The notes beneath the pieces were generated by a model. That model saw nothing but the letters and a program-made list of their open reading frames with translations, made no database searches and was not told the DNA's origin. Position numbers and translations under genes: made by a program. From contig OZ241978.1 in NCBI GenBank assembly GCA_965204175.1, positions 5,478,164 to 5,542,163 on the forward strand: a DNA stretch of 64,000 nucleotides, written 5' to 3'. This stretch comes from Vicinamibacterales bacterium (lineage in GTDB: Bacteria > Acidobacteriota > Vicinamibacteria > Vicinamibacterales > UBA8438). Positions 1-64,000 of the stretch are shown piece by piece; positions within the stretch are counted from its first letter, which is position 1; every line of letters starts with the position of its first letter.

Positions 1-1556
1 TGAACGTCGACACGTTGGCTGAGGCGGAGTGGGTGCTGACCACTTATGAAACCCTGCGTGACTACCAACACAGCTTCGGTCGCGTCCGCTGGCGCGCCGC
101 CGTCTTCGACGAGGCTCAGAAGATCAAGAACCCAAGCGCCCGCCTCACGGACGCGGCGCTTGCCATGAACGTGGACTTCGCCCTGCTGATGACCGGCACA
201 CCGGTGGAGAACCGGCCGGCGGATGTCTGGTCGATGCTCGACCGGGCCGAGCCTGGGAAGTTCGGAACTCTGAAGGACTTCAGCCGGCGGTACGAAGCGG
301 GCGGCGAGGACGGTGACTCGGCGCTTGCGAAACTGCATCGCGAACTGACGGTGGAATCCGCACCGGCGCTGATGTTGCGGCGCCTCAAGGAGGATCACCT
401 CTCCGGACTACCGGACAAGCAGGTGCACCGGCACGTTGTGGAGATGCCTTCGCTTCAAGCCGAACGGTACGAAGGGTTCGTGTTGCAGGGCAGGCAAGAC
501 CGGAGCATGCTCCAGACACTTCACCAGTTGCGGAGCATCTCGCTGCATCCGGCTGCGCCAACTGACTCCGATCCAGACCGGTACATCCAGGAATCGGCGC
601 GGCTCTCCAAGACGTTCGCGATTCTGGAGACGATCGCCCAGCGCCACGAGAAGGCGCTGCTATTCGTTGAAGCACGCGAAATGCAGGACTTTCTGATCGT
701 GGCGTTACGGCGGCACTTTCGCCTTCTCGACGACGTGCTGGTCGTCAACGGCGCGGTCTCCGGCGCCACGCGCAAGGCCCGTGTCGATACGTTTCAGGCC
801 CGGCGGGGATTCGACGTCATGGTTCTCTCGCCGCGCGCCGGCGGCGTCGGCCTGACGCTGACGGCCGCGAACCACGTCATCCATCTGTCCCGATGGTGGA
901 ATCCGGCCGTGGAGGATCAATGCACGGACCGAGTGTTCCGGATCGGGCAGCAGCGTCTGGTGCACGTCTATCTGCCGCTAGCCCGCCATCCAAGCTTCGG
1001 CGAGTACAGCTTCGATCTGAAGCTCGATAGCCTGATGGAACGGAAGCGAGAGAGGAACCGCCGCGTACTCGCGCCGACCGCTACGACCGGGGGCGACGTG
1101 AATGACCTCTACCGCAGCACCATGACGGTGGCTCGCGGAAGCCGGGTACCGGACACGCCGGAGGCTCAGATCGATTTCGACTTGTTGGAACCAGATGCCT
1201 TTGAGGCATGGGTGCTTCGGCAACTGGCCGAAGCTGGCTATGACACGCGGCGCACACCCCGGAGCGGCGATCGCGGCGCGGACGGATTGGCGATGTCGCG
1301 CGTTGGCGACAACCAGCACACGATCATCGTTCAATGCAAACACACGCAACCTGAAGCCAAGTGCGGTCGCGCAGCGGTCGAGGAAGTTGTGAGTGCGATT
1401 CTCCAGTACAAGATTCGAGGCATACCGATACCCATCGTCGTCACGAACGCCGCTGACTTCACTGCGGATGCCAAGCGTTTGGCTCGTCGGGAACGCGTGC
1501 AACTGCTGGCCCGCGGTGATCTGTCGCGGCTTCGGACGTGGCGGTCTGTTACCTGA
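1..1556 (+). CDS. SNF2-family helicase (C-terminal part; 5' end lies outside the window) fused to a C-terminal Mrr-like PD-(D/E)XK restriction-endonuclease domain
   Basis: The frame is open from the window edge. SNF2 motifs: DEAQKIKN (II), TGTPVENR (III), SPRAGGVGLTLTAANHVIHLSRWWNPAVEDQCTDRVFRIGQ (V-VI). The last ~110 aa (GDRGADGLA..IIVQCKH..VVTNAADFTADAKRLA..VQLLARGDL) look like an Mrr-type nuclease core. Confidence 0.8.
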   Translation, partial: NVDTLAEAEWVLTTYETLRDYQHSFGRVRWRAAVFDEAQKIKNPSARLTDAALAMNVDFALLMTGTPVENRPADVWSMLDRAEPGKFGTLKDFSRRYEAGGEDGDSALAKLHRELTVESAPALMLRRLKEDHLSGLPDKQVHRHVVEMPSLQAERYEGFVLQGRQDRSMLQTLHQLRSISLHPAAPTDSDPDRYIQESARLSKTFAILETIAQRHEKALLFVEAREMQDFLIVALRRHFRLLDDVLVVNGAVSGATRKARVDTFQARRGFDVMVLSPRAGGVGLTLTAANHVIHLSRWWNPAVEDQCTDRVFRIGQQRLVHVYLPLARHPSFGEYSFDLKLDSLMERKRERNRRVLAPTATTGGDVNDLYRSTMTVARGSRVPDTPEAQIDFDLLEPDAFEAWVLRQLAEAGYDTRRTPRSGDRGADGLAMSRVGDNQHTIIVQCKHTQPEAKCGRAAVEEVVSAILQYKIRGIPIPIVVTNAADFTADAKRLARRERVQLLARGDLSRLRTWRSVT

Positions 1557-1877
1557 TTGTGCGCAGGCTTCCCGCCAAGGAAGATTGTGGACGGGAGTGA
1601 CAGCACCCGCGGCACCGGAGAGCCTGTGATCCAACAGGCCCTCCGATGTCCATAGGCCTGCCGAATGGCAGGCGTGGATTGCGGTCCGGACGCCAGCCGG
1701 TCGATGCACTCGATGGCCAGCGTCGTGTGCCGCGACAGGATCGCGGCAACGGACCGTGGTACCTTATATGCGGCGTGCGACGGCGGCGACCAGCTGGTGG
1801 TCGACGGTGCGCGGGTAGCCACTGCCGGAGCACGCCGACATCTGCCCGACCCGCGCGCCGCCGGGCGGGACGACGTC

Positions 1878-2441
1878 ATGAACCCTGAAGCGAAGCAGGC
1901 TCGGTTCGAGAGGGCATTCAGGCAACTTGCGATTCCTGAAGCAGCGGCCCTGCTACCGGTGCTCGACGAGTTCGCCGCGCGACCGGGTCTGATGTGGCGT
2001 TACGACACCGAACTGGGCATTCGGGCGAGTTGCACCACCGCCACACCAACGATCACTACGGGAAGGGCCGGCTCGGTCGGTGACGCATGGACCGACGACG
2101 GCGAGCCTGACCACCTGTGCCCGGTAGCGCTGATTGCAATGGGCACCGAGCCCGAGACGGCAGAGCATCTGCAGAAGCTACGGACTATTCATGACAACGC
2201 CGCCGAGCGCGTACACGACGCGCTGCGGCAGAGTGGTCACTACCACCCGGCAGCAGGACTCGACCCAGACAGACTCAACGGCGCCGAGAAGCTGCTGGTC
2301 ATGGCGTCCGACGGCGAGGCGGGAGCCGGCAGCTACGCTTGGCCTCCCGCACTCAGCGACGAGGAGGTCACGAATACTCGTCATGCGATCGGGCAGTACC
2401 TGATCGCGGCGACGGCAGCGGAGCCCGCCGAGCGGCAGTGA
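1878..2441 (+). CDS. hypothetical protein (187 aa from ATG 1878)
   Basis: Protein-like composition starts at MNPEAKQARFERAF. The upstream part of the track ORF (from 1665) is R/G-rich and was rejected. No recognisable domain. Confidence 0.4.
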   Translation: MNPEAKQARFERAFRQLAIPEAAALLPVLDEFAARPGLMWRYDTELGIRASCTTATPTITTGRAGSVGDAWTDDGEPDHLCPVALIAMGTEPETAEHLQKLRTIHDNAAERVHDALRQSGHYHPAAGLDPDRLNGAEKLLVMASDGEAGAGSYAWPPALSDEEVTNTRHAIGQYLIAATAAEPAERQ

Positions 2442-2949
2442 CGGACCTTCCAAGACCGCCCACGTGCGTCTGCCAACGGGCCCATTCCGTTTATAGCGTC
2501 CCGGGCGTCGTTGGGGCTACCCGCGCGCTCTTTGTTCGCGGTCAGCCGGTCGTCCGAACTCGTGCGCCCGCGCGCCTCAGTCTGGCCGGAAGACCTCCTT
2601 CAGACACCTTCAGACGGCGCCTCGCGGCGTCAGCGTGGGCGAAGTCGATCATCAGCACGGTCGCCCTTGTGTCGCGCGTCGTGCTGGAAGGCCTGCACGC
2701 ATGCAGGAGCCAGGAGGCGGCGGCACGCTCGGTCGAGGCGCCCCGCGAATGCGTGGTTCGGTGCGAAAGCCAGTGACTTCGGATGACGGCTTGTTGCCAG
2801 GGGATTCCATGAAACACCCGCGGGTGGCCGTGACAATTCGGTGTGCCATTCTGGTCTGGATTCTACGAGACCACTTGGGCCGGCTACGGATAGTCCGCCG
2901 CCCCGGCAGTGGCACGAAGCAACAGTAGCTCAACAGGGCTGTGCGGCTC

Positions 2950-3670
2950 GTGCAGCGGCGGGTTCTCCTGTGTCTGGTCGCCGGAATTCCATCAAGGCTC
3001 CTCGCTCGCCAAGCGGCGCGAATCGCTGTGCGCCGCGGCGCCGGGAAGCGCGGTACTCGGTCGCCGCCAGCGTCATGGTCTTCTGGCGCGACGCCGCGTT
3101 TCGACGGTAGTCGGTGTAGCGGAAGCGCACCGAGTCGTCGTCGAGGCTGCACAGGCGCTGGTTGGCGATGGCGATCCGGTGGGTGTAGCGGCCGAGGTAG
3201 TCGAGGACCTGTTCGGGACCGGCGAAGGGTCGCTTCGCATAGACCACCCATTCGGCCTCGCGGGCCGGGCGGAGGTGCTCGACGAAGCGCCGTGCGTCGC
3301 TGAGAGGTTGTAGCCGGCCGGCGAAGTGCAGTTGTCCGGCATCGAAGGCGTCCTGCAGCGCCGCGAGAAGAACCCGACGGAAGTAGCGCGAGAGGACCCG
3401 GACGGGGAGGAAGAATCCGGGCCGGCAGGCAACCCAACGGCTGCCGTCGGTGGCGAGCCCCCCACCTGGGATGACGCAGTGCAGATGCGGATGATGGACG
3501 AGCGTCTGGCCCCAGGTGTGCAGGACGGCGAAGAAGCCGATCTCGGCGCCGAGGTGGCGTGGGTCGGCGGCTATGGTACGGAGCGTGTCGGCGACGGCCC
3601 GGAAGAGGAGACCGTAGACGACGGCCTTGTTCTGGGCGGCGATCTCGGCGACGGCCGGGGGCACGGTCAG
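2950..3670 (-). pseudogene. IS91-family (HUH Y2) transposase fragment, truncated at the N terminus and frameshifted at the C terminus
   Basis: The core LHTWGQTLVHHPHLHCVIPGGGL..WVVYAKRPFAGPEQVLDYLGRYTHRIAIANQRL is typical of IS91/IS801 transposases. The zinc-binding N terminus is missing. Homology changes frame after TMTLAATE. Confidence 0.7.
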
Positions 3671-3800
3671 CGCGACTGCCTCTGTAAGTGACTGAATCTG
3701 AATACGCTTACGTGGGTCACTGGAAACAGTATCCCACGATATACTCCACAATGTCGGGAAAGCTCTGCCGGTGTCTGCGTTGAGGACCGCGGGAACTCGG

Positions 3801-4526
3801 CTACGGTGCGATTTCCCGCACTGTGTCGCCGTTCTCGTCCAGGAACCGGATGCGGGCCTGGCCTTCGGGCGTGACCGACAGCACCAGCCGGCTCCGGCCC
3901 TCGGCGTCTTGCAAATCGACGGTTGCGTTCCCGTCGATGTCGCGGCCTGCAAACATGCGGTTCGCTGTTCCAGGCTGGCGCGCCATGATTTCCTGCAGCA
4001 GGCGTGTTCGCTCGGTCTCCGACGTGGCTTCGTCGAGACGGGCCACGAGGTCCGCGATTGCTGTCAGGGGTTGCTCGGAACGGTCCGTGATCGTCAGGCC
4101 GGAAAAATAGCGGCCGTTGCGTTCGTTGTATCGGAGAACAATGGTCTGATCCTGCTTCCATCGGTCGAACGTCAACGAAACGACCGCGCTGTGCCCATCA
4201 CTCGTCTCCGCGCCCCTGAAGACGAGGCCGCCGACCTCGTCGCCCACCTCGTTGAAGAAGATCATGCCGGCGGGGCGAGCTCTGTCTGGAAGAATCTGTC
4301 GACCATCAATCGTGACCTGCGCCTGCCGTTCGCTGTTCGAGAGAACGAGCCGCGTGCTGCCGTCCGCCTCGACGATATTGATTCGCTGCACGTTGATCTC
4401 GTCGAACTCGGCAATGGATGACGTCGATTGGCGAAACGCCGCCACGCTCACCACCACGAGCGCAAGGGAACTGACGGCCGCGTAGCTCTTCAGCAGGCCG
4501 AGATCACGACGTAGTTTGCTGCGCAT
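3801..4526 (-). CDS. hypothetical protein with an N-terminal membrane anchor or signal sequence
   Basis: 241-aa ORF with hydrophobic segment AAVSSLALVVVSVAAF near the N terminus. Lies 60 nt downstream of the DUF4238 gene on the same strand. Confidence 0.55.
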   Translation of the reverse strand: MRSKLRRDLGLLKSYAAVSSLALVVVSVAAFRQSTSSIAEFDEINVQRINIVEADGSTRLVLSNSERQAQVTIDGRQILPDRARPAGMIFFNEVGDEVGGLVFRGAETSDGHSAVVSLTFDRWKQDQTIVLRYNERNGRYFSGLTITDRSEQPLTAIADLVARLDEATSETERTRLLQEIMARQPGTANRMFAGRDIDGNATVDLQDAEGRSRLVLSVTPEGQARIRFLDENGDTVREIAP

Positions 4527-4586
4527 GTGTTGCCTCCTCGTTCCATGATAACAGGTCGGCGCTGCGCCCCCGCGCGGGCGGCCATC

Positions 4587-5519
4587 TCAGTTGTCCCGCA
4601 CAACGTCGAACTCCGCCATGCCTCCTCGCCGCAGAATCACGGGGCGCCGGGATTTCGCGTAAACTTGACGGTCAGCATGGTGCACGGTGCGACTGTTGAG
4701 ATTCGCCACCTCCTCGGGGCGGGCCGTGAACTGCGGCCGGAGGGGATTCTCGAGAACGCCGACGAGAGCGTGCCTCGGCCCCAACGGGAAAGACACCTCC
4801 GTACCAGACAGGCCGTATCCGATCGGGCCACGCCTGCTCGGATCCTTGAACACGACGGTGACCGGGTGATCGCAGGTTACCAAGTCAGGAGCTTCCGGAT
4901 CGGCGATCACTAGCGACCACCAACGTAAGGCGAGCGTATCGAAGATAGTCTCGAAGACACCGAGTTCACCGAGGATGCTCTCGGTCGTATCGACATCGAT
5001 TCGGTACTGATCCGATCTGATGAACGCCGCCGCCTCCTCGAAAGGCAGGTCCTCATCGTCAGGAATGAACCCTTCGCTCTTCGCCTTCGCGAAGTGGTCT
5101 TCGTACAAGCCTCTGTCTGACGTGAGCATGCCCAGCATGATTCGGCCCGTCTGTTCGCGGGCGGCGTTCATCGCTCGCCGACTCTGCGGATTGCGAACCA
5201 CAAGTAGCGCCATCAGGTTGACGATGTCGGACAGCTCTTTAACCGTCAGATCCCCTCCGCGTTCTTGAAGCCGACGGATGGCGCAAATGGCCTTCCCCTC
5301 AAGTTCGCCGAGAGCTTGTTCCACGGCATCGGGAGGCAGGCCGTCGATGTCCACCCGATTGAAGTCGCGCTTGGTTGCGACGTTTCGTGGTTTTGCTGGA
5401 AAAACCGACTTCGATACGCGGTCAAAAACGGTGAGGACACCCGCAGGTGTACCGTTGTCGGTGAATCCGGCAAGGTAGCCCTGAGGAACAACATGGTGCC
5501 TTCTGGCGACGTTCTTCAT
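4587..5519 (-). CDS. DUF4238 domain protein
   Basis: N-terminal RRHHVVPQGYLAGFT matches the DUF4238 signature (HYVPQFYLRxF). 310 aa of ordinary composition. Confidence 0.75.
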   Translation of the reverse strand: MKNVARRHHVVPQGYLAGFTDNGTPAGVLTVFDRVSKSVFPAKPRNVATKRDFNRVDIDGLPPDAVEQALGELEGKAICAIRRLQERGGDLTVKELSDIVNLMALLVVRNPQSRRAMNAAREQTGRIMLGMLTSDRGLYEDHFAKAKSEGFIPDDEDLPFEEAAAFIRSDQYRIDVDTTESILGELGVFETIFDTLALRWWSLVIADPEAPDLVTCDHPVTVVFKDPSRRGPIGYGLSGTEVSFPLGPRHALVGVLENPLRPQFTARPEEVANLNSRTVHHADRQVYAKSRRPVILRRGGMAEFDVVRDN

Positions 5520-5945
5520 GATGTGGTTCAGTCTTGGTGAGCGTCGCGAAGTCGGCCGGCAGCAAACCCAGGAGCACGTGATCGCTACGCGCCGTTTCGG
5601 CGCGCGACGCCCGCCTCCGCCGAGGCTCGGCGAAAGGGCTAACTGATAAGGCTACCACGGATCGCCAAGGACAGCGTGGGCGAATGGCTTCACGGATCGC
5701 GATTCGAGTCGCCACCCACTGTGCCGCGGCGTCGGCACCGGATGCCATCGAGACCCGGCGTCGACAATAGACCGGACTCCGGCCGCCGTCTGGCGAACGG
5801 GCGCGGGTACCGAACAGAGCTGCTAGGCACGAGACGGCGGTGAACCAACGCCGGGCTCGACATCGTAGGCTCGCCGCAGCACGGCATCACTGCCTTCGGC
5901 CAGCAGCCTTGCGAGAGGCCTGTGGTGCATCCGCAGACCTATTCG

Positions 5946-6887
5946 TCAGCGTCGATTCCCAAACGAACAGAGCCTCCCCGCGATTGCGTGGGCTTCTCGT
6001 TGTGATTCCTCGGCCGTCTTGCAGATTGCGGTCCACGCCCAATCCGCGAACGCCCACTGGGGCGGCAAGATGATCCAGCCGTCCTCCTCATCGCCGACGG
6101 CCGCGAACTCGCCTGCGGCAACCGACAGGGCAGTGAGAGAACAGACGAGGGCCGCGCGATCCTCATGATTCCTGATCGCGCGTAGCTCGCGGAGCCATCT
6201 GCGACCCGGCAGCAGCTTCTCAACGAACCGGTCGAGGCTGCGATGCTCCGCAAGGTGAACGAAGTACCGGTCCGACCTCTTGCCACTGCTCTTCAGACGA
6301 GCCGGGAATTCGACCATGCTGCCGAGAAACGTCGTGGGGAACGCTTCGACGATCGCGTGTTCGTCGATCCGCAAGGCATGCGCCGCCCTACGCACGCGAC
6401 AGATGCGTCTTATGCACTTGGCCGCGTGGTTCGCCTGAGCGTTCAACTGCCTCCCGTGCGGAGAGCTTGACTGTCCTGGCTTGCCGATGCGTCGCGCAAG
6501 TTCGCCACGGCTGAGAAGCCGCTCGGCGCTGCGATAGCGCCCAATCACATCGAACCCGCTACGAAGAGGACCGTCAATCGCAACCGCGCAAAGCTCGTTC
6601 TCGCCCGCGACGCGGCGGATTGCGGTCTCCCGTTCCGAAGACGTGGCAACAAAACGCTCGATCTCCCAATCGATCTGGCGAGAACCCCACGAGACACGGC
6701 AGATGGCGCTCGTTCGGACTTCCTCGGACCAGCCAACATCGATTCCGACGACACTCCCCTCAAAAGGTATCGATTCCCGACTGTCCATGTCATCACCCAT
6801 CAGGCCACTACGCGCAGAGCCCCGACGAACCAGAGCGCCGACAACCAGCGCGGTCTCGACGGCCCACTTGATGAGCCGTGTTTCCAT
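5946..6887 (-). CDS. DUF429-like (predicted RNase H-fold nuclease) protein; start uncertain
   Basis: GIDVGWS...AIDGPL spacing resembles DUF429. The track ORF extends to 7223, but that part is R-rich and overlaps the next gene. METRL (6887) or a later Met is more plausible. Confidence 0.5.
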   Translation of the reverse strand: METRLIKWAVETALVVGALVRRGSARSGLMGDDMDSRESIPFEGSVVGIDVGWSEEVRTSAICRVSWGSRQIDWEIERFVATSSERETAIRRVAGENELCAVAIDGPLRSGFDVIGRYRSAERLLSRGELARRIGKPGQSSSPHGRQLNAQANHAAKCIRRICRVRRAAHALRIDEHAIVEAFPTTFLGSMVEFPARLKSSGKRSDRYFVHLAEHRSLDRFVEKLLPGRRWLRELRAIRNHEDRAALVCSLTALSVAAGEFAAVGDEEDGWIILPPQWAFADWAWTAICKTAEESQREAHAIAGRLCSFGNRR

Positions 6888-6997
6888 GCGCGCAGTGCCG
6901 CGATGTCGGCGCGGGGTCACCTCCCGCAACGTCTCGACGCTGGTGCGCAACGTCCCCGTATCGGTCCGGGCCGGCCGGCACCGGCCGGCACACCTGC

Positions 6998-7321
6998 TCA
7001 GCCCACCGCGGAGGCCGACGACCACTCGTGATCGTGCAAGCGTTTCCGTGCGGCCTCGCGATCTGCATCGTCGAAGAGCGCATCCCACTGGCGTTCGGTC
7101 AGGATGACGGCCTCCACCGTGAGATCCAGCCGCCTCTCTACCCAGAGGTCCGCGAATGTGTCTGAGGGATGCGGCGCGTGAATCAGGCGTTTCGTTGCCT
7201 CCACTGTGCCGTGTTCGGCACACATCGCTCGGAATCTCGTGACTCGCCGCTTCAGAACGGCCTCCACCTCATCATCGGCTACCCGTGTGCAACGAGTCTC
7301 GTAGCAGTCCTCTGGAATCAT
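6998..7321 (-). CDS. hypothetical 107-aa protein
   Basis: Balanced composition (..FADLWVERRLDLTVEAVILTERQWDALFDDADREAARKRL). Sits directly upstream of the DUF429-like gene on the same strand. Confidence 0.5.
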   Translation of the reverse strand: MIPEDCYETRCTRVADDEVEAVLKRRVTRFRAMCAEHGTVEATKRLIHAPHPSDTFADLWVERRLDLTVEAVILTERQWDALFDDADREAARKRLHDHEWSSASAVG

Positions 7322-7879
7322 CGGTCAGCCCTTCCCCGCGACAGAGCATCCGCTGACGATTGGTGCTTCGCCTGACTCCGGAGCGTGACACTCGTTGGGC
7401 TGTCCGACCTGTCCGCTGGTCCGCTGACGCGCTGACGGCTTCGGTGGTCCAGTGGAATCTCGCTCGGAACGAGGGAGGAAACGAGGGGAACGAGCACACA
7501 GGGCAGCCATATCTCATCTATTCACAGTACTTTACGTGCCAAGCGCATCGGAAGCCCCAGCCGTCGAGTGCGGTGTCTGCCACCGTCGGTGCGCCGCGCG
7601 ATGACGGCGATCCTTGGGAGTTCGGTGCGAAAGCCGCTGACTTCGCCCCGAACGCCACCATAGTCCGATAAGATCGTTTATTTTCAGAGCCTTACATGGA
7701 CGTTCTGGTGGCCGTGTGGCTTCCAGGGCGTACGCGGTGGTGCCCGCGAGGCGGTCGCGATGGCCACGCGGCGGCGCATCTCGACCAAGTCGCGCTCCGG
7801 CAGCAGGTTCAGCGCGGCATCGAGCCGATGCAAGCCGTCGTGGCCGCGCCGCGCGCAGCCCAGACCCACAACCTGCATC

Positions 7880-8122
7880 GTGCCGGAGGTCGTTTCGGCG
7901 TGGCTTTCGGAGATCGGCCGGGCGCCGCGCGAGGTGATCGACCGCGCCGTGCAGGATGTCCTGTCGCCGACGATGCGGCACGACCAGCCGCGGGCCTTCG
8001 GGTTTGTGCCGTCGGCGCCGACCTGGCCGGCTGTGCTCGTGGACTACCTCGTGGCCAGCTTCAACGTCAACGCGGCCACGTGGCTGTTCGGCACGGGCTC
8101 ACCCGCCGCTTCCCCACCGTAA
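7880..8122 (+). pseudogene. fragment of a group II PLP-dependent (aromatic amino acid type) decarboxylase
   Basis: ..HDQPRAFGFVPSAPTWPAVLVDYLVASFNVNAATW resembles the N-terminal HPRFFAYFPS..ILGDML region of these decarboxylases. Only ~80 aa remain. Confidence 0.45.
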
Positions 8123-8265
8123 GACAATAGCGCGCTCCGGATCATCCAGCCCTCCTGGGACCCCGGCCTTGGCAAGAGTCCCGCCACCGATGATCCGGTC
8201 CAGCGGCTGGCAGCCGATGCGTTTCCACTGGCGAACCGCACTCCGTGTAAGGTACCCGGCGGGTC

Positions 8266-11200
8266 ATGACCGACGCTGAACGCGTTCCCGCCGATTCTCA
8301 GGAAGTCCGCGCCTGCTTGGTCGAGGCTCTGAAGCTCGATCTGGTCGGACCGTGGGCGGGGCATGATCTCGGCGCCGAGCGGTTGCCGGGCCGCGAGCGA
8401 CCATCGAACTGGTATGTCGCCGGCTTTCTGATCCCGACCGGTACGCCACCGGATCGGAGCGCGGACGCCGACGAGGACGACGACCTCGACACGGTCCCCG
8501 AGTCGGCCGGCCTCGCCGAGGAATCGAACGACGAGCGCAAGGCGGCGCGCAAGGCGTTCTTCCCGTCGTCGATGGGTCTGAGCTTTCTCGTAGCCGGTGT
8601 TTGCCGCGGGCTGGCGGTCACGGTGCGGTGGGGGGACTACGCGCCGGCCGAGGTAGAGGTAGCCGACGGCGGCAAGGCGTCGGTGTGGCAGCGGACGCCG
8701 CGCGAGGCCGCGCTGTCGGTCCCGCTCGGCGCGGGGCCGGTCGTCCGGGACATCCCCGACTCGGGCGGCCTGCAGCTTCAGGCCGTCGAACGCGCGATTG
8801 ACGCGATGGGCCTGAGCGGCGCGGGACTGCCCGCCGGCACGCGCTCGGTGTCGTGCTTTCTGGTGAACCGGCGCGCCCCGGCCGCCGGCCAGCCGGATCG
8901 CGCCTACGCGTTCCAGGCCGAGATCGAGGTGCGGAGTGACGCGGGCTTCCTGCCGCGGCCGGATCTGCGCGGGGCGCATGCCGCGGAGTGGGACGATCGG
9001 GTCGCGGACCTGCATTATGCCGATACGCGGGAGTATGCCGCCGGGCACGGGGTGTCGGCGGAGTGGGAGCTCGCCGACGGCGAGTGCAGGCTGATCCGCA
9101 CGGCGTGGATCGGGACCGCCGAAGTGGAGAATACGGTCCCGGCGAAGGTGCCCGGCGTCGAGCTGTCGATGGAGGCGCTGGGCCGGCTCGGCGACGCAAG
9201 TGCGGCGCATCAGGCGCTCGATCCCCTCGTGACGCAATACCGCGAGTGGATCGAGGCCCGCCGGCAGGATGTCGCCGCTGGCGCGTCGGAGGGCGACCGA
9301 GGGGAGACGGCCGGGCAGCTGCTCCACTACGCCGGGGTCGCGGCCGAACGGATGGCGCGCGGCGTGGCGCTGCTCGGCGAGGACCCCGATGTTCTCGACG
9401 CGTTCCGGGTGGCCAACCGGGCCGTGGCGCGCGCCCTGCGGCAGCGCCTTGGCAAGCGGCTGGAACCGGCCGGGGCGCGCTGGCGTCCGTTCCAGCTCGC
9501 GTTCCTGCTGCTGAACCTGCCCGGCCTCGCCGATCCCCACGACGTGCACCGCGAGACGGTGGACCTGCTGTTCTTCCCGACCGGCGGCGGGAAGACCGAG
9601 GCGTACCTGGGCCTGGCCGGGGTTGCGATGGTGCACAGGCGCCTGCGGCATCCGGGCAACGACGGGCTGGATGGCGCCGGGGTCAGCGTCATCATGCGCT
9701 ACACGCTACGGCTGCTGACGCTGGATCAGCTTGCGCGCGCCGCCGGACTGGTCTGCGCGCTCGAGATCGAGCGGAGCGAGGCGGACGGACGCTACGGCAG
9801 GTGGCCGTTCGAGATCGGTCTGTGGGTGGGAAAGGCGGCCACGCCGAACATCCTGGGACGCAAGGGGGATGGCCGCCAGGATTCCGCGCGCGCGAAAGCC
9901 ACCGCGTTCAAGCGCAACCCCGACCGGAACCCGTCGCCGATCCCGCTGGAGAACTGTCCGTGGTGCGGGGCGGCATTCAGGCCCGAGTCGTTCACGCTGT
10001 CGCCGGACGCCGACCGCCCGCGTGAGTTGCGCATCGTCTGCTCGGACTGGGAGTGCGCGTTCAGCGGCGACCGCCCGCTGCCGGTCGTCGGCGTCGACGA
10101 GCCGATCTACCGGCGGCTGCCTGCGTTCCTGATCGCGACGGTGGACAAGTTCGCTTCCCTGCCATGGGTCGGGCAGGCGGGCGCGCTGCTCGGCGGCGCC
10201 GACCGTTTCGACGGGGACGGGTTCTACGGGGCCGCCGACCCCGGGACGGGGCGGCGTCTGGAGGCGCCGCTCCCACCGCCCGATCTGGTCATCCAGGACG
10301 AGCTGCATCTGATCGCGGGGCCGCTCGGGACGATGGCCGGGCTCTACGAGACGGCGATCGAGGCGCTGGCGGCGCGCGAGGCGGACGGACGGACGATCAA
10401 GCCGAAGATCGTCGCCTCGACCGCGACCGTCCGGCGGGCGCAGGACCAGATCCAGGCGCTGTTCGCGCGGCCGGCGACGCAGGTGTTCCCGCCGCCCGGG
10501 CCGGATCGGCGCGACACGTTCTTCGCCCGCACCGTGCCGTCATCGGAGACGCCGGCGCGGCTGTACGCCGGGGTCGCCTCGCAGGGCCGGAACCCGAAGG
10601 TGCTGATGCGGCGCGTGCTGCTGGCGCTGATGGGCGCGGCGGCGCACGCCTGGCAGGCGGCCGGCGGCGAGCGGAATCCGCAGAACCCGGCCGATCCGTA
10701 CATGACGACGCTCGCCTACTTCAACAGCCTGCGGGAGCTGGGCGGTGCGCGGCGGATCCTGGAGGAGGAGGTGAGCACCACCGTCAAGCGCTACGGCGCG
10801 CGGCGGCGGATTGGCGAGGCGCGGCGGCTTTTCCAGGACCGCACGACCTTCTCGGAGGTGCTGGAGCTGACGTCGCGGGTCTCGACAGACCAGGTGGCCG
10901 AGGCGCGGCGGCGGCTGGAATGCCGGTTCAACGATCGAACCAGGCGCGTCGACTGCGCGCTGGCAACGAACATGATCTCGGTCGGCCTCGACATCCCGCG
11001 GCTGGGACTGATGCTGGTGCTCGGGCAGCCGAAGATGCACGCCGAGTACATCCAGGCGACGAGCCGCGTCGGACGCTCGGCGGAGGGTCCTGGTCTGGTG
11101 GTGACGTTGCTGAACGTCCACAAGCCGCGCGACCGGTCGCATTACGAGCGGTTCCGGCACTATCACGAGACCTTCTACCGCTCGGTGGAGCCGGCCAGCG

Positions 11201-11676
11201 TGACGCCGTTCTCGGCCCGCGCGCTCGACCGCGGGTTCGCGGGCGCGCTGGTGGCCCTGGCGCGGCACCTCGAACCGGCGCTGACGCCGCCGCGGGGCGC
11301 CGAGCGGATCGCCGACGTGCGCGCCGCCCTGGAACCGCGTCTGCTCGACGCGTTCGCGGGCCGGGTGGAGCAACAGGCGTTCGGCGAGGACGACGAGCGC
11401 GAGGAACGGACTCGCAGCGTGCAGGACCGGGTCGGGGATCTGCTCGACTCGTGGCGCCGGGTTCTCGACGACTATCAGGGAGACGGCGTGGAGCTGCAGT
11501 ACCAGCGCCACGAGCTCCGGCAGCCGAAGCCGCTGTTGCGGGAGATGCTCGAGGAGCGGTTCGAGACGGAGCATCACCGGAAGTTCCGGGCCAACCGCTC
11601 GTTGCGGGACGTCGAGCCGGAAGTCAACCTGTACCTGCACGACCTGCGGGCGCCGCGGCGGCCGGAGGGCGCGTGA
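8266..11676 (+). CDS. drmA: DISARM DrmA, superfamily 2 DExH helicase
   Basis: 1136 aa. Motif I FFPTGGGKTEAYLG, motif II QDELHLI, motif VI ATNMISVGLDIPRLG..QATSRVGR. Followed by DUF1998, PLD, SNF2 and MTase genes. Confidence 0.85.
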   Translation: MTDAERVPADSQEVRACLVEALKLDLVGPWAGHDLGAERLPGRERPSNWYVAGFLIPTGTPPDRSADADEDDDLDTVPESAGLAEESNDERKAARKAFFPSSMGLSFLVAGVCRGLAVTVRWGDYAPAEVEVADGGKASVWQRTPREAALSVPLGAGPVVRDIPDSGGLQLQAVERAIDAMGLSGAGLPAGTRSVSCFLVNRRAPAAGQPDRAYAFQAEIEVRSDAGFLPRPDLRGAHAAEWDDRVADLHYADTREYAAGHGVSAEWELADGECRLIRTAWIGTAEVENTVPAKVPGVELSMEALGRLGDASAAHQALDPLVTQYREWIEARRQDVAAGASEGDRGETAGQLLHYAGVAAERMARGVALLGEDPDVLDAFRVANRAVARALRQRLGKRLEPAGARWRPFQLAFLLLNLPGLADPHDVHRETVDLLFFPTGGGKTEAYLGLAGVAMVHRRLRHPGNDGLDGAGVSVIMRYTLRLLTLDQLARAAGLVCALEIERSEADGRYGRWPFEIGLWVGKAATPNILGRKGDGRQDSARAKATAFKRNPDRNPSPIPLENCPWCGAAFRPESFTLSPDADRPRELRIVCSDWECAFSGDRPLPVVGVDEPIYRRLPAFLIATVDKFASLPWVGQAGALLGGADRFDGDGFYGAADPGTGRRLEAPLPPPDLVIQDELHLIAGPLGTMAGLYETAIEALAAREADGRTIKPKIVASTATVRRAQDQIQALFARPATQVFPPPGPDRRDTFFARTVPSSETPARLYAGVASQGRNPKVLMRRVLLALMGAAAHAWQAAGGERNPQNPADPYMTTLAYFNSLRELGGARRILEEEVSTTVKRYGARRRIGEARRLFQDRTTFSEVLELTSRVSTDQVAEARRRLECRFNDRTRRVDCALATNMISVGLDIPRLGLMLVLGQPKMHAEYIQATSRVGRSAEGPGLVVTLLNVHKPRDRSHYERFRHYHETFYRSVEPASVTPFSARALDRGFAGALVALARHLEPALTPPRGAERIADVRAALEPRLLDAFAGRVEQQAFGEDDEREERTRSVQDRVGDLLDSWRRVLDDYQGDGVELQYQRHELRQPKPLLREMLEERFETEHHRKFRANRSLRDVEPEVNLYLHDLRAPRRPEGA

Positions 11677-13475
11677 GGCGGAAGGCGCACGGCCAGGTTC
11701 GCCGCAGCCAAGTCATCACGACCTACGGGCCGGGGGCTCTCATCGACCTGCCGCAGGAGTCGGCGATCGTCGCGGGGCTCGACGAGTGGCCGCCGCCGCA
11801 CAAGCTGGAGGAGGTCGACGAGCCGCGGCTGGCGCGGAAGCTGGCGGTGATTACCGGCGTCGCGTCGCCGCGGCTGCTGGCGCCGCCGCCGGTGTCTTCC
11901 GATCCCGGGGCCGCGCCGGCGGGCATCGGGGCGTGGCGCTTTCCGGAGTGGTTCGTCGTGCAGCCGCCCGCGGCGGGCGAGGGCGCGGCGCAGACGGGGG
12001 TCCGGCGGCTCGTGCACCGGAAGGCGCTCGACGAACGCCATCGCTTCGAGGGCCGGGAGGTGGTGGCGACCCGTTTCGTCCGCGGCTGTCCGCGCGGGCA
12101 CGTCGACGATCTCGACTGGAGCCGGTTCGCGCATCGGGGCGGCGGCGAGTGCCCGCGGACGCGGCCGCTGTGGCTGGACGAGCAGGGGACGACCGGGGAC
12201 TTGGCCGACCTGCTGGTGCGTTGCGAGTGCGGCGCGGCGCGGCGCCTGTCGGATGCGAGCATGCTGGAGGTCAACCCGCTGGGAACGTGCCGGGGAGCGC
12301 GGCCGTGGCTCGGGCGCGACACGAACGAGGAGTGTCAACTGCCGAGCCGGCTTCTCGTGCGGACCGCGTCGAACGCCTGGTTCCCGCAGGTGCTCAGCGT
12401 GCTGTCCATCCCCGAGCGGGGGACGGCGGTGGACACGGTGGTGCGGGAACTCTGGGACTACCTGGACATCGTCGACGACGCGGCCAGCCTGGGGGTCGTG
12501 AAGCGGAAACCGCAGGTGGCCGCCGCACTGTCGCCGTTCGGCGACACGGAGGTTCTAGCGGCGATCGCCGGGATGAAGGGAGGCGCGGCGGGTAACGACC
12601 GTTCGGTCAAGGAGATCGAGTTGGAGGCGCTGCTGGCGTCGCCGGCAGGATTCGGCGACGACGTCCCTGTCAATCCGGACTTCCATGCGCGGCGGCTGCC
12701 GGATGCGGTGTGGCGGCGGTCGGAGCGCGCCGCGGGGGTTGCGGCGGTCATCCAGCTTCACCGGCTCCGCGAGGTGGCGGCCCTGTCGGGCTTCACGCGG
12801 TTTGAGGCGGTGACGCCGGACATCCACGGCGAGTACGAAACGGACGTCGAGCGCGCCGCCATCGCGATCGAGCCGACCTGGTTTCCGGCGGTGGAGAACC
12901 GGGGCGAGGGGTTGTTCCTGCGGCTGCGCACCGAGGCGGTGGATGCGTGGCTGGCCCGGCCCGCGGTCCGGGAGCGGCTGGACGCGCTGGGACGGGGGCA
13001 TCGGCAGTGGGCGCAGCAGCGCAAGTCGGCGCGTCCGTTCCCCGGCGGTCCCTACGTGCTGCTGCACACGCTGTCGCACCTGCTGATGCAGTCGCTGGCC
13101 ATGCACTGCGGTTATCCGGCGAGCTCGTTGCGCGAACGGATCTACGCGGAGGAGGACGGGTACGGGCTACTCATCCATACGGGCAGCCCGGACGCGGAAG
13201 GCACGCTCGGCGGTCTCGTGCAACAGGCGCGTCGCATCGACGGGCACCTTGCCCGGGCGCTGGACGCGGGCGGGCTCTGCTCGAACGACCCGACCTGCGC
13301 CGAGCATGCGCCGGGCGACCGCATGACCGGGCGGTGGCTGCACGGGGCCGCGTGCCACGGGTGTCTGTTGGTCGCCGAGACGTCGTGCGAGATGCGCAAC
13401 GACCATCTCGACCGCGCGCTCGTCGTGCCGGTGCTCGGCGTGCCGGACGCCGCGTTCTTCGGGCCGCCGGGATGA
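11673..13475 (+). CDS. drmB: DISARM DrmB, DUF1998 (MrfA-type Zn-ribbon) protein
   Basis: GTG at 11673 overlaps the drmA TGA (GTGA). C-terminal HTLSHLLMQSLAMHCGYPASSLRERIY..DAEGTLGGLV..CxxDPxC..ACHGCLL is the DUF1998 signature. Confidence 0.85.
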   Translation: MRRKAHGQVRRSQVITTYGPGALIDLPQESAIVAGLDEWPPPHKLEEVDEPRLARKLAVITGVASPRLLAPPPVSSDPGAAPAGIGAWRFPEWFVVQPPAAGEGAAQTGVRRLVHRKALDERHRFEGREVVATRFVRGCPRGHVDDLDWSRFAHRGGGECPRTRPLWLDEQGTTGDLADLLVRCECGAARRLSDASMLEVNPLGTCRGARPWLGRDTNEECQLPSRLLVRTASNAWFPQVLSVLSIPERGTAVDTVVRELWDYLDIVDDAASLGVVKRKPQVAAALSPFGDTEVLAAIAGMKGGAAGNDRSVKEIELEALLASPAGFGDDVPVNPDFHARRLPDAVWRRSERAAGVAAVIQLHRLREVAALSGFTRFEAVTPDIHGEYETDVERAAIAIEPTWFPAVENRGEGLFLRLRTEAVDAWLARPAVRERLDALGRGHRQWAQQRKSARPFPGGPYVLLHTLSHLLMQSLAMHCGYPASSLRERIYAEEDGYGLLIHTGSPDAEGTLGGLVQQARRIDGHLARALDAGGLCSNDPTCAEHAPGDRMTGRWLHGAACHGCLLVAETSCEMRNDHLDRALVVPVLGVPDAAFFGPPG

Positions 13476-14251
13476 CCGACACGTTGCTGGCGTTGCCGCC
13501 ACACCTGCGCAAGCGGCTGGAGTGCGCCCTGGATTCGGGACTGCTCGCACCGCCCTATCGTCCGGTTGCCGTGAGCGCGGCGCTGGGCGGCGCGGCAGAG
13601 AGCGGGGCGGTAGCCGCGGCGCTGGTCGCGCTCGACGGGCTGGGTGTCTCGCGCCGCGGCTGCGCGGCGTGGCTGCGCGGCTTCGAGCGGGTGGCCGGCC
13701 GGCGCACGGCGCCCGCCTTCGTCTGGTCGGGTCCGGAAGTCGCCGGCCTGCACGCGCGCGATACGCGGCGCGTCTACGAGGAGCTGCTCGGCTCGGCGGC
13801 GCGCTCGGCGTGGGTGGCGACCTACGCCTTCTTCGACGGCCCGCGCGCCTTCGAGGCGCTGGCGCGCCGGATGGACGATGCGCCGGACGTGGCCGTCACC
13901 CTGCTCCTGAACGTGCAGCGCCGCCGAGGCGACACGACCGGTGCCGACCGCCTGGTCCGGCGCTTCGCGGATCGCTTCTGGACGGAGGAATGGCCCGGAG
14001 CGACCCGGCCGCGGGTCTTCTACGACCCGCGTTCGCTCGATCCCGCCGGCGGCGCCGGCGTCCTCCACGCCAAGGCGGTGGTCGTCGACGACGAGGCGGT
14101 CTTCGTGACGTCGGCGAACCTGACGGCGGCGGCGCTGGACCGGAACATCGAGATCGGCCTGCTCGTCCGCGACCGCACACTGGCGGCGACCGTGACGCGC
14201 CACTTCACGACGCTGATCGAGGGGGCGCTGCTGCTGCCGTTGCCGGCGTGA
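13472..14251 (+). CDS. drmC: DISARM DrmC, phospholipase D (HKD) family nuclease
   Basis: ATG 13472 overlaps the drmB stop (ATGA). HKD motif LHAKAVVVDDEAVFVTSANLT. Confidence 0.85.
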   Translation: MTDTLLALPPHLRKRLECALDSGLLAPPYRPVAVSAALGGAAESGAVAAALVALDGLGVSRRGCAAWLRGFERVAGRRTAPAFVWSGPEVAGLHARDTRRVYEELLGSAARSAWVATYAFFDGPRAFEALARRMDDAPDVAVTLLLNVQRRRGDTTGADRLVRRFADRFWTEEWPGATRPRVFYDPRSLDPAGGAGVLHAKAVVVDDEAVFVTSANLTAAALDRNIEIGLLVRDRTLAATVTRHFTTLIEGALLLPLPA

Positions 14252-14313
14252 TGCGGATGCCGTGGGGTTGATGGCCGGGGGTGGCCGGGTGACGGCCCGC
14301 GCGTTCTTCTAGA

Positions 14314-17300
14314 ATGGCGGCTGCCGCCGTGCTTCTATGGCGTAGATGTTCGATGACTCCAACCGATCCGATCCGCGCGCTGCCGGAACGCCCGCCGAAG
14401 GTGGGCGAACTGGTCCAGGTACGCTCCCGCCGGTGGCTGGTCGAGGAGGTGGCCTCGTCGGAGACCCCCGGCGCTTCGCCTGTGGTGGCGCTGTCCTGCG
14501 CGGACGACGACGCGGCGGGGGAGGAACTGCGGGTCTTCTGGAACTACGAGCTCGACCGCCGCATCCTCGAGGAGGAAGGCTGGGACCGTCTCGCCGAGCG
14601 GGGCTTCGACGACCCGCGCCGGTTCGCGGCGTTCCTGCACACGCTGCGCTGGCACTGCGTTACGGCCACCGACGCGAACCTGTTCCAGGCGCCGTTCCGC
14701 GCCGGCATCCGGATTGACGCCTACCAGATGGAGCCTCTGCGCAAGGCGTTGCGGCTGCCGCGAGTCAACCTGTTCATCGCCGACGACACCGGGCTCGGCA
14801 AGACGATCGAAGCGGGGCTGATCGCCCGCGAACTGCTGCTGCGCCGGAAGGCGAAGACGATCGTCGTCGCCGCGCCGCCGTCGGTGCTGGAGCAGTGGAA
14901 GGGGGAGCTGGAGGATCGCTTCGGGCTGGTGTTCGAGATCCTCGACCGCGCCTATCTGGCGCGGATGCGCCGCGAGCGGGGCTTCGGCGTCAATCCGTGG
15001 ATGACCCACAGCCGGTTCCTCGTGTCGCACAACCTGCTGATCGACGCCCACTACACCGATCCGATGCGGGCTTGGCTCGGAACCATGCGTCCGGGGAGCC
15101 TGCTCATCCTCGACGAGGCGCACCACGCGGCGCCGTCGAGCGGGGGGCGCTACGGCATCGAGTCGAAGTTCACCCGGGCCGTCCGCGACCTCGCGGGACG
15201 CTTCGAGCATCGGCTGTTCCTGTCGGCCACGCCGCACAACGGGCACTCGAACAGCTTCTCGACGCTGCTGGAGCTGCTCGATCCGTACCGCTTCACGCGC
15301 GGCGTGAAGGTGCGCGGCCGCAAGGCGCTCGAGGACGTGATGGTCCGGCGTCTGAAGGAGGACGTCCGCGCGACGCAGGGCGGCTTTCCGGAGCGGCGCG
15401 TCGAGCGCGTGGTGATCGACGGCCTGCCGGCGGACGCGCCTGAGCTGGCGCTGTCGCGCCTGCTCGACGAGTACCGCACGGCGCGCGAGCAACGGCACGC
15501 TGGCGCCTCCGGCAAGGTCCAGGCGGCGGCCGGCCTGCTCATGGTCGGCTTGCAGCAACGGCTGCTCTCCTCGGTCGAGGCGTTCGCGCGCAGCCTGGCG
15601 GTCCACCGGCGGACCGTCGAACGCCGCCGGGAACAGGAGCGGGCGGAGACCGCGGGCGGTGGGGAGCCCGTTGCCTCCACTGCCCTGCGGGACGCCTCGG
15701 AACCCGCGGGGGCGCCCGCTGCCGAGGGGTACGGCCTCTTCGTCGCGCCGCCCACCGCCGACGACGAGCGCGGCGAGCAGGAGGCCGAAGTCGTCGAGGC
15801 CGAAGAGAGAGCACAGATCGAGGCAATCACCGAGGCCGCCGAGTCGGGTCCGGCGGCCGTTCCCGGCGCGGAAGCGGCGGCGCTGTGGCAGCGGGAACGG
15901 CGGTTGCTCGACCGGATGCAGGCGATCGCCGAGCGGGCGCGCCACCTGCCGGACGCCAAGACGCGCCGGTTCCTCGACTGGATCCGCGAGCGGATGTGCC
16001 CGGGTCTGCCGCCCTTCGGCAGCCGGCCCGGGGGTCCGCCGCCGCGCTGGAACGAGCGCCGCGTCCTCATCTTCACCGAGAACCGCGAGGGGACGAAGCG
16101 CCATCTGCGCGCCATTCTGGAGCAGGCCGTCGAGGGGACCGACCGCGCCAGCGAGCGCATCGCGGTAATCGACGGGCTCACGCGCGGCGCTCGTCGCAAG
16201 GAGATCCAGCGGCGTTTCAACACCGACCCGGTCGCCGATCCGCTCCGCATCCTGCTGGCCACCGACGCGGCCCGCGAGGGCCTGAACTTCCAGGCGCACT
16301 GCGCTGACCTGTTCCACTTCGATCTGCCGTGGAACCCCGGCCGCATCGAGCAGCGCAACGGACGCATCGACCGCAAGCTGCAGCCGGCGCCGGAGGTGCG
16401 CTGCCACTACTTCGTGCTGCCGCAACGGGTCGAGGACCGGGTGCTGGAGGTGCTCGTCCGCAAGACAGAGACCATCAAGCGCGAGCTGGGCAGCCTGTCG
16501 AAGGTGATCGACGACGACGTGGAAAGGCGGTTGCGCGGGGGCATCCGCCACCGGGACGCCGACCGGTTGAAGCGGGAGATCGAGGTAGCGGACCTGGATG
16601 AGGCCCGCCGGTGGATCACCGAAGAAGAGCTCGAGGCGGCGCGCGACCGGCGGGACGACCTCGTGGCGCAGGTGGAACGGTGTCGCGGCCTGCTCGAGCG
16701 GTCCCGGCAGTGGGTCGGATTCGAGGCGGAACCGTTCCGCGATACGTTGTCCTGCGCGCTGGAGCTGCTCGGTGCGGAGCGGCTGGCGCGAAGCGGCGAC
16801 GGTGACGGGAACGGCCGCTCGGCGACCTGGACCTTCCCGGCTCTCGACCGGCGGGCGGGGGCCGACCCGAGCTGGGCAGCGACGCTGGACACGCTCCGTC
16901 CGCCACGCCGGAGCGACCAGAAGCTGGCCGACTGGCGCCGGGAGGCGCCGATCCGGCCGGTGGTCTTCGAGGATGCGGGCGTGCTCGGCGACGACACGGT
17001 GCACCTGCATCTGGAGCAGCGGGTCGTCCAGCGCCTCCTGGCGCGGTTCCGCGCGCAGGGCTTCGTGCACCACGACCTGTCGCGAGCCTGCCTCGCGCAG
17101 GCGCTGGACTCGATTCCCCGCGTCGTGCTTCTCGGCCGGCTCTGCCTCTACGGGCGCCGGGCGGAGCGCCTGCACGAGGAGATCGTCCCGCTGGCGGCGC
17201 GCTGGGTGGAACCGGCGCGGCGGAGCGGTCCGCTCCGCGCCTACGCACGTGAAGCCGAGGCGCGGACGCTGGACCTGCTCGACCAGTCACTGACCGGCGG

Positions 17301-17727
17301 TGGGCTGGACCGGACGCCCGACGACGTCATTCGCGCGCGGCTGCTGGCCGCGGCGCCGCGCGACGTCGAGGAGCTTCTCCCGCAACTGGAGCCGCGGGCG
17401 GCGGAGCTCGCCGCGGTGGCGACGCGCCGACTGGGCGAGCGGGGCGAGCGGGAGGCGCGCGACCTGGAGGAGACGCTTCGCCGGCAGCGCGAGCGCATCG
17501 TCGGGGAGCTCGACCGCCACGAGGGACGGTTCCGGCAGATCATGCTGGGGTTCGACGAAGATGAGCGGCGGCAACTGCAGTCGAACATGCGCTACTGGCG
17601 CACGCGCCTCGACCGGTTCGACCGGGACCTGGCGCAGGAGCCGGGACGGATACGGGCGTTCTACCAGGTGCAGGCGCAACGCGTCGAGCCGGTCGGGCTC
17701 GTGTACCTCTGGCCGGAGACCAACTGA
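14314..17727 (+). CDS. drmD: DISARM DrmD, SNF2-family helicase (alternative start ATG 14353)
   Basis: YQMEPLRKAL, DDTGLGKT (I), LILDEAHHAA (II), LLATDAAREGLNFQ (V), DLPWNPGRIEQRNGRIDR (VI). Confidence 0.85.
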   Translation: MAAAAVLLWRRCSMTPTDPIRALPERPPKVGELVQVRSRRWLVEEVASSETPGASPVVALSCADDDAAGEELRVFWNYELDRRILEEEGWDRLAERGFDDPRRFAAFLHTLRWHCVTATDANLFQAPFRAGIRIDAYQMEPLRKALRLPRVNLFIADDTGLGKTIEAGLIARELLLRRKAKTIVVAAPPSVLEQWKGELEDRFGLVFEILDRAYLARMRRERGFGVNPWMTHSRFLVSHNLLIDAHYTDPMRAWLGTMRPGSLLILDEAHHAAPSSGGRYGIESKFTRAVRDLAGRFEHRLFLSATPHNGHSNSFSTLLELLDPYRFTRGVKVRGRKALEDVMVRRLKEDVRATQGGFPERRVERVVIDGLPADAPELALSRLLDEYRTAREQRHAGASGKVQAAAGLLMVGLQQRLLSSVEAFARSLAVHRRTVERRREQERAETAGGGEPVASTALRDASEPAGAPAAEGYGLFVAPPTADDERGEQEAEVVEAEERAQIEAITEAAESGPAAVPGAEAAALWQRERRLLDRMQAIAERARHLPDAKTRRFLDWIRERMCPGLPPFGSRPGGPPPRWNERRVLIFTENREGTKRHLRAILEQAVEGTDRASERIAVIDGLTRGARRKEIQRRFNTDPVADPLRILLATDAAREGLNFQAHCADLFHFDLPWNPGRIEQRNGRIDRKLQPAPEVRCHYFVLPQRVEDRVLEVLVRKTETIKRELGSLSKVIDDDVERRLRGGIRHRDADRLKREIEVADLDEARRWITEEELEAARDRRDDLVAQVERCRGLLERSRQWVGFEAEPFRDTLSCALELLGAERLARSGDGDGNGRSATWTFPALDRRAGADPSWAATLDTLRPPRRSDQKLADWRREAPIRPVVFEDAGVLGDDTVHLHLEQRVVQRLLARFRAQGFVHHDLSRACLAQALDSIPRVVLLGRLCLYGRRAERLHEEIVPLAARWVEPARRSGPLRAYAREAEARTLDLLDQSLTGGGLDRTPDDVIRARLLAAAPRDVEELLPQLEPRAAELAAVATRRLGERGEREARDLEETLRRQRERIVGELDRHEGRFRQIMLGFDEDERRQLQSNMRYWRTRLDRFDRDLAQEPGRIRAFYQVQAQRVEPVGLVYLWPETN

Positions 17728-17880
17728 GGCGACTTCCGTTCGTCCTCGCCCCGAGCTGGAGCCGTGCTGGTGATTGCCGACCCGACGTTTCGTACACTAC
17801 GGCGTACGCCTCGTTCGCGTGCGCCGTCAATGTGGCGGTCGGTCGCCGGCCCTGTCCCGTTGCGCATACCGGTGTAATCG

Positions 17881-20800
17881 ATGTCGAAACGCGACCCGCA
17901 CGTCGACGCCCACCTGGAGTGGATCGGCTTCGTCCGGCCGACCGGCCTCGTGGTGTCGGCGCCGGCCCTGGTTCGCGCCGGCGCGATTCTTCGGCACGAC
18001 CCGGAGGGCCAGCGGCTGCTGCGCGCGTGCGCCGACGACCGCCGGTTCCATCCCGACCGCGAGCCGGAAGCGTGGCTGCCGGACTTCCGGGCGTTCGCCT
18101 CGTCGGTGCTCGGCTGGAACTTCTCGCCGAAGGGGTATGCCGGGACCGGCGACAGCCCGATCCCGCCGGAGCTGGAGACCCCGCTGCACGAAGGCGGAGA
18201 GGTGCTGCGTCCGGACTTCGCGGTGCGGGAGCGCGACCCCGGGACGGACGCGTCGCCCTGGCAACTCCTGGTCCGGGTGCTCGATCCCGGTGAGGACCTC
18301 GACCGCGTCACAGGTGGCGCCGACCGCCTGGAGGTGTCGGCCCACGGCCGGATGGAGCGGCTGTTGCGGCAGACCGGCGTGCCGGCGGGCTTGTTGTGCA
18401 ACGGCCGCTCGCTCCGTCTGGTTTCGGCGCCGCGCGGCGAGAGCTCCGGCTGGCTGGATCTGCACGTGACCGACATGGTCACCACGGCGGGCCGGCCGAT
18501 CGTGGGGGCGCTGCGACTGCTGCTGAGCGAGACGCGGCTCCTCGGCCTGCCGCGCGACGAGCGCCTGGCTGCGCTGTTCGCCGACAGCCGGCGGTTCCAG
18601 AACGAGGTGAGCGAGCGGCTCGCCGAACAGGTGCTGCATGCCCTCTACGAGCTGCTGCGCGGAATCCAGGCTGCCGACGACGCGGCGCACGGGAGGCTGC
18701 TGCGCGACGCGCTGGCCGAACGTCCCGACGACGTGTACCACGCGCTGCTGACCGTCATCCTGCGGCTGGTGTTCCTGCTCTACGCCGAGGAGCGCGACCT
18801 GCTGCCGGACGGCGAGACCTTCGCGCGCCACTACTCGCTGGCCGGCCTCTACGAGCGGCTGCGCGAGGACGCGGCGCTCCATCCCGACACGATGAACCAG
18901 CGCTACGGCGCCTGGGCCCAGCTCCTTGTGCTGTTCCGGCTGTTCCACGACGGCGCCGAGACGGACGGGCTCCGCCTGCCGCCGCGTCACGGGGAACTCT
19001 TCGACCCCGACCGGTTCCCGTTTCTCGAAGGCCGCGTCGTCGGCGGCGAGCGCCGACTCGACGAGCGCATCGAGCCGCCGCTGGTTCCCGACGGCACCGT
19101 CTACCGCGCACTCGACAAGCTGCTGGTGCTCGACGGCGAGCGTATCTCCTACCGCGCCCTCGATGTCGAGCAGATCGGCTCGGTCTACGAGACGATGATG
19201 GGTTTCCGGATCGAGACGGCGACCGGCCGGTCGGTGGCGATAAAGGCGCAGAAAAAGCAGGGCGCACCGACCACGGCCGACCTCGAAGCGCTGCTCCGCG
19301 AGCCGGCGGGCAAGCGCGCGCAGTGGCTGCGGGACCGGACCGACCGCGCGCTGACCGACACGGTCCGGCGGCCGGTGGCCGCGGCATCGACCGTCGCCGA
19401 CCTGCACGCGGCTCTGCAGCCGGTCATCGACGCCGCGGCCACGCCCGACATCGTCCCCGGCGGGGCGCTCGTGCTGCAGCCGAGCGAAGCGCGCCGCCGC
19501 TCCGGATCGCACTACACGCCGCGCGAGTTGACCGAGCCGATCGTCCGCACCGCGCTGGAGCCCATCCTGGCGCGGTTGCGCGGCCCCGGCGGCGAACCGC
19601 CCAACCCCGCGGCGATCCTCGACCTGAAGGTCTGCGATCCGGCGATGGGTTCGGGGGCCTTCCTGGTCGAAGCCTGCCGGCAGCTCGGCGATGCGCTGCT
19701 CGATGCGTGGCGATTCCACGCCGCGGCGCCCCCGATGCAGGCCGGCGAGGATGAGGTGATCGTCGCCCGCCGACTCGTCGCCCAGCGTTGCCTCTATGGT
19801 GTCGACCGCAACCCGATGGCGGTCGATCTCGCGAAGGTGTCGCTCTGGCTGGCCACGCTGGCGAAGGAGCACCCGCTGACGTTCGTGGACCATGCGCTGC
19901 GGCGCGGCGACTCGCTGGTCGGGCTGTCGCAGGGGCAGATCGAGGCGTTCCACTGGGACACCGGCGCCGAGCCATTGCAGCAGGGGATCGAGACCATCGA
20001 GCTGCGCAAGTGCATGGCCCGGGTGGCCGAGCTGCGCCGCCGGATTCGCGACGCCGGCCACACGGTCTCAGATGGGGACTTGCGGAACTGGTGGAGCGAG
20101 GCCCGAGTCGAGCTCGCCAGGGTGCGTCTGTCCGGGGACCTCCTGATTGCCGCCTTCTTCAACGGGCGGAAGCCGAAGGAACGCGAAACCAAGCGCATCG
20201 AGTATGCCGGCGCAATCTTCGAGGGGGAGGTCGAACGCTACCGCGGGTGGATCGACCAGCGTCGGGGAGAGGAACCGCCGCTGGCCCCCTTCCACTGGGA
20301 GATCGAGTTCCCGGAAGTGTTCGACCGGGGGTCATCGGCGGGGAGGAAGGGGTCCGGGCCAGCTCCCGGATTCGATGCCATCGTCGGCAACCCGCCGTTC
20401 GCGGGCAAGAACTCGGTGGCCGCGGGAAACGTCGCCGTGTACCCCGACTGGTTGAAGCAAGCGCACGCGGAGAGCCACGGCAACGCCGATCTGGTGGCCC
20501 ACTTCTTCAGACGGGCGTTCGACCTCGTCCGCGACAGGGGCGTCTTCGGCCTGATCGCAACCAACACCATCGCCCAAGGCGACACCCGCGCCAGCGGCCT
20601 GCGTTGGATCTGCAAGCACGGCGGCGAGATCTTCTCCGTCCGTCGCCGGGTCAAGTGGCCGGGACTGGCGGCCGTGGTCGTCAGCGTGCTGCACGTCGGG
20701 AAGGGCGCGGTGGCGGACCACAAGCAGATCGACGGCCGCAACGTGGAGCGCATCACCGCGTTCCTGTTTCACCGCGGCGGTCACGACGATCCGGTGCGGC

Positions 20801-21921
20801 TGGCGGCGAATGCCGGCAAGAGCTTCCAGGGCAGCATCGTCCTCGGCATGGGCTTCACGTTCGACGACACGGACCTGAAGGGGGTGGCCTCCCCGCTGCC
20901 GGAGATGCGCCGGCTCATCGATCAGAACCCGCGGATCCAGGAGGTCATCTTCCCCTACATCGGCGGGCAGGAGATCAACACGAGCCCGACGCATGCGCAT
21001 CACCGGTACGTCATCAACTTCCGGGACTGGCCGTTGCGGCGGGAAGATCTGGGCGAGCCGTGGATGGGAGCGGACGACGACCGGCGCCGCGCATGGCTGC
21101 GAAGCGGGATCGTGCCGCTGGACTATCCGGGACCGGCGGCGGCAGACTGGCCGGAACTGCTGGAGATCGTGGAAGAGCGGGTAAGGGGCACACGTGCGAG
21201 TCACTCGACCGCGCCGTGGTGGCAGTTCGAGCGCCTGCGCCCGGAGCTCTACGCCGCCATCGCCGGACTGGATCGAGTGCTGGTCAACTCACAGGTGAGC
21301 GCACACGTTCAGTTCGCGTTTCTGCGCTCGGATCGAGCGTACGCCCATACCGCGAACGTCTATCGTCTCAGCACCTACGCAGCCCTCTGCGTCCTTCAAT
21401 CGCGCCCGCACGAGATATGGGCCCGCTTTTTCGGATCGTCGCTGGAAGATCGGCTCCGCTACACGCCCTCCGACTGCTTCGAGACCTTCCCGTTCCCCAG
21501 GAACCGGGGAACCGATCCGGCCCTTGAGGACGCCGGGCAGGCGTACTACGAGTTCCGCGCCAGCCTCATGGTCCGCACTGGCGAGGGGCTGACGAAGACC
21601 TACAACCGCTTCCACGATCCCTACGAGAACGACTCGGAGATCGCAAGGCTCCGCGAACTCCACGCCGTCATGGACCGGGCTGTTCTTGCCGCGTACGGGT
21701 GGGCCGATCTCCCGATCTACTGCGAATTCCTTCTCGACTACGAGACCGGTGCGGAAGAGACCGGAAGTAGCAGGAAGAAGCCGTACCGTTGCCGTTGGCC
21801 GGACGAGATTTCCGAAGAGATCTTGGCGCGGCTGCTGGAACTGAACGTTCAGCGGGCTGCCGAGGAAGTCTACGATGCTCTTGGCGACCACGCCACAGCC
21901 AGCAATCGTTGGCCGGCATAG
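17881..21921 (+). CDS. drmMI: DISARM DrmMI, large N6-adenine DNA methyltransferase (Eco57I-like)
   Basis: 1346 aa. SAM motif VCDPAMGSGAFL and catalytic motif IVGNPPFAG. Confidence 0.85.
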   Translation: MSKRDPHVDAHLEWIGFVRPTGLVVSAPALVRAGAILRHDPEGQRLLRACADDRRFHPDREPEAWLPDFRAFASSVLGWNFSPKGYAGTGDSPIPPELETPLHEGGEVLRPDFAVRERDPGTDASPWQLLVRVLDPGEDLDRVTGGADRLEVSAHGRMERLLRQTGVPAGLLCNGRSLRLVSAPRGESSGWLDLHVTDMVTTAGRPIVGALRLLLSETRLLGLPRDERLAALFADSRRFQNEVSERLAEQVLHALYELLRGIQAADDAAHGRLLRDALAERPDDVYHALLTVILRLVFLLYAEERDLLPDGETFARHYSLAGLYERLREDAALHPDTMNQRYGAWAQLLVLFRLFHDGAETDGLRLPPRHGELFDPDRFPFLEGRVVGGERRLDERIEPPLVPDGTVYRALDKLLVLDGERISYRALDVEQIGSVYETMMGFRIETATGRSVAIKAQKKQGAPTTADLEALLREPAGKRAQWLRDRTDRALTDTVRRPVAAASTVADLHAALQPVIDAAATPDIVPGGALVLQPSEARRRSGSHYTPRELTEPIVRTALEPILARLRGPGGEPPNPAAILDLKVCDPAMGSGAFLVEACRQLGDALLDAWRFHAAAPPMQAGEDEVIVARRLVAQRCLYGVDRNPMAVDLAKVSLWLATLAKEHPLTFVDHALRRGDSLVGLSQGQIEAFHWDTGAEPLQQGIETIELRKCMARVAELRRRIRDAGHTVSDGDLRNWWSEARVELARVRLSGDLLIAAFFNGRKPKERETKRIEYAGAIFEGEVERYRGWIDQRRGEEPPLAPFHWEIEFPEVFDRGSSAGRKGSGPAPGFDAIVGNPPFAGKNSVAAGNVAVYPDWLKQAHAESHGNADLVAHFFRRAFDLVRDRGVFGLIATNTIAQGDTRASGLRWICKHGGEIFSVRRRVKWPGLAAVVVSVLHVGKGAVADHKQIDGRNVERITAFLFHRGGHDDPVRLAANAGKSFQGSIVLGMGFTFDDTDLKGVASPLPEMRRLIDQNPRIQEVIFPYIGGQEINTSPTHAHHRYVINFRDWPLRREDLGEPWMGADDDRRRAWLRSGIVPLDYPGPAAADWPELLEIVEERVRGTRASHSTAPWWQFERLRPELYAAIAGLDRVLVNSQVSAHVQFAFLRSDRAYAHTANVYRLSTYAALCVLQSRPHEIWARFFGSSLEDRLRYTPSDCFETFPFPRNRGTDPALEDAGQAYYEFRASLMVRTGEGLTKTYNRFHDPYENDSEIARLRELHAVMDRAVLAAYGWADLPIYCEFLLDYETGAEETGSSRKKPYRCRWPDEISEEILARLLELNVQRAAEEVYDALGDHATASNRWPA

Positions 21922-22119
21922 CGTCCTTTTCGCCGCCTCGGGCACCGCGCTTGACAGACCCGCCCGCCCGGCGTCCGTCGATCAACGCGACCAACGGTAC
22001 GGTTGCCGGACAAGCGCTTCGGGACGCCTGCGACGATGATAAGCTGCGCCCGTGAGGGCGGCGCGCCGACGCGAGGGCATCGAGCCGGCGTGGCGGCGCG
22101 GGGCCACAGCAGAGGAATC

Positions 22120-22362
22120 ATGCGCACCACACTCGACATCGACGACGATGTTCTGACCGCCGCGAAGACGCTCGCAACGCGAGAAAGCAAGCCCACCGGA
22201 CAGTTCGTCTCCGAGTTGCTGCGCGAGGCGTTGCGCACCAGAACGCGCGCGCCAGCGGCCGGACAGTCGCGCGACAGGTACGGCTTCAGGCCGATTCCGG
22301 CCGGAGGGTTGCTGGTGACCAACGACATTGTCAATGAAATTCGCGACGGTCTGGGTGTCTGA
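22120..22362 (+). CDS. vapB: VapB-type type II antitoxin
   Basis: MRTTLDIDDDVLTAAKTLA is the typical N terminus of this antitoxin family. AGAGGA lies 5 nt upstream of ATG 22120. A PIN gene follows 4 nt later. Confidence 0.7.
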   Translation: MRTTLDIDDDVLTAAKTLATRESKPTGQFVSELLREALRTRTRAPAAGQSRDRYGFRPIPAGGLLVTNDIVNEIRDGLGV

Positions 22363-22365
22363 CCG

Positions 22366-22794
22366 TTGAGGGCGTTGCTGGACGTCAACGTACTGGTCGC
22401 GCTGCTCGACGAAAACCACACGCACAATGCGGCGGCCGAGACGTGGCTCGCCGGCAATATCCACCACGGCTGGGCATCCTGCCCACTGACGTAGAACGGG
22501 TGCGTCCGCATTCTGTCGCAGCCCGCGTATCCGAACACGTTGACCGTCGCCGACGCCGTGATGCGGTTGCGTGCGGCGATTTCTACTCCGCACCATCTGT
22601 TCGTTCCGGATAGCGTCAGCCTTCTGGATGACCCGGTCGTGGACTGCCAGCGCCTCTTGCGTCCCCGGCAATTGACGGACGTCTATCTTCTGGCCCTGGC
22701 GGTTGAACAGGGATGTCGCTTGGTGACCTTCGACACGTCCATTTCCATCGCGGCGGTACGCCAAGCGGATGCGCAGTCGCTGGTCGTCGTCTGA
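22366..22794 (+). pseudogene. vapC: VapC (PIN domain) toxin with an in-frame TAG at 22492-22494
   Basis: The frame from TTG 22366 reads LRALLDVNVLVALLDENH..ASCPLT-TAG-NGCVRIL..QLTDVYLLALAVEQGCRLVTFD. The stop replaces the conserved Glu of the PLTENG motif. Confidence 0.7.
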
Positions 22795-22952
22795 ACCTCG
22801 GTGGGCACCCCAAAACTGCAGTGTGTGCCTCAATGGGCGGGTCAAAACCGGCCATTTGTGGGCACCTCAAAACCGGCCATTTCCGGCGGCCCGAGACTGG
22901 AGTTGAGATCTACTTCACGGCGTCCTCTGTTGGCAACGTGTTTGCCGGCGCG

Positions 22953-23243
22953 CTAGCCGTCACGCCCGAAGCCTCTGGGCATCTCGACAGCCTCCAGTAC
23001 CGACAGATCCAGCTCGCAGACCTGCTCGAGCAACGCCGCGGTCGCGGACCCGGCCAGCGATTCCGGCAACGCGTCGCGCCACTCCCGGTACTGTTCCTGC
23101 AGCTCCAGGAGCGTCTGCACGGCGTCGTTCCACTGCTGTGGCCGCGATCTGCGGTCCGCTGGCCGACGGTACCGGATCCGGGATTCGCCGGCCTTGCGCC
23201 GCTCCCGGTAACGTGCCTGCCGCTCCGCGTTGGTCAACGCCAC
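22953..23243 (-). CDS. 96-aa hypothetical protein, passenger of IS21 element no. 1
   Basis: GTG start. 91/96 aa identical to the ORF at 50091-50381. Preceded at 15 nt by the perfect palindrome CCGTTACGTAACGG (23258-23271). Confidence 0.6.
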   Translation of the reverse strand: MALTNAERQARYRERRKAGESRIRYRRPADRRSRPQQWNDAVQTLLELQEQYREWRDALPESLAGSATAALLEQVCELDLSVLEAVEMPRGFGRDG

Positions 23244-23768
23244 ACGGCCATGTTACACCGTTACGTAACGGAGCGAGGGGGAAGCGGTCGGCCGCGCGAT
23301 CGAGGCGCAAGCGTGGCGACAGACCCACCGCTGGGCGAGCCGGACGTCGGTGTTGGTCATGCCCGGCCGGGGTACCCTCGCGAGACGCAACGGCCGGGCC
23401 GGGCCGGACGGTGTGGTCGACGACGAACCGGAAAGGACGTTGCGTCGAGCGACCACTCGAGTGCCGCGGAAGGCTCGTCTGGCGCACGCGGCGGCCGTGG
23501 GGCCGATCGGTTTCGGTTGCTGCGCCAGGCGAGCCTGGAGGCGGCGCTATCGCGCGCGCGGACCCCGTCCGGATGGGGCGTTGACGCTCGGCCGCGCGCG
23601 AATCCTCCGCTCGGCTGTGCAACGCCGGGGTAGGTGGCGAAACGCTGCGGACGCCTTCGGCCGCCAGCGCAACGCCGGCTACCGGAGCACGGGTGGAGGA
23701 AACGTGCCCACGGGGTTCGGCCTGCCGCCCGGTGCGAAAGCGCCGGATGGGCCACCGACTCCCCACCG

Positions 23769-24530
23769 TTACGCGCCTCCCGTCGACTCTACCGAGGTGG
23801 TCCGCACTCGGGTGCGCCAGCTGCGCGGCCCGCACTTGAGCACGTGCGCGTGATGCAGGAGCCGGTCGAGCAGTGCGGTGACCGCGGCGGTGTCGCCGAG
23901 CAGCTTCCCCCACTCGTCGACCGGGCGGTTGGAGGTGAGCATCGTCGAGGCCCGCTCGTAGCGGCGCATGATCAGCTCGAGCAGGTCCTCGGCGGCGGTG
24001 TGGGGCAGCTTGCGCATGCCGAGGTCGTCGATGATGAGCAGGTGCGCGCGGGCCAGCTCGGCGAGGTAGTCCTTGCGGGTCTCGGCGAGCGTCGCCTCGG
24101 CGAGTTCTTCGAGGAAGGCGTGCGTTTCGCGGTAGAGGACGCGGTAGCCCTGCTGGATCGCGGCGCGTCCGATGGCCTGGGCAAGGTGACTCTTCCCGGT
24201 ACCGGGTTGGCCGATCAGGAGAACGTCCTCGCGCCGGGCGACGAAGCGTGCGGTGGCGAGCTCGAAGACGAGTGCACGGTTGATCTTCTTGTTGAACGCG
24301 AAGTCGAAGGCGTCGAGCGAGCGGTCGGGGTCCCGGAATCGGGCCTGCTTGTGCCGCCGGGCGAGCAGGCGGTCCTCGCGGCGCTGGAGCTCGTCGGAGA
24401 CGAGCGCGGCGAGCAGGTCGATCGGTGCCATCTGCTCGGTCTGGGCCTGCAGCAGGCGGGTTTCGAGGACATCGGCCATTCCGGAGAGGCGCAGCTTGCG
24501 CAGCGCCTGGTCGAGTTCGACGAGCTTCAT
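23769..24530 (-). CDS. istB: IS21-family helper ATPase IstB
   Basis: Walker A GQPGTGKSHLA, Walker B LLIIDDLG. The start overlaps the istA stop. Confidence 0.9.
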   Translation of the reverse strand: MKLVELDQALRKLRLSGMADVLETRLLQAQTEQMAPIDLLAALVSDELQRREDRLLARRHKQARFRDPDRSLDAFDFAFNKKINRALVFELATARFVARREDVLLIGQPGTGKSHLAQAIGRAAIQQGYRVLYRETHAFLEELAEATLAETRKDYLAELARAHLLIIDDLGMRKLPHTAAEDLLELIMRRYERASTMLTSNRPVDEWGKLLGDTAAVTALLDRLLHHAHVLKCGPRSWRTRVRTTSVESTGGA

Positions 24531-26116
24531 GAGGGGTCTCCTGTTCTGCGGTCGATCAGATCGCGGTAGACGGTCAGTTCGCGGATGAGCGGGTCGACCT
24601 GGCGCAACGACAGCGGCGGCGCGACGGGGTGGCGGTCGAGGTAGCGCTTCAGGAAGCGGTAGGTGGGCACGCCGAGTTCGAGCGCGGCGGTGGCGGCGTG
24701 TTCGACGACGGCGGGACCGTGCTTCCTGGCGAGGGAGAGGACGCCGAGGATGCGGCGGACGCCGGCGGCGCCCTCATGGCGGTGGATGTGGTCGCATACG
24801 GTGGAGATGGCGGGGCCGGCGCGCTTGGCGGCCGCGAGCAGGGCGAGGGTCTTCGGCGGGGTGCGGGCGGGCCGGTCGTCGTCGGCGATGCGATGCCAGC
24901 CGCGCTGCGTACGCAGGTGCTCGCGCAGCAGTTGGCCGGTGCTCGGGTCGAGGAGGCGGACGTGGATGTCGTCCCATTGCACGTCGACGCGGCGGCCGAC
25001 CCAGCCGGGCGGCGCCGAGTAGTAGGCCGAGGCGACCTCGACGCAACCGTCCAGATGCACACTGCGGCGGCCGTACTGGTAGTAGCGGAACGGCTCGATG
25101 GGCAGCGGTCCGAGCGCCGGACGCTCCTCGGCAAACATGGCGGCGACCTGGCGCTTGGTCGTGCCGTGGATGCGGGTGTCGGCCCAGCGCTGCTCCCAGC
25201 GGTCCAGATACGTCTGGCCGTCGTCGAGGTGCTCGAAGCGGAGGCCGCGCAGCGGCGTTTTCTGGGCGTGGCCGACGCTGGCTTCGACCTTGCCTTTTCG
25301 ATCGGGGTCGCGGACGCGGCACGGCAGCGCGACGACGCCGTAGTGGGCGAGCACGTCACGGTAGAGCGGATTCAGCGTCGGGTCGTAGATGTCCGGGGTG
25401 AGGACGCCCTCCTTGAGGTTGTCGAGGATGACGACGCGTACGGTGCCGCCCAGCCGGCGGAACGCCCGCTCGTGCAGCTCGGCCCAGACCTGGGCGCTGG
25501 AGCGGTGAACCAGCAGCCGGACGGCCTTGCGCGAGTAGCCCAGGGTGAGGACGAAGAGTCGTGTCCGCCGGTACTTGCCGGTGTCGGGGTCACGGACCAT
25601 CGGCCCCTCGCCATAGTCGACTTGTGCTTCTTCTCCCGGATCGGTGGTGATCACCGCCCGAGCCTCGACGGCGGGTTGCTGCCGGACGGTCGAGACGAAG
25701 CGCCGCACGCTCGTATAGCTCGCCGGGAAACCGTGGTCATCGACCAGGTCCTGCCAGATGGCCATGGCGTTGCGTCCGCGGCCGAGCGCGTCGACGATCA
25801 GCTCGCGGTAGGGCTCGCACGCGCTCGCCTGTGGTGCTCGACTGGGCCGTTGCGCGGGGACGGGTGCGGCGGCGGTACCCTTGCCGGCCTCGGTGGCCGG
25901 CGCAGAGTCGGTGGGCGCCTCCGGCGAAATGGCCGGATTTGCTGGTCGAGCGGGAGGGCGGCCACGGCCGCGCACCGTCAGACCGGCCGCCTTCAGGTAG
26001 TTGCTGGCGGTCTCGCGCCGGACCCCGGTGGCCTCTTCGATCCGCCGCAGCGACCAGCCGAGGCGTCCCAGCGCGAGGATCTGTTGTCGTTTCTCTTTGC
26101 TCAAGACGTTGCTCAT
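24527..26116 (-). CDS. istA: IS21-family transposase IstA
   Basis: 529 aa. N-terminal HTH (ILALGRLGWSLRRIEEATGVRRETASNYL) and a DDE core (QVDYGE..TRLFVLTLGYSR..VVILDNLKEGV). Confidence 0.9.
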   Translation of the reverse strand: MSNVLSKEKRQQILALGRLGWSLRRIEEATGVRRETASNYLKAAGLTVRGRGRPPARPANPAISPEAPTDSAPATEAGKGTAAAPVPAQRPSRAPQASACEPYRELIVDALGRGRNAMAIWQDLVDDHGFPASYTSVRRFVSTVRQQPAVEARAVITTDPGEEAQVDYGEGPMVRDPDTGKYRRTRLFVLTLGYSRKAVRLLVHRSSAQVWAELHERAFRRLGGTVRVVILDNLKEGVLTPDIYDPTLNPLYRDVLAHYGVVALPCRVRDPDRKGKVEASVGHAQKTPLRGLRFEHLDDGQTYLDRWEQRWADTRIHGTTKRQVAAMFAEERPALGPLPIEPFRYYQYGRRSVHLDGCVEVASAYYSAPPGWVGRRVDVQWDDIHVRLLDPSTGQLLREHLRTQRGWHRIADDDRPARTPPKTLALLAAAKRAGPAISTVCDHIHRHEGAAGVRRILGVLSLARKHGPAVVEHAATAALELGVPTYRFLKRYLDRHPVAPPLSLRQVDPLIRELTVYRDLIDRRTGDPS

Positions 26117-26630
26117 GCCGGGGCAGGAACGTCGAGTTCCCGACCCGCGTCAACGTCTCGGGCCGCTATCGGAAATGGCCGGTTTTCAGCCGCCCACTAA
26201 TGGCCGGATTTGGGCGCCCACCGAGGGTGTGTGACCAGTTCGTCATACGACGCGGTTTGACCTGTCTACCGAAGGGCTGGCTACCGGGGCACAATTGGTA
26301 GCTCTCCCGGGCAGCCTGCCCGACTTCACGCGATCAAACCGCGCAAGGTCATTTCTGAGGGTACAGGGTGACGGACCGGCCCCCGGCGTCGTCTGGGCTG
26401 GTTGTTGCCGGAAGCGAGCTTCCGGCCTGACCAAGGCCGGACCCTGACTCCCGGCGCGGCCGCGCCGTCGACACCGGCGCCGACCCCATGCCGTCGAACC
26501 GCGCCGGCCGAGGAGTTGGTGGGGGCACCCCGGAAGCAGGGACAGCCAGCGGACAGCCGCCGCACGTCAGCGTCCGGTGGGACATGCTGCGCGGTCCCGG
26601 ACCGGCGCCTCGTGCTCAGAGTCGCGCGAT

Positions 26631-26680
26631 GTGAGGTGGTCCCGCCTATGCGGAGCTCTGCATAGGCGGGACCACCTCAC
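26631..26680. repeat. 50-bp palindrome (21-bp perfect arms)
   Basis: GTGAGGTGGTCCCGCCTATGC-ggagctct-GCATAGGCGGGACCACCTCAC. The stop codon of the truncated helicase ORF lies inside the right arm. Confidence 0.85.
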
Positions 26681-27156
26681 TCCTCAGACTTGACCAGCCC
26701 GGCGGTCTTGTCGCTGCACACCGCGATGGTGATCGTGTCCCGGCTCGCAGCCCGCAAGCCCTGCAGGTACGCGAGCTGAATTTGGCCGATGAGCGCGATG
26801 CTGGGGACGAGCACGACGGCGAGGTCGCCATCGGAACACAGTTCCTCCACGATCCGCATGGACACGCGCGTCTTCCCGGTACCGCAGGGCAGGATCAGCT
26901 TCGTTCGGCCGCCATCCTCTGGCAGGTACGGGACGGCCGAACCGTCCTGTCTCCATTGCGCCAGCAGCCCCGCTGGCGGATTCCGCAAGCTCCTGATGCA
27001 CTCGGCAACGGCCTCGTCCTGCATGGCGGTCCGCGGATTCTCGGATTCTCGAACTGATCCGTCGGGCTCGACGAGCGTGTGAGGCAGTGCCGCGAGCGCG
27101 TCCTTCCAGAGGACGTGGTAGTGCGTCAGTCTGACTTTCAGTCGCAGCCGATGCAC
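26677..27156 (-). pseudogene. N-terminal fragment (159 aa) of a ResIII/DEAD-like SF2 helicase, truncated after motif Ia
   Basis: LILPCGTGKTRVSMRIVEE (Walker A) and AVVLVPSIALIGQ are present. Motif II and everything beyond are absent, and the ORF ends in the palindrome at 26631-26680. Confidence 0.65.
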
Positions 27157-28046
27157 GCTACCCGTTCAAGTTGAGCCCTGCACGGCCCAGCTATCACCCT
27201 GGACCGTGCGGCCGTTACGCTGTTCACTGTGTCCACCAAGGCGTCGTCCAGCCACTCGAACTGAAACCATCGGCCGCTCCGTTCTGGCGGCCTTCGTCTC
27301 CAGAGCAGACAGACATCCCGCGCTATCGGGATGACGGGCAGTCGGTCGCTCCGGCCATCGGTCTCCACGAGGTTCGCGAGTTCGTCTCCGACGACGAACC
27401 CGTGCCCCAGCGCAACCCCAACGGTCAGTTCGCGTTCTCCCCACAGCTCATCGACTGCGCCCTGATCAAGTGTCACCCGCCACAGATTGAACAGCATCTT
27501 CGCCTTCACCGTCTTCGATGCGCTGGCCAACTCTTCGAGGTCAGGGTTGTGCGGGTTTCGCTTCCTCTGACTGCACCAGAGCGCCACTGCATCCAGCTCC
27601 CACTGGTTGGCTTCGTCGAGCGTCAGATCGATCTCGTCCGGCGTTCTCTGTGCCTTGGTCAACTGGATGCGTCTGAGACGCATCACCTCAACGATCCGCT
27701 TCACGGTCGTCGACACCCTCGAGTCGATGTACGCGAAAACGCCTTCGACGTCCGACCTCAGCTTTCCGTCTTCGTCGACAACAGTGTTCGCACCCTTCTC
27801 GCAGAACAGATTGTGCGGTGCGGTCTGGAACGCCTGCTTGGTCTCTTGATTGATCGCGTGTAGCTGTTCTGCTTCTGTGAACAGGCGTTGGAGGTAAATC
27901 GGCACGGTGTGATGGCGGCGGCATTGGCGTCTCCGTTCCATCTGTTCCGGGCTCACGGTGGCGCCGTGCCGGAACGCCGCCCGTATCTCCTCCGGCCAAC
28001 CGATTGGCTCGTCGTAACCGAGATCCGAAGGATCTTTCATCGGCAT
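27138..28046 (-). CDS. DUF4238-like protein (track ORF extends to 28097; ATG 28046 preferred)
   Basis: RRHHTVPIYLQRLF resembles the DUF4238 N-terminal signature. The 3' end overlaps the start of the helicase fragment by 19 nt, which suggests an operon. Confidence 0.55.
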   Translation of the reverse strand: MPMKDPSDLGYDEPIGWPEEIRAAFRHGATVSPEQMERRRQCRRHHTVPIYLQRLFTEAEQLHAINQETKQAFQTAPHNLFCEKGANTVVDEDGKLRSDVEGVFAYIDSRVSTTVKRIVEVMRLRRIQLTKAQRTPDEIDLTLDEANQWELDAVALWCSQRKRNPHNPDLEELASASKTVKAKMLFNLWRVTLDQGAVDELWGERELTVGVALGHGFVVGDELANLVETDGRSDRLPVIPIARDVCLLWRRRPPERSGRWFQFEWLDDALVDTVNSVTAARSRVIAGPCRAQLERVACIGCD

Positions 28047-28857
28047 GTCGTCCTGTGCCCGCACCGCAGTTGCGTACCCACAGCCAGTGTACACCACTGG
28101 TTGCGGTCCGGGCGATCAGGCACAAGCCGCGTGCCTGCGCTACTCGTTTCCCAGCAGCGAAGCCAGCGTCGACGCCAGGCAACGGTACGGCTCGCGGCCA
28201 GGCGCACCGACCGTCGGCGGCCGGAAACCTCGACGCACTGTCCCCCTCAGACCGCCGCAAGTTCCGTCTGTCCACACTGCAGCGCCCATAGAACCCACCG
28301 TCAGGGTGGCGGTTCAGTCCAATCCATTTTTCGCTCACCGGCGCGGTGACAGGTCTTGCCTCTGCCGGACGGTCACCGCCGCGCCGCCAACCGAAAAATG
28401 CTCTGCAGTCAGTATGACCAGCGTCGCGTTATGACAAGTGACCGTCAGGCGAGCGCGGTTGCCCTTGGCGTGGCGGGCATTGGCGCTACCGCGAGCTTGA
28501 CATAGTACGCATGGTCTCTCGGGTTCCCAGTGTCAGGGGGCCGCGGCAGTGATCATCGCGGTTCCCTCCAGGGCGGCGAGCTGCTCGACGAGCCACGTCG
28601 ACGAAGTCGTCGACCCAGTGACCCAACGGCCCGGACCGGATCTGGTCGCCGCGACGCGCTGCTGGTCCAGGAGGAAGTCCCGGACGAGGGAAGCGACGCC
28701 CACGACTGGGCGGGCCAGAAGATCATCCGGTCGATAGAGCACGGCGTGGTCGAGTTCCTGCTGACGGAATCGCCCGACGACCGGCCGAGGCTGAAGCTGC
28801 TCGAAGCGCTGCAGGCATTGAAGTCTGCCGCGGCGCCGCTACTGGCCGGACCTAGCC

Positions 28858-29415
28858 GTGGCGCGGATGCAGCAGACGCTGCGAAGCGGCCTGCTCGATG
28901 GGGCAAGCGACCTGTCGAGTGCCCGCCACTACTTCCCCGACGACGTCGAGGGCTGGCTGAAGCTAACCGGATACCACGGAGAGGCCGCGGACAAGGCGTA
29001 CGAGCTGTGCGAAACAGCGATCGGCACGCTGCTCGACGCGGCAGCGGCCGACACGAACGAGACCAGCCGGAACATCCTGCTCGGCCAGGTCGAGAACCTG
29101 CTGCACGCCAGCGGGTGGGAGCTGCTGCTGGTCGCGCGGCTGGAAGAAGAAAGAGGACACACCGCCGAAGCGCGGGAAGCGTACGAACAGGCCGGTACGG
29201 CGGCAGACGTCAGGCGGATCCTGCGCAAGCAGGCCGAGTGGGAGGAAGCGGCAGCGCTGGACGGTGACAACGCGGACCTCGCGTGGCTGCTCGAGGTCGA
29301 CAGACTCGCGGCAGCCAGACCAGCCGGACTCGGTGCGCGGCTGTACGAGCAGGAACACCGCCGGCTGGCCGAAGCGCTGGCGAAGATGCGCGACGACGAT
29401 AGAGCCGAAGCGTAG
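28858..29415 (+). CDS. hypothetical helical protein, possibly the 3' part of a frameshifted longer gene beginning near 28690
   Basis: 185-aa ORF of ordinary composition. Another frame upstream (..WAGQKIIRSIEHGVVEFLLTESPDDRPRLKLLEALQALK) also looks coding and abuts it. Confidence 0.35.
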   Translation: MARMQQTLRSGLLDGASDLSSARHYFPDDVEGWLKLTGYHGEAADKAYELCETAIGTLLDAAAADTNETSRNILLGQVENLLHASGWELLLVARLEEERGHTAEAREAYEQAGTAADVRRILRKQAEWEEAAALDGDNADLAWLLEVDRLAAARPAGLGARLYEQEHRRLAEALAKMRDDDRAEA

Positions 29416-30138
29416 ATGTCCGGACCGGCGCGGGCAACGACCCGGCTCGCGGCGGCCCGATCAGAGCGCGTCGGGTCCGGGTCGGTCGCCACCGCTTGGG
29501 TACTGAGCCGCGCAGACGAGGTAAAAGGTAATGACTACAGCAGACGCGGAGTGGCAGGCACGACATGCGCTCTTCAACAACTGCTTCAACCGGACCGGCC
29601 AAGCCTGCCGGTAGGCGCCCGGCCGGCGCAGGAATGAGCGACGGACAAGATCGTGCGCCTGACGGTGGAGGATCAGTCAAGCGCGCGGCGGCCGTGAGGC
29701 GCAAGTCTCGCGGCGGTATGTCCGGGACGGCGGCAACGACGGTCTGGGGCTACCCGACGGAGTTCGCGATCGTCGGCGAAAGCCGGGGGCGATGCTCCCA
29801 TGCCGTCCAGGTCGCGAGCCGACGCCGCCAGTTGCAGCACAGCGCCCGGCACGCTGCGCCTTACCCCGTCCGTCATTCGGTGTTCCCGGTCCAGCTCGAC
29901 AAGACGCTGGCGTGACACCCCGGCCGCACTCGCTGGAGATCGCGGTCCGCTCAAGTGGATCGCTCCGTCCGCGAGGCTCTCTTCCGCGTGTTTCTCTCAA
30001 CTGGGGCCATCGAACGGCCTGAACTGGGGTCATGGCATCGAAAGGCACGATGGCCATGCTTTTCGGCCGATCAGGGCCATTGCATTGCACCGTGACAGCG
30101 TGATCGCCGAAACGGCCTTCCCGCAGGGAAAAATACTG

Positions 30139-30170
30139 GGTGAGCGACCCCGGAACCGGGGTCGCTCACC
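30139..30170. repeat. perfect 32-nt palindrome / hairpin
   Basis: GGTGAGCGACCCCGG-AA-CCGGGGTCGCTCACC. There is no U-tract, so it is not a canonical intrinsic terminator. Confidence 0.8.
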
Positions 30171-30669
30171 CCTCTGATCTCCGATCTCCGGGCGCCGGCG
30201 AAACAGTGCCATGAAGCGTCCTTCTTGCAGACAACATGACAACGTTTTTGCGTGCGTTTCTCGGACTCTCGGGAGCTGCTGATCGGATTGGTCCCCGGAG
30301 CGTTGTCCGTCTGTAGGAACCTGCTTGCAACCTGCTTCGTTTCAGGTGTTTAGCGCGTCTGCGGTGGCTGCGCTCGGCCCTTGGTCCTCTAGGCTCACGG
30401 GTGGATGTCCGTGGTTCTCCGAGGGGCTTTCGGCGCCGAACCGAGGCCGTGGTTCACCGTGCACTACTCGTGCGTCCTGCGCGGGCCGGATTCGGCGCTT
30501 GCACTGCGGATACCGGGCCCACCAACGAACGCGATCTTGACCCCAGTTCGGTTTTCGGGGTCTTCGGCGGGGCTCGGATTTTTCGCGATCAGTGCACTGT
30601 TTTCGGCGCACCGTGCACTGTTTTTGCGCGTTCGGGCCGGTCCTGGCCGTGGTCCGGCTGGAGGTTCTC

Positions 30670-31152
30670 ATGCAGATGAAGCGCGTGGTCGTGTTCCTGC
30701 CGTCGGCGGCCGTCAAGGCCTGCGACTCTTTGGCTGACCGCTATGGTTCCAATCGTTCCGAGGTCGTGCGCCTGGCGGTTGCCGAGGGCATGCCGGCCGC
30801 CGTGGAGGCGCTGGAACGGCTCCGGGACATGCGGCTGGTGAAGGCGGCCGGCGCCGGCGCTTCGCGGCTGTGGCGCGTCCGGGGGACGCGGAAGCGTCCG
30901 GGGCGGGGCCGTCCGCGCAAGGCGCTGGATCCGGACCGGGCGGTTTCCGTGTTGCTGGACTACGGGCGCGCTGCGCGTGCGGCGCAGCCGGAGATGCCCG
31001 AGGGGGACCTCGATGCGGCTCTTCGCCTGCACGCCCAGGTGCTCGGCGTGGCGCCCGATGACATCGACGACGTCGTGGCCCACGCGCTCGCCCGGGTGTT
31101 CGGCAAGCCGCAGGTCGAAGCGGTTGCGGACCCGTCGCAGCCGCCGGAGTAG
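30670..31152 (+). CDS. ribbon-helix-helix (CopG/Arc-like) DNA-binding protein
   Basis: MQMKRVVVFLPSAAVKACDSLADRYGSNRSEVVRLAVAEG fits the beta-alpha-alpha RHH pattern. GTGCACT boxes lie upstream. Confidence 0.55.
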   Translation: MQMKRVVVFLPSAAVKACDSLADRYGSNRSEVVRLAVAEGMPAAVEALERLRDMRLVKAAGAGASRLWRVRGTRKRPGRGRPRKALDPDRAVSVLLDYGRAARAAQPEMPEGDLDAALRLHAQVLGVAPDDIDDVVAHALARVFGKPQVEAVADPSQPPE

Positions 31153-31231
31153 AGGCTGGCGTATCCGTGCGCGGGGAGGACCCTGTCCATCTGGGGGGTG
31201 CTCCCGGCGCATGCGGAGAGGAGGTGGTTCG

Positions 31232-31546
31232 ATGCCGTTGACTCCCGTCTGGGAACCGGACGCCGAAGCGTTGGATCGGACACTCAAGCTGCGGGTCTCG
31301 ACGCGTCAGCTCGAGCAGCTCGACCTGGCGGTGGCCGAGTTCAACATGGCCCGCTCGTGGATTCTTCGCGAGTGCGTTGCGCTCGGCTTCCCGCTGTTCG
31401 TCGAGCAGGTGCGTCAGCGGCGCCGCGCGGGGCTGGTTCCGCGCGGGGAGTACCAGAATCCGGATGCGGCCGGTCCGCGGCGTGGCCCTCGCTCGGATGG
31501 CCGGCGTGCCGATCGGTGGGTCAGTGCTCCGGTTCGACGCGGTTGA
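31232..31546 (+). CDS. second ribbon-helix-helix-like protein
   Basis: GGAGAGGAGG lies upstream of ATG 31232. LKLRVSTRQLEQLDLAVAEFNMARSWILRECVALG fits the RHH pattern. Confidence 0.5.
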   Translation: MPLTPVWEPDAEALDRTLKLRVSTRQLEQLDLAVAEFNMARSWILRECVALGFPLFVEQVRQRRRAGLVPRGEYQNPDAAGPRRGPRSDGRRADRWVSAPVRRG

Positions 31547-32110
31547 GGAAGGCGGTGGGAGGTTGTCGGATCCGGCCGGATCGGGTTGCCGGTACCGAGA
31601 GGCGTACTTCTCTGTGCCGCCAAGCTATTAGACGCAGTAGAGGCGCGTCTGGTTCCCGGCCGGCGGAACGTTTTTCGCCTGTTCCGGATTCCCTTCCGGG
31701 GCAGCCGGCAGCCGTGAGTGCTGGCTCGTGGAAACGACACGGTCTCCGGTGCGTTGCCCTCCCGTCAGGGTTGCATGCCTGGGCGGCCGTCGCTCGCTGC
31801 GTGGCGGCGCGTCTTCCTGGCCGCTTCACTCGGTGCGTACCTGGTCGGTTCCCGGGGCCGTTGCACTCGGCGGGTACTCGCAGGTTCACGGGCGCGCCAC
31901 ACTCGGCGCCTGTCCGGAGATGGCCGTCTCGGTGGGATGCCGGGCGGTCTCTGATCGGCGTGCTGCTCGGTGCGGTCGCCCGAGTAGCGGGCTGCCTGGT
32001 GGCCCGGGGCTGTTGCTCTCGGTGCGTGCGGACGGGGCGTCGGCCCGGATTTCGATGGATGCGCGCTGCCGTGTGCGCGGCTCGCCGGCGTTGACGGCAC
32101 GCCGCTAGGT

Positions 32111-34565
32111 CTGCCCGTGCCCCGGATCTCGTGGGCTGGACTTTGTAATGCTGTGAGGTCATCCGAATTCGTCCCGCAGTTCGAAGGCGAAGGCCATGGC
32201 AACCAATTGCGTGTAGCCGTGCCACAGCAACTGGGCGCCGGGCGGGTCGCGTTGGCGTCCGAGCCACCCGCCGAGGCGCCCGACCAGACCGACAGCGTCG
32301 CCGAGGCGCGTCGGCGGCGGCAGCTTGCGTGAGCGGGCGAAGGTGGCGAGCACGCGCAACTCGCCATCGGAGAACAGCAGGTCGCCGGGCAGGTCGGGCA
32401 CTTCGCGCCCGAGTTGGACCATCAACTGGATGCGCCACCCGATGACCATCTTGATGGCCATGGCACGTTCGAGCCGCTCAGCCGAGTGGTGTTGCAACTC
32501 CTCGACCTTGCAGCCGGACTTGAGCACCCGGAAGTATTCTTCGATGCGCCAGCGCCGGGCGTACCATTGCAGGATGCGCGTGGCGTCGTCGGCGCTGGTC
32601 ACCCGCAACGTGGTCAGCAGGAACCACTCCAGCGGTGCGGCCGCAGGCGGCGGCTGTTCCTCGCGCACGTGGACGACCCACAGTTCGACCGGCGCGGCGC
32701 CGGGGCAGGGCAGGGCCACCTGCTGGTAGCGCAGCGTCACGTCGGCGACACGCGCCTCGCGGCGGTCCTTGCGGGCCTGTTTGCTGGCCTTCACGCGCGC
32801 GCTCAGCCGCTGCACCTCGACCTTTGCGACGCCTCGGGCCGGCGCGTTGCGCACCGTCTCGAACAGACGTCGTGAGACCGTCTGCCCGTCGGACGTCTTC
32901 TCCTTGCCCAAGACGCGGTCGGCCTTCGCGCGGACCAGCAAATCGACCTGCGGGGCGTTGTCGCGGTGTTCAAGGAACAGGTCGAGGAAGTCGGCCTCGC
33001 GGTCCATCACGCACACCACGCGGGTTTCGGACAATTGCTCGGCCGCCTGCGTGCAGTCGCGCAACCCCTCGACCCAACGGAACGACTTGCGCTCCTCGCG
33101 CGGCTTCGCGCTCGGCTTGCCTTCCGCCTCGGGGTTCGGGGGCGCGGGCGCGTCGAAGGCGGCCCGCAGCACGCCCAACGCCACCCCGTCGGGATTGACG
33201 GCCAAGGTCGTGTGCAACTCCAGGCCGCGCGCCACCGCCCCGGTCTGGTTCGAGCCGATGGCCCCCAGTCCCTGCGTCTGGCCGCGCCGGGTGAAGTTCA
33301 GCCGGGTGCCATCCTGGATGCACAGCACCGTGTCGTGCACCTGCATCCGGCGCAGCGTCCGCTCGCGATGCGGCGCGAGGATGTTGCCGACCGTCACCGC
33401 GCTGTCGGCGGGCTGGTCGATCAGCCGGTAGTGGCCTTTGACCAGGGCGCGCGCGCCGTGGGCGGCGCCGGTGATGGCGCGCATCGGAGACTCTGCCATG
33501 TGCTGCGCGCTCTGCACCAGCCGCGCGCTCAGCCGCGCGTCGCCCAGCCGCGCCCCGCCGAACTCGTGACCCGCCCAGACCGCGGCGTCGAGACCGTCGC
33601 CAGCCGCCAGCGGCGCGATGCCCGGTGCGGGCGCCGCGAGGCGCGCCCGCCACCCAGGCTCCAAGGCGTACATATACACTGCCTTGCGCGTTTCGGCCGC
33701 CGCGTGCGTGCGGTCCCCGCGCCCACGCCCGCAGGTCTCACCCACCCGAACCCAGTTGGCCGCGCGCACGCTCGCCCCGGTCTGTTCGGTTTCGTCGACG
33801 AACGTCTCCAGCAGCCAGGGGCGATAGCCGTGCAGACGCTCGCAGTCGTCGCCGACCGCGCGGGCGGCCCGGCCCAACAGGTGAGAGGCCAGGTTGCGGC
33901 ACCCGATGCCGGGGCGCACCAGCAACCGGCACAGTCCCAGCACCCGGTGCAGGTGGGTGCGCCGGCCCACATCGTCCCAGCCGATCCAGGCGTCGCGGGC
34001 CTGCAAGCGCAGCGCACACGACGCGAACCCGACCCCGCCCAGCCAGCCATGCGCCGAGTCCACCAGATACCGCAGTTGCGGGCCCACAAACGGACCGGCG
34101 CCGCGTGGATGCTCGTGCGCCATCAGCGTGTTCCAGACCCGGCGCTGTGCGTCGGTCTCCACCAGCACCAGCCTCAGGTCCCACAGCGCGCCGACCGTGT
34201 CGGGCACGTCCACGGCCGGCGCCACCGGGTGCGCCAGCACGCGCGGCGCACGGCGCGCACCGCCCCCAGAGCGCCGACATCGAGGCAGCAAGACATGGCC
34301 GGCCGCCTCCAGGTCGGTCAACGCCGCGCAGCAACTCGCGCGCTGCAACCGGCCGCGCCCATCACGGAAATCGAACGCTTCACAGACGTGGTCGGCGACC
34401 TGCCCGAGACTGTCAACGCCTTGCGAGACCGCCCCGTTCAGCACGTCGCGCAGTCGGGCGAGGTCGCCCCGCAGGCTGCGCCCGACCTGATTCTGCACCT
34501 CCACGCTGGCTACAGTAGCGAAGTGGCTTCATGAAGTCCAGCGAAAAGTTGTGGGGCACGGGCAG
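32111..34565 (-). mobile_element. IS4-family (Tn5/IS50-like) insertion sequence, 2455 bp, with an 8-bp target duplication
   Basis: Terminal IRs CTGCCCGTGCCCC (32111-32123) and GGGGCACGGGCAG (34553-34565). Direct repeat CGCTAGGT at 32103-32110 and 34566-34573. Confidence 0.85.
32159..34504 (-). CDS. IS4-family DDE transposase with an N-terminal DUF4338-like domain
   Basis: 781 aa. DDE region (LCIQDGT, VCVMDREAD, YARRWRIEEYFRVLKSGCK). The N-terminal ~290 aa (..HPRGAGPFVGPQLRYLV..LGGVGFASCALRLQARDAWIGW..WLLETFVD) resemble DUF4338. Confidence 0.85.
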   Translation of the reverse strand: MEVQNQVGRSLRGDLARLRDVLNGAVSQGVDSLGQVADHVCEAFDFRDGRGRLQRASCCAALTDLEAAGHVLLPRCRRSGGGARRAPRVLAHPVAPAVDVPDTVGALWDLRLVLVETDAQRRVWNTLMAHEHPRGAGPFVGPQLRYLVDSAHGWLGGVGFASCALRLQARDAWIGWDDVGRRTHLHRVLGLCRLLVRPGIGCRNLASHLLGRAARAVGDDCERLHGYRPWLLETFVDETEQTGASVRAANWVRVGETCGRGRGDRTHAAAETRKAVYMYALEPGWRARLAAPAPGIAPLAAGDGLDAAVWAGHEFGGARLGDARLSARLVQSAQHMAESPMRAITGAAHGARALVKGHYRLIDQPADSAVTVGNILAPHRERTLRRMQVHDTVLCIQDGTRLNFTRRGQTQGLGAIGSNQTGAVARGLELHTTLAVNPDGVALGVLRAAFDAPAPPNPEAEGKPSAKPREERKSFRWVEGLRDCTQAAEQLSETRVVCVMDREADFLDLFLEHRDNAPQVDLLVRAKADRVLGKEKTSDGQTVSRRLFETVRNAPARGVAKVEVQRLSARVKASKQARKDRREARVADVTLRYQQVALPCPGAAPVELWVVHVREEQPPPAAAPLEWFLLTTLRVTSADDATRILQWYARRWRIEEYFRVLKSGCKVEELQHHSAERLERAMAIKMVIGWRIQLMVQLGREVPDLPGDLLFSDGELRVLATFARSRKLPPPTRLGDAVGLVGRLGGWLGRQRDPPGAQLLWHGYTQLVAMAFAFELRDEFG

Positions 34566-35181
34566 CGCTAGGTGCGCCCCTTGAGGCGGTATCCGGTTGC
34601 GTGCCGCCTCGCTCCCGAGAGGCGTTCAGTTCAGTGCGGGCGACCTCGGACGGCTGTGTGCGGAGGATGTCGTCCTGCTCGGTGCAGCCGCCGCGCTGAC
34701 CGGCGCGGTGCTCGATGCCGCTCCTCAAGGACGTTGGCGTCGACGATGGCCTCGGCGGTCACCAGGTCGTGATGCGGCAGGATCGCGATCCCTTCGATGC
34801 GGCTGGTGGCCGTCCGGATCATGCCGGGCAGCCTCCGGCTGTGTGGCCAGCGGTTGCTGTGGGCCTTGCGTTCTGCTCGGTGCAAGGTCACTGAGGGACC
34901 GGCCGCGCGCTGCGTGTCGACGCGGTCACGGTCGATACGGGCACGCATGTGCGCGAGGCGATCGACGAGGCCGTCGTCGATGACCATGCCGAGTGCCTCC
35001 GGTTTCCTGCTGTGGTCGTTCCGCGACGGCTCGCGCTGCTGCCTTGCCGACATCTCGACTGGCTCGGCCACGCTGCAGCGGTCACCCTTCGCAGCCCGCG
35101 GCGCCTGCGGCGGTCACCCGAAGACGCGCCGTTGCGCCCGGCCGGCGCGTTGGTCAGCCGGACGTGTCCGGCGGATTGCAG

Positions 35182-35207
35182 AATTACTGACCCGCGGGTC
35201 AGTAATT
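35182..35207. repeat. perfect 26-bp palindrome AATTACTGACCCGCGGGTCAGTAATT (SOS-box-like CTG-N10-CAG)
   Basis: Read directly from the sequence. Related copies at 35579-35600, 35649-35670, 36908-36931 and 36981-37002. Confidence 0.9.
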
Positions 35208-35467
35208 GTTGGGGACCGATGCGTTCAGCCCCGTCCGGGAGCACCCGGCGTGAGGGCCGAGCGGCTGGCGCCGGGCCGGGGCGCGCCTCCGTCTGCCGGT
35301 GGGACACGCCACGGCCCGGGCGGCGCTGCCCGGGACCCCAGGCACGTTGGACGTTACCTCCCCGGGGCCGGCCCGACACGAACGCGGGATTGCGCGCAGC
35401 AGTCAGGGCCGTGGGCCTCGTCTGTCACGCCGAATCCCGGCACGCCGATGCCGGCGTACGGCCGGTG

Positions 35468-35815
35468 GTACGCCAGGACGGGAATCATCTGGAGTTCGAG
35501 CGGGAGGGCACGCCCGGTTCCGGTCGTTCCCTCGGTCGGTCCGGCGCGTTGTGTCACTGGATGGTCTTCGCTTGCGAATTACTGACCCGCGGGTCAGCAA
35601 GTGCCGGCTGGCTGTCGTTGGCGAGGGTTCCTCGCGACCGCTTGTGACTTACCGACCCGCGGGTCAGTAAGTGCTGGACCGGTCCGAGCAGCCCCGTCCG
35701 GGACGACCGGCGGCCGGCCGCAGTCTCGTTCCGGGCGTGACTCTTCGCAGTCATACGCCACGGCTTGGGCGTCACCGTCCGGACCCGAAGGGCACCTCTA
35801 CTGGTCGAGGCCGAT
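35468..35815. repeat. about 350-bp direct repeat, copy 1 (contains two palindrome copies)
   Basis: Aligns along its whole length with 36797-37145 (roughly 85-90% identical by eye). A partial third copy lies near 35175-35260. Confidence 0.85.
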
Positions 35816-35910
35816 CGGCTGGGAGCAGGCGACCCGGCTTCGACGGCGGTCAGCTCGCCGACGACGACACACGCGGCGACGCCAGACCGCGCGGTGTGAA
35901 CGCGCGCGCA

Positions 35911-36620
35911 ATGGCCGACGAACTCGACGAGCGCACCAGGGGATGGCGCGAGTCACTGTCTGACGAGCAGCGCGACGTGATCAACGCTTACTCCCGCGGG
36001 CTCTACCAGTCGTTGAACCGCGTGCTGCGCGACGACCCCGTCGACCTGGACTACGATGTGTCGTTCCTCAGAAACGTTCCGGGCGTTGGCACCGAGACGG
36101 TCCTGATGCCGGCGCGCAGGGCTCGTGACCTGCTGAGCTCGGCCATCGAGAGCCCGCCTCCCCCGCCGCCGGTGGTCTACCGCCCGATCGGAACCGGAAC
36201 GCCCTGGGACAGGGAGGGCCTGAGGGTCGGCCACGTCGTTCAGTTCGACGGGTTCAATTCGTCGTCGATTTCGACGCACGGCTACGAGCTCCAAGGCGGG
36301 ACGGTCATGGAGATCGTCCCCCGGCAGGAAGCGTGGTTGGGTCGTATTATGGACGTCACCGCGCCGAGCTGGAGCTCCTTATGCGGGACGGCGCAAAGAT
36401 GAAGTACGAGGGGAGCATCGAAGTGGACTTCAACGGCAGCCGGCGCACGATCACCAAGTGGCGGGAAATGGATCCCGACACCCGGCCACGCCGATCGACG
36501 GCGATGACGGCGACGACACTGGCGCGGCGAACAGTTCGGCGGCGGCTCGCGCCGAGGTTGAGGGCCGGGACTTTGGAGACCCTGACAAGTTCACTACGTC
36601 AGGCCACGCCGCGCGGCTGA
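35911..36620 (+). pseudogene. ADP-ribosyltransferase (exoenzyme/Alt-like ART) with a frameshift near 36325-36345
   Basis: INAYSRGLYQSLNRVLR, VVYRPIG (Arg) and FDGFNSSSIS (STS) are in one frame. The ExE motif AELELLMRDGAKMKY is in the next frame. Confidence 0.6.
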
Positions 36621-36662
36621 TCGGGAAGGTGGACCCGGGCACCGTCTGAAGCGGGCGGCGCG

Positions 36663-36796
36663 ATGGACGTCCAGATCACCTACGACGACCAGATTGTCCA
36701 GGAGCGGTTGGCACAATTGCGGGAGCGCGGGTCGGACCTGTCCCCGGCAATGCGCGAGATCGCCGGGCATCTGCTCGACGGCGTTGCCGAGTCGTT
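36663..36796 (+). pseudogene. N-terminal remnant of a phage virion morphogenesis (Mu G-like) protein
   Basis: MDVQITYDDQIVQERLAQLRERGSDLSPAMREIAGHLLDGVAES resembles the start of Mu gpG-family proteins. Similarity stops where repeat copy 2 begins (36797). Confidence 0.5.
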
Positions 36797-37145
36797 GTAC
36801 GCCAGGACGGGAATCCGGCGTTCGAGTGGGAGGATGCGCCCGGTTCCGGCCGCTCGCTCGGTCGGTCCGGCGCGTTGTGTCACTGGATGGCCTTCCCCCC
36901 TTGCGAATTACCGACCCGCGTGGGTCAGCAAGTGCTGGCCTGACTGTCGTTGGCGAGTGTTCCTTGCGGCCCCTTGTGAATTACCGACCCGCGGGTCAGT
37001 AAGTGCTGGACCGGTCCGATCAGCCCCGTCCGGCCACCGGCGACCGGCCGCGGTCTCGTTGCGGGCGTGACTCTTCGCAGTCGAACGCCACGGCTTGGGG
37101 GTCGCCGCCCGGACCCGCCGGGAGCCTCTACTGGTTGAGGTCGAA
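36797..37145. repeat. about 350-bp direct repeat, copy 2
   Basis: See copy 1. It interrupts the Mu G-like ORF on the left and abuts a Lon protease-domain fragment on the right. Confidence 0.85.
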
Positions 37146-37235
37146 CCGTTCGGCGTAGGCGTCGGCGCGCGCCCACGACAGCGGTGTGCGCGCCGACTCC
37201 TGCATGACCCTGGTCCTGTCTGCCGGTCCGGGTCA
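37128..37235 (-). pseudogene. fragment of a second Lon protease domain
   Basis: LTRTGRQ / VMQESARTPLSWARADAYAERFDLNQ-stop parallels LTLTGRQGEVMQESARTALAWLRANAARYGLDP of the intact gene. One frameshift and a premature stop. Confidence 0.45.
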
Positions 37236-37624
37236 GCGCCGCGGGCCAAGGGCCGGCGACCGGCGTGGGCGGCGGTTCGGTGCGCGCCGAGCATGTTCGG
37301 CGACGGTCCGTCCGCGGAGCTGCGGCTCATCGCGGTGTCGGCGCCGGAGCCGCCGAGCCGGTCGCCGGCATCGCGGTGGTGTGCGCGGGCGGCGACCCGC
37401 GTGGCAGCGCGACAGCACGTGAGCAGCGGCCGATAACAGATAACGGGTGGACTCGCGGCAACCGGTCGGTCTGGATCGACGTGCTGGCGAACGATAGTGT
37501 TCGCGACACGGTGTCGGTCGTTGCCGGGGGGCACGCCGGGTGTCGGCCTCCAGCACCTTGGGCGGTTCGGCGTTGGTTCGCCTGGCGGGCGCCGGGCCGC
37601 CACTGGCGGTTCGGTACTTCGGCG

Positions 37625-37729
37625 CTACCAGCGCAGGCAGGGACCGCCGAGTGCGGCCAGGTCGTCGAGCAGGGGGACGTCCTGGCCGACGTGGGCGCCG
37701 ATGGCGTGGGCCGGTGTCGCTACGCTCAC
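37625..37729 (-). other. 34-codon micro-ORF ending in the shared tail ..VPLLDDLAALGGPCLRW (either a genuine peptide or the remnant of a third paralogue)
   Basis: GTG 37729-37727 overlaps the Lon TGA (GTGA). The last 17 codons and about 25 nt of 3' flank match the 3' ends of the genes at 43411 and 42147. Confidence 0.3.
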
Positions 37730-40700
37730 GCCTCCCGGCCCGGCGGGCGTTCGGCCGCCGAAACCGGTGCGCGCGGCGGCGCAGCGAGGTCCCGGGGTCC
37801 GGCCGGTGCGCGCAGCGCCAGCTTGAGGAGTTCGTCGACCCGCGTCACGTAGTCGATCTCGACGGCGCGCCGCAGCTCGTCGCCCAGCTCCTCGTCGACC
37901 TGTTTGCGGTTGGGTTGCGGCAGCAGGATGCGGGCCAGCCCGCCACGGTGCGCGGCCAGCACCTTCGCGGCGATGCCGCCGACACCGAGCACTTGTCCGG
38001 CGAGGGTGATCTCGCCGCTCATCGCCACGCCGGCACGGACCCGGCGCCGGGTGGCGGCGGACACCAGCGCGGCCGCCATCGTCACGCCGGCCGAGGCGCC
38101 CTCCTTGGGGACCTCGGCCGACTGCACGTGCAGATGGACATCGGTGTGGCGATGGAAGTGCGGGTCGAGGCCGTAGCGCGCGGCGTTGGCGCGCAGCCAC
38201 GCCAGCGCGGTGCGCGCCGACTCCTGCATGACCTCGCCCTGGCGCCCGGTCAGAGTCAGCGCCCCGGAGCCGGGCAGGCAGCTGGCTTCAACGACGAGCA
38301 CCGCGCCGCCGCCGCTCGCCGTGCAACACAGCCCGGCGGCGACGCCCGGCCGCCCGGCGCGAAGACCGGCGGCCTCGACGTCCGGCCCGGCCGGCGCGCC
38401 GAGCAGCTCGACGAGGGTCTGCGGCGTGACCTCGACCGGGGCGCCGCCGTTGACGGCGCGCCGGCGCGCCAGCCTGGCGCACAACTCGCCGAGCGCCGCG
38501 GCCAGGTGCCACACGCCGGCCTCGCGGGTGTAGCCGCCGATGAGGGCCCCGATCGCCTCGCCGGTGACGTGGACCTGCCCGGCCGTCAGCCCGTGGCGCG
38601 CCAGTTGCAGCGGCAACAGGCGCCGGGTCGCGATGACCCGCTTCTCCGCATCGGTGTATCCGGGCAGCTCGACTACGCGCAAGCGTTCGCGCAGCAACGC
38701 CGGCACGGCGGCGGGGCTGGTCGCCGTCGCCATGAAGAGCGCCTCGGACAGGTCGAGCGGGAAGTCGAGATAGCGGTCGCGGAAGGGGGCGGCGGGGTGC
38801 GGGTCGAGCGCGTCGAGCAGCGCCGCGGCGGCGCCGCCGGCTTCGTCGAGCCGGTCGACCTCGTCGAGGACGAACACCGGGTTGCGGACGCCGGCGCGCC
38901 GCAACTCCTCGACGATGCGTCCGGGCGCGGCGGCGCGGACGCCGTGCACCGCGGCCGAGCCCAGCCCGGCGCAGGACAGCCAGGCGCAGGGGCGGCCGAG
39001 GGCGGCGGCTACGAGCCGCGCCAGCGCCGACTTGCCCACCCCGGGCGGGCCGCTCAGGCAGAGCGCGAGGAACCCGGCGCCGGGGTTCGAGACGCGCACG
39101 GCGAGCTGGTCGAGCAGGCGCTGCTTGACCGCCTCGTGGCCGGCGTGCCCGGCGTCGAGGACCGCGTGCGCGCGCTCCAGGTCGAGCGGCGCCTCGGCGC
39201 GGGCCGTCCATGGCACGCTCAGGAGGCGGTCGAGATACTCGCGCGCCCGGTGACGCTCGGGGTCGGTGGGCGCGCATGCGGACAGCTGCGCGAGGACCCG
39301 CCGCCCCCGCACGCGCACGGGCCGCGGCAGCGCCGGAGCGTCGAGCCGCTGGCGGATGCGGCCGAGCCCGTCGGTGCCGGCGGCGTCCGGCTCGCCGAGG
39401 AGCGTACGCACCTGCGCCGCGGTGATGCGGTCGCGAACCAGCGCCGCGTCACCGGTCTCGAGCCCCAGCGCCACCTTGCGGCAGATCGCCTGCAGGCAGC
39501 GGGCGAACTGGCGCACCCCCTGCTCGCTGGTGTAGTCGCGGATGATGCGCCGGCAGGCGCCGTCGGTGAACCGCAGCGGCACGGCCTCGAGGCCGGCGGC
39601 CCGTTTCTGCGCGTCGATCAGGTGCGTCCGGGCGATGGCGAGCTTCTCGGCCTCGGCGTAGCCGGGCAGGTCGATGACCTCGAGCCGGTCGCGCAGCGCC
39701 GGCAGGATGCGGTCCGGGTCGTTGGCGGTGGTGATGAAGAGGACCTCGGACAGGTCGAACGGCAGCTCGACGAAGGCGTCGCGGAAGCGGTGGTGCTGGG
39801 CCGGGTCGAGCACCTCGAGCAGGACGGCGGCCGGGTCCGGGCCGAGCTTGTCGAGCTCGTCGAGCACGAAGACGGGGTCCTTGCGTCCCACCCGGCGCAG
39901 TTCGCGCAGGATGGAGCCGGGCTGCGCCCCCTTCCAGGTGCGGTTGTGGCCGCGCAGGTCCGTCTCGTCGCGCAACCCGCCGCAGGACAGCTTGGCGAAC
40001 CCGCGCCCGAGGGCGGTGGCGACGCACTGGGCCAGCGAGGTCTTTCCGACCCCGGGCGGCCCGCCGAAACAGATCACCGCGCCGGGGCCGCGCGGGTTGC
40101 GGCGGCGTACGGCCAGGTGCTCGACGATGCGCGTCTTGGCCGGCTCGAGGCCGGCGTGCCCGGCATCGAGCGCGGCACGGGCCTGCGCCAGGTCCGTCGG
40201 CGCGTCGCTACGCCGGTTCCACGGCAGCTGCTCGAGCCAGTCAATCCAGGCGTTCGACGCCGCGGCGTCGCCATCGGATGACTTCGCGAGGCGCCGCCGT
40301 TCACTCTCGATGGCGGTTCGCACGGCCGGGGGCAGCGCGTTGCCGTCGCCGTCGCCGAGCACCTCCCGCACGGTGGCCTCCGTGATCACCTCCGGTCCGC
40401 GACCCCCCGGCGGCCGGCGCGACACCACGTGGCGGCCGACCGCCGCCAGCTTCCGGTTCAGTTCGGCCACGCCCGCCTCGCACGTGTAGTCGCGGATCAG
40501 GCGGCGGATGGCCTCGGTCTCGAAGCGGACCTCGCCGTCGCACGCCGCGGTGCGCCACGCCTCGACGACCTCGGGTGGCGGCGGTTGCGCCGCGACCGCC
40601 TCCAGCTCCCGCGCCGACGCGACCTCCCGCTCGGCGACGACGGCCGGACCGTTGGGCGCGGCGGCCGGCTCGATACCCCCCGGCGGGGCCGGCAATCCCG

Positions 40701-41955
40701 GCGGCAGCCACGCCTCGGCGGCGGGCGCGGGCGCGTCGAAAGGGCGGGTCAGCAGGTGCTGTTGCGCGATCGCCAGCTTTTCCTCCTCGGTGCACGCCGG
40801 CAGCTCGACCACGGCGAGGTGCTCGCGCACCGGCTCGGGGACCGCGCCCGGATCGGTCGCCGTGACGATCCACAGGACCGCCGACAGATCGAACGCGACA
40901 TCGAGGTACGCGTCGCGGAAGGCGGTCCGGCGCGCGGGGTCGAGCAGGTAGAGCAGCGCCCCGGCGGCATCGGGTTCGACGCGGTCGACGGCCTCGAGGA
41001 TGAACACCGGGTTGTTGACGCCGGCCTCGCACAGGCCCTCGACGATGCGCCCCGCGGCGCCGCCCTCCGACCCGCGGACGAAGCGCTCGGCGTTCGCGCC
41101 CTCCAGGGTGGCGCGCACGTGGGTGCGGCCGAGGGCGCGGGCAACGGCCTCGGCCAGCGACGACTTCCCGGTCCCCTTCGGCCCGGCCAGGCAGAGGACC
41201 GACCCCGGCGCCTCGGGCGGTCCCGGTCGCACGGCCAGGGCCGGCACCGCGCCGACCGCGTCCGTCGGGCCGCGGCGGGGTCGTTCGACGGTGAGCAGGG
41301 CGCGGGTCTGCGGGCACGCGGCCAGCACGCCGCGGATGCGCGTCTTGACCTGCGCGAGCGCGCCGTGGGAGCGGTCCAGCGCCCGCTGCAGCCGCTGCGG
41401 GTCGAAGCCTTGCGGCTCGGATGTCCGCCACGGCAGGGCGAGCGCCTGCTCGGCCCGGCCCAGCGCCTCGCTGACCGCGTCGGACCGGAAGTCGAGAGCC
41501 TCGCGGACCTGCCGCCGCAGCGTCTGGCGGACAGCGGCGGGCAGGCCGGCGTCGTCGAGGGTGGCCAGCGCTTGGTCGACTTGCATATCAGAGGCGGCGA
41601 GTGCGCGGACAGCCGCCAGGGCCGGGCCGCCGGACCCGCCGCCGCCCCGCGGCGGCGGCGCGGCCCCGGCGGCGGGGCCGGCAGATGGCTCCCACGCCGT
41701 CTCGGGCGCGGCCGGGCCGGCCAGCAGAGCGAACGCCTGCGCCGAGTCCACGACCCGCGCCCGGCCGGACGCGGCCAGGTCGGGCAGCTCCCACCGGGCG
41801 CGCTGCTCGGCAGTGGTGACCACGCCGCAGCCGTTCGCCGGGCCGCGCTCCGCGCGGCCGAGCGTGTCGAGCGCCCGGGCGTATTCTTCCAGCGTCGCGG
41901 GATGGACGAGCAGCACGGTGGCCTCGTCGTCTCCCCGCAGCAGCTTTACACGCAT
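37726..41955 (-). CDS. Lon-like ATP-dependent serine protease with three tandem Lon-type AAA+ modules (1409 aa)
   Basis: ATG 41955 preceded by AAGGAAG. Walker A: GPKGTGKS (aa 258), GPPGVGKT (aa 632), GPPGVGKS (aa 969). Walker B: FILEAVD (degenerate), FVLDELD, FVLDEVD. S16 domain: PKEGAS(1288)AG and GGIAAK(1331). Confidence 0.8.
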   Translation of the reverse strand: MRVKLLRGDDEATVLLVHPATLEEYARALDTLGRAERGPANGCGVVTTAEQRARWELPDLAASGRARVVDSAQAFALLAGPAAPETAWEPSAGPAAGAAPPPRGGGGSGGPALAAVRALAASDMQVDQALATLDDAGLPAAVRQTLRRQVREALDFRSDAVSEALGRAEQALALPWRTSEPQGFDPQRLQRALDRSHGALAQVKTRIRGVLAACPQTRALLTVERPRRGPTDAVGAVPALAVRPGPPEAPGSVLCLAGPKGTGKSSLAEAVARALGRTHVRATLEGANAERFVRGSEGGAAGRIVEGLCEAGVNNPVFILEAVDRVEPDAAGALLYLLDPARRTAFRDAYLDVAFDLSAVLWIVTATDPGAVPEPVREHLAVVELPACTEEEKLAIAQQHLLTRPFDAPAPAAEAWLPPGLPAPPGGIEPAAAPNGPAVVAEREVASARELEAVAAQPPPPEVVEAWRTAACDGEVRFETEAIRRLIRDYTCEAGVAELNRKLAAVGRHVVSRRPPGGRGPEVITEATVREVLGDGDGNALPPAVRTAIESERRRLAKSSDGDAAASNAWIDWLEQLPWNRRSDAPTDLAQARAALDAGHAGLEPAKTRIVEHLAVRRRNPRGPGAVICFGGPPGVGKTSLAQCVATALGRGFAKLSCGGLRDETDLRGHNRTWKGAQPGSILRELRRVGRKDPVFVLDELDKLGPDPAAVLLEVLDPAQHHRFRDAFVELPFDLSEVLFITTANDPDRILPALRDRLEVIDLPGYAEAEKLAIARTHLIDAQKRAAGLEAVPLRFTDGACRRIIRDYTSEQGVRQFARCLQAICRKVALGLETGDAALVRDRITAAQVRTLLGEPDAAGTDGLGRIRQRLDAPALPRPVRVRGRRVLAQLSACAPTDPERHRAREYLDRLLSVPWTARAEAPLDLERAHAVLDAGHAGHEAVKQRLLDQLAVRVSNPGAGFLALCLSGPPGVGKSALARLVAAALGRPCAWLSCAGLGSAAVHGVRAAAPGRIVEELRRAGVRNPVFVLDEVDRLDEAGGAAAALLDALDPHPAAPFRDRYLDFPLDLSEALFMATATSPAAVPALLRERLRVVELPGYTDAEKRVIATRRLLPLQLARHGLTAGQVHVTGEAIGALIGGYTREAGVWHLAAALGELCARLARRRAVNGGAPVEVTPQTLVELLGAPAGPDVEAAGLRAGRPGVAAGLCCTASGGGAVLVVEASCLPGSGALTLTGRQGEVMQESARTALAWLRANAARYGLDPHFHRHTDVHLHVQSAEVPKEGASAGVTMAAALVSAATRRRVRAGVAMSGEITLAGQVLGVGGIAAKVLAAHRGGLARILLPQPNRKQVDEELGDELRRAVEIDYVTRVDELLKLALRAPAGPRDLAAPPRAPVSAAERPPGREA

Positions 41956-42533
41956 GCTGTGCACTTCCTTTCCACGATCGTTGTCCTGTTTCCCCAGCCG
42001 TCCCGCTCTTTCCACGGTCGTCCCGCTCTTTCCGCTACCGGACCGGGACGGTTCACCGGGCATCGGCGCAACAGTGCGGCCGTAGCGGTTCGGGGGTTCG
42101 AGCCGAGGCGCAGCGGGGCGGGCGCCCATGGCGCCGCCAGCAGCTGCCAGCGCAGGCAGGGACCACCGAGAGCGGACAGCTCGTCGAGCAGCGGGACGGG
42201 GTTCTGCGTGTCGGCGGACGCGCTTGCCGTCTCGGGTGCGTCGTCTTCCAGCGCGGCGCTCTCGAGCAGCGCCGTGATGGCGGCCTCGGCGTTGTTGAAG
42301 GCGTAGTTGAGCAGCCACCGCCGGCGGTTGAGGCGGCGGCTGCAGCGGCTGCTCTCGCGCGGGATGAGGCGGCCGCACGTGCCCGCCTCGATCGGCAGGT
42401 CGACGCCGGGACACAAGAGCTTGCGGTCGATGTCGGCGCGGATGCGGCGCATCAGCTCGCGGTTGGCGACCCGGCGGCGGAGCTTGCGCAGCCAAGCGCG
42501 CTGTCCGGGACGCAGCAGCTCGATGAGGGGCAT
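41946..42533 (-). CDS. small basic Cys-containing protein, paralogue A (129-aa conserved part plus a 66-aa read-through extension)
   Basis: GGAGGAG lies upstream of ATG 42533. MPLIELLRPGQRAWLRKLRRR..CPGVDLPIEAGTCGR..PLLDELSALGGPCLRW. CAG replaces the TAG found in the other copies. Confidence 0.55.
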   Translation of the reverse strand: MPLIELLRPGQRAWLRKLRRRVANRELMRRIRADIDRKLLCPGVDLPIEAGTCGRLIPRESSRCSRRLNRRRWLLNYAFNNAEAAITALLESAALEDDAPETASASADTQNPVPLLDELSALGGPCLRWQLLAAPWAPAPLRLGSNPRTATAALLRRCPVNRPGPVAERAGRPWKERDGWGNRTTIVERKCTACV

Positions 42534-42821
42534 GGGTTTTCTCCTCCGGGGAAGGGGAATGGCCCGACAGGGCCGGGTCGAGCGGGCCGACGGCCCGGGG
42601 GCGTGCCGTCTGGTGGCGGCCGGCCGCAGACGGCGTGGACGCGGGCGCGTAAGCGGAAGGCGTGAAGAAAGGGTGCAAAGCCCGGCGTGGCCTTGTCCGC
42701 CGGCGCCGTTGCCCTGTGCCGCTACGCGCGTTGCTGTTCCATTGTCGTCCGCCCGCCCGCTCCCCCCGTGGTCCGTCCCCCCGCCGACTCGGGGAGGCGC
42801 GGCGGCTGTGCCGGCAGGCTG

Positions 42822-42925
42822 CGTTCACCGTCAGCTTCAGCCGCCGGGCGAGGAACCGTGTGACGCCCGCCATGACCCGCTTGCCCGCCCGCCGGAACCG
42901 CACGTAGATGTTGCAGTCGTCGGCG
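42822..42925 (-). pseudogene. about 100-bp fragment of a group II intron reverse transcriptase gene
   Basis: Encodes ADDCNIYVRFRRAGKRVMAGVTRFLARRLKLTVNA and aligns at nucleotide level with 55255-55360 of the intron-encoded protein (IEP) gene. Confidence 0.6.
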
Positions 42926-42953
42926 GCGGGTCGCCCTGGGAGGGAGCATCACG

Positions 42954-43208
42954 ATGTCGAGCAGCGGAATCCTGGATACCCTGCGCAACGAGGAGCGCTC
43001 GCTCAAGAGCCAGCTCGTCGCCATCCAGCGCGCCATCGAGGCGATTGAAGGAACTGCCGTGCCGACCGCGCGGCGCGGCAGCAGGAAGGCGGTCAAGGCG
43101 GTCGGGAGGCGCAAGCGCACGATGACCGAGGAGCAGCGCAGGGCCGTGGCCGAGCGGATGCGGAAGTACTGGGCTGCACGACGGGCGGAAAAGGCCGAGG
43201 GGAACTGA
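42954..43208 (+). CDS. 84-aa coiled-coil / basic protein
   Basis: GGGAGGGA lies upstream of ATG 42954. The N-terminal heptad-like helix and the basic tail RKRTMTEEQRRAVAERMRKYWAARRAEK suggest nucleic-acid binding. Divergent from paralogue A. Confidence 0.5.
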   Translation: MSSSGILDTLRNEERSLKSQLVAIQRAIEAIEGTAVPTARRGSRKAVKAVGRRKRTMTEEQRRAVAERMRKYWAARRAEKAEGN

Positions 43209-43410
43209 CCGCAGCAGTGACGCGAACTGCGGGCTTCCGGTCGCATCCTACCCGCGGTGGCGGGTTTCGTGTTGGCGGGTCCGGTCGCGGGATCGTCCGA
43301 GGTTGTGCGGGGGATTGCCCGATGGCCGTCAGGGGGACGGACCGGACGCCTGGTCCTCGGGACAACGAGCATCCGACGGCGTTGTCCGCCTCGGCGGTTG
43401 CGTTTCGGCG

Positions 43411-43788
43411 CTACCAGCGCAGGCAGGGATCGGAGAGTGGGGACAGGTCGTCGAGCAGCGGCGTGCTCCGGGCGGCGTCCTCGGCCGGGGCGTCGTCGGC
43501 TGCGTCCTCGACGCGCTCGAGCAGCCCGACCGCGGCGGTCTCGGCGGGGTTGAGCGCGTGGTTGAGAAGCCACTGGCGCCGCACGTGGCAGGCGTAGCAG
43601 CGCTCGTGCGCGGGCCAGACGAGGCGACCGCAGGTCCCGGCGTCGAGCGGCAGATCGACGCCGGCGCACAGCCTCTTGTCGCGGTTGGCGGCCCGGTGGC
43701 GGCGCATGACCTCGCGGTTGGCGATGCGGCGGCGCAGGCGGCGCAGCCACTGGCGCTGTTCGGGGCGGAGCAGGTCGGCGAGAGGCAT
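43411..43788 (-). CDS. small basic Zn-ribbon-like protein, paralogue B (125 aa)
   Basis: AGGAGG lies upstream of ATG 43788. C41-x11-C53-x10-C64-x2-C67. Ends PLLDDLSPLSDPCLRW-TAG. Confidence 0.6.
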   Translation of the reverse strand: MPLADLLRPEQRQWLRRLRRRIANREVMRRHRAANRDKRLCAGVDLPLDAGTCGRLVWPAHERCYACHVRRQWLLNHALNPAETAAVGLLERVEDAADDAPAEDAARSTPLLDDLSPLSDPCLRW

Positions 43789-44118
43789 CAGGTCGTCCTC
43801 CTGGAGAAAGGGAGTGGCCCCGGAGCGGGGCCGGTTGGAACGGGCCGGCAGGCCCAGTGGCGTTGCGGACGCGGGAGGGTCGGAGACCAGAGGCGCGGCG
43901 GCGGGGGCAGAATGCAGAGGCGTTGCCTTGACCGCCCGCCCTGGCCGTGTCCGGTCTCCGTCCGCGCTACTCGATTGTCGCCCGATACCGCTCCCTCTCC
44001 CGGGTCCGTGGTCCTGCGCGCCGACTCGGGGAGGCGCGCCGGCCCGGCAGCGGCCGAGGCGTGGTGTCGGTGGTGGCTTGAGGCCGTCGCGGGGCGGGGC
44101 GGCCACGGTGAAGCGCGA

Positions 44119-44222
44119 TGCAGTCAGGAACGCTCCGCCAGGCAAATGTGGCGGGCGCCGTTCCTCCTGATGCAGTCAGGAACGCTCCGCCAGGCAAATG
44201 TGGCGGGCGCCGTTCCTCCTGC
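44119..44222. repeat. perfect tandem duplication of a 52-bp unit, each able to form a hairpin
   Basis: TGCAGTCAGGAACGCTCCGCCAGGCAAATGTGGCGGGCGCCGTTCCTCCTGA occurs twice back to back (44119-44170, 44171-44222; the last base differs). Arms AGGAACG/CGTTCCT and CCGCC/GGCGG. Confidence 0.9.
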
Positions 44223-44633
44223 CGCGGGTCCCGGCAGCGCGTCGGCCGGGTCGCTTCATCAGACAAGTTCGCCACCCGGCGGAGCCGGACCCGCGCATGG
44301 ATGAATGCTAGTAACCGGCGATCGCTCTGAAGTCATGCCGTCGCTTCCTGCAGCTGGCACTCCGGTTCTCAATGACCCGTGGACCGGTCCGGTCCGGCAC
44401 TGGCGCTTCAGCAACGTTACGGGCGAGACCGTTGAGACCGACGAGCCGCTTGCCAACCTCCGAAGGGCGCATCACGGGGCAGGTGCCGCTAGCGGCGCAG
44501 GCTCGCGCCAAGCGGCGTCGCCGGACCGCACGCACCGGATTCGTGCGATAGTGGAGTCAGGTCTTGTGTCCAACGCGCCACCGTGGTCGCTGGCCATGCG
44601 TGCAGGATCAAACGGCTAACCGGAAGGAACAAC

Positions 44634-45116
44634 GTGGTTGTCGAGCCAGACGGGACGATCTTGATCCGCGCAAAGGATGTTCGGTGGATTCGGAGGCGAT
44701 TGCGGCTCGCCGGTGATACGCACATATACTTCCGGGACGCGACGGGAGCGCCACGGACGATTCCGAGCTTCGCACACGTAGAAATCCACGAATTGGACAA
44801 CTCTCACCTGACGGACGTGTTCCTGGCGCCCGCCGTGGAGAGCGGGCTGAGCAAGGGAGAAGCCTGGGACCGGGCAGCGCGTGCGAGGATCGAGTTCAAG
44901 AAGCCGGAGCTGGGGCTTGAGCCGTACTCGCTGACAGTCCGCATGTTCGATGCCCGGATGGTGAGGAGGCAGCGGCGAGCGAAGCAGTTGCGCGAAGCGT
45001 TGGAGAAGCAGGAAGAGGGATCGGAAGAAGCACGACGGACGCAAGAGGAACTCGTGAACATGGAACGAGCGTTCAACGACTACGTCGGACGAATCAAGCG
45101 GGAGCTATCGGCGTGA
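44634..45116 (+). CDS. hypothetical protein (GTG 44634 after GGAAGGA; track start 44583)
   Basis: ORF of ordinary, somewhat lower-GC composition with a charged helical C terminus. No domain recognised. Confidence 0.45.
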   Translation: MVVEPDGTILIRAKDVRWIRRRLRLAGDTHIYFRDATGAPRTIPSFAHVEIHELDNSHLTDVFLAPAVESGLSKGEAWDRAARARIEFKKPELGLEPYSLTVRMFDARMVRRQRRAKQLREALEKQEEGSEEARRTQEELVNMERAFNDYVGRIKRELSA

Positions 45117-45176
45117 AACGGCCGAGGAGAGTTGGCCAGGACGCGGGGTCGGACTGGCGTACGTCGTCAGGGCCTG

Positions 45177-45392
45177 TCAGTGTCGATAGCGTTTGGACGG
45201 ACGTTTGCCCTGTTTCACCGCATGGGCCTTCTCGGCGTGCCAGTGGCCGTCCTGACGGTTGCGGGCGCGGAGTCCAGAGAGCGTCAAGTGGTCGTGCTTG
45301 ACGCGGTTGCACGGCGGGCACAGCAGGGTGAAGTTCTCCCGCGCGTCGGTGCCGCCGTCGGCCTGCGGCAGTACGTGGTCGACCTTGAGCAC
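45177..45392 (-). pseudogene. C-terminal fragment of an HNH endonuclease
   Basis: VDHVLPQADGGTDARENFTLLCPPCNRVKHD is the HNH core. The upstream Cys pair is absent. Confidence 0.5.
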
Positions 45393-45560
45393 CCGGTCGT
45401 CGACCTGTAGTGCGCGCGGACCACGACCTGGTCAACCCAGAGGGACCGAACGCCACGAGCGGCGTCGTCATCCTGCTGGGACGGTAGCGCGCCCGCCTGC
45501 ACCTGCACAGACGCGCGCACTGCACCCACCGCCGTTCAGTTCGCACATCTCGTTTCGCTG

Positions 45561-45760
45561 TCAGTGTCGGGTCGGTCCCTTCCGGATGATCGCTCCGACC
45601 ACGACGCCCACGACTGCTCCAGTCATCTCGCGCCGGGTCGATCTCGATCGTTTCGTGTCCGGCCTCGTAGCTTTCCGGTTCCAGCTTGACCTGCCCGTTG
45701 CCGTCCTGCCTGAACCGCTTGAGCGTGATCTCGTCTCCGATTCGAGCGACGATCGGTCGT
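45561..45760 (-). pseudogene. C-terminal remnant of a LexA/S24-type repressor (frameshifted)
   Basis: My own translation gives IVARIGDEITLKRFRQDGNGQVKLEPESYEAGHETIEID, then in another frame GAVVGVVVGAIIRKG. This is the typical S24 C-terminal pattern. Confidence 0.35.
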
Positions 45761-45779
45761 CTGGACCGAGGTCATACGG

Positions 45780-46085
45780 TTGCTTGAGGAGTCGGCCTTG
45801 ATCCAACAGGAACTGGATCGCGGCTGGCCGCCGCCCAGGCTGCCGATTCCACGAAGAAGCGTACGCAGGCAGTGGAGCGGGACCTCGCGCGAGTCGGCAA
45901 GAGCATGGAACGGCTCCTCACCGCCTACCAGGAGGATCTGCTGTCGCTCGAGCAACTGCGCGAGCGGATGCCGTTGCTGCGTCAACGCGAGCAGACGTTA
46001 CGCGACGAGTTGAACGCCTTGGTCGAGCAGACTCGCGAGCGCACCGCCCATCTGCGCCTGGCCGAGACCGTGTCGGCGCATATGC
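45780..46085 (+). pseudogene. C-terminal fragment of a large serine recombinase (coiled-coil region)
   Basis: ..MERLLTAYQEDLLSLEQLRERMPLLRQREQTLRDELNALVEQTRERTAHLRLAETVSA is typical of that region. No catalytic domain is present. Confidence 0.5.
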
Positions 46086-46107
46086 CGCCGCTGGCAGGTC
46101 CTCGCCC

Positions 46108-47049
46108 TCAGCCGGCGTCGGAAGACGCTCCCGTGATCAGGAAGCGTATGTTTCGAAGCGCGTCGTGCACCCGGAACTCGAGCACTCTGACGAGTTGTTT
46201 CCCTTCGGCATCGGAGAGTTCGCCCTTGCCGAGCATCAGCTTGATGCGCCGCTCCATGTCGCCGATCCCGGTGATCACCTTCTGCAGCTCAACCGCCGCT
46301 TCCCGCGGCGCATCGCGGAACAGTCCGGCCCGCCACAGCTCGGAAATCGCATCCGGGCGCCAGTCGGGAATCTGGACCGGCGGCTTGGTCACGGAGGGCT
46401 CGGTGCGGAAGACGGCGAGCACCACGCCCCGGTCGACGACAGCCTCTCGGGTGCGATGCTCGTGGACCTGCTCCGGTTCGCCGAGCGCTGCATGCTTCCA
46501 GGCGCCGAGGTCGTATCCGTCGGCCGACAGCCGCATCACCCACCTGATGGTCTCGCGTCCGGTGCTGTCCCGCAGCCACGCGCGCTGGTCGACTCGCAGC
46601 GGCGCGCAAGGGGAAATGAGGCAGAGGTCGTCCTTCTCGATGTGCGCCTCGAGCATGGAGTTGTCCGGCATCTGGAAGTAGAAGGCCTGCTTGTCGTCGA
46701 GGTTGTCGGGGGCCGGGGCAAGGTCCGGCTTCTTCGGCCCGGGATCCTGCTCGGCGGGGTCTTTCCAGCGGTGGACCGGCAACTGCCGCTTCTGCGTGAA
46801 GCGGGCCGGCGGCTGCCGGCCGGTGGCGTTTCGGTCTTCGGGGTCGCTGAGTCCCGGACTCAGTACCAGGCGCAACCCGAGGACCTCGCAGAGTCTCTCG
46901 AGCGTATCGACGCGCGGGGTGGCGCCGTTTCGAATGGCGCGCAGCGTGTCCGGGCTTCCGGTTGCATTGACCGAGATGCGGCGCTCGGACAGTGAGCTGC
47001 TGGCGACGGCCCTGAGCAGCTGCGTCCTGATGTCCATGCAGGGGGCCAT
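46108..47049 (-). CDS. CI/LexA-like repressor: XRE-type HTH, S24 peptidase-like domain and an extra C-terminal domain
   Basis: HTH SLSERRISVNATGSPDTLRAIRNGATPRVDTLERLCEVLGL. S24-like FYFQMPDNSMLEAHIEKDDLCLISP. Divergent from an AlpA-like gene. Confidence 0.7.
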   Translation of the reverse strand: MAPCMDIRTQLLRAVASSSLSERRISVNATGSPDTLRAIRNGATPRVDTLERLCEVLGLRLVLSPGLSDPEDRNATGRQPPARFTQKRQLPVHRWKDPAEQDPGPKKPDLAPAPDNLDDKQAFYFQMPDNSMLEAHIEKDDLCLISPCAPLRVDQRAWLRDSTGRETIRWVMRLSADGYDLGAWKHAALGEPEQVHEHRTREAVVDRGVVLAVFRTEPSVTKPPVQIPDWRPDAISELWRAGLFRDAPREAAVELQKVITGIGDMERRIKLMLGKGELSDAEGKQLVRVLEFRVHDALRNIRFLITGASSDAG

Positions 47050-47127
47050 TCTAGCGCGTCTGGCCTGTTCCGTGCAGCCGCACAGAGGATGGCAACAGCG
47101 TTTTCTGGGCGCGGAATGATCGCGCGC

Positions 47128-47156
47128 TTGTCAGTGCGGTATATTCCGTCTATCAT
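47128..47156 (+). promoter_or_regulatory. sigma70-like promoter for the AlpA-like gene
   Basis: TTGTCA (47128-47133), 17-nt spacer, TATCAT (47151-47156). ATG 47166 is 9 nt downstream, so the message may be leaderless or have a very short leader. Confidence 0.35.
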
Positions 47157-47165
47157 GGTCGCGTT

Positions 47166-47492
47166 ATGGAACACGCAGACCATCGCCCGCCCCGTCGTCG
47201 GCAGCTCCCCGACTCCGCCGACACAACCTCCATGGCGGACACCACACCGGACCGGTTCCTGACGCGAGTCGAGGTCGAGAAGCGGGCGGGACTGAGCCGC
47301 TCGATGATCTACCACCTGATGGCGATTGGCCAATTCCCGCGGCCGTACCGCGTAGGCCTCCGGGGGGTGCGGTGGTCCCTGCGCGAGGTGGACGAGTGGG
47401 CCGCGTCTCGACCGCGCTCGCATGGTGAACGCAAGCGGGGCGAGCACGTCAACGGCGACGTGCAAGCCACCGCTCGGAACCATTCCTGGTAG
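47166..47492 (+). CDS. AlpA-family (MerR-like HTH, excisionase/regulator) protein; the last two codons and the stop are supplied by the IS21 insertion
   Basis: RFLTRVEVEKRAGLSRSMIYHLMAIGQFPRPYRVGLRGVRWSLREVDEWA. IS element no. 2 starts at 47487. Alternative start ATG 47232. Confidence 0.65.
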   Translation: MEHADHRPPRRRQLPDSADTTSMADTTPDRFLTRVEVEKRAGLSRSMIYHLMAIGQFPRPYRVGLRGVRWSLREVDEWAASRPRSHGERKRGEHVNGDVQATARNHSW

Positions 47493-47635
47493 CGGCAAGA
47501 TGAAAAGGGACCCGGTGGCCATCTGAAAAGGGACCCCCTGAGCACTCAAGGAATGGCGTTCCTGCGGCGATGAATCGATGGGACGAGACACGGTCGTCTC
47601 GTCGATTCAGCCAGGAGGACGCGGAGGTGATCAGG

Positions 47636-49108
47636 ATGAGTCAGTGGGCCGAGATCCGCCATCTGCATCTGGTGGAAGGGGTACCGAAGAAGGAGATCGC
47701 GCGGCGTCTGAAACTGGACGTCAAGACGGTGCGCCGCGCCGTAGACCGGGCGACGCCGCCGGTGCGGGTGTCTCCGCCGAGGGCCGGCAGCCTGGACCCG
47801 TGGCGGGACCGGATCGAGCAGTGGCTGCGGGAGGACCGGAAGTTGACCGCGAAACGGATCCGCCGGTTGCTGCTGCCGTTGGCCGGAGCGGTTTCCCCGC
47901 GCACAGTGCGCCGCTACGTCGCGGCGCTGCGGGGGCGTGTCACGTCGAAGGAGGCCTTCGTGCACCGCAGCGTGGCTGCCGGCACGACGATGGAGGTCGA
48001 TTTCGGCGAATCGTGGGCCGACATCGCGGGGGCGCCGTGCAAGGTCAAATACCTGGTGGCGACGTTGCCGTACTCGAACGCGTACTTCGCCAAGGCGTAT
48101 CCGGTTGAGCGGCTGGAGTCGTTGCTCGACGGCATCGAGTCGGCCTTCCGCTATTGGGGAGGCATCGTCGAGCGCGTGGTGCTCGATAACACCTCCTTGG
48201 CGGTCAAGGACGTGCTGGCCGGCCGGGACCGGGTGCAGACCGAAGCGTTCGACGCGTTCCGGGGCGCGTATCCGTTGCGGGCCGAGTTCTGCGCGCCGGC
48301 CAAGGGCTGGGAGAAAGGTTCCGTGGAGGGAGGTGTCAAATACGTTCGGAATCTGGTGTTCCGGCCGCGGCTGGCGGTGGAGAGCTGGACCGCGCTGAAC
48401 GCGGCGATCCTCACCGAGCTGGAAGCCGACCTGCCGACGCGCCACCTCGACGACGGGCGCCCGGTGCAGGAAGCGTTGGCGCTGGAGCGGCAGCATCTGC
48501 GGGCGTTGCCCGAGCATCTTCCCGCCACCTGCCGCATCGTCGCCCGGGTGGCCGACAAGTTCGGCCATGTGCGGGTGGACCACGTCACCTACTCGGTGCC
48601 GGTCCGCCACGCCTACCGGCCCGTGTGGGTGAAGCTGTATCACGACCGGGTGGCGATCGCCGTCGGCGCCGAGGTGGTTGCGGAGCATCGCCGGGCGTTC
48701 AGCCGGGGCGCCAGGGTCCTCGACCCGTTCCATGTGCTGCCGTTGCTGGAACGCAAACACCGGGCGGTAACCGAGGCGACGGCGCTGGCCGGCTGGCGGC
48801 TGGCGCCGGTGTGGGAGCAAGTGCGGGCCGAGCTGGTCAGGCACACGCGCAAGCCCGATCAGGAATGGGTCCGGATGCTGCGGTTGATGGAGACGTACCC
48901 GGCCGCGGCCGTCGAACGCGCGGTGGCCGCCGCGCTCGAACGGCATTCGCCGCGCCTGGAGACGGTGCGGCTCCTCCTCCGGCAGCAGCAGGCAGGCCCG
49001 CCGCCGGTCTGCCCGCCGGTGACGGGGGTGCGCCCGGAGCTGGCGCAGATTACCGTGCCCACCCCGACGCTGTCGGCCTATGACGCGCTGGTGGAAGGGG
49101 GTTGCTGA
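47636..49108 (+). CDS. istA: IS21-family transposase IstA (track start 47570; ATG 47636 after GGAGGTG preferred)
   Basis: HTH WAEIRHLHLVEGVPKKEIARRLKLDVKTVRR. DDE core (MEVDFGE..KYLVATLPYSN..RVVLDNTSLAV). Confidence 0.9.
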   Translation: MSQWAEIRHLHLVEGVPKKEIARRLKLDVKTVRRAVDRATPPVRVSPPRAGSLDPWRDRIEQWLREDRKLTAKRIRRLLLPLAGAVSPRTVRRYVAALRGRVTSKEAFVHRSVAAGTTMEVDFGESWADIAGAPCKVKYLVATLPYSNAYFAKAYPVERLESLLDGIESAFRYWGGIVERVVLDNTSLAVKDVLAGRDRVQTEAFDAFRGAYPLRAEFCAPAKGWEKGSVEGGVKYVRNLVFRPRLAVESWTALNAAILTELEADLPTRHLDDGRPVQEALALERQHLRALPEHLPATCRIVARVADKFGHVRVDHVTYSVPVRHAYRPVWVKLYHDRVAIAVGAEVVAEHRRAFSRGARVLDPFHVLPLLERKHRAVTEATALAGWRLAPVWEQVRAELVRHTRKPDQEWVRMLRLMETYPAAAVERAVAAALERHSPRLETVRLLLRQQQAGPPPVCPPVTGVRPELAQITVPTPTLSAYDALVEGGC

Positions 49109-49893
49109 TGGCGACTACGACTATCGAGCCCCCGCACCTGGAGACGGACCTGAAGACGCTGTGCCTGTCGACGGTCGCCGCGCAGTGGCGGCCGCTGGCC
49201 GAGCAGGCCGCCCGTCAGCGGCAGGCGCCGGCCGACTACCTGGCCCAGTTGGTGCATCTGGAGGTGACCGAACGCCGGGAACGCCGTATCCAACGCCGCA
49301 TTCACGATGCCCGCTTCCCGATGCTGAAGACGCTCGACGCCTTCTCCTTCGAGGCGCAGCCGGAGTTGGACCGCGATGCGGTGCTGGCGGTCTTCGACTG
49401 CCGCTTCGTCGCCGACGCCGCCAACGTCGTGTTCGTCGGCGGCGTCGGCACGGGCAAGACGCACTTGTCCATCGCCCTGGGGATGGCCTGCTGCCAGCAC
49501 GACTACCGGGTGCGGTTCGTGACCGCAGCCGAGCTGGTCACGATGCTCGTCGAAGCGCAGCAGGAAGGCCGGCTGGCCCGCAAGCTCGCCCAACTCGCCC
49601 GCTTTGACGTCGTCATCTGCGACGAACTGGGCTACGTACCGCTCGACAAGGCCGGCGCCGACCTGTTGTTCGGCTTCATCAGCCAGCGCTACGAGCGCTG
49701 CAGCCTCGTGGTGACGACGAATCTGCCGTTCGCCCGCTGGTCCGAGGTCTTCCTCGACCCGACGGCGGCCGCCGCGGTCATCGACCGCATCGTCCACCAC
49801 GCGACGGTACTGCAGACATCGGGCAACAGCTACAGGTTACAGGCCGCAAAGCGGAACCAGACGCAGGCGTCCGGCAAGGAGGGAACACGTTGA
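49108..49893 (+). CDS. istB: IS21-family helper ATPase IstB
   Basis: ATG overlaps the istA TGA. Walker A GGVGTGKTHLS, Walker B VVICDELG. Confidence 0.9.
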   Translation: MATTTIEPPHLETDLKTLCLSTVAAQWRPLAEQAARQRQAPADYLAQLVHLEVTERRERRIQRRIHDARFPMLKTLDAFSFEAQPELDRDAVLAVFDCRFVADAANVVFVGGVGTGKTHLSIALGMACCQHDYRVRFVTAAELVTMLVEAQQEGRLARKLAQLARFDVVICDELGYVPLDKAGADLLFGFISQRYERCSLVVTTNLPFARWSEVFLDPTAAAAVIDRIVHHATVLQTSGNSYRLQAAKRNQTQASGKEGTR

Positions 49894-50090
49894 CGCCGGC
49901 GAGTCGTGCCGGCCCGCGTTCGACTGCCCGGAAGGGCGGCGCCGGGGAGCCGCTCCGCTGTCGCGGACAAACGTGCATGTATGGACCGATGCCGACGACA
50001 ACCGAGCGGTGGGCCTGTCACCACGCTTGTCCCTCGATCGCTCGGCCGACCGCTTTCCTGCTCCGTTACGTAACGGCGTAGAGTTGTCTT

Positions 50091-50381
50091 GTGGCGCTGA
50101 CGAACGCGGAGCGGCAGGCACGTTACCGGGAGCGGCGGAAAGCCGGCGAATCCCGGGTCCGGTACCGCCGGCCAGCAGACCGGAGATCGCGGCCACAGCA
50201 GTGGAACGACGCGGTGCAGACGCTCCTGGAGTTGCAGGAACAGTACCGGGAGTGGCGGGAGGCGTTGCCGGAATCGCTCGCCGGGTCCGCGACCGCGGAG
50301 TTGCTCGAGCAGGTCTGCGACCTGGATCTGTCGGTACTCGAGGCGGTCGAGCTGCCCAGGGGCTTCGGGCGTGACGGCTAG
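50091..50381 (+). CDS. 96-aa hypothetical protein, passenger of IS21 element no. 2
   Basis: 91/96 aa identical to 22953-23243. Palindrome CCGTTACGTAACGG at 50063-50076, 15 nt upstream of the GTG. Confidence 0.6.
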   Translation: MALTNAERQARYRERRKAGESRVRYRRPADRRSRPQQWNDAVQTLLELQEQYREWREALPESLAGSATAELLEQVCDLDLSVLEAVELPRGFGRDG

Positions 50382-50817
50382 CGCCGGCCGAAAGCAGTTG
50401 ACGCCGAACACGCGTCGGCTCGACAGAAACGCCCAACTGCGTCGAGCACCGGATAGCGACAACCCGCGCTGTCGGGCCGACCAGTGTGACCGTGTGCTCA
50501 CCGGCGTCAAGGCGCGTCGCTGCGCGACGCCCCCGCTCCGCGGGGCTGCGGCCTTGACACCGGCTCCGCGCACGGTCACAGGCAATCTTGCCCGACAGCC
50601 GGAAAACCATTCTTCAAGGAAGGAGGAGCTCAACCATTTGACGCACTGAACGAGCCGGGTGCGGGGTCGTCCCGGTACGCAGACGGCTTCGATTCCCGCG
50701 ACGGCTCCCGTCACCGGGGGGGTCCCTTTTCACGTGGCCACAGGGGTCCCTTTTGTACTTGCCATTTCCAACCATTCCGCAGATGACCCGTGAGACCGGC
50801 GGCCCTGAGGAGCGGCA

Positions 50818-52626
50818 ATGACGGTCCCGCCGCGGAAATCGCCGCCGTCCTACCAACGGCATCCCCTCTCGGCGGTCTGGCCGGACCTGGAACCGCAGGC
50901 CCGGGAAGCGCTGCGCGAGAGCATGCACACGCGCGGCTACGACCCTCTCGAACCGGTCGTGCTGTACGAGGGCAAGGTGCTCGACGGCTGGCACCGGTAT
51001 TCGATGGCACGCGAGCTCGGCATCGAGGTCACGACGGTGGCCTTCGACGGAGACGATCCTGCGGGCTGGGTGATCGCCCGGCACACCGGACGTCGCAACC
51101 TGTCCCCCCGGGACCGAGCGCACTGCGTGGTCAGGTGCCGGGAATGGGCGCCGACCGGGCGGCCTGCCCATGACCGCGAACGGCCCCGGGACTGCGATGC
51201 GGGGGTGCCGGAAAGGCGGTCAAGTGGCCGTCTTTCCGGCAGGCCGTCGACCACCAGGGAGCTGGCCGCGGAAGCCGATGTATCAGAGCGCACGATTCGC
51301 CGCGCCAAGGCGCAGGTTCGTGCGAGGGACCAGCACGCCGGCGCGTCGGCCGCCGGTGGCGAGCAGCAGCCGCGGCGGCCTGCGGGAAACGCGTCAGGTG
51401 AGCCAACTCCGCAATCGCAGGCTGGCGGGCGGCTGGAGGCGAGCCGCGCTGGGGGGCAGCCGGCTGCTGCGACTCCGGGTGACGAGACTCAGGCCCCGAC
51501 CGTCGATACCGAACCCGTAGCCGTCAGTGACGCCGACCGAATCCGGAGCAAGCCTGAAGCTACAAGGGGCAGCGGTGTCGCGGCGGTCGTTGACGGTGGC
51601 GCGCCGACGCGGCGGGCGGGCGCCGAGCGGGAAACGCCGGCAAGCCGCCAGCGGGAGTCCGAGGACGGGAACCGTCAACTGGCCGGCCCGCCCGTCCGTG
51701 CTGGAGCCGGTGCGCTGGAGGCGCCCGACGTTTCAGCGCGGTCGGACTCCGGCTCCGATGCTTCCCTGCGCAACGAGTCGTTCGTGACCCTCGGCCGCGA
51801 GGCCGGAACTGCGACCGTCGGGTCGGGGTCGACCGAGCCTGCGGCGGAGCGGGCGACTGGCCGGTCCGAGCGGAGTAGCGGCCTGGCCTACGCCAGGGCC
51901 GTCGTGGCATCGCCCGAGGCGCCGGCATCATCGGACGGCGGTTCCGGTTCGCCAGGCGAGCGGGAGGTGGTCGAGATGTCGACCGCAGGCGCGACCGATT
52001 CGCAAGCCCATCGGCTTGTTGCGTCCGAGCCGGGCGGTACCGAGGCGGCGGATCCGGCCGGAGGGTGTACGCCGTCCGACTCGGGGTCATCGAGCGACAG
52101 CGGGTCGAGCGGGAGCACGCCGCCAGCAGTACGGGATCGGGCATCGGGCGGCGCCGATGCTTCGGCTGACCCGGCGCCGTCGTCGCCGACGCTGGCGGCG
52201 GTTGCCGGCCGAGAAGCTGCCGATGCGCACGCCGAAGGAGTCGCTGTCGCAACGGCCGCACAAACCGCTTGCGACACCGACGTCGAGCTCCGGCATCGCC
52301 TGGGGGAACTGCGATCTGCCGCGGCACGGCTGGGGGCAGTCAGCCGGGTCGGCCCACCATCGAGCTTTGAGGCCACGTGCCGTCTGGTCGAGGCTCTGGT
52401 GGCGGCGATGGAGCGGTGTCTGGAGGCGAGGCTGGAAGAGCAGGCAATGCTTGCCGGCCTGCCGGCGGACCTGGTGCGCAGGCTGGATGCGCACTTGAGC
52501 AACGAAACGGTCATGGCCGCTTCGACACGGCAGACGGGCGACGCCGACGGCCGGGTTCGCGGGTCGGCGCCCCTCCAACAAGCGAGCAACCCGCGTGCCT
52601 GGCTGAAGAAGAGGTTCGGCATTTGA
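50818..52626 (+). CDS. ParB-like nuclease (ParB/Srx fold) domain protein with a long low-complexity C-terminal region
   Basis: GAGGAG lies upstream of ATG 50818. PLEPVVLYEGKVLDGWHRYSMARELG is the ParB-N signature. HTH-like TRELAAEADVSERTIRRAKA. Confidence 0.65.
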   Translation: MTVPPRKSPPSYQRHPLSAVWPDLEPQAREALRESMHTRGYDPLEPVVLYEGKVLDGWHRYSMARELGIEVTTVAFDGDDPAGWVIARHTGRRNLSPRDRAHCVVRCREWAPTGRPAHDRERPRDCDAGVPERRSSGRLSGRPSTTRELAAEADVSERTIRRAKAQVRARDQHAGASAAGGEQQPRRPAGNASGEPTPQSQAGGRLEASRAGGQPAAATPGDETQAPTVDTEPVAVSDADRIRSKPEATRGSGVAAVVDGGAPTRRAGAERETPASRQRESEDGNRQLAGPPVRAGAGALEAPDVSARSDSGSDASLRNESFVTLGREAGTATVGSGSTEPAAERATGRSERSSGLAYARAVVASPEAPASSDGGSGSPGEREVVEMSTAGATDSQAHRLVASEPGGTEAADPAGGCTPSDSGSSSDSGSSGSTPPAVRDRASGGADASADPAPSSPTLAAVAGREAADAHAEGVAVATAAQTACDTDVELRHRLGELRSAAARLGAVSRVGPPSSFEATCRLVEALVAAMERCLEARLEEQAMLAGLPADLVRRLDAHLSNETVMAASTRQTGDADGRVRGSAPLQQASNPRAWLKKRFGI

Positions 52627-52910
52627 ACCGCCCCAACGCCACAAAGGAAACCCATCCGAGTTTGATCGTTGTCACGGGGAAGAGCGGCCTCTCGGGATCG
52701 GGCAACGAGGCGGTGAGCTCCAGCAGCACGATCAAGGCGTGGACACACCGCGCCGCCGACCGATGAGCAGCCAACGGAGAGGGGACCCCGTGGGGACCCC
52801 AAACGGGGCGTGCGTTCCTCAAGGGCGAACGGCCAGCACTGCATTCGTAGGATGAAGCCCGACGGACCAAGGAAGACCACGGCGTCGACGGACCGAGGGA
52901 AATCGAACCC

Positions 52911-53515
52911 ATGACGCGCCGGGCGCGGGCCAACCTGGCGGCCGGCGCGGCGGGGGCGAGCCGCGTGCGGGCGGCGCTGGAAGCCTCGCGCGCGTTGCGC
53001 TTCGCCGGCCGGAGCCTCGCGCCGTCGGTCGAGCTCGGCATCCGTCAGGACGGCGGCGATGCCGAGACGGGGCTCGAACTCGAGACCGGCTTCGGCATCG
53101 TGTACTCCGGCCCGAAACTCGGCATGCTGATCGACGCGACGCTGAACCTGCTGGTGGCCCACCGGGATAGCCGCTACGACGAGTGGGGCTTCAGCGGCTC
53201 GGTGCGCTTCGACCCGGCATGGCGGGGCGCGGGCTGTCGCTCAACGTGACGCTGTCGTTCGGCGCGGCGTCGCAGGGCGCCGGCCGCCTGTGGGCGATGC
53301 AGTACCTGGGCGGGCTCGTGCCCCACCACGTGATGCCGTTCGACCGGGGCGGGCAGTTCGCGGCCGATCTCGGCTACGGGATGGCGGCGCCGGGCGGCCG
53401 GGGCGCCGGGACGCCGTACGCCGGCCTGACGCAGTCGGGCATGGGCCACCGGGCGATGCGCTACGGCTACCGGTGGGAGGTCGGCCCGGGGGTTCAACGT
53501 GGGCGTCGAGGGTAG
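52911..53515 (+). pseudogene. autotransporter beta-barrel domain remnant (frameshifted)
   Basis: Two frames together give ..GLELETGFGIVYSGPKLGMLIDATLNLLVAHRDSRYDEWGFSGSVRFDP / GLSLNVTLSFGAASQGAGRLWA..FAADLGYGMA..TPYAGLTQS..YGYRWE, the typical barrel C terminus. Confidence 0.55.
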
Positions 53516-53751
53516 CAGGCACGGCGGAGTCGAAGGGCTCATTGGAGGCCTCGTCCATCCTGGGAGCGTCGGTAGCGACCGGGACGTGGGCGGAGCGCAC
53601 CATTCCGTCCAGGTGCACGGCGGGGTGTCGTTCTGAGCTGACGGGAGGCGGCGTCGGCACGGCGGCTCGCCGGACCTGACAGCGAGCCGCTTTCCGTGCC
53701 GCTACGGGATTTTGTAACCTCTTCGTACATGATGAGCTGCCGTCGGTCGCC

Positions 53752-53940
53752 TTGACCCAACAGTTCCTGCGCTTGTGCGAGGAGTACGGCTCGCAACGCC
53801 TAGTAGCCGTCAGGATCGTCGCCGTCGGCCGCGACACCTGCGTAGCCGGCTTGCCCACGATCGACGACTGGACGACATGGGACGCGCACGAGATGCGCGC
53901 GGCGGTCGAGTACCTGCGACGCAAGCACGGCGACCGATAA
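53752..53940 (+). CDS. small hypothetical protein (TTG start, or the 3' part of a truncated gene)
   Basis: Ordinary composition (..RIVAVGRDTCVAGLPTIDDWTTWDAHEMRAAVEYLRRKHG). The frame stays open upstream with no good start codon. Confidence 0.3.
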   Translation: MTQQFLRLCEEYGSQRLVAVRIVAVGRDTCVAGLPTIDDWTTWDAHEMRAAVEYLRRKHGDR

Positions 53941-54018
53941 TCACGAGAGCGACACGAGCGCAACGAAAACACGGTGGACCCACAGGGCGGCGTGCATCAG
54001 AATCAGAGGACCGTGACG

Positions 54019-54528
54019 ATGGGAGAGATTCGAGCCAGCGTGACCCTGGAGAACAGGGACGACCGTGGAGCCGTCCGGCTTGGGCTGCGTGCGGAGGCAG
54101 ACGTCCGACGAACGACGGTCGAAGGGGTGGTCGACACCGGGGCGGTGAGTCTCGTCATTCCCGAGGAAATCGCAACGGAGCTGGGGCTTCAGGACTGGGG
54201 AACGAGAACCGTGGTCTACGCGGACGAGCGGCGCGAAGAACGGCCCGTGACCGACGTGACGATCGAGATCGGGAACCTCGCCACGCGGACCGAGGCGATC
54301 GTGGGACCGACCGGAAGCGAGGTGTTGATCGGCCAACTGGTGCTCGAAGCACTCGACCTGATCGCCGATTGCAGAAGGCGAACGCTGACACCGCGCCATC
54401 CAGAAGGGCCAGTCCTGGCCATCCGCTGCGCGCGGACCCGCTGCGCGCGGCCTTCCGAACCGACGTCGAGGGCAAGGCGATTCCGTACGGCGTGTGTGGA
54501 CGCCTCCGAAAATGCAAGCCTTTTCTGA
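54019..54528 (+). CDS. retropepsin-like (clan AA) aspartic protease
   Basis: VEGVVDTGAVSLVIPEEIATELGL (D-T-G active site) and EVLIGQLVLEALDLIAD. The last ~30 aa look like read-through. Confidence 0.6.
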   Translation: MGEIRASVTLENRDDRGAVRLGLRAEADVRRTTVEGVVDTGAVSLVIPEEIATELGLQDWGTRTVVYADERREERPVTDVTIEIGNLATRTEAIVGPTGSEVLIGQLVLEALDLIADCRRRTLTPRHPEGPVLAIRCARTRCARPSEPTSRARRFRTACVDASENASLF

Positions 54529-54691
54529 GTCTCTCCTTCTGCGCTCAGTCTGCTCCTGTGGTTCTCCGCGACAGCGGAGCGGCTCCCCGTCGCCGCAATT
54601 GTTTCCGTGGAACGCGGGCCAGCCTCCTGGCTGGCCCGCAAGGGCTTCCCGCACGGTCGGCCGCGGCTGTCACCCGGAGGGCCACAACAGA

Positions 54692-56568
54692 ATCGGGATA
54701 GGGGGGAGCCTCGCGGCTCCGCCCCTCCCACACCACCGTGCGTACGGGTCCGTACACGGCGGTTCGACGGAGTTAAGCGGCATGGCCTGCGGCGACGGAT
54801 GCGAGGCCGATTCGGGCGAAGAAGGCATTGGGCAGCGCGATGCTGAGTGCCGGGCTGCGGCTGATCCGCCATGGACCGTGGGCGCTGCTCGCGGTCTGGG
54901 CCGCAAGCCGCTTGCCGACGCCGCGACGGCGCAGCGCCGCGAAGCGAGTACTCCCACGCTTCCAGTGCGTCCAGGCGACGGCGCGTAGCCGCCGCCGTGT
55001 CCACTGGTCGAGGCGAAGCAGGACATAGGGAACCTCGCAGAGTCCGAAATAGCCCCGCCACCCAACGAGGTAGCGGGACAACTCCTCCACGAGAAGGGTG
55101 AAGCTGACGCCCTTCGTGCGGCACGTCAGTTCCCGAACCCGCGCCTTGAACCGGGCGAGCGCCTTCGGCGAGACGACCCGCTGGGGCGTCGGTCCGGCCG
55201 TGAAGCTGAAGCCCAGGAAAGCCCGCGCCGATGGGTGGTCCACCGCGCTCTTGGTTGCGTTCACTGTCAGTTTCAGCCGCCGGGCGAGGAAGTCGGTTAC
55301 GCTCGCCATGACCCGTTCGCCCGCCCGCCGGGACCGCACGTAGATGTTGCAGTCGTCGGCGTAGCGGACGAAACGATGGCCGCGCGTCTCCAGTTCCTTG
55401 TCCAGGACATCCAGCATCAGGTTCGAAAGCAACGGTGAGAGCGGCCCGCCCTGCGGCGTTCCCTTGGTTGTCGGGCCGACCAGCCCGCCGTCGAGCACGC
55501 CCGCGGTCAGGAAACCACGGATGAGCCTGAGCAGACGTTTGTCGGCCACCCGCTTGGCCACCAGCCCCATCAGGATGTCGTGATTGACCCGGTCGAAGAA
55601 CTTCTCCAGGTCGAGGTCGACGACGAAGTCGAAGCCCGCGAGGATGTGCTCCTGCGCACGCCTGACCGCCTGATGGGCCGAGCGTCCGGGCCGGAACCCG
55701 TGGCTCGCATCCGAGAAGCCGGGGTCCCACTCCTCCTGCAACACCTGCATCACCGCCTGCTGGATGAAGCGGTCGAGCACCGTGGGCACGCCGAGCAGGC
55801 GAACGCCGCCCGACGGCTTCGGTATCTCCACCCGCCGTACCAGCTGCGGTGTGTAGCTGCCGGCGAGGAGCCGGGACCTGATCTCGGGCCAGTGGGCCTT
55901 CAGGTGATCGCCCAACTCATCGACGGTCATCCCGTCGACGCCGGGCGCCCCCTTGTTGCGCCGGACACGCGCCAGCGCCTTCTTCAGATTGCCGGCTCGA
56001 CGACCGCCTCCATCGACGGTTCCGGCCCAGCCGCCGGGCGTTCGGGTTCGGCACGCGCCGTGCGGGCTTCGGTCCCTCGGGCGCCGGCACTCCGGGCTTC
56101 ACCCTTCGCCTCCGGCTCCAAGGCCAGCTCCAACTGGATGTTCTGCCGCCTGGTCCGCATGAGCGTTGCCGTCCTACTGACCCTGTCCGTCGTTCGGGCC
56201 TTCGCCGGCGAGCCGGCTACTATGCCCTCTGCTGACTTCTGCGCCGCGGTCACGGGCCTTGCGGACCCGCTCAGTCCGGGACTTCCGGACACGGCGCAGA
56301 CCTCCCGAGGTAAGACCGACCGCCTTCACTGCATCCCCGCCGGATTTACCACCCCGGCCCTTGATGGCTGCGGACTTCGCGGTTCCACGCTCGCTCGTCC
56401 GGCCGGGTAGGCCTCGCATCCGGTTCTTGTCCATCGGGTCGCAGCTTTGCTCCGCGCTTCCTTCAGACCCCGCCTCGCGACGACGCCCTTGCGCTTCGCT
56501 AATCCTTCGCCGCCATCAGGCTGGATAGAGGACTTGCACCTCCAAGCTGTCGGTCATGCTCGGCACAC
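54692..56568 (-). mobile_element. bacterial group II intron (boundaries approximate, +/- 10 nt)
   Basis: 5' end GTGTGCCGAGC (reverse complement at 56568). Typical domain I strings GGTGCAAGTCC and GAAGTCAGCAGAGGGCATAGTAGCC. Domain V-like hairpin around 54738-54775. Domain VI with a bulged A (54699). An RT/maturase ORF lies inside. Confidence 0.75.
54773..56160 (-). pseudogene. group II intron-encoded reverse transcriptase/maturase with a -1 nt frameshift near 55985
   Basis: MRTRRQNIQLELAL..SMEAVVEPA is in one frame. NLKKALARVRRNKGAPGVDGMTVDELGDH..YADDCNIYV continues in another. GCAATCTG is present where GCAAATCTG would restore the frame. Confidence 0.75.
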
Positions 56569-56932
56569 GTGGAGGAGCCGCGCAGCGGCTTGACAGCCGC
56601 GGGCGACCGTGCGGGAGGTAGACGCTTCCGAGCGAAGCGAGGGCCTTTGGGCACGTCCGAAGCCGTGCATCGCCGTTTCAGGAAGCTCCATTTCTTCGGA
56701 TGGTTCGGTGCATGCGGTCAGGTGCTGTCGTGTGTCCGGCCTCATTGATTGCGGCACTTGATGCGCCGCGGGCCCGTATGGAGATACGCGGGTCGGGTCC
56801 AAATCGTCTACGTGTGCTCGAAGGCACTTGCCGTATACACTGGTTTTCCCGACCCCGTCTCGGTGACCGTTTGCCCTTACCATCTTCCGCCCTGCTCGCA
56901 TTCCCGACGGCGCCGCCGCGGCTCCTGCCTTC

Positions 56933-57955
56933 TCAGGCGGTCGGCAGCGGCGCGCGGTAGTACTCGTTCTTCGTCATCAGCGCCCAAGCGATGCGCGCCC
57001 TCCGGTTGGCCAGCGCCACCGCGACCAGCATGCGCGGCTTGCGCTCCAGCATCCGGGCCAGCCACGGGTCCTTCGTACCGCGCCGCGCGGCCCAGCCGAC
57101 TGTCGCCATCGCGCCGGTGACCAACAGCCGCCGGAGGTCGCGCTGACCCATCTTCGATATCCTCCCCAGCTTCGGCTTCCCGCCGGTCGAGCTCTGCCGG
57201 GGAACCAGACCCAGCCAGGCCGCGAAGTCCCGCCCCCGTCGGAAGCTCTCCAGCGGCGGTGCGAACGCCTGGATCGCCATCGCGCACAGCGGTCCGATTC
57301 CCGGGACACCCATCAATCGTTCCGTCCGTTCGTCTTCGCGCGCCCGCTCCCGCAGGTCCCTTTCCAGCTCCGCGATCTTCTCGTCGAGGTCGCCGATCTG
57401 AACGAACAACAGCGCGCCCAGCTCCCGAACCGGGCCCGGGAGTGGCGAATCGGCATCTTCAATCGCCTCCGCCAGCCGCTCCACGTGCGCAGGACCTTGC
57501 GGCGCGACGATGCCGAACTCCGCGAAGTGTCCCCGCAACGCGTTGATCGTCTGCGTGCGCTGGCGAACCAGCAGATCGCGCGTGCGGAACAGCATGCCTT
57601 GGGACTGCTGCTCCTGCGTCTTCACCGCCACGAAGCGCATCGTCGGCCGCGAGGCCGCCTCGCAGATCGCCTCGGCGTCGGCGGCGTCGTTCTTCTGGCG
57701 CTTCACGAACGGCTTGACGTAGATCGGCGGGACCAGCTTCACCTCATGACCGAGCTTCCCGAACTCTCGGCCCCAGTGGTGCGAGCTCGCACAGGCCTCC
57801 ATCGCTACGACGCATCGCGGCTGCGACGCCATGAAGCCCAGCACCTTGTCCCGACTCAGCTTCTTGCGGAACGCAACCGACCCGTCCGCGCGGGCGCCGT
57901 GCAACTGAAAACTCCGCTTCGCCAGATCGATGCCGATGATGGTAGCGTGCTCCAC
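56933..57955 (-). CDS. IS110-family (DEDD) transposase
   Basis: MEHATIIGIDLAKRSFQLHG..VVAMEACASSHHW..KNDAADAEAICEA..GVGPL-type C-terminal domain. Confidence 0.85.
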   Translation of the reverse strand: MEHATIIGIDLAKRSFQLHGARADGSVAFRKKLSRDKVLGFMASQPRCVVAMEACASSHHWGREFGKLGHEVKLVPPIYVKPFVKRQKNDAADAEAICEAASRPTMRFVAVKTQEQQSQGMLFRTRDLLVRQRTQTINALRGHFAEFGIVAPQGPAHVERLAEAIEDADSPLPGPVRELGALLFVQIGDLDEKIAELERDLRERAREDERTERLMGVPGIGPLCAMAIQAFAPPLESFRRGRDFAAWLGLVPRQSSTGGKPKLGRISKMGQRDLRRLLVTGAMATVGWAARRGTKDPWLARMLERKPRMLVAVALANRRARIAWALMTKNEYYRAPLPTA

Positions 57956-58420
57956 AGGATGCCTCCTCTTCCAGGTGATGCTTCACAACAGCTCCACCTT
58001 GGCACATTCCGATGCCGTTGAGAGGAGGCGTCCACCCCATCATCTACGACATGGCGGGTAACGAAGCACGGGTGAGCGTTGGGCGCCTAGCACGACACGC
58101 CGGCCTTTGCGGTGGCCTCTATTCGGCAGTGGTGGCGCAAGATGGGCAGGCGGGCCTATCCGAAGGCGTCGCATCGGGAACACTCGGACGGCTGCCGAGC
58201 CCCGGGTCCGCGCCGCTCTGGACACGACGGAGTATCCGACGGGTGTGACGGTGACCAAGTCAGAGATGGACATCACCCGGACGTCCCCCCTTGGTCCCCG
58301 ACGAGTTTCACGGGCGAATGGAACTACAAACTGGAACGTCGACGAAGTTGACAAGCCAATATCGATCACTGTCCTTGTGAACGACCGCATAGATACACCG
58401 AGAATGAGGTAGCGGGAGAC

Positions 58421-60019
58421 ATGATTGCAGCGGGCACAGGTATCCGACATCCAGCACGAAGACGGTCGCCGATGGAGTACCAGAAGCTGGTACGAAAGCA
58501 CGGGCCGTCAGCAGCGCTACTGTACACAGCAAGGGACGATATAGGGCGGACCAATCCGTGCGAGTACAAGAAGTTCTTGAATGAGAGCCAGCAGGCTAAC
58601 GGCTCACGCTGGTCTCCGGGCCGCGACATCGTGGCGGATATGGACATGTACATAAAATGGTGGCAGGAGTTCAACCGGTGGGGCGAAATTCATTCGCGAA
58701 GAGGCATAATACTCAACCCGGAAAGGGGACGGCAACGATTGACGCGGACCAACGCTAGGGGGAACGGAGGCCGAACCCGAGTCTACTGTGTGGTCTGCTG
58801 CAGATGGCACAACAAGAAACACAAGACCAGTTGGGAACATATTCCACTAAAGTCCCTTGGCGGAGAAGAGCGGGTCAGAATATGTGCGGAGTGCAACACA
58901 AAGCGCACAAAGACTACTGACGACTATACAAGAGACAGCACGGTGGCACGGCAGAGGGATATGCAAGAAATCCTGGTCCGTGGTTTTGGGACCGTGCAGG
59001 GCGACTCTCATTCAGTGACGGGGGAACATGGTGGCATAGAGCGATTCGAGTTCGGAGATACGGTTGCGTCTGACTGGCAAAGACAGCTCATAAACAGAGA
59101 GTCGGCTGAGGAAATACGCCACGACCATCATAACATGCTACGGCGCGAAAGGGGCGCCTGCAAGAAACTCGGCATCCAAGCGATTCACGAACTTATGGTA
59201 GTCCGATATGATGCACCCGAACACACAAGTAGTACAATAAAGGGAGCGTTCCTGCTGCTTTGCCAAGCATTAGGTGGAATGGGAAAGGACTATGCAGTAT
59301 GGGCAAAGGCAACCAAGGATCTATTCATCGGACGCCACCGTTTCCAGGGAGAGCCGTGGACTAGCGGAAGCGATAACGACCGGATCATACCGGTGGTGCC
59401 ATATCCGGAAGAGTTCACGCACACGCCAAATGCAGACGTGGGATTCTATATACCGTTAAGACAATGGCTAGTCCGAGTAGGGAACGAGTTAGTAGTTCTG
59501 CCAGCTTACGACCCGTACCACACCGATTGGCAGACGCTGGTAGAACGAAGCAGCTCCTACGAGTATATGAGTGGACCGGGTGAGAGCCGGTTCCAACCGC
59601 TGATAAACGAGGCGTGTCGCAAACAGTCTGAGATTGTTTGGCTAAAACGGTGCAAGAAAGCGGAGTGGGGTGCTCCTAATCTGGTTTACGGCTACACCGG
59701 CCGGAATGAGAATGAGCGTCTGAGCAAAGATGCTATAGGGACCATCCTCCGAGTAAGCGACCGCCAGAAGGACAGGCGATGGAAATATGTTTGCGTGGTT
59801 CATCAAAAGGGACGAAGGTTCGCCGGTGTTTTGGTGGACAAGAATCGGTTCAATGCCCAATGCTGGCGACTCGCTCGGCGAAACCCAGGCGAGTTGGCCG
59901 AGACAGATGGAAGACCCCACGCGAATCTCTGGCCCTGGCACGACAGTCGACGGGCGGAATACGAGGACACTGGGTTCAGACGTCGTAGTCACTATAACGA
60001 CAGGATCATCCGGTCCTAA
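58421..60019 (+). CDS. orphan 532-aa protein with an N-terminal HNH-like Cys/His motif, in a low-GC island
   Basis: CVVCCRWHNKKHKTSWEHIPLKSLGGEERVRICAECNTKR resembles CxxC..H..N..CxxC HNH cores. The rest is unrecognised. Alternative start ATG 58472. Confidence 0.6.
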   Translation: MIAAGTGIRHPARRRSPMEYQKLVRKHGPSAALLYTARDDIGRTNPCEYKKFLNESQQANGSRWSPGRDIVADMDMYIKWWQEFNRWGEIHSRRGIILNPERGRQRLTRTNARGNGGRTRVYCVVCCRWHNKKHKTSWEHIPLKSLGGEERVRICAECNTKRTKTTDDYTRDSTVARQRDMQEILVRGFGTVQGDSHSVTGEHGGIERFEFGDTVASDWQRQLINRESAEEIRHDHHNMLRRERGACKKLGIQAIHELMVVRYDAPEHTSSTIKGAFLLLCQALGGMGKDYAVWAKATKDLFIGRHRFQGEPWTSGSDNDRIIPVVPYPEEFTHTPNADVGFYIPLRQWLVRVGNELVVLPAYDPYHTDWQTLVERSSSYEYMSGPGESRFQPLINEACRKQSEIVWLKRCKKAEWGAPNLVYGYTGRNENERLSKDAIGTILRVSDRQKDRRWKYVCVVHQKGRRFAGVLVDKNRFNAQCWRLARRNPGELAETDGRPHANLWPWHDSRRAEYEDTGFRRRSHYNDRIIRS

Positions 60020-60315
60020 CTTAACTTAACTATAGTACGAGACCGGGGGTCTGCGTCGGGTGTGGGTGCGCGGCCATGAGAACCTCCGCAAGCGGGTGCT
60101 CATCCAGGCGGCTGGGCTGCAACCTCGGGTTGTTCCTGCGCGACCTGACCGGCGTGGGCACGCCCCGGAGCCTGCAGGGCGGGCTCTTTCGGCGATTTGC
60201 GGCGGATCGGACGTCTGCTCGACCGCTGGGAGCGTCTGACGGGCGCCTGGGCGTCGAAATGGACACCGGAGGCGTTCGTCGGCTCATTGTCACAGATGGC
60301 AGCATCTCGATGCGC

Positions 60316-60918
60316 TCAACCATGCTGCGCGAGTCGCGAGGCGGGAGCGACGAATCGCCGGTAGAGGTCGAAGTTGTAGAGCGCGAACGCCGCGCACATG
60401 ATGATGCCGCTCAGGCCCATGGTCGGCGCGGCCAGGGACATCGGCTCGTTGAGCAACCGGTAGACGCCGACGGAGTACCCGGCCAGCAGGCCGAGCTGCA
60501 CGAACAGGCCCAGGCCCCAATCGAGTGCGGCCGTCCTGTTGCGCGCGATGAGGGCCAGGTACGACAGGGCAACGGCGACGATGTAGAAGTGCAACGGTCC
60601 GAGGTACGCCTCGAACCAGACCCTCATCGGGTAGTCGAGTTCCTCGACGATCAGCGTCTTGAGGCCGACCGCCAGCCCGTTCGTCGCCAGGAAGCACAGG
60701 CCGAAGTAGGCAGCGAGCCAGATCGCGCGGCGTGGCCGGTCGCTGAACGTCCCGTTGCGCTCCGTTGCCCTGACAATGATCAGGAAGAGCCCGACTGCCA
60801 ATGCCGTCATGACCGGGATGTAGACGTACCACTCGAAGAACCCGATGTCCCGCATCCAGAGCAGCAAGGGGCCGAGCACTTCGCCCAGGCGGTTGGTGAA
60901 CGTAGTCGATGGAGTCAT
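60316..60918 (-). CDS. polytopic membrane protein (about 6 TM segments)
   Basis: Repeated 20-aa hydrophobic stretches (VYIPVMTALAVGLFLIIV, IWLAAYFGLCFLATNGLAVG, LHFYIVAVALSYLALIA, and others). Confidence 0.6.
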   Translation of the reverse strand: MTPSTTFTNRLGEVLGPLLLWMRDIGFFEWYVYIPVMTALAVGLFLIIVRATERNGTFSDRPRRAIWLAAYFGLCFLATNGLAVGLKTLIVEELDYPMRVWFEAYLGPLHFYIVAVALSYLALIARNRTAALDWGLGLFVQLGLLAGYSVGVYRLLNEPMSLAAPTMGLSGIIMCAAFALYNFDLYRRFVAPASRLAQHG

Positions 60919-61297
60919 GGGCAGACCCTCCTCTGCTCTGCTTGGACGAGCCCTGCTGCCCGACAGTTCCAGTCGCTCGGAGCGTCCAGGACAGAACCTT
61001 GCGCACCGGGGTACCAGAATCTGGATCGCGTTGAGCTTCCAAGGCTTCCGATGCCACCATGTCGTAAACTACTGATAATAAGTCGTTTCCAGGCGTAGCG
61101 GCTGCCTGTTCCCCTCGTTGCATCCCACATGCGGAATTGGATTCCCGCGAACAGAACACACTTTCTGTGGGCGACCTTTTGGGACGGAGCCCGCGGGTGA
61201 TCGCAGTCGAGGTGTCTGCGAGGTTGCGCCGCGTGTTGTGGGCGCGCGATACTTGTGGCCGCGGGCGGCAAGTGCTCCCGTGCCGGAGGTGCGGCCG

Positions 61298-61876
61298 ATG
61301 AAGAAGTGCTTGGGGCTGTGGGTCATCGTCGTGTTGGCGGGAGTGGCCGGCGGGTGGTATCTTGCCGAACCGAGGGGGGGAACAGGGATGACGCCGCTGG
61401 TGTTGATGGAGTGCTTTCTGATTGTCCTCGTGATCGTCGGATTGCCGCTCTATTCCGCGTGCATGCGTAAGGTGATACGAACATCTGCACGACCGTTGAC
61501 CGCCGATGAGTACGGCAAACTGCCCGAACAACTCCAGGACCGCTACATCGAGGTACAAGCGAACGACGAGAAGTCCTACGTCATTGATCCCGGGGCCTCG
61601 GCTGGAGCTGGACTGCGCGCGTTCAACCTCCCGCGCGGTTCAATCCGTGGCATGCTGGCTCTGCTCGCCGTGGGCTCCTTCGTGATCGTGCTGACGTTGG
61701 GAGGGGCGACGACGGAGACCACCACCACCAATCAAGACGGGTCGACAAGTACGGTAACGCACAGGGTAATCGGTCCCTTCGAACAGGTCGTGACTGCCTT
61801 CGGCACGTTGACGGGAGCGATCATCGGGTTCTACTTCGGCGGTCGAAGCAGCGGCTCGAATCCCGACAGGCGATAG
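61298..61876 (+). CDS. membrane protein (3-4 TM segments)
   Basis: GGAGGT lies upstream of ATG 61298. MKKCLGLWVIVVLAGVAGGW, LVLMECFLIVLVIVGLPLY, MLALLAVGSFVIVLTL. Confidence 0.55.
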   Translation: MKKCLGLWVIVVLAGVAGGWYLAEPRGGTGMTPLVLMECFLIVLVIVGLPLYSACMRKVIRTSARPLTADEYGKLPEQLQDRYIEVQANDEKSYVIDPGASAGAGLRAFNLPRGSIRGMLALLAVGSFVIVLTLGGATTETTTTNQDGSTSTVTHRVIGPFEQVVTAFGTLTGAIIGFYFGGRSSGSNPDRR

Positions 61877-61888
61877 ACGGTCGGCGGG

Positions 61889-62302
61889 TCATTGCGCTGG
61901 GTCGCGAGGCGAAGGATGCCTTGGACCGCGCTCGGATTCGTTACGAGGAGTACCACCCGCATCCGAGTTCTTGGCGGAATCCCAGCCGATGTGAGGCGTT
62001 GGCTTTGGCGGCGGTGCTTCGTCGAATGGCCTGTTGACGGGCGCGGGACCAGTTGATCGTGCCAAGTGACTCTCTCGCTCGGATCTCACCGACCGGCAGC
62101 GTACGCTGCAGCACCCAACACCCGCGCCGCGCGGTCCGCCGAATCGAGGTTCTACGCATCCCGCAGTGCCTTGCGGACAGAGGCGTGCAGCCGCTCGGGC
62201 AGGTGGCCGAGGACGTTCGTGCATCTCATGAACGGCACCGCGGCCAGCTCGCTTTGCCAGAATCAAGCCGACCGCCAGCTTCAATCCCTCGTATGACGTC
62301 AA
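61889..62302 (-). pseudogene. IS256-family (Mutator-like) transposase remnant with several frameshifts
   Basis: My own translation gives AVHEM / RCTNVLGHLPERLHASVRKALRDA-stop and ..LLVTNPSAVQGILRLAT. Compare the family motifs VHxxRNVLxxVPK and RTTNPIES. Confidence 0.45.
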
Positions 62303-62309
62303 TCACCGG

Positions 62310-62926
62310 CGGATCGCTTGGCGGGCTGCTGATTCGTCGAGCCTGCGGTTGTTTCCGCGTCTCGTGCGGGCGGCGTCGCCTCCTCCGGACCACGTTGAGA
62401 GATGGGCGAGTAGACGGCAGGCCGCGTGCTCGGAGTGCGTGTGGGAAAGCGACAGAGTGGAGCGGTGCGCCCCCGAGGATCGTCCGGAAAGCCCTGCTCT
62501 GCTGGGCAAAACCGGACAGGACGCTTCGCCATGCGGTAGCCGACGCCGCGCTCGTTGAAGAGGTATGCGGGGCTGTCGGCGCTGTCACCGAGCTTGCGGC
62601 GCAGGTTCTTGAACGAAATTGCGCACCAGGTTCGCGTTGGCGTTCTTGCGCTTGGGCCAGGCCCGGCGCAGCAAGGTCTCGAAGGTCACGACGCGTCCCG
62701 CGTCGAGCGAGAGCACGCGCACCAGCTCGTACTCGGTGGCGGTGAGCTCGACCGCCTCGCCGCGGACCGTCACCCGGCGCCGCTCGTAGTCGACGGCGAG
62801 ATCACCGACGGCGAGCGGCTCGGGTGCCTCGCGGCGCCGGAGCGCCGCCCGGACCCGGGCGACCAGCTTGGTCGGCGAGAAGGGCTTGACGAGGTAGTCG
62901 GCCGCGCCCGACTCGGCCGGCGTCAC
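62310..62926 (-). pseudogene. OmpR/PhoB-type response regulator remnant (receiver domain lost, effector domain frameshifted)
   Basis: GAADYLVKPFSPTKLVARVRAALRR..LAVDYERRRVTVRGEAVELTATEYELVRVLSLDAGRVVTFETLLRRAW..ANLVRNFV. The ending ..YRMAKRPV is in another frame. Confidence 0.65.
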
Positions 62927-63611
62927 CTGCCGGAGGCGCCACGCGCGCGGGTCGCGCGGCGGCTGACGAGCACCGAGCCGCCGCGAGCCGGTCGGCCTCA
63001 GCGCGCGCCGGGCCGGGCACGGAGCCGGGTTCCGGCCGATGCCGGACCGAGCAACTCGGTCGCCTCGCCCGCCAGCTGTCGTTGTGTCACTGAGCTGGCA
63101 TCGCGCAGCGCTCGCTGGCGCGCCGTCTCTCGAGGCGGTTGACGTCGGCGGCCGCGGCGCCTCCGCGGCCGTTCTGTGCGCCGGGCTTCGGGCCGGGACC
63201 GTTCATCGCCGGGCGCAGCCCCGGCCGCGTGCGCAAGCACATTTCCGCCCGCCCGCGACCGACCCGCCCCGTCCACCCATTGTCGCCGCCCGGGCCGAGC
63301 CGCCGTGTGGGAAGCGAAACGGGCCGCGGTGCTGCCGTCCCGGTCGCCTCCGCGCCGTGTACGTCACATCGACGCACGGGCGCGTCGGGATCTCCGACGA
63401 GTTCGCGACCGCCACCGGCGGCACGCGGTCGATGCCTGCGACGTGCTGACTCGAAGCGGCGCAACGGCGCTTGGGAACCAGCGCGTCCCTTGGCGTTCAT
63501 TCACTTCCAACGGGAAGAGGCGTGGGTTCTTGCGTTCAGGGAGCGACCGCCGGTCTGCATGCTTCACCCGTTGCCCCGGATGCGGCCGGGGCCATCAGAA
63601 AGAGGGCAGTG

Positions 63612-63818
63612 ATGATCAGGCGCGTGCTTCGGTTGAAGGACGTCAAGGAGGCGACGGGACTGTCGCGCTCCTCGATCTACGCGCTACGCAAACGCGGGCT
63701 CTTCCCGCCGTCGGTCAGGATCGGACCCAAGGCGGTCGGCTGGTTCGAAGACGAGGTGCTCGACTACCTGAAGTCGCGTCCCCGAGTCGGCGCCGACCGG
63801 GCCACGAATAGACGTTGA
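63612..63818 (+). CDS. AlpA-family HTH regulator/excisionase-like protein
   Basis: MIRRVLRLKDVKEATGLSRSSIYALRKRGLFPPSVRIGPKAVGWFEDEVLDYL. AGAGGG lies upstream of ATG 63612. Confidence 0.65.
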   Translation: MIRRVLRLKDVKEATGLSRSSIYALRKRGLFPPSVRIGPKAVGWFEDEVLDYLKSRPRVGADRATNRR

Positions 63819-64000
63819 CCGCCGCCAGCGGCGTGGCTGCAGACCGCTGTGGCCGACCTTGACGGCCGTTCAAGCCCGGTGGAGCCCGAACAGGTCGCAG
63901 CGAGTCGCCTTCTGCAGGAGGTCCAACGGTCTGAGGCTCCGCCCTGCCCACGATCGGTGGAGCAAGGAACACAAGGCGCCACGGCGGATTACGCTTCGAC

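Follow-up and report, generated by a model that had tools for sequence, protein, structure and literature searches.

Canonical insertion sequences of the IS21 family, represented by IS21, IS5376 and IS100, carry istA and istB only and span some 2–2.6 kb. Insertion sequences that have acquired passenger genes are termed 'transporter IS' (tIS) in ISfinder and TnPedia usage; their passengers, among them regulators, methyltransferases and resistance genes, are usually one-off captures. A recurrent and selected association of a non-transposase gene with transposable elements is seen for TnpB/IscB in IS200/IS605 and IS607 and for toxin–antitoxin genes in the Tn3 family.

The window considered here, the whole stretch of 64,000 nucleotides that was analysed, comes from an acidobacterial (Vicinamibacterales-like) genome and contains two intact IS21-family elements, IS-A and IS-B (Table 1), each with a cassette made up of a palindrome and an ORF for a 96-residue protein. 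Both resemble a tIS: the IS is otherwise ordinary, but a gene that has no relation to transposition lies between one end and the transposase genes, and the unit as a whole transposes with target duplications. They differ in that one and the same cassette, with its own conserved cis-site, recurs across unrelated lineages of IS21, six at the least, and that its relatives occur in further IS families and on plasmids. The cassette shares with TnpB/IscB and the toxin–antitoxin genes a recurrent presence on transposable elements under selection, but it is unrelated to them in sequence and size, has no nuclease or toxin features and spans several transposase superfamilies. From comparison of the sequences, we judge it moderately probable that the cassette specifies a small, autoregulated DNA-binding regulator and that it is a passenger exchanged among elements by nested IS insertion and recombination.

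IS-A and IS-B and the cassette they carry

IS-A and IS-B are members of the IS21 family with a passenger. Their IstA and IstB chains score above the cutoffs of the respective models, istA and istB overlap by 4 nt in IS-A and by 7 nt in IS-B, motifs are repeated at the ends, and target duplications of 7–8 bp flank the elements: GTGTGTG around IS-A (22821–22827 and 26227–26233) and ACCATTCC around IS-B (47479–47486 and 50771–50778). They depart from the canonical members in that a third ORF, conserved and accompanied by a cis-site, lies within the ends, and in their size of ~3.3–3.4 kb, which is accounted for by an additional 0.9–1.0 kb, made up of spacer and cassette, after istB. The surrounding window is a defence-rich region that includes an MmeI-like restriction–modification enzyme.

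The two elements are only distantly related. Their IstA chains are 25% identical (E 0.016) and their IstB chains 37% identical, and the terminal repeats are unlike, the motif that recurs in them being AAATGGCCGGTTTT in IS-A and GAAAAGGGACCC in IS-B. In contrast, the cassettes, which both lie inside the ends of their elements between istB and the right end, are ~90–92% identical in nucleotide sequence. Each consists of the palindrome CCGTTACGTAACGG, a 14-nt spacer and the ORF, which has a GTG start, and each points outward in its host IS. In a gapped alignment the likeness (~381 bp, ~90–92%) reaches ~23332/50003 and stops just past the stop codon (GGCTAGCGC), beyond which limits the flanking sequences are unalignable; blastn aligns 386 bp (90.4% identity) that span −92 to +293, counted from the start codon. 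The inverted arms defined by the repeat finder (22950–23274 and 50060–50384) are 325 nt long, 92% complementary and 26,785 nt apart. In the whole window CCGTTACGTAACGG has only these two matches, even when two mismatches are allowed, with 0.12 expected by chance. Short-read metagenome unitigs stop at 22950 and 23336, the edges of the cassette repeat, and the depth of the cassette interior is 20–28 times that of its flank.

Judged from its pattern of substitution, the 96-residue ORF evolves under purifying selection. The window pair has a dS of 0.22, a dN of 0.024 and a dN/dS of 0.11; family-wide, among 45 unique sequences, the mean dS is 0.20, the mean dN 0.038 and dN/dS 0.19. Variable sites number 32, 31 and 69 at codon positions 1, 2 and 3, respectively, and the ORF is intact in 88 of the 91 cassette copies. 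A preliminary description of this DNA had noted a nearly identical module in two divergent IS21 elements with different terminal repeats, encoding proteins alike at 91 of 96 residues behind a perfect palindrome and forming inverted repeats ~27 kb apart, and had proposed coding constraint as a check on the ORF; the present analysis agrees with it on each of these points. Inversion of the segment between the two copies, as also proposed there, is conceivable.

A sigma-70 consensus scan near the two window copies revealed no promoter-like site, and a terminator scan around them gave a single terminator-like hairpin, inside the right terminal repeat of IS-B. Cassette sequence is present in short metatranscriptome contigs, whose origin may be DNA. 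A conserved second gene 3′ of the ORF was considered and rejected, the downstream ORFs not being conserved.

Table 1. Features of IS-A, IS-B and their cassettes, with the evidence defining each
Feature	Position	Strand	Evidence
IS-A, intact IS21-family element, 3399 bp, with cassette copy A	22828..26226	-	Limits at end of homology to independent copies elsewhere; terminal inverted repeats; duplication
istA of IS-A, 529 aa	24527..26116	-	NF033546 240.4 bits (cutoff 160); Pfam rve and Mu-transpos_C_2
istB of IS-A, 253 aa	23769..24530	-	NF038214 255.3 bits (cutoff 200); PF01695 E 1e-60
IS-A spacer, istB to cassette	23333..23768	-	Aligned with second module of L010, L080 and L086
Cassette copy A	22950..23332	-	Repeat finder; gapped alignment; blastn against IS-B
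Palindrome CCGTTACGTAACGG, putative operator, copy A	23258..23271	.	Exact match
96-aa ORF, copy A	22953..23243	-	91/96 residues same as copy B
Relic of older istB 3′ end in IS-A (..GGACGCCGTGAAGTAG), now 3′ of cassette	22910..22931	-	Matches true istB 3′ end of IS-A-like L066
IS-A right terminal repeat region, two AAATGGCCGGTTTT motifs	22828..22885	-	Repeats I1, I2, D9
IS-A left terminal repeat region	26170..26226	-	Repeats I1, I2
IS-B, intact IS21-family element, 3284 bp, with cassette copy B	47487..50770	+	Homology limits against other copies; inverted repeats 47487-47538 and 50718-50770; duplication
istA of IS-B, 512 aa	47570..49108	+	NF033546 217.9 bits (cutoff 160)
istB of IS-B, 263 aa	49102..49893	+	NF038214 278.4 bits (cutoff 200)
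Cassette copy B	50003..50384	+	Repeat finder; gapped alignment; blastn against IS-A
Palindrome CCGTTACGTAACGG, putative operator, copy B	50063..50076	.	Exact match
96-aa ORF, copy B	50091..50381	+	91/96 residues (95%) same as copy A

The 96-residue protein and its putative operator

The protein belongs to a family of thousands of sequences, forming 1360 clusters at 50% identity, which are annotated as 'hypothetical' throughout. The family matches no Pfam or NCBIfam model; scores against Pfam DUF7341 were 14–15 bits (E 0.04–0.06), below its gathering threshold of 27 bits, and only 6 of 40 family members matched it even weakly. No bZIP, HTH or RHH profile was matched, the bZIP Pfam search being taken to E 1; PADLOC defence and anti-defence models gave no match below E 0.02; and tblastn found no homologue among 72,556 PLSDB plasmids. 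The sole matches in homology searches covered the N-terminal motif and were to PHROG families whose function is unknown. In the literature we found no account of the family or of a comparable third gene in IS21, and the cassette module appears to be undescribed so far.

An AlphaFold2 model of the copy B protein, calculated with an alignment, has a pLDDT of 87 and is all-helical, with a basic helix at residues 5–17 and further helices at 34–57 and 67–77. The arginine-rich N-terminal helix (..NAERQARYRERRK..) begins with the residue that precedes the sequence AERQ and ends at residue 17, where it gives way to a linker. At the other end of the chain the sequence PRGFGRD is conserved, and conservation within the protein is highest at P89, G91, G93, R94 and D95. 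A sequence-profile search of the PDB and Foldseek searches of the PDB and BFVD yielded no function and no DNA-binding homologue.

The palindrome, which has the core GTTAC-GTAAC and a length of 10–14 bp, is kept without exception in homologues with 89% identity or more. Among homologues of ~55% identity, 82 of 85 have a GTTACGTAAC-type palindrome 9–12 nt before the start codon, adjoining a GGAG Shine–Dalgarno sequence and closely preceded by a TACAAT/TGCAAT-like hexamer. The homologues on Rep3 plasmids have CCGTTACATAACGG upstream of the gene and another perfect copy of the site in the interval that separates rep from mob, and in 11 of 77 operators the half-sites are spaced at the centre, as GTTAC-A-GTAAC. 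One full-length gene, at locus L009, has no palindrome, so that autoregulation through this site is not universal.

The residue preceding AERQ covaries with the third base of the half-site. With the canonical GTTAC half-site this residue is asparagine in 59 of 60 sequences, and where base 3 is altered it is other than asparagine in 12 of 15, asparagine being kept in three (Fisher p 2e-10, on counts that are uncorrected for phylogeny and represent roughly a dozen independent lineages). Base 3 is T with Asn, and G or C with Asp, His, Ser, Gly or Ala. In six further non-Asn lineages, looked up afterwards, the operator is altered in every case, being CGTGACGTCACG for Asp, GTCACGTGAC for His, CCGTCACTAACGG for Ser, CGTCACTGACG for Gly, GTGACGTGACG for Ala and cgcacaCGTAACG for Leu. 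This covariation argues for direct readout of the DNA. A conserved palindrome at a fixed position and a residue that covaries, before correction for phylogeny, with an operator base are both features of an autoregulated repressor. Because the palindrome is conserved together with the protein across ~50% protein divergence and the N-terminal residue tracks the operator base, a regulatory role is the best-supported candidate function for the protein.

The arrangement recalls the repressors of plasmids and phages, of the KorA, Arc/Mnt, CopG and Cro types, in that the protein is small and encoded on mobile DNA, with a palindrome as putative operator overlapping its own promoter and leader and, on plasmids, additional operators elsewhere. 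It differs from them in lacking an HTH or ribbon–helix–helix signature as well as any match in sequence or fold, and in the predicted combination of a single basic helix with a helical C-terminal domain ending in a conserved tail. The basic regions of eukaryotic PAR and Yap bZIP proteins recognise TTAC-GTAA (YRE-A) and a 7-bp overlapping form of it (PMC3111461). To these the protein is likened by analogy only: the half-sites share a TTAC/GTAA core, variants in centre spacing are tolerated, and the basic helix has an Asn and an Arg eight residues apart (N5..R13, or N-x7-R), the Asn position tracking the half-site base. However, there is neither a heptad leucine zipper nor a profile match, the basic helix is followed by a basic linker of ~16 residues and a separate helical domain, and the Asn is variable within the family; the protein is not a member of the bZIP domain family.

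The putative operator might serve autoregulation only, with selection acting on a host-directed function such as the neutralisation of a host or defence factor or the recruitment of a host protein through PRGFGRD. Any mobile element would profit from such an activity, and the family is found on DDE and DEDD insertion sequences, plasmids and a phage-like contig; furthermore, the most conserved residues cluster at the extreme C-terminus and the window, with its MmeI-like enzyme, is rich in defence. The protein nevertheless resembles no known defence or anti-defence model and has no structural analogue, and we consider this proposal unlikely. It is in any case compatible with a DNA-binding regulator and does not exclude one.

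We think it highly unlikely that the protein is instead an arginine-rich-motif RNA binder, akin to the lambda N and Rev peptides, acting on a leader hairpin as a translational autoregulator or antiterminator. Its N-terminal helix is rich in arginine, and the palindrome, lying between the −10-like hexamer and the Shine–Dalgarno sequence, is probably transcribed; symmetric double changes such as GTGAC-GTCAC preserve a stem as well as an operator. Against an RNA target, common one-sided variants, for example CGTTACGTCACG, would place a U–C mismatch in a stem of 4–5 bp, the half-sites at one locus (L178) are in tandem rather than inverted, the second plasmid site is intergenic and away from the gene, and the central ACGT is as well conserved as the arms.

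Passage of the cassette among mobile elements

Cassettes encoding proteins of at least 89% identity are located after istB on at least six backbones, represented by 89 related loci in metagenome-assembled genomes, whose IstB chains are 31–47% identical to those of the window. The sole segment common to all of these backbones runs from about −30 to +291, that is, from palindrome to stop codon (~0.32 kb); the length of ~380 bp first assigned to the module thus holds for the IS-A/IS-B pair but not for the shared unit. More distant members (~55% identity) occur in IS21 and IS256 elements, beside IS110 transposases, on small Rep3 plasmids and on a phage-like contig. In the IS256 cases the gene is inside the inverted repeats of the element, and among distant loci with enough upstream sequence it is co-oriented and directly after istB in 50 of 71. 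To the question raised in the preliminary description, whether the cassette travels with IS21 relatives or independently, the answer is that it commonly accompanies IS21 and is found with these other carriers also. The recent exchange suggested there is upheld as regards passage between unrelated backbones, but is not peculiar to the two elements, the family being large and common after istB.

One MAG chromosome has 16 loci with identical cassette flanks, and this, together with the target duplications of IS-A and IS-B and the elevated metagenome depth, shows that cassette-bearing elements transpose. IS3, ISAzo13 and IS630, whose transposases adjoin cassettes of at least 90% identity, were considered as additional hosts and downgraded, because the cassettes in question fall in the IS-A or flavour-2 clusters and have IS21-derived flanks; they are probably nested insertions into IS21 remnants. 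Gene conversion within a genome (concerted evolution) was rejected as the source of the similarity because, across different assembled genomes, cassette variants group by IS backbone and not by genome.

The position of the ORF might suggest that this IS21 subgroup has a third integral gene, 'istC', which shares a vertical history of co-evolution with istA and istB and is needed for, or directly tunes, transposition. It is co-oriented right after istB in nearly all of the 89 close loci as well as in the majority of distant ones quoted above, and at L009 it is situated 40 nt past istB without a promoter or operator of its own. Yet the cassettes differ by a dS of only ~0.2 (0.22 for the window pair) whereas the backbones are saturated, and siblings on the same backbone do without the ORF: a type-D sibling of 86% nucleotide identity (L049) lacks the cassette, and a type-E sibling (L059) has other, apparently non-coding cargo behind the same palindrome. 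Nor is the family confined to IS21, as its presence within IS256 inverted repeats, on Rep3 plasmids and on a phage-like contig attests. Finally, in the window the palindrome was found neither in the IS ends nor in the ist promoter region, the sole sites being those preceding the two ORFs, which leaves a link to transposition control unsupported. We regard an istC as very improbable; the dS values and the cassette-less or differently loaded siblings indicate that the cassette is a passenger rather than part of the IS21 backbone, in keeping with its initial description as a passenger cassette.

At other loci the same palindrome begins a second module of ~600 nt, apparently non-coding, whose reading frame varies between copies and is not conserved. 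The IS-A spacer is homologous to the 3′ part of this module. With no Rfam match, its identification with a known RNA, a group II intron among the candidates, was rejected.

Traces of transfer are preserved at several loci. Elements of the IS-B′ kind (L006 type) combine the cassette with two pieces of a type-C IS21, one from the 5′ part of istA and the other from the 3′ part of istB. At L066 a 66-bp segment of the istB end is duplicated on both sides of the cassette, and IS-A keeps the relic of its older istB end listed in Table 1. We give little credence to the proposal, also made in the preliminary description, that the cassette is itself mobile, with the palindrome as a recombination or insertion site for site-specific entry into transposable-element tails: sharp edges recurring at palindrome and stop codon on many backbones, sibling backbones with two different cargos behind one palindrome and the duplications flanking the L066 cassette would suit it, but the 96-residue all-helical protein has no catalytic motif, the cassette has no recombinase, partner gene or conserved downstream ORF, each copy has a single palindrome and no short target duplications, variants cluster by backbone and not by genome, one transfer clearly consists of a nested IS21 with an internal deletion, and the covariation of residue and base befits the operator of a regulator.

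Proposed mechanism and significance

Returning to the cassette as a passenger encoding an autoregulated DNA-binding protein, we envisage that a dimer of the 96-residue protein probably binds the palindrome through the arginine-rich N-terminal helix. The bound protein would repress its own promoter and the promoters at any other copies of the palindrome. The cassette, which we take to stand apart from the IS21 transposition machinery, is copied at each transposition of its host IS, and it has passed among unrelated IS21 lineages long after these had diverged. Two routes for this passage are visible: in one, an IS21 enters the tail of another IS21 and internal deletion ensues; in the other, recombination takes place where istB ends.

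What the host IS might gain is a matter for speculation. In elements with abutted-end transposition intermediates, the protein could damp transcription that runs outward or across the junction, to a degree proportional to copy number; equally speculatively, its invariant C-terminal tail, PRGFGRD, could engage a host target. A bolder proposal, which we hold to be doubtful, is that an operator/regulator pair common to unrelated elements and to the non-coding module constitutes communal, copy-number-sensing repression, a form of cross-element transposition immunity, and that the protein represents a new bacterial bZIP-like architecture with a single basic helix and a base-3 code in which N specifies T, D specifies G and H specifies C.

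Insertion sequences are usually seen as minimal, consisting of transposase and ends, and here a large unnamed family is a recurrent, selected passenger with a conserved putative operator. The movement of cargo between transposons is documented in the form of one IS inserted into another and then deleted down. For annotators, the cassette provides a marker by which IS21-type elements can be recognised in Acidobacteriota as well as in metagenomes from soil and sponges. Should the protein prove to be a DNA-binding regulator, a large family of uncharacterised proteins would receive a name, and a compact protein–operator pair with a readable specificity code would become available for studies of recognition and for synthetic biology. 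It would also suggest the testable idea that a trans-acting regulator is common to unrelated transposons in one genome.

The inverted repeat and its host elements

Analysis of the window with a repeat finder revealed a single long inverted repeat, of 325 nt and 92% complementary, with arms 26,785 nt apart (see the table). Each arm contains a 96-codon ORF; the two ORFs are identical at 91 of 96 residues, and each is preceded by the palindrome CCGTTACGTAACGG, with a 14-nt spacer between. In the 64 kb, CCGTTACGTAACGG is matched only at these two places with up to two mismatches allowed, the chance expectation being 0.12. Gapped alignment of the regions after istB takes the similarity upstream to about 23332 and 50003; it stops 3 nt past the stop codon, and the rest of both tails is unalignable. 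The same cassette (palindrome, leader and ORF) is thus present in both IS21-family elements, as the preliminary description had proposed. Inversion of the intervening 27 kb is physically possible, given 380 bp of 90–92% identity in inverted orientation.

Both ORFs lie within bona fide IS21 elements, IS-A and IS-B, whose IstA and IstB pairs exceed the NCBIfam equivalog cutoffs. The limits and flanks of these elements enclose the cassette, and we therefore conclude that each transposed as a unit that included it. The two hosts are only distantly related, again as first described, with identities of 25% for IstA and 37% for IstB and with different motifs repeated at their ends. The closest relatives are assembled Vicinamibacterales genomes, and the sequence is present in sponge, coral and marine metagenomes.

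Features of the window, and sites of module 2 (the alternative cargo) at related loci
Feature	Positions	Strand	Remarks
MmeI/Eco57I-type restriction-modification enzyme, 1346 aa	17881–21921	+	IS-A ~0.9 kb downstream
Solo IS-A-type terminal sequence, CCTCGGTGGGCACCCCAA	22796–22813		14 nt beyond right end of intact IS-A
IS-A	22828–26226	−	limits from independent copies elsewhere; flanked by GTGTGTG
Relic of older istB end in IS-A	22910–22931		downstream of cassette
First repeat arm	22950–23274
96-codon ORF, copy A	22953–23243	−	inside first repeat arm
ResIII helicase fragment	26677–27156	−	on other side of IS-A
Several direct-repeat families	35487–44201		1.0–1.3-kb spacing, 63–93% identity
52-bp tandem duplication	44098–44201
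AlpA-type regulator gene	47166–47492	+	IS-B inserted immediately after
IS-B	47487–50770	+	limits from independent copies elsewhere; flanked by ACCATTCC
Second repeat arm	50060–50384
96-codon ORF, copy B	50091–50381	+	inside second repeat arm
Group II intron	54692–56484	−	Rfam D1-D4-3 121 bits, D1-D4-1 56 bits, domain V/VI 44 bits
Module 2 sites	L010:5370; L080:6365; L086:6365; L059:7755(−), 3769(−); L030:9746(−)

The region around the two elements resembles an island of defence or integrative type, and the direct repeats suggest a tandem array of paralogous genes. The solo terminal sequence appears to be left over from an older IS-A-type end, suggesting repeated insertion at the same spot or beside a like end. 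In metatranscriptome run X29, contig 4 joins the istB end of IS-B to its right repeat (49836/50718) through 398 unmatched letters where the window has 881 nt, and may represent an IS-B variant with other cargo or none.

Recurrence of the cassette across IS21 backbones

A scan of the genome collection gave 80 loci with an ORF at least 89% identical to that of the window, about 20 of them from one MAG chromosome, OZ242279.1. Searches by tblastn with IstA and IstB of the window showed that istB is followed by a near-identical ORF in at least six backbones, comprising types A and B (those of IS-A and IS-B) and at least four types whose IstB is only 31–47% identical to either window IstB. Pairwise blastn of representatives left a single segment that all backbones share. 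It starts near −30, at the palindrome, and ends with the stop codon at +288/+291, with 87–94% identity; subsets have longer flanks in common, to between −92 and −188 on the upstream side and as far as +650 on the downstream side. Every cassette copy is preceded by TTACGTAA. In sponge-metagenome unitigs the depth of the cassette is 20–28 times that of unique flank, and metagenome contigs branch exactly at 22828, 22950 and 23336. The cassette also adjoins IS3, ISAzo13 and IS630 transposases in Vicinamibacterales genomes, where its flanks are IS21-derived; we regard these as nested insertions, not as further hosts.

The cassette is, on comparison of sibling elements, accessory to the IS21 backbone and not ordinary IS21 sequence. 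One locus (L049), which matches the type-D backbone as far as istB at 86% nucleotide identity, is without it, and another (L059), 87% identical to the type-E backbone, holds at the same site the palindrome and a leader of about 15 nt followed by a different sequence of about 600 nt, module 2. The ORF itself is under coding constraint rather than having the dN/dS near 1 considered in the preliminary description: 88 of 91 copies are intact, the ratio is 0.19 (mean dN 0.038, mean dS 0.20; 45 distinct sequences), and variable sites number 32, 31 and 69 at the three codon positions. The window pair has a dN of 0.024 and a dS of 0.216. A dS of about 0.2 cannot be reconciled with vertical descent, the backbones having 25–37% protein identity, and the cassette was therefore exchanged well after the backbones had split. 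Across genomes, cassette sequences group by backbone type and not by genome, a pattern that excludes homogenisation within genomes in recent times and points to older transfers, limited in number, after which cassette and backbone were inherited together.

Transfer has left three visible footprints. In IS-B' elements (L006 type), a type-C istA 5' fragment and istB 3' fragment lie between istB and the cassette, and the type-C tail runs to +642; this is a nested IS21, reduced by deletion. At L066 the cassette lies between two direct copies of 66 bp from the istB 3' end, and the window IS-A retains a relic of that older istB end. Besides these, IS-A and IS-B ends abut at L006, and such neighbouring ends, with the solo end beside IS-A, fit frequent insertion of one IS into another. 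The earlier proposal of a self-mobile module found no support.

At L009 (6932–7000), an IS21 carrying a 64%-identical homologue has the full ORF after istB without the palindrome; an exact palindrome follows about 640 nt further on, and after it a second copy of which just the opening ~20 codons are present. The arrangement may be a trace of cassette replacement or duplication. IS110-family elements recur close to the ends of cassette-bearing IS-B', either just beyond or within them (L001, L003, L006, L008; ~6975–8245, 1741–3033), as if IS21 ends were IS110 targets. The 3' half of module 2 is the istB–cassette spacer of the window IS-A, 23333–23768(−). Module 2, which opens with CCGTTACGTAACGG and the ~15-nt leader, has no conserved reading frame and no Rfam match, and its predicted fold is more stable than that of shuffled sequence (z −4.8); it may be a non-coding RNA that shares the putative operator of the cassette.

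The protein family and its putative operator

A word-indexed search gave 4660 relatives of the 96-residue protein, and an exhaustive search 1360 clusters at 50% identity (E up to 0.001). No Pfam domain was found in any family member, and all source names are 'hypothetical protein'. The consensus is ..ALTNAERQARYRARR..RYRRPxDRRSRPQRWxDAV..L..LQxEY..W.D.LP..L..S.TAE.L..I..LDL..L....PRGFGRD, with A6, R8, Q9, R13, W38, Y52, W55, P60, P89, G91, G93, R94 and D95 nearly invariant. AlphaFold2, run on the family alignment, gave a confident model (pLDDT 87) comprising a basic helix at residues 5–17, a basic linker, helices 34–57 and 67–77 and a C-terminal tail; it has no significant structural match in the PDB or a viral structure library.

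Distant hosts were surveyed in the 'MPRGR...' subfamily, about 55% identical to the window protein (metagenome scan, 80 loci). In 50 of the 71 loci having enough upstream sequence, istB lies directly upstream across a gap of 26–213 nt. Others follow IS110-type DEDD (six), IS256/Mutator (three) or HTH-type (two) transposases, the ORF in the IS256 cases being enclosed by the element's inverted repeats. Relatives also occur on ~6.8-kb Rep3/Mob plasmids, upstream of parA–parG, and on a Rep3 plasmid that encodes a PemK toxin, and a phage-like contig has one between a portal gene and DNA polymerase genes.

Of 85 distant loci, 82 have a GTTACGTAAC-type palindrome ending 9–12 nt ahead of the start codon, with a TACAAT/TGCAAT-like hexamer on its upstream side and GGAG on the other (consensus cCcattg.attgCGTTAC|GTAACGGAgaaca). 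Perfect operators number 40 of the 77 unique ones; a further 11 carry an additional base at the centre (CGTTAC-A-GTAACG), and the remainder are off at one or two positions. In the plasmid homologue, CCGTTACATAACGG lies 21 nt ahead of the ATG, and the spacer between rep and mob holds another perfect site. Upstream of a plasmid mob (L092:2098–2117), operator half-sites occur in everted order (ACGTAACGCAGTTACG); they might bind the protein as well, or belong to oriT.

Base 3 of the half-site goes with the residue just ahead of AERQ, which is N5 in the window protein. Of 60 sequences with GTTAC, 59 have N at this position, and of 15 with GT(C/G)AC, 12 have another residue (Fisher p 2e-10, uncorrected for relatedness). 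Six more non-N lineages, looked up afterwards, all have altered operators: D with CGTGACGTCACG (P0203), H with GTCACGTGAC (P0128), S with CCGTCACTAACGG (P0249), G with CGTCACTGACG (P0167), A with two copies of GTGACGTGACG (P0131) and L with cgcacaCGTAACG (P0127). Such covariation is expected if the first part of the basic helix reads the major groove directly. Operator variants changed on one side, and half-sites in tandem, favour recognition of the palindrome as duplex DNA over recognition as an RNA hairpin. Yeast Yap proteins (bZIP) recognise TTAC|GTAA and tolerate different centre spacing (PMC3111461). The likeness in site and spacing tolerance is no more than an analogy; the cassette protein has no zipper after its basic helix and no bZIP profile match.

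Predicted function and significance

The protein is most likely a small DNA-binding regulator recognising the palindrome before its own gene, and this predicted recognition would make it an autoregulator. The further palindromes, in the plasmid rep–mob spacer and module 2, would also come under its control. In the window this palindrome stands only before the two ORFs, so that no action of the protein on the IS ends or the ist promoter is obvious. The cassette occurs in sponge metatranscriptome contigs, which are weak evidence of its expression.

The cassette gene is always oriented toward the right end. The cassette-hosting families IS21, IS256 and IS110 all transpose via abutted-end intermediates. 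We speculate that a repressor might damp read-through across the abutted-end junction in proportion to copy number; an alternative speculation is a host-directed role for the invariant PRGFGRD tail.

A full-text literature search found no description of the protein family, of such a third IS21 gene or of the operator. Insertion sequences with passengers are already known, as are small autoregulated repressors on mobile DNA. What is new is that one operator-plus-gene cassette is found again and again in unrelated transposons, that its protein family is very large, and that the covariation of residue and base is readable.

What the first reader, a model, noticed from the sequence alone, without database searches (positions are those of the whole stretch)
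37726..41955. Lon-like protease with three tandem Lon-type AAA+ modules
One 1409-aa ORF contains three consecutive, mutually diverged copies of the whole Lon ATPase unit. Each copy has a helical linker ending in LPW/VPW, then Walker A, Walker B and the alpha-helical lid.
- Unit 1, aa ~135-510: ..LALPW, GPKGTGKS, degenerate Walker B FILEAVD, lid DYTCEAGV.
- Unit 2, aa ~540-830: WLEQLPW, GPPGVGKT, FVLDELD. It is the only unit that keeps the Lon segment RGHNRTWKGAQPG. Lid DYTSEQGV.
- Unit 3, aa ~875-1165: LLSVPW, GPPGVGKS, FVLDEVD, lid GYTREAGV.

A single S16 protease domain follows, with the Ser-Lys dyad intact (PKEGAS1288AG, GGIAAK1331). The 43-residue spacing matches E. coli Lon S679/K722. No LAN-type N domain is recognisable. 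Characterised LonA, LonB and LonC have one AAA+ (or AAA-like) module. A hexamer of this protein would stack three rings above the protease chamber. I do not know of a described Lon with this layout.
Basis: partly seen in the sequence, partly recalled or inferred. Interest (0 to 1): 0.85.

Follow-up and report, generated by a model that had tools for sequence, protein, structure and literature searches.

The report
Lon protease with three ATPase modules
An intact gene from an uncultured soil acidobacterium (Vicinamibacterales) encodes a Lon-type protease with three copies of the ATP-driven motor module instead of one, and this undescribed layout belongs to a multi-copy gene family that sits among mobile and defence genes.

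Summary
Window 37726-41955, on the minus strand, is a 1409-aa ORF. Pfam finds three AAA modules, three Lon lids and one S16 protease domain, and no LAN N-domain. The units are only 33-43% identical, so this is not an assembly artefact.

About 90 protein clusters share the architecture. They come almost only from Vicinamibacterales genomes assembled from metagenomes, at 2-6 copies per genome, and are named only "AAA family ATPase". I found no paper describing a multi-module Lon.

Across 78 members only the middle unit (U2) keeps the full motor set: Walker A and B, pore-loop Trp, sensor-1 Asn and an invariant Arg finger. U1 keeps the P-loop but has a dead Walker B. U3 keeps Walker A and B but has lost pore loop 1. 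Ser1288 and Lys1331 are invariant.

The likeliest reading is a hexamer with three stacked rings, where U2 is the translocase and U1 and U3 are regulatory or spacer rings. Stacking is inferred, not shown.

The window gene lies in an IS-rich defence island that also holds a DISARM system. A 52%-identical subfamily is paired with a LexA-like repressor. A serine-recombinase element inserts into the Walker A codons of some copies. Other phyla duplicated the Lon module independently. Verdict: a new variant of a known kind.

The parts
37726..41955 (-). Lon3 coding sequence: 1409 aa plus the stop codon at 37726-37728
   Evidence: for the ORF. Pfam gives 3x AAA, 3x Lon_lid and Lon_C. The start is supported by homologue N-termini and by an RBS.
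41716..41955 (-). N-terminal domain, aa 1-80. A small alpha/beta fold with the conserved motif VVTT..QR..W.LPDL. It is not a LAN domain.
   Evidence: No Pfam hit. AF2 pLDDT is 80. Foldseek against the PDB gives nothing below E=0.26. The domain is shared with the 2-module relatives P0103 and P0098 and otherwise appears only in fragments of this clade.
40396..41550 (-). Unit 1 (aa ~136-520): 3-helix bundle ending in LALPW, then an AAA+ core with Walker A K264. Walker B is degenerate (E321-A322), pore loop 1 is deleted, sensor-1 is Thr, and H379 sits at the Arg-finger position. There are two insertions: a beta-hairpin before the P-loop and a Pro/Ala-rich loop before the lid.
   Evidence: AF2 model.
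39376..40395 (-). Unit 2 (aa ~521-860): the canonical LonA-type motor. It has K638, pore-loop W674 (RGHNRTWKG), Walker B D699-E700, sensor-1 N745 and Arg finger R757. Sensor-2 Arg is replaced by S810.
   Evidence: Best match to solved LonA AAA+ (6on2, 254 bits over query 542-832). Motif counts.
38431..39375 (-). Unit 3 (aa ~861-1175): K975, Walker B D1031-E1032, Arg finger R1089 and sensor-2 R1144 are kept. Pore loop 1 is deleted and sensor-1 is Thr.
37801..38430 (-). S16 (Lon_C) protease domain, aa 1176-1385. Catalytic Ser1288 is the codon at 38092-38094 and Lys1331 the codon at 37963-37965.
   Evidence: Pfam Lon_C 2e-59. Alignment to 6on2. S1288 and K1331 are invariant in 18 of 18 sequences.
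41956..42060 (-). Conserved leader with 3-4 direct GTGGAAAG(A/G) repeats. The last repeat overlaps the ribosome-binding site.
42147..42533 (-). Upstream small Cys-rich ORF, here called 'C1' (~129 aa: MPLI.LLRP...RRLR.RIANR...C..C..CxxC...DPCLRW). In this copy the stop codon is mutated (TAG to CAG), so the frame runs on to 41946.
   Evidence: No Pfam or PADLOC hit.
37688..42819 (.). The 5.13-kb unit (C1, leader and Lon3) that recurs at 91-96% DNA identity at other loci with unrelated flanks.
   Evidence: blastn of the window against L001, L002, L004 and L017.
43411..43788 (-). Second C1 paralogue

Best explanation
This is a functional, LonA-derived, ATP-dependent serine protease. The whole ATPase unit (3-helix bundle, AAA+ core and lid) was triplicated once, before the family diversified.

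I propose that it assembles through its S16 domains into a hexamer, with three coaxial AAA+ tiers above the protease chamber.
- The middle tier (U2) is the substrate translocase. It is the only tier with the aromatic pore loop and a fully conserved catalytic set.
- The top tier (U1) binds ATP but cannot hydrolyse it. Together with the clade-specific N-domain it probably serves as a nucleotide-stabilised assembly or substrate-selection platform.
- The protease-proximal tier (U3) can probably hydrolyse ATP in this copy but has no pore loop. It would act as a spacer or allosteric gate between motor and chamber, not as a puller.

Biologically it is an accessory gene, not the housekeeping Lon. It is present in several copies, evolves fast, and lives in regions rich in mobile elements and defence genes. 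One subfamily sits under a LexA-type, DNA-damage-cleavable repressor. This suggests regulated degradation of specific targets during stress or genetic conflict.

Shown: domain content, motif states, intactness, family distribution and genomic context. Inferred: oligomeric stacking, the role of each tier, and the physiological role.
For: Architecture:
- Pfam finds 3x AAA, 3x Lon_lid and Lon_C.
- U2 and the U3-lid-plus-protease region align to the solved Yersinia LonA structure 6on2.

Real, selected gene:
- Units are 33-43% identical to each other.
- About 20 of 40 related loci carry intact 1390-1430-aa ORFs, down to about 50% identity.
- dN/dS is below 1 in every domain, and U2 has the lowest dN in seven of the nine comparisons.
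- S1288, K1331, K264, K638 and K975 are invariant.

Division of labour across 78 members:
- U2: K 77/78, pore-loop Trp 74/78, Walker B DE 75/78, sensor-1 N 74/78, Arg finger 78/78.
- U1: K 77/78, catalytic Glu absent in 75/78, pore loop deleted in 78/78, Arg finger kept in only 36/78.
- U3: K 78/78, DE 72/78, Arg finger 63/78, pore loop deleted in 78/78.

Support for same-tier (homotypic) rings: the only invariant Arg finger belongs to the only invariant active site (U2). U1's Arg finger decays along with U1's own Walker B.

Single old triplication: U1, U2 and U3 each form one clade.

Accessory status:
- 2-6 copies per genome, and a 5.13-kb unit with unrelated flanks.
- Window neighbours are IS21 (twice), IS110, a Tn5-like transposase, a group II intron and a DISARM system.
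- A LexA-like gene (LexA_DNA_bind plus S24) lies divergently upstream in seven loci.
Against: - No oligomer was modelled or measured, so stacking rests on analogy with LonA hexamers and type II AAA+ proteins and on motif co-decay.
- U2 lacks the sensor-2 Arg (Ser in 67/78), which matters for ATPase activity in E. coli Lon according to my recollection of the literature. U2 may therefore be a slower or differently regulated motor.
- dN/dS of 0.4-0.55 is high for an enzyme.
- About half of the related loci are interrupted, frameshifted or truncated. This could mean frequent decay, although long-read sequencing errors may contribute.
- No partner gene is conserved across the whole family. The family is absent from the viral, phage and plasmid collections. 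The physiological role is therefore only guilt by association.
- The window copy itself has His at the U1 Arg-finger position and PAC instead of PGY in U1.
Confidence: 0.6

Rival explanations
1. Same protein, different assembly. The three modules of one chain lie side by side in one plane, so that two chains give a dynein- or midasin-like pseudo-hexameric ring. Alternatively they form some other heterotypic arrangement rather than three stacked homotypic rings.
For: Tandem AAA+ modules in one chain can build a single ring, as in dynein and midasin (established knowledge). Linkers between units are short. No multimer model was available.
Against: - Two chains would supply only two S16 domains, whereas every solved Lon protease chamber is hexameric (entries listed).
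- In a heterotypic ring, the Arg finger serving the conserved U2 site would come from U1 or U3. Those Arg fingers are variable (36/78 and 63/78), while U2's own is invariant (78/78).
- Each unit keeps its own 3-helix bundle, which in LonA sits above the ring.
Confidence: 0.12
2. The family is a decaying, selfishly amplified passenger of mobile DNA. Many copies, possibly including this one, are no longer functional enzymes.
For: - Multi-copy, with unrelated flanks.
- dN/dS of 0.4-0.55.
- About 6 of 40 loci are split by a serine-recombinase element and about 11 of 40 are fragmented.
- There are many N-terminal fragments in the databases.
- A protease-less subgroup with a degenerate U2 exists (P0086).
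- The neighbouring C1 gene in the window has lost its stop codon.
Against: - The window ORF is intact over 4.2 kb in a 76% GC context. All catalytic residues of U2, U3 and the protease are present.
- The same residues are invariant across lineages that differ by about 50%, which requires long-term purifying selection.
- High GC3 (0.88) plausibly lowers dS and so inflates dN/dS.
Confidence: 0.15
3. It is specifically an anti-phage or anti-mobile-element effector, analogous to BrxL or the CRISPR-associated Lon proteases, rather than a stress or quality-control protease.
For: - It lies 16 kb from a complete-looking DISARM system, in an island full of IS elements.
- Another family member lies among type IIG restriction-modification and HNH genes (L081).
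- Paralogue expansion and fast evolution are typical of conflict genes.
- One subfamily has a LexA-type repressor cassette.
Against: - No PADLOC model matches beyond the generic protease or P-loop parts: BrxL scores 54 bits on the protease domain only, and TIGR02653 scores 49.7 against a cut-off of 628.
- No defence gene is consistently adjacent in 40 loci.
- DISARM and Lon3 are separated by two transposons and are not co-conserved.
Confidence: 0.25
4. The triplication is an assembly or sequencing artefact.
For: None beyond the a priori suspicion that attaches to internal repeats.
Against: - Units are only 67-69% identical in DNA.
- The identical layout occurs in dozens of independent assemblies from different samples.
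- Unit-specific features are conserved across the family.
Confidence: 0.01

Closest known systems
LonA (endopeptidase La; E. coli, Yersinia pestis 6on2/6v11, Meiothermus taiwanensis, human LONP1)
   Same: - A-type AAA+ module preceded by the NTD 3-helix bundle ending in LPW.
- Lon lid.
- A-type S16 domain with a Ser-Lys dyad 43 positions apart.
- U2 is about 50% identical to the LonA ATPase, and U3-lid plus protease about 48%.
   Different: - Three A domains instead of one.
- No LAN/PUA-like N-domain and no long coiled-coil helix.
- Ala instead of Pro before the catalytic Ser (PKEGASAG versus PKDGPSAG).
- All three units carry a 4-residue deletion in the pore-loop-2 region.
- The module next to the protease lacks pore loop 1.
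LonC (Meiothermus taiwanensis LonC; PMC3391209, PMC13069640)
   Same: A Lon whose AAA-like module has lost ATPase activity. This is a precedent for degenerate, non-hydrolysing Lon ATPase modules such as U1.
   Different: LonC has a single degenerate module and no active motor. Here a dead module coexists with a canonical one. TIGR02903 scores 68 bits against a cut-off of 679.
Type II AAA+ unfoldases (ClpA, ClpB/Hsp104, ClpC, p97/Cdc48, NSF)
   Same: Tandem AAA+ modules in one chain that stack as coaxial hexameric rings. Often one ring is mainly structural or ATP-binding and the other is the main motor.
   Different: These have two tiers, not three. Their modules come from different AAA+ clades (classic plus HCLR) rather than from a recent same-family duplication. 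None has a covalently attached protease. Stacking in Lon3 is inferred only.
BrxL (BREX Lon-like protein) and CRISPR-associated Lon proteases (e.g. CalpL)
   Same: An S16-type protease domain used in defence contexts. The window gene sits in a defence island.
   Different: Only the protease domain matches: PADLOC BrxL 54 bits and TIGR02653 49.7 against 628. There are no BREX, CARF or SAVED partners.
EccC / FtsK-type type VII secretion ATPases
   Same: A precedent for three tandem P-loop ATPase domains per chain forming stacked hexameric tiers, with only some tiers catalytically active (established knowledge, not tested here).
   Different: A different ATPase superfamily (FtsK/RecA-like rather than AAA+), membrane-bound, and with no protease.

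Membership tests
Lon protease family (MEROPS S16) | C-terminal S16 proteolytic domain with a catalytic Ser-Lys dyad separated by 42 residues | tested here: met
   Pfam Lon_C 2e-59 at residues 1176-1382. S1288 and K1331 are invariant. The spacing rule is stated in PMC9569914.
Lon protease family (MEROPS S16) | ATPase (A) domain containing an AAA+ module in the same chain, N-terminal to the protease | tested here: met
   Three such modules are present.
LonA subfamily | Exactly one AAA+ module per chain | tested here: not met
   3x AAA and 3x Lon_lid. A module profile finds three envelopes.
LonA subfamily | Extended N-terminal region with a LAN domain (PF02190) and a coiled-coil | tested here: not met
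   PF02190 is absent here but present in single-module relatives. The N-domain model has no PDB match.
LonA subfamily | A-type active site with Pro before the catalytic Ser (…DGPSAG) | tested here: not met
   The sequence is PKEGAS1288AG, and the family consensus is PKEGASAG. The rule is from PMC9569914.
LonA subfamily | NCBIfam equivalog score above the cut-off | tested here: inconclusive
   TIGR00763 scores 952 against 608, but the score is summed over four stretches of repeated modules. PRK10787 scores 756 against 891, below its cut-off.
LonB subfamily | B-type modules with a membrane anchor inserted in the AAA+ core, and Asp before the catalytic Ser | tested here: not met
   TIGR00764 scores 75 against 517 and TIGR02902 scores 77 against 723. 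Ala, not Asp, precedes Ser1288. No transmembrane prediction was run.
LonC subfamily | A single ATPase-dead AAA-like module with a helical hairpin extension | tested here: not met
   TIGR02903 scores 68 against 679. U2 has all catalytic motifs.
BrxL (BREX) | Full-length match to BrxL and a BREX gene neighbourhood | tested here: not met
   Only the protease domain matches. The neighbours are DISARM and IS elements, not BREX.
Type II (tandem, stacked-ring) AAA+ machines | Two or more AAA+ modules per chain | tested here: met
Type II (tandem, stacked-ring) AAA+ machines | Modules form coaxial homotypic hexameric rings | not testable with these tools
   Only monomer AF2 was available. Indirect support comes from same-module co-decay of Walker B and Arg finger.

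The most novel reading that the evidence does not exclude
Lon3 defines a new Lon subfamily, a three-tier AAA+ protease in which a single motor ring (U2) is sandwiched between two other rings. One is an ATP-locked, hydrolysis-dead sensor ring (U1 plus a clade-specific N-domain). The other is a pore-less gating ring (U3). The enzyme would be a conflict or SOS-linked effector of mobile DNA. It would be derepressed by cleavage of a LexA-type repressor in one lineage. It would be switched off and on by a dedicated serine-recombinase element that integrates into, and may excise from, the P-loop codons of the gene.
Probability: 0.2. Interest if true: 0.85.

Novelty: new variant of a known kind. Interest (0 to 1): 0.68.

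Why it matters
Lon is the textbook case of a one-chain, one-motor, one-protease machine, and every classified subfamily (A, B, BA, C) has a single AAA+ module.

A natural Lon with three tiers, only one of which keeps pore loops, is a ready-made experiment on three questions:
- How ATPase rings communicate with a protease chamber across a passive ring.
- What hydrolysis-dead AAA+ rings are for.
- How type II (stacked) AAA+ architectures evolve from same-family duplication.

Lon modules were duplicated independently in several uncultured phyla, which suggests a recurrent selective advantage that nobody has examined.

The context points to a regulated role beyond bulk protein quality control. That context includes multi-copy status, a defence and IS island, the LexA-type cassette, and a recombinase element aimed at the P-loop codons.

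Tried and rejected
- **Assembly artefact:** rejected. Units are 67-69% identical in DNA, and the architecture recurs in many assemblies.
- **Longer 1725-aa ORF from GTG 42903:** rejected. The upstream in-frame translation is Arg/Pro-rich junk. Homologues start at MRVKLL, and another gene (C1) occupies the region in a different frame.
- **BrxL, LonB or LonC membership:** rejected on NCBIfam and PADLOC scores.
- **Phage or plasmid origin:**
  - No relative was found in IMG/VR.
  - Hits in the phage and plasmid collections are ordinary single-module lon genes spanning 1.0-1.9 kb.
- **Universal partner gene:** clustering ORFs from 40 loci (plus or minus 10 kb) found none. There are only lineage-specific partners: C1, and the LexA-like gene with a 91-aa ORF.
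- **N-domain identity:** no Pfam hit and no Foldseek match in the PDB. A profile search found it only in fragments or deletion derivatives of this same clade.
- **Insertion seen in some paralogues as a group II intron or intein:** rejected. Its only ORF is antisense and is a large serine recombinase.
- **Orthology of the 2-module relatives' first module with U1 or U2:** raw BLAST scores cannot settle it, because every module scores best against slowly evolving LonA.
- **Full-length AF2:** Only N+U1 (pLDDT 67) and the N-domain (pLDDT 80) were modelled.
- **Promoter and terminator scan:** no sigma-70-type promoter was found, and no convincing terminator lies next to the gene.
- **Literature search:** uninformative, because 'lon' matched 'long'.

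Full report
**1. The observation**

The finding's coordinates hold an open reading frame on the minus strand, 37726-41955, of 1409 codons plus a stop. The frame stays open upstream to a GTG at 42903. That extra part translates to Arg/Pro-rich low-complexity sequence. All full-length homologues begin with the same MRVKLL. A GGAAAGGAAG ribosome-binding site lies 8 nt before the ATG at 41955. A different small gene occupies the upstream region in another frame.

Pfam reports AAA (1.3e-45, three stretches), Lon_lid (1.9e-35, three stretches) and one Lon_C at residues 1176-1382 (2e-59). It reports no LON_substr_bdg/LAN domain. NCBIfam's LonA model TIGR00763 scores 952 bits over four stretches.

The three units are 33%, 40% and 43% identical in protein and 67-69% in DNA, so this is an old internal triplication and not an assembly product.

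**2. What is repeated**

Alignment with a canonical acidobacterial LonA (P0095) and with the solved Yersinia LonA (6on2) defines the repeated unit. It is the whole LonA 'A domain':
- the three-helix bundle that ends in (L/V)PW;
- the alpha/beta core;
- the lid, including its C-terminal strand (...VTPxxVxExLG).

U2 matches 6on2 residues 12-307 at 254 bits. The U3 lid plus the protease domain match residues 225-523 at 217 bits. U1 additionally carries a beta-hairpin insertion before the P-loop and a roughly 75-residue Pro/Ala-rich, low-confidence insertion before the lid.

The first ~80 residues are a small beta-beta-alpha-beta-alpha domain with the conserved signature VVTT..QR..W.LPDL. AF2 models it at pLDDT 80. 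Foldseek finds nothing in the PDB below E=0.26. A profile search of 5.8 billion proteins finds this domain only in fragments or deletion derivatives of the same clade. It is therefore a clade-specific N-domain, not a LAN domain.

**3. The family**

The protein search returned about 90 clusters (at 90% identity) of 1370-1460-aa proteins with the same Pfam content, at 50-95% identity. The only names attached are 'AAA family ATPase [Acidobacteria bacterium]'.

In the species-representative genome collection the best 40 loci are almost all from Vicinamibacterales genomes assembled from metagenomes, most of them contig-level to chromosome-scale assemblies. Each genome holds 2-6 copies at scattered positions.

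About 20 of these 40 loci carry an intact ORF of 1390-1430 aa. Six are split by one particular inserted element (section 7). The rest are frameshifted or truncated, and some of that may be long-read sequencing error.

Pairwise dN/dS against the window gene is 0.39-0.56 overall and below 1 in every domain. U2 has the lowest dN in seven of the nine comparisons. GC3 of 0.88 probably depresses dS.

In an alignment of 18 diverse members, S1288, K1331 and the three P-loop lysines are invariant.

**4. Division of labour among the units**

I tabulated the catalytic positions in 78 three-module members.

| Position | U1 | U2 | U3 |
|---|---|---|---|
| Walker A Lys | 77/78 | 77/78 | 78/78 |
| Pore-loop-1 aromatic | deleted 78/78 | Trp 74/78, Tyr 1 | deleted 78/78 |
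| Walker B | Asp to Glu 72/78; catalytic Glu absent 75/78 | Asp-Glu 75/78 | Asp-Glu 72/78 |
| Sensor-1 | Thr 68/78 | Asn 74/78 | Thr, Ser or Ala mostly |
| Arg finger | 36/78 | 78/78 | 63/78 |
| Sensor-2 Arg | 5/78 | 4/78 (Ser 67/78) | 63/78 |

So only the middle unit is a complete LonA-type translocase. U1 looks like an ATP-binding, non-hydrolysing module. U3 looks like an ATPase without a substrate-gripping loop.

In the window copy, U3 is fully equipped apart from the pore loop (K975, D1031-E1032, R1089, R1144). U1 has E321-A322 at the Walker B positions and H379 at the Arg-finger position.

More distant relatives show the same trend for the protease-proximal module. A sister three-module group (P0192, P0193, P0199, P0203) has a dead Walker B in U3. 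A two-module family that shares the N-domain (P0103, P0098) has GPAGTGRT and LGELD in its protease-proximal module, while its distal module keeps a pore loop.

**5. Assembly (inferred)**

All solved Lons are hexamers built on the S16 ring (entries). Tandem AAA+ modules in ClpA, ClpB and p97 stack coaxially (established knowledge).

One internal signal favours stacked homotypic rings over a planar heterotypic ring. An Arg finger acts in trans on the neighbouring module of the same ring. The only invariant Arg finger (U2) belongs to the only invariant active site (U2). U1's Arg finger decays together with U1's own Walker B. In a planar U1-U2-U3 ring, the U2 site would depend on a finger from U1 or U3, and neither is conserved.

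This is suggestive, not proof. I put the stacked three-tier model at about 0.6.

**6. Evolution**

In a neighbour-joining tree of modules, U1, U2 and U3 of the window family each form a single clade. This indicates one triplication before the family diversified.

An exhaustive phmmer search of 1.84 billion representatives with U2 was parsed with a module profile. Among the best 150 representatives at 50% identity, 30 have two Lon-type modules and 10 have three. They include:
- a compact 1113-aa 3xAAA+Lon_C protein from Candidatus Dependentiae (P0178);
- a 3865-aa Elusimicrobia protein (P0208).

In several of these lineages the modules of one protein are each other's closest relatives, so the Lon module has been duplicated independently several times. 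The tree is rough (NJ on BLOSUM distances, with long branches). BLAST scores cannot decide which unit the two-module relatives' first module corresponds to.

**7. Genomic context**

At other loci a 5.13-kb unit recurs at 91-96% DNA identity with unrelated flanks. In the window it spans 37688-42819. It consists of:
- Lon3;
- a leader with repeated GTGGAAAG motifs;
- an upstream 129-aa Cys-rich ORF, 'C1', whose stop codon is mutated in the window.

The window around it is a mobile-element and defence hotspot:
- two IS21 elements (23769-26116 and 47570-49893);
- a Tn5/IS4 transposase with an N-terminal DruA-like domain (32159-34504);
- a group II intron reverse transcriptase (54773-55930);
- an IS110 (56933-57955) and an IS91 (2930-3952);
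- a class-1 DISARM system: DrmA 8266-11676, DrmB about 11502-13472, DrmD 14314-17727 and DrmMI 17881-21921.

DISARM and Lon3 are not co-conserved elsewhere.

In the subfamily that is about 52% identical (L018, L019, L020, L022, L032, L035, L036), the gene immediately upstream and divergent is a LexA-type repressor. It has LexA_DNA_bind plus Peptidase_S24, with the VAAG cleavage motif and the GDSM Ser and Lys. A conserved 91-aa ORF follows Lon3 in five of the seven loci; L019 and L022 carry an unclustered ORF of about 100 aa at that position, and L036 is cut by the contig end. The 131-nt intergenic region has TTGACA-N17-TCCAAT with a near-palindrome CC(A/G)GTACTGG in the spacer. Two such cassettes occur in one genome (L018 and L032), so the repressor travels with the protease.

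No relatives occur in IMG/VR. The phage and plasmid collections contain only single-module lon genes.

Together this marks Lon3 as an accessory, horizontally shuffled gene that is probably regulated. A role in stress or genetic conflict is plausible but unproven.

**8. A side discovery bearing on the gene**

Six paralogues in five different genomes are interrupted at exactly the Walker A codons (GGGCCGCC^CGGGGT):
- in U2: L014, L021, L027 and L032;
- in U3: L033 and L028. This site lies one repeat period (1011 bp) downstream of the U2 site.

The inserted 2.58-kb element has as its only ORF an antisense 686-aa large serine recombinase (Resolvase, Recombinase, Zn_ribbon_recom and HTH_17). The junctions are consistent with a CC crossover dinucleotide. 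The window gene is uninterrupted, and the element is absent from the window.

**9. Comparison with known systems and novelty**

The protein works like a LonA and is clearly derived from one, but it fails several LonA membership features:
- it has three modules rather than one;
- it lacks the LAN domain and coiled coil;
- Ala rather than Pro precedes the catalytic Ser;
- PRK10787 scores below its cut-off.

It is not LonB, LonC or BrxL. The 2022 classification paper states that all Lon chains contain one ATPase domain followed by a protease domain (PMC9569914). Four informative full-text searches turned up no description of multi-module Lons.

The nearest conceptual precedents are type II AAA+ unfoldases (two stacked tiers, one often mainly structural), LonC (a dead ATPase module) and EccC (three tandem ATPase tiers).

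I rate it a new variant of a known kind. It is genuinely unusual for AAA+ protease specialists and directly testable. It rests on sequence analysis only, and its physiological role is open.

Noticed in passing
window 8266-21921 (+): A class-1 DISARM anti-phage system. DrmA is at 8266-11676 (PADLOC 904 bits). DrmB is at about 11502-13472 (Pfam MZB/DUF1998). DrmD is at 14314-17727 (1008 bits). DrmMI is at 17881-21921 (1286 bits). No DrmC was looked for.
   Followed up: partly
L021:10477-13056, L014:11416-13989, L027, L032 (in U2); L033:12889-15501, L028 (in U3); L035:17797-19860 (outside Lon3): A 2.58-kb element inserts precisely into the Walker A codons (GGGCCGCC^CGGGGT) of Lon3 paralogues in five genomes. 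It hits two paralogous sites one repeat period apart. Its only gene is an antisense 686-aa large serine recombinase. It could be a reversible gene-interruption switch or a parasite specialised on this gene family.
   Followed up: partly
L018, L019, L020, L022, L032, L035, L036 (about 9200-14600 in each locus): A three-gene cassette found in the 52%-identity subfamily. A divergent LexA-type repressor has an intact autocleavage motif. The three-module Lon follows. A conserved 91-aa ORF of unknown function comes next in five of the seven loci. The shared 131-nt control region holds a -35/-10 pair and a CC(A/G)GTACTGG near-palindrome. Two such cassettes occur in one genome.
   Followed up: partly
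window 42147-42533 (-) and 43411-43788 (-): Two paralogous copies of a ~129-aa Cys-rich ORF (basic N-terminal helix, C..C..CxxC, ending DPCLRW). They have no Pfam or PADLOC hit. Copies flank Lon3 on both sides in L001, L002 and L017. The copy next to Lon3 in the window has lost its stop codon (TAG to CAG).
   Followed up: partly
window 41956-42060 (-): The Lon3 leader holds three to four direct repeats of GTGGAAAG(A/G) spaced about 20 nt apart. The last repeat overlaps the ribosome-binding site. The repeats are conserved in nine other loci. They may be an operator or a translational control element.
   Followed up: no
window 32159-34504 (-); also L081:4042-6213, L017, L030, L031: A Tn5/IS4-type transposase (Tnp_DNA_bind, DDE_Tnp_1, Dimer_Tnp_Tn5) has an N-terminal DruA-like (Druantia) domain of about 170 residues. 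It recurs near Lon3 copies in several genomes.
   Followed up: no
window 23769-26116 (-), 47570-49893 (+), 54773-55930 (-), 56933-57955 (-), 2930-3952 (-), 15-1556 (+): Dense mobile and defence content: two IS21 (istA/istB) elements, a group II intron RT-maturase, an IS110 transposase, an IS91 Y2 transposase, and an SNF2-helicase/Mrr-nuclease fusion. Many of these segments recur at 88-97% identity next to Lon3 copies in other genomes, in different arrangements.
   Followed up: partly
proteins P0178, P0182, P0191, P0176, P0208 and others: Two- and three-module Lon-type proteins exist in other uncultured lineages, including Candidatus Dependentiae and Elusimicrobia. There are 40 such representatives among the best 150 at 50% identity. 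Their modules are often each other's closest relatives, which implies independent duplications.
   Followed up: partly
L082:2564-6058 and 7829-12010; L019 on the same 113-kb Bryobacterales contig: Two different two-module Lon genes lie 1.7 kb apart. A LexA-linked three-module gene sits on the same contig. Paralogous multi-module Lons therefore cluster together.
   Followed up: no
proteins P0086, P0169, P0173 (1218-1220 aa); P0074 (L081:10001-13786); P0355, P0356: Derived forms of the family. One subgroup has three modules, no protease domain and a degenerate U2. One copy is truncated and fused in frame to an MmeI-type methyltransferase fragment. Some short N-domain-plus-protease derivatives lack all ATPase modules.
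   Followed up: no
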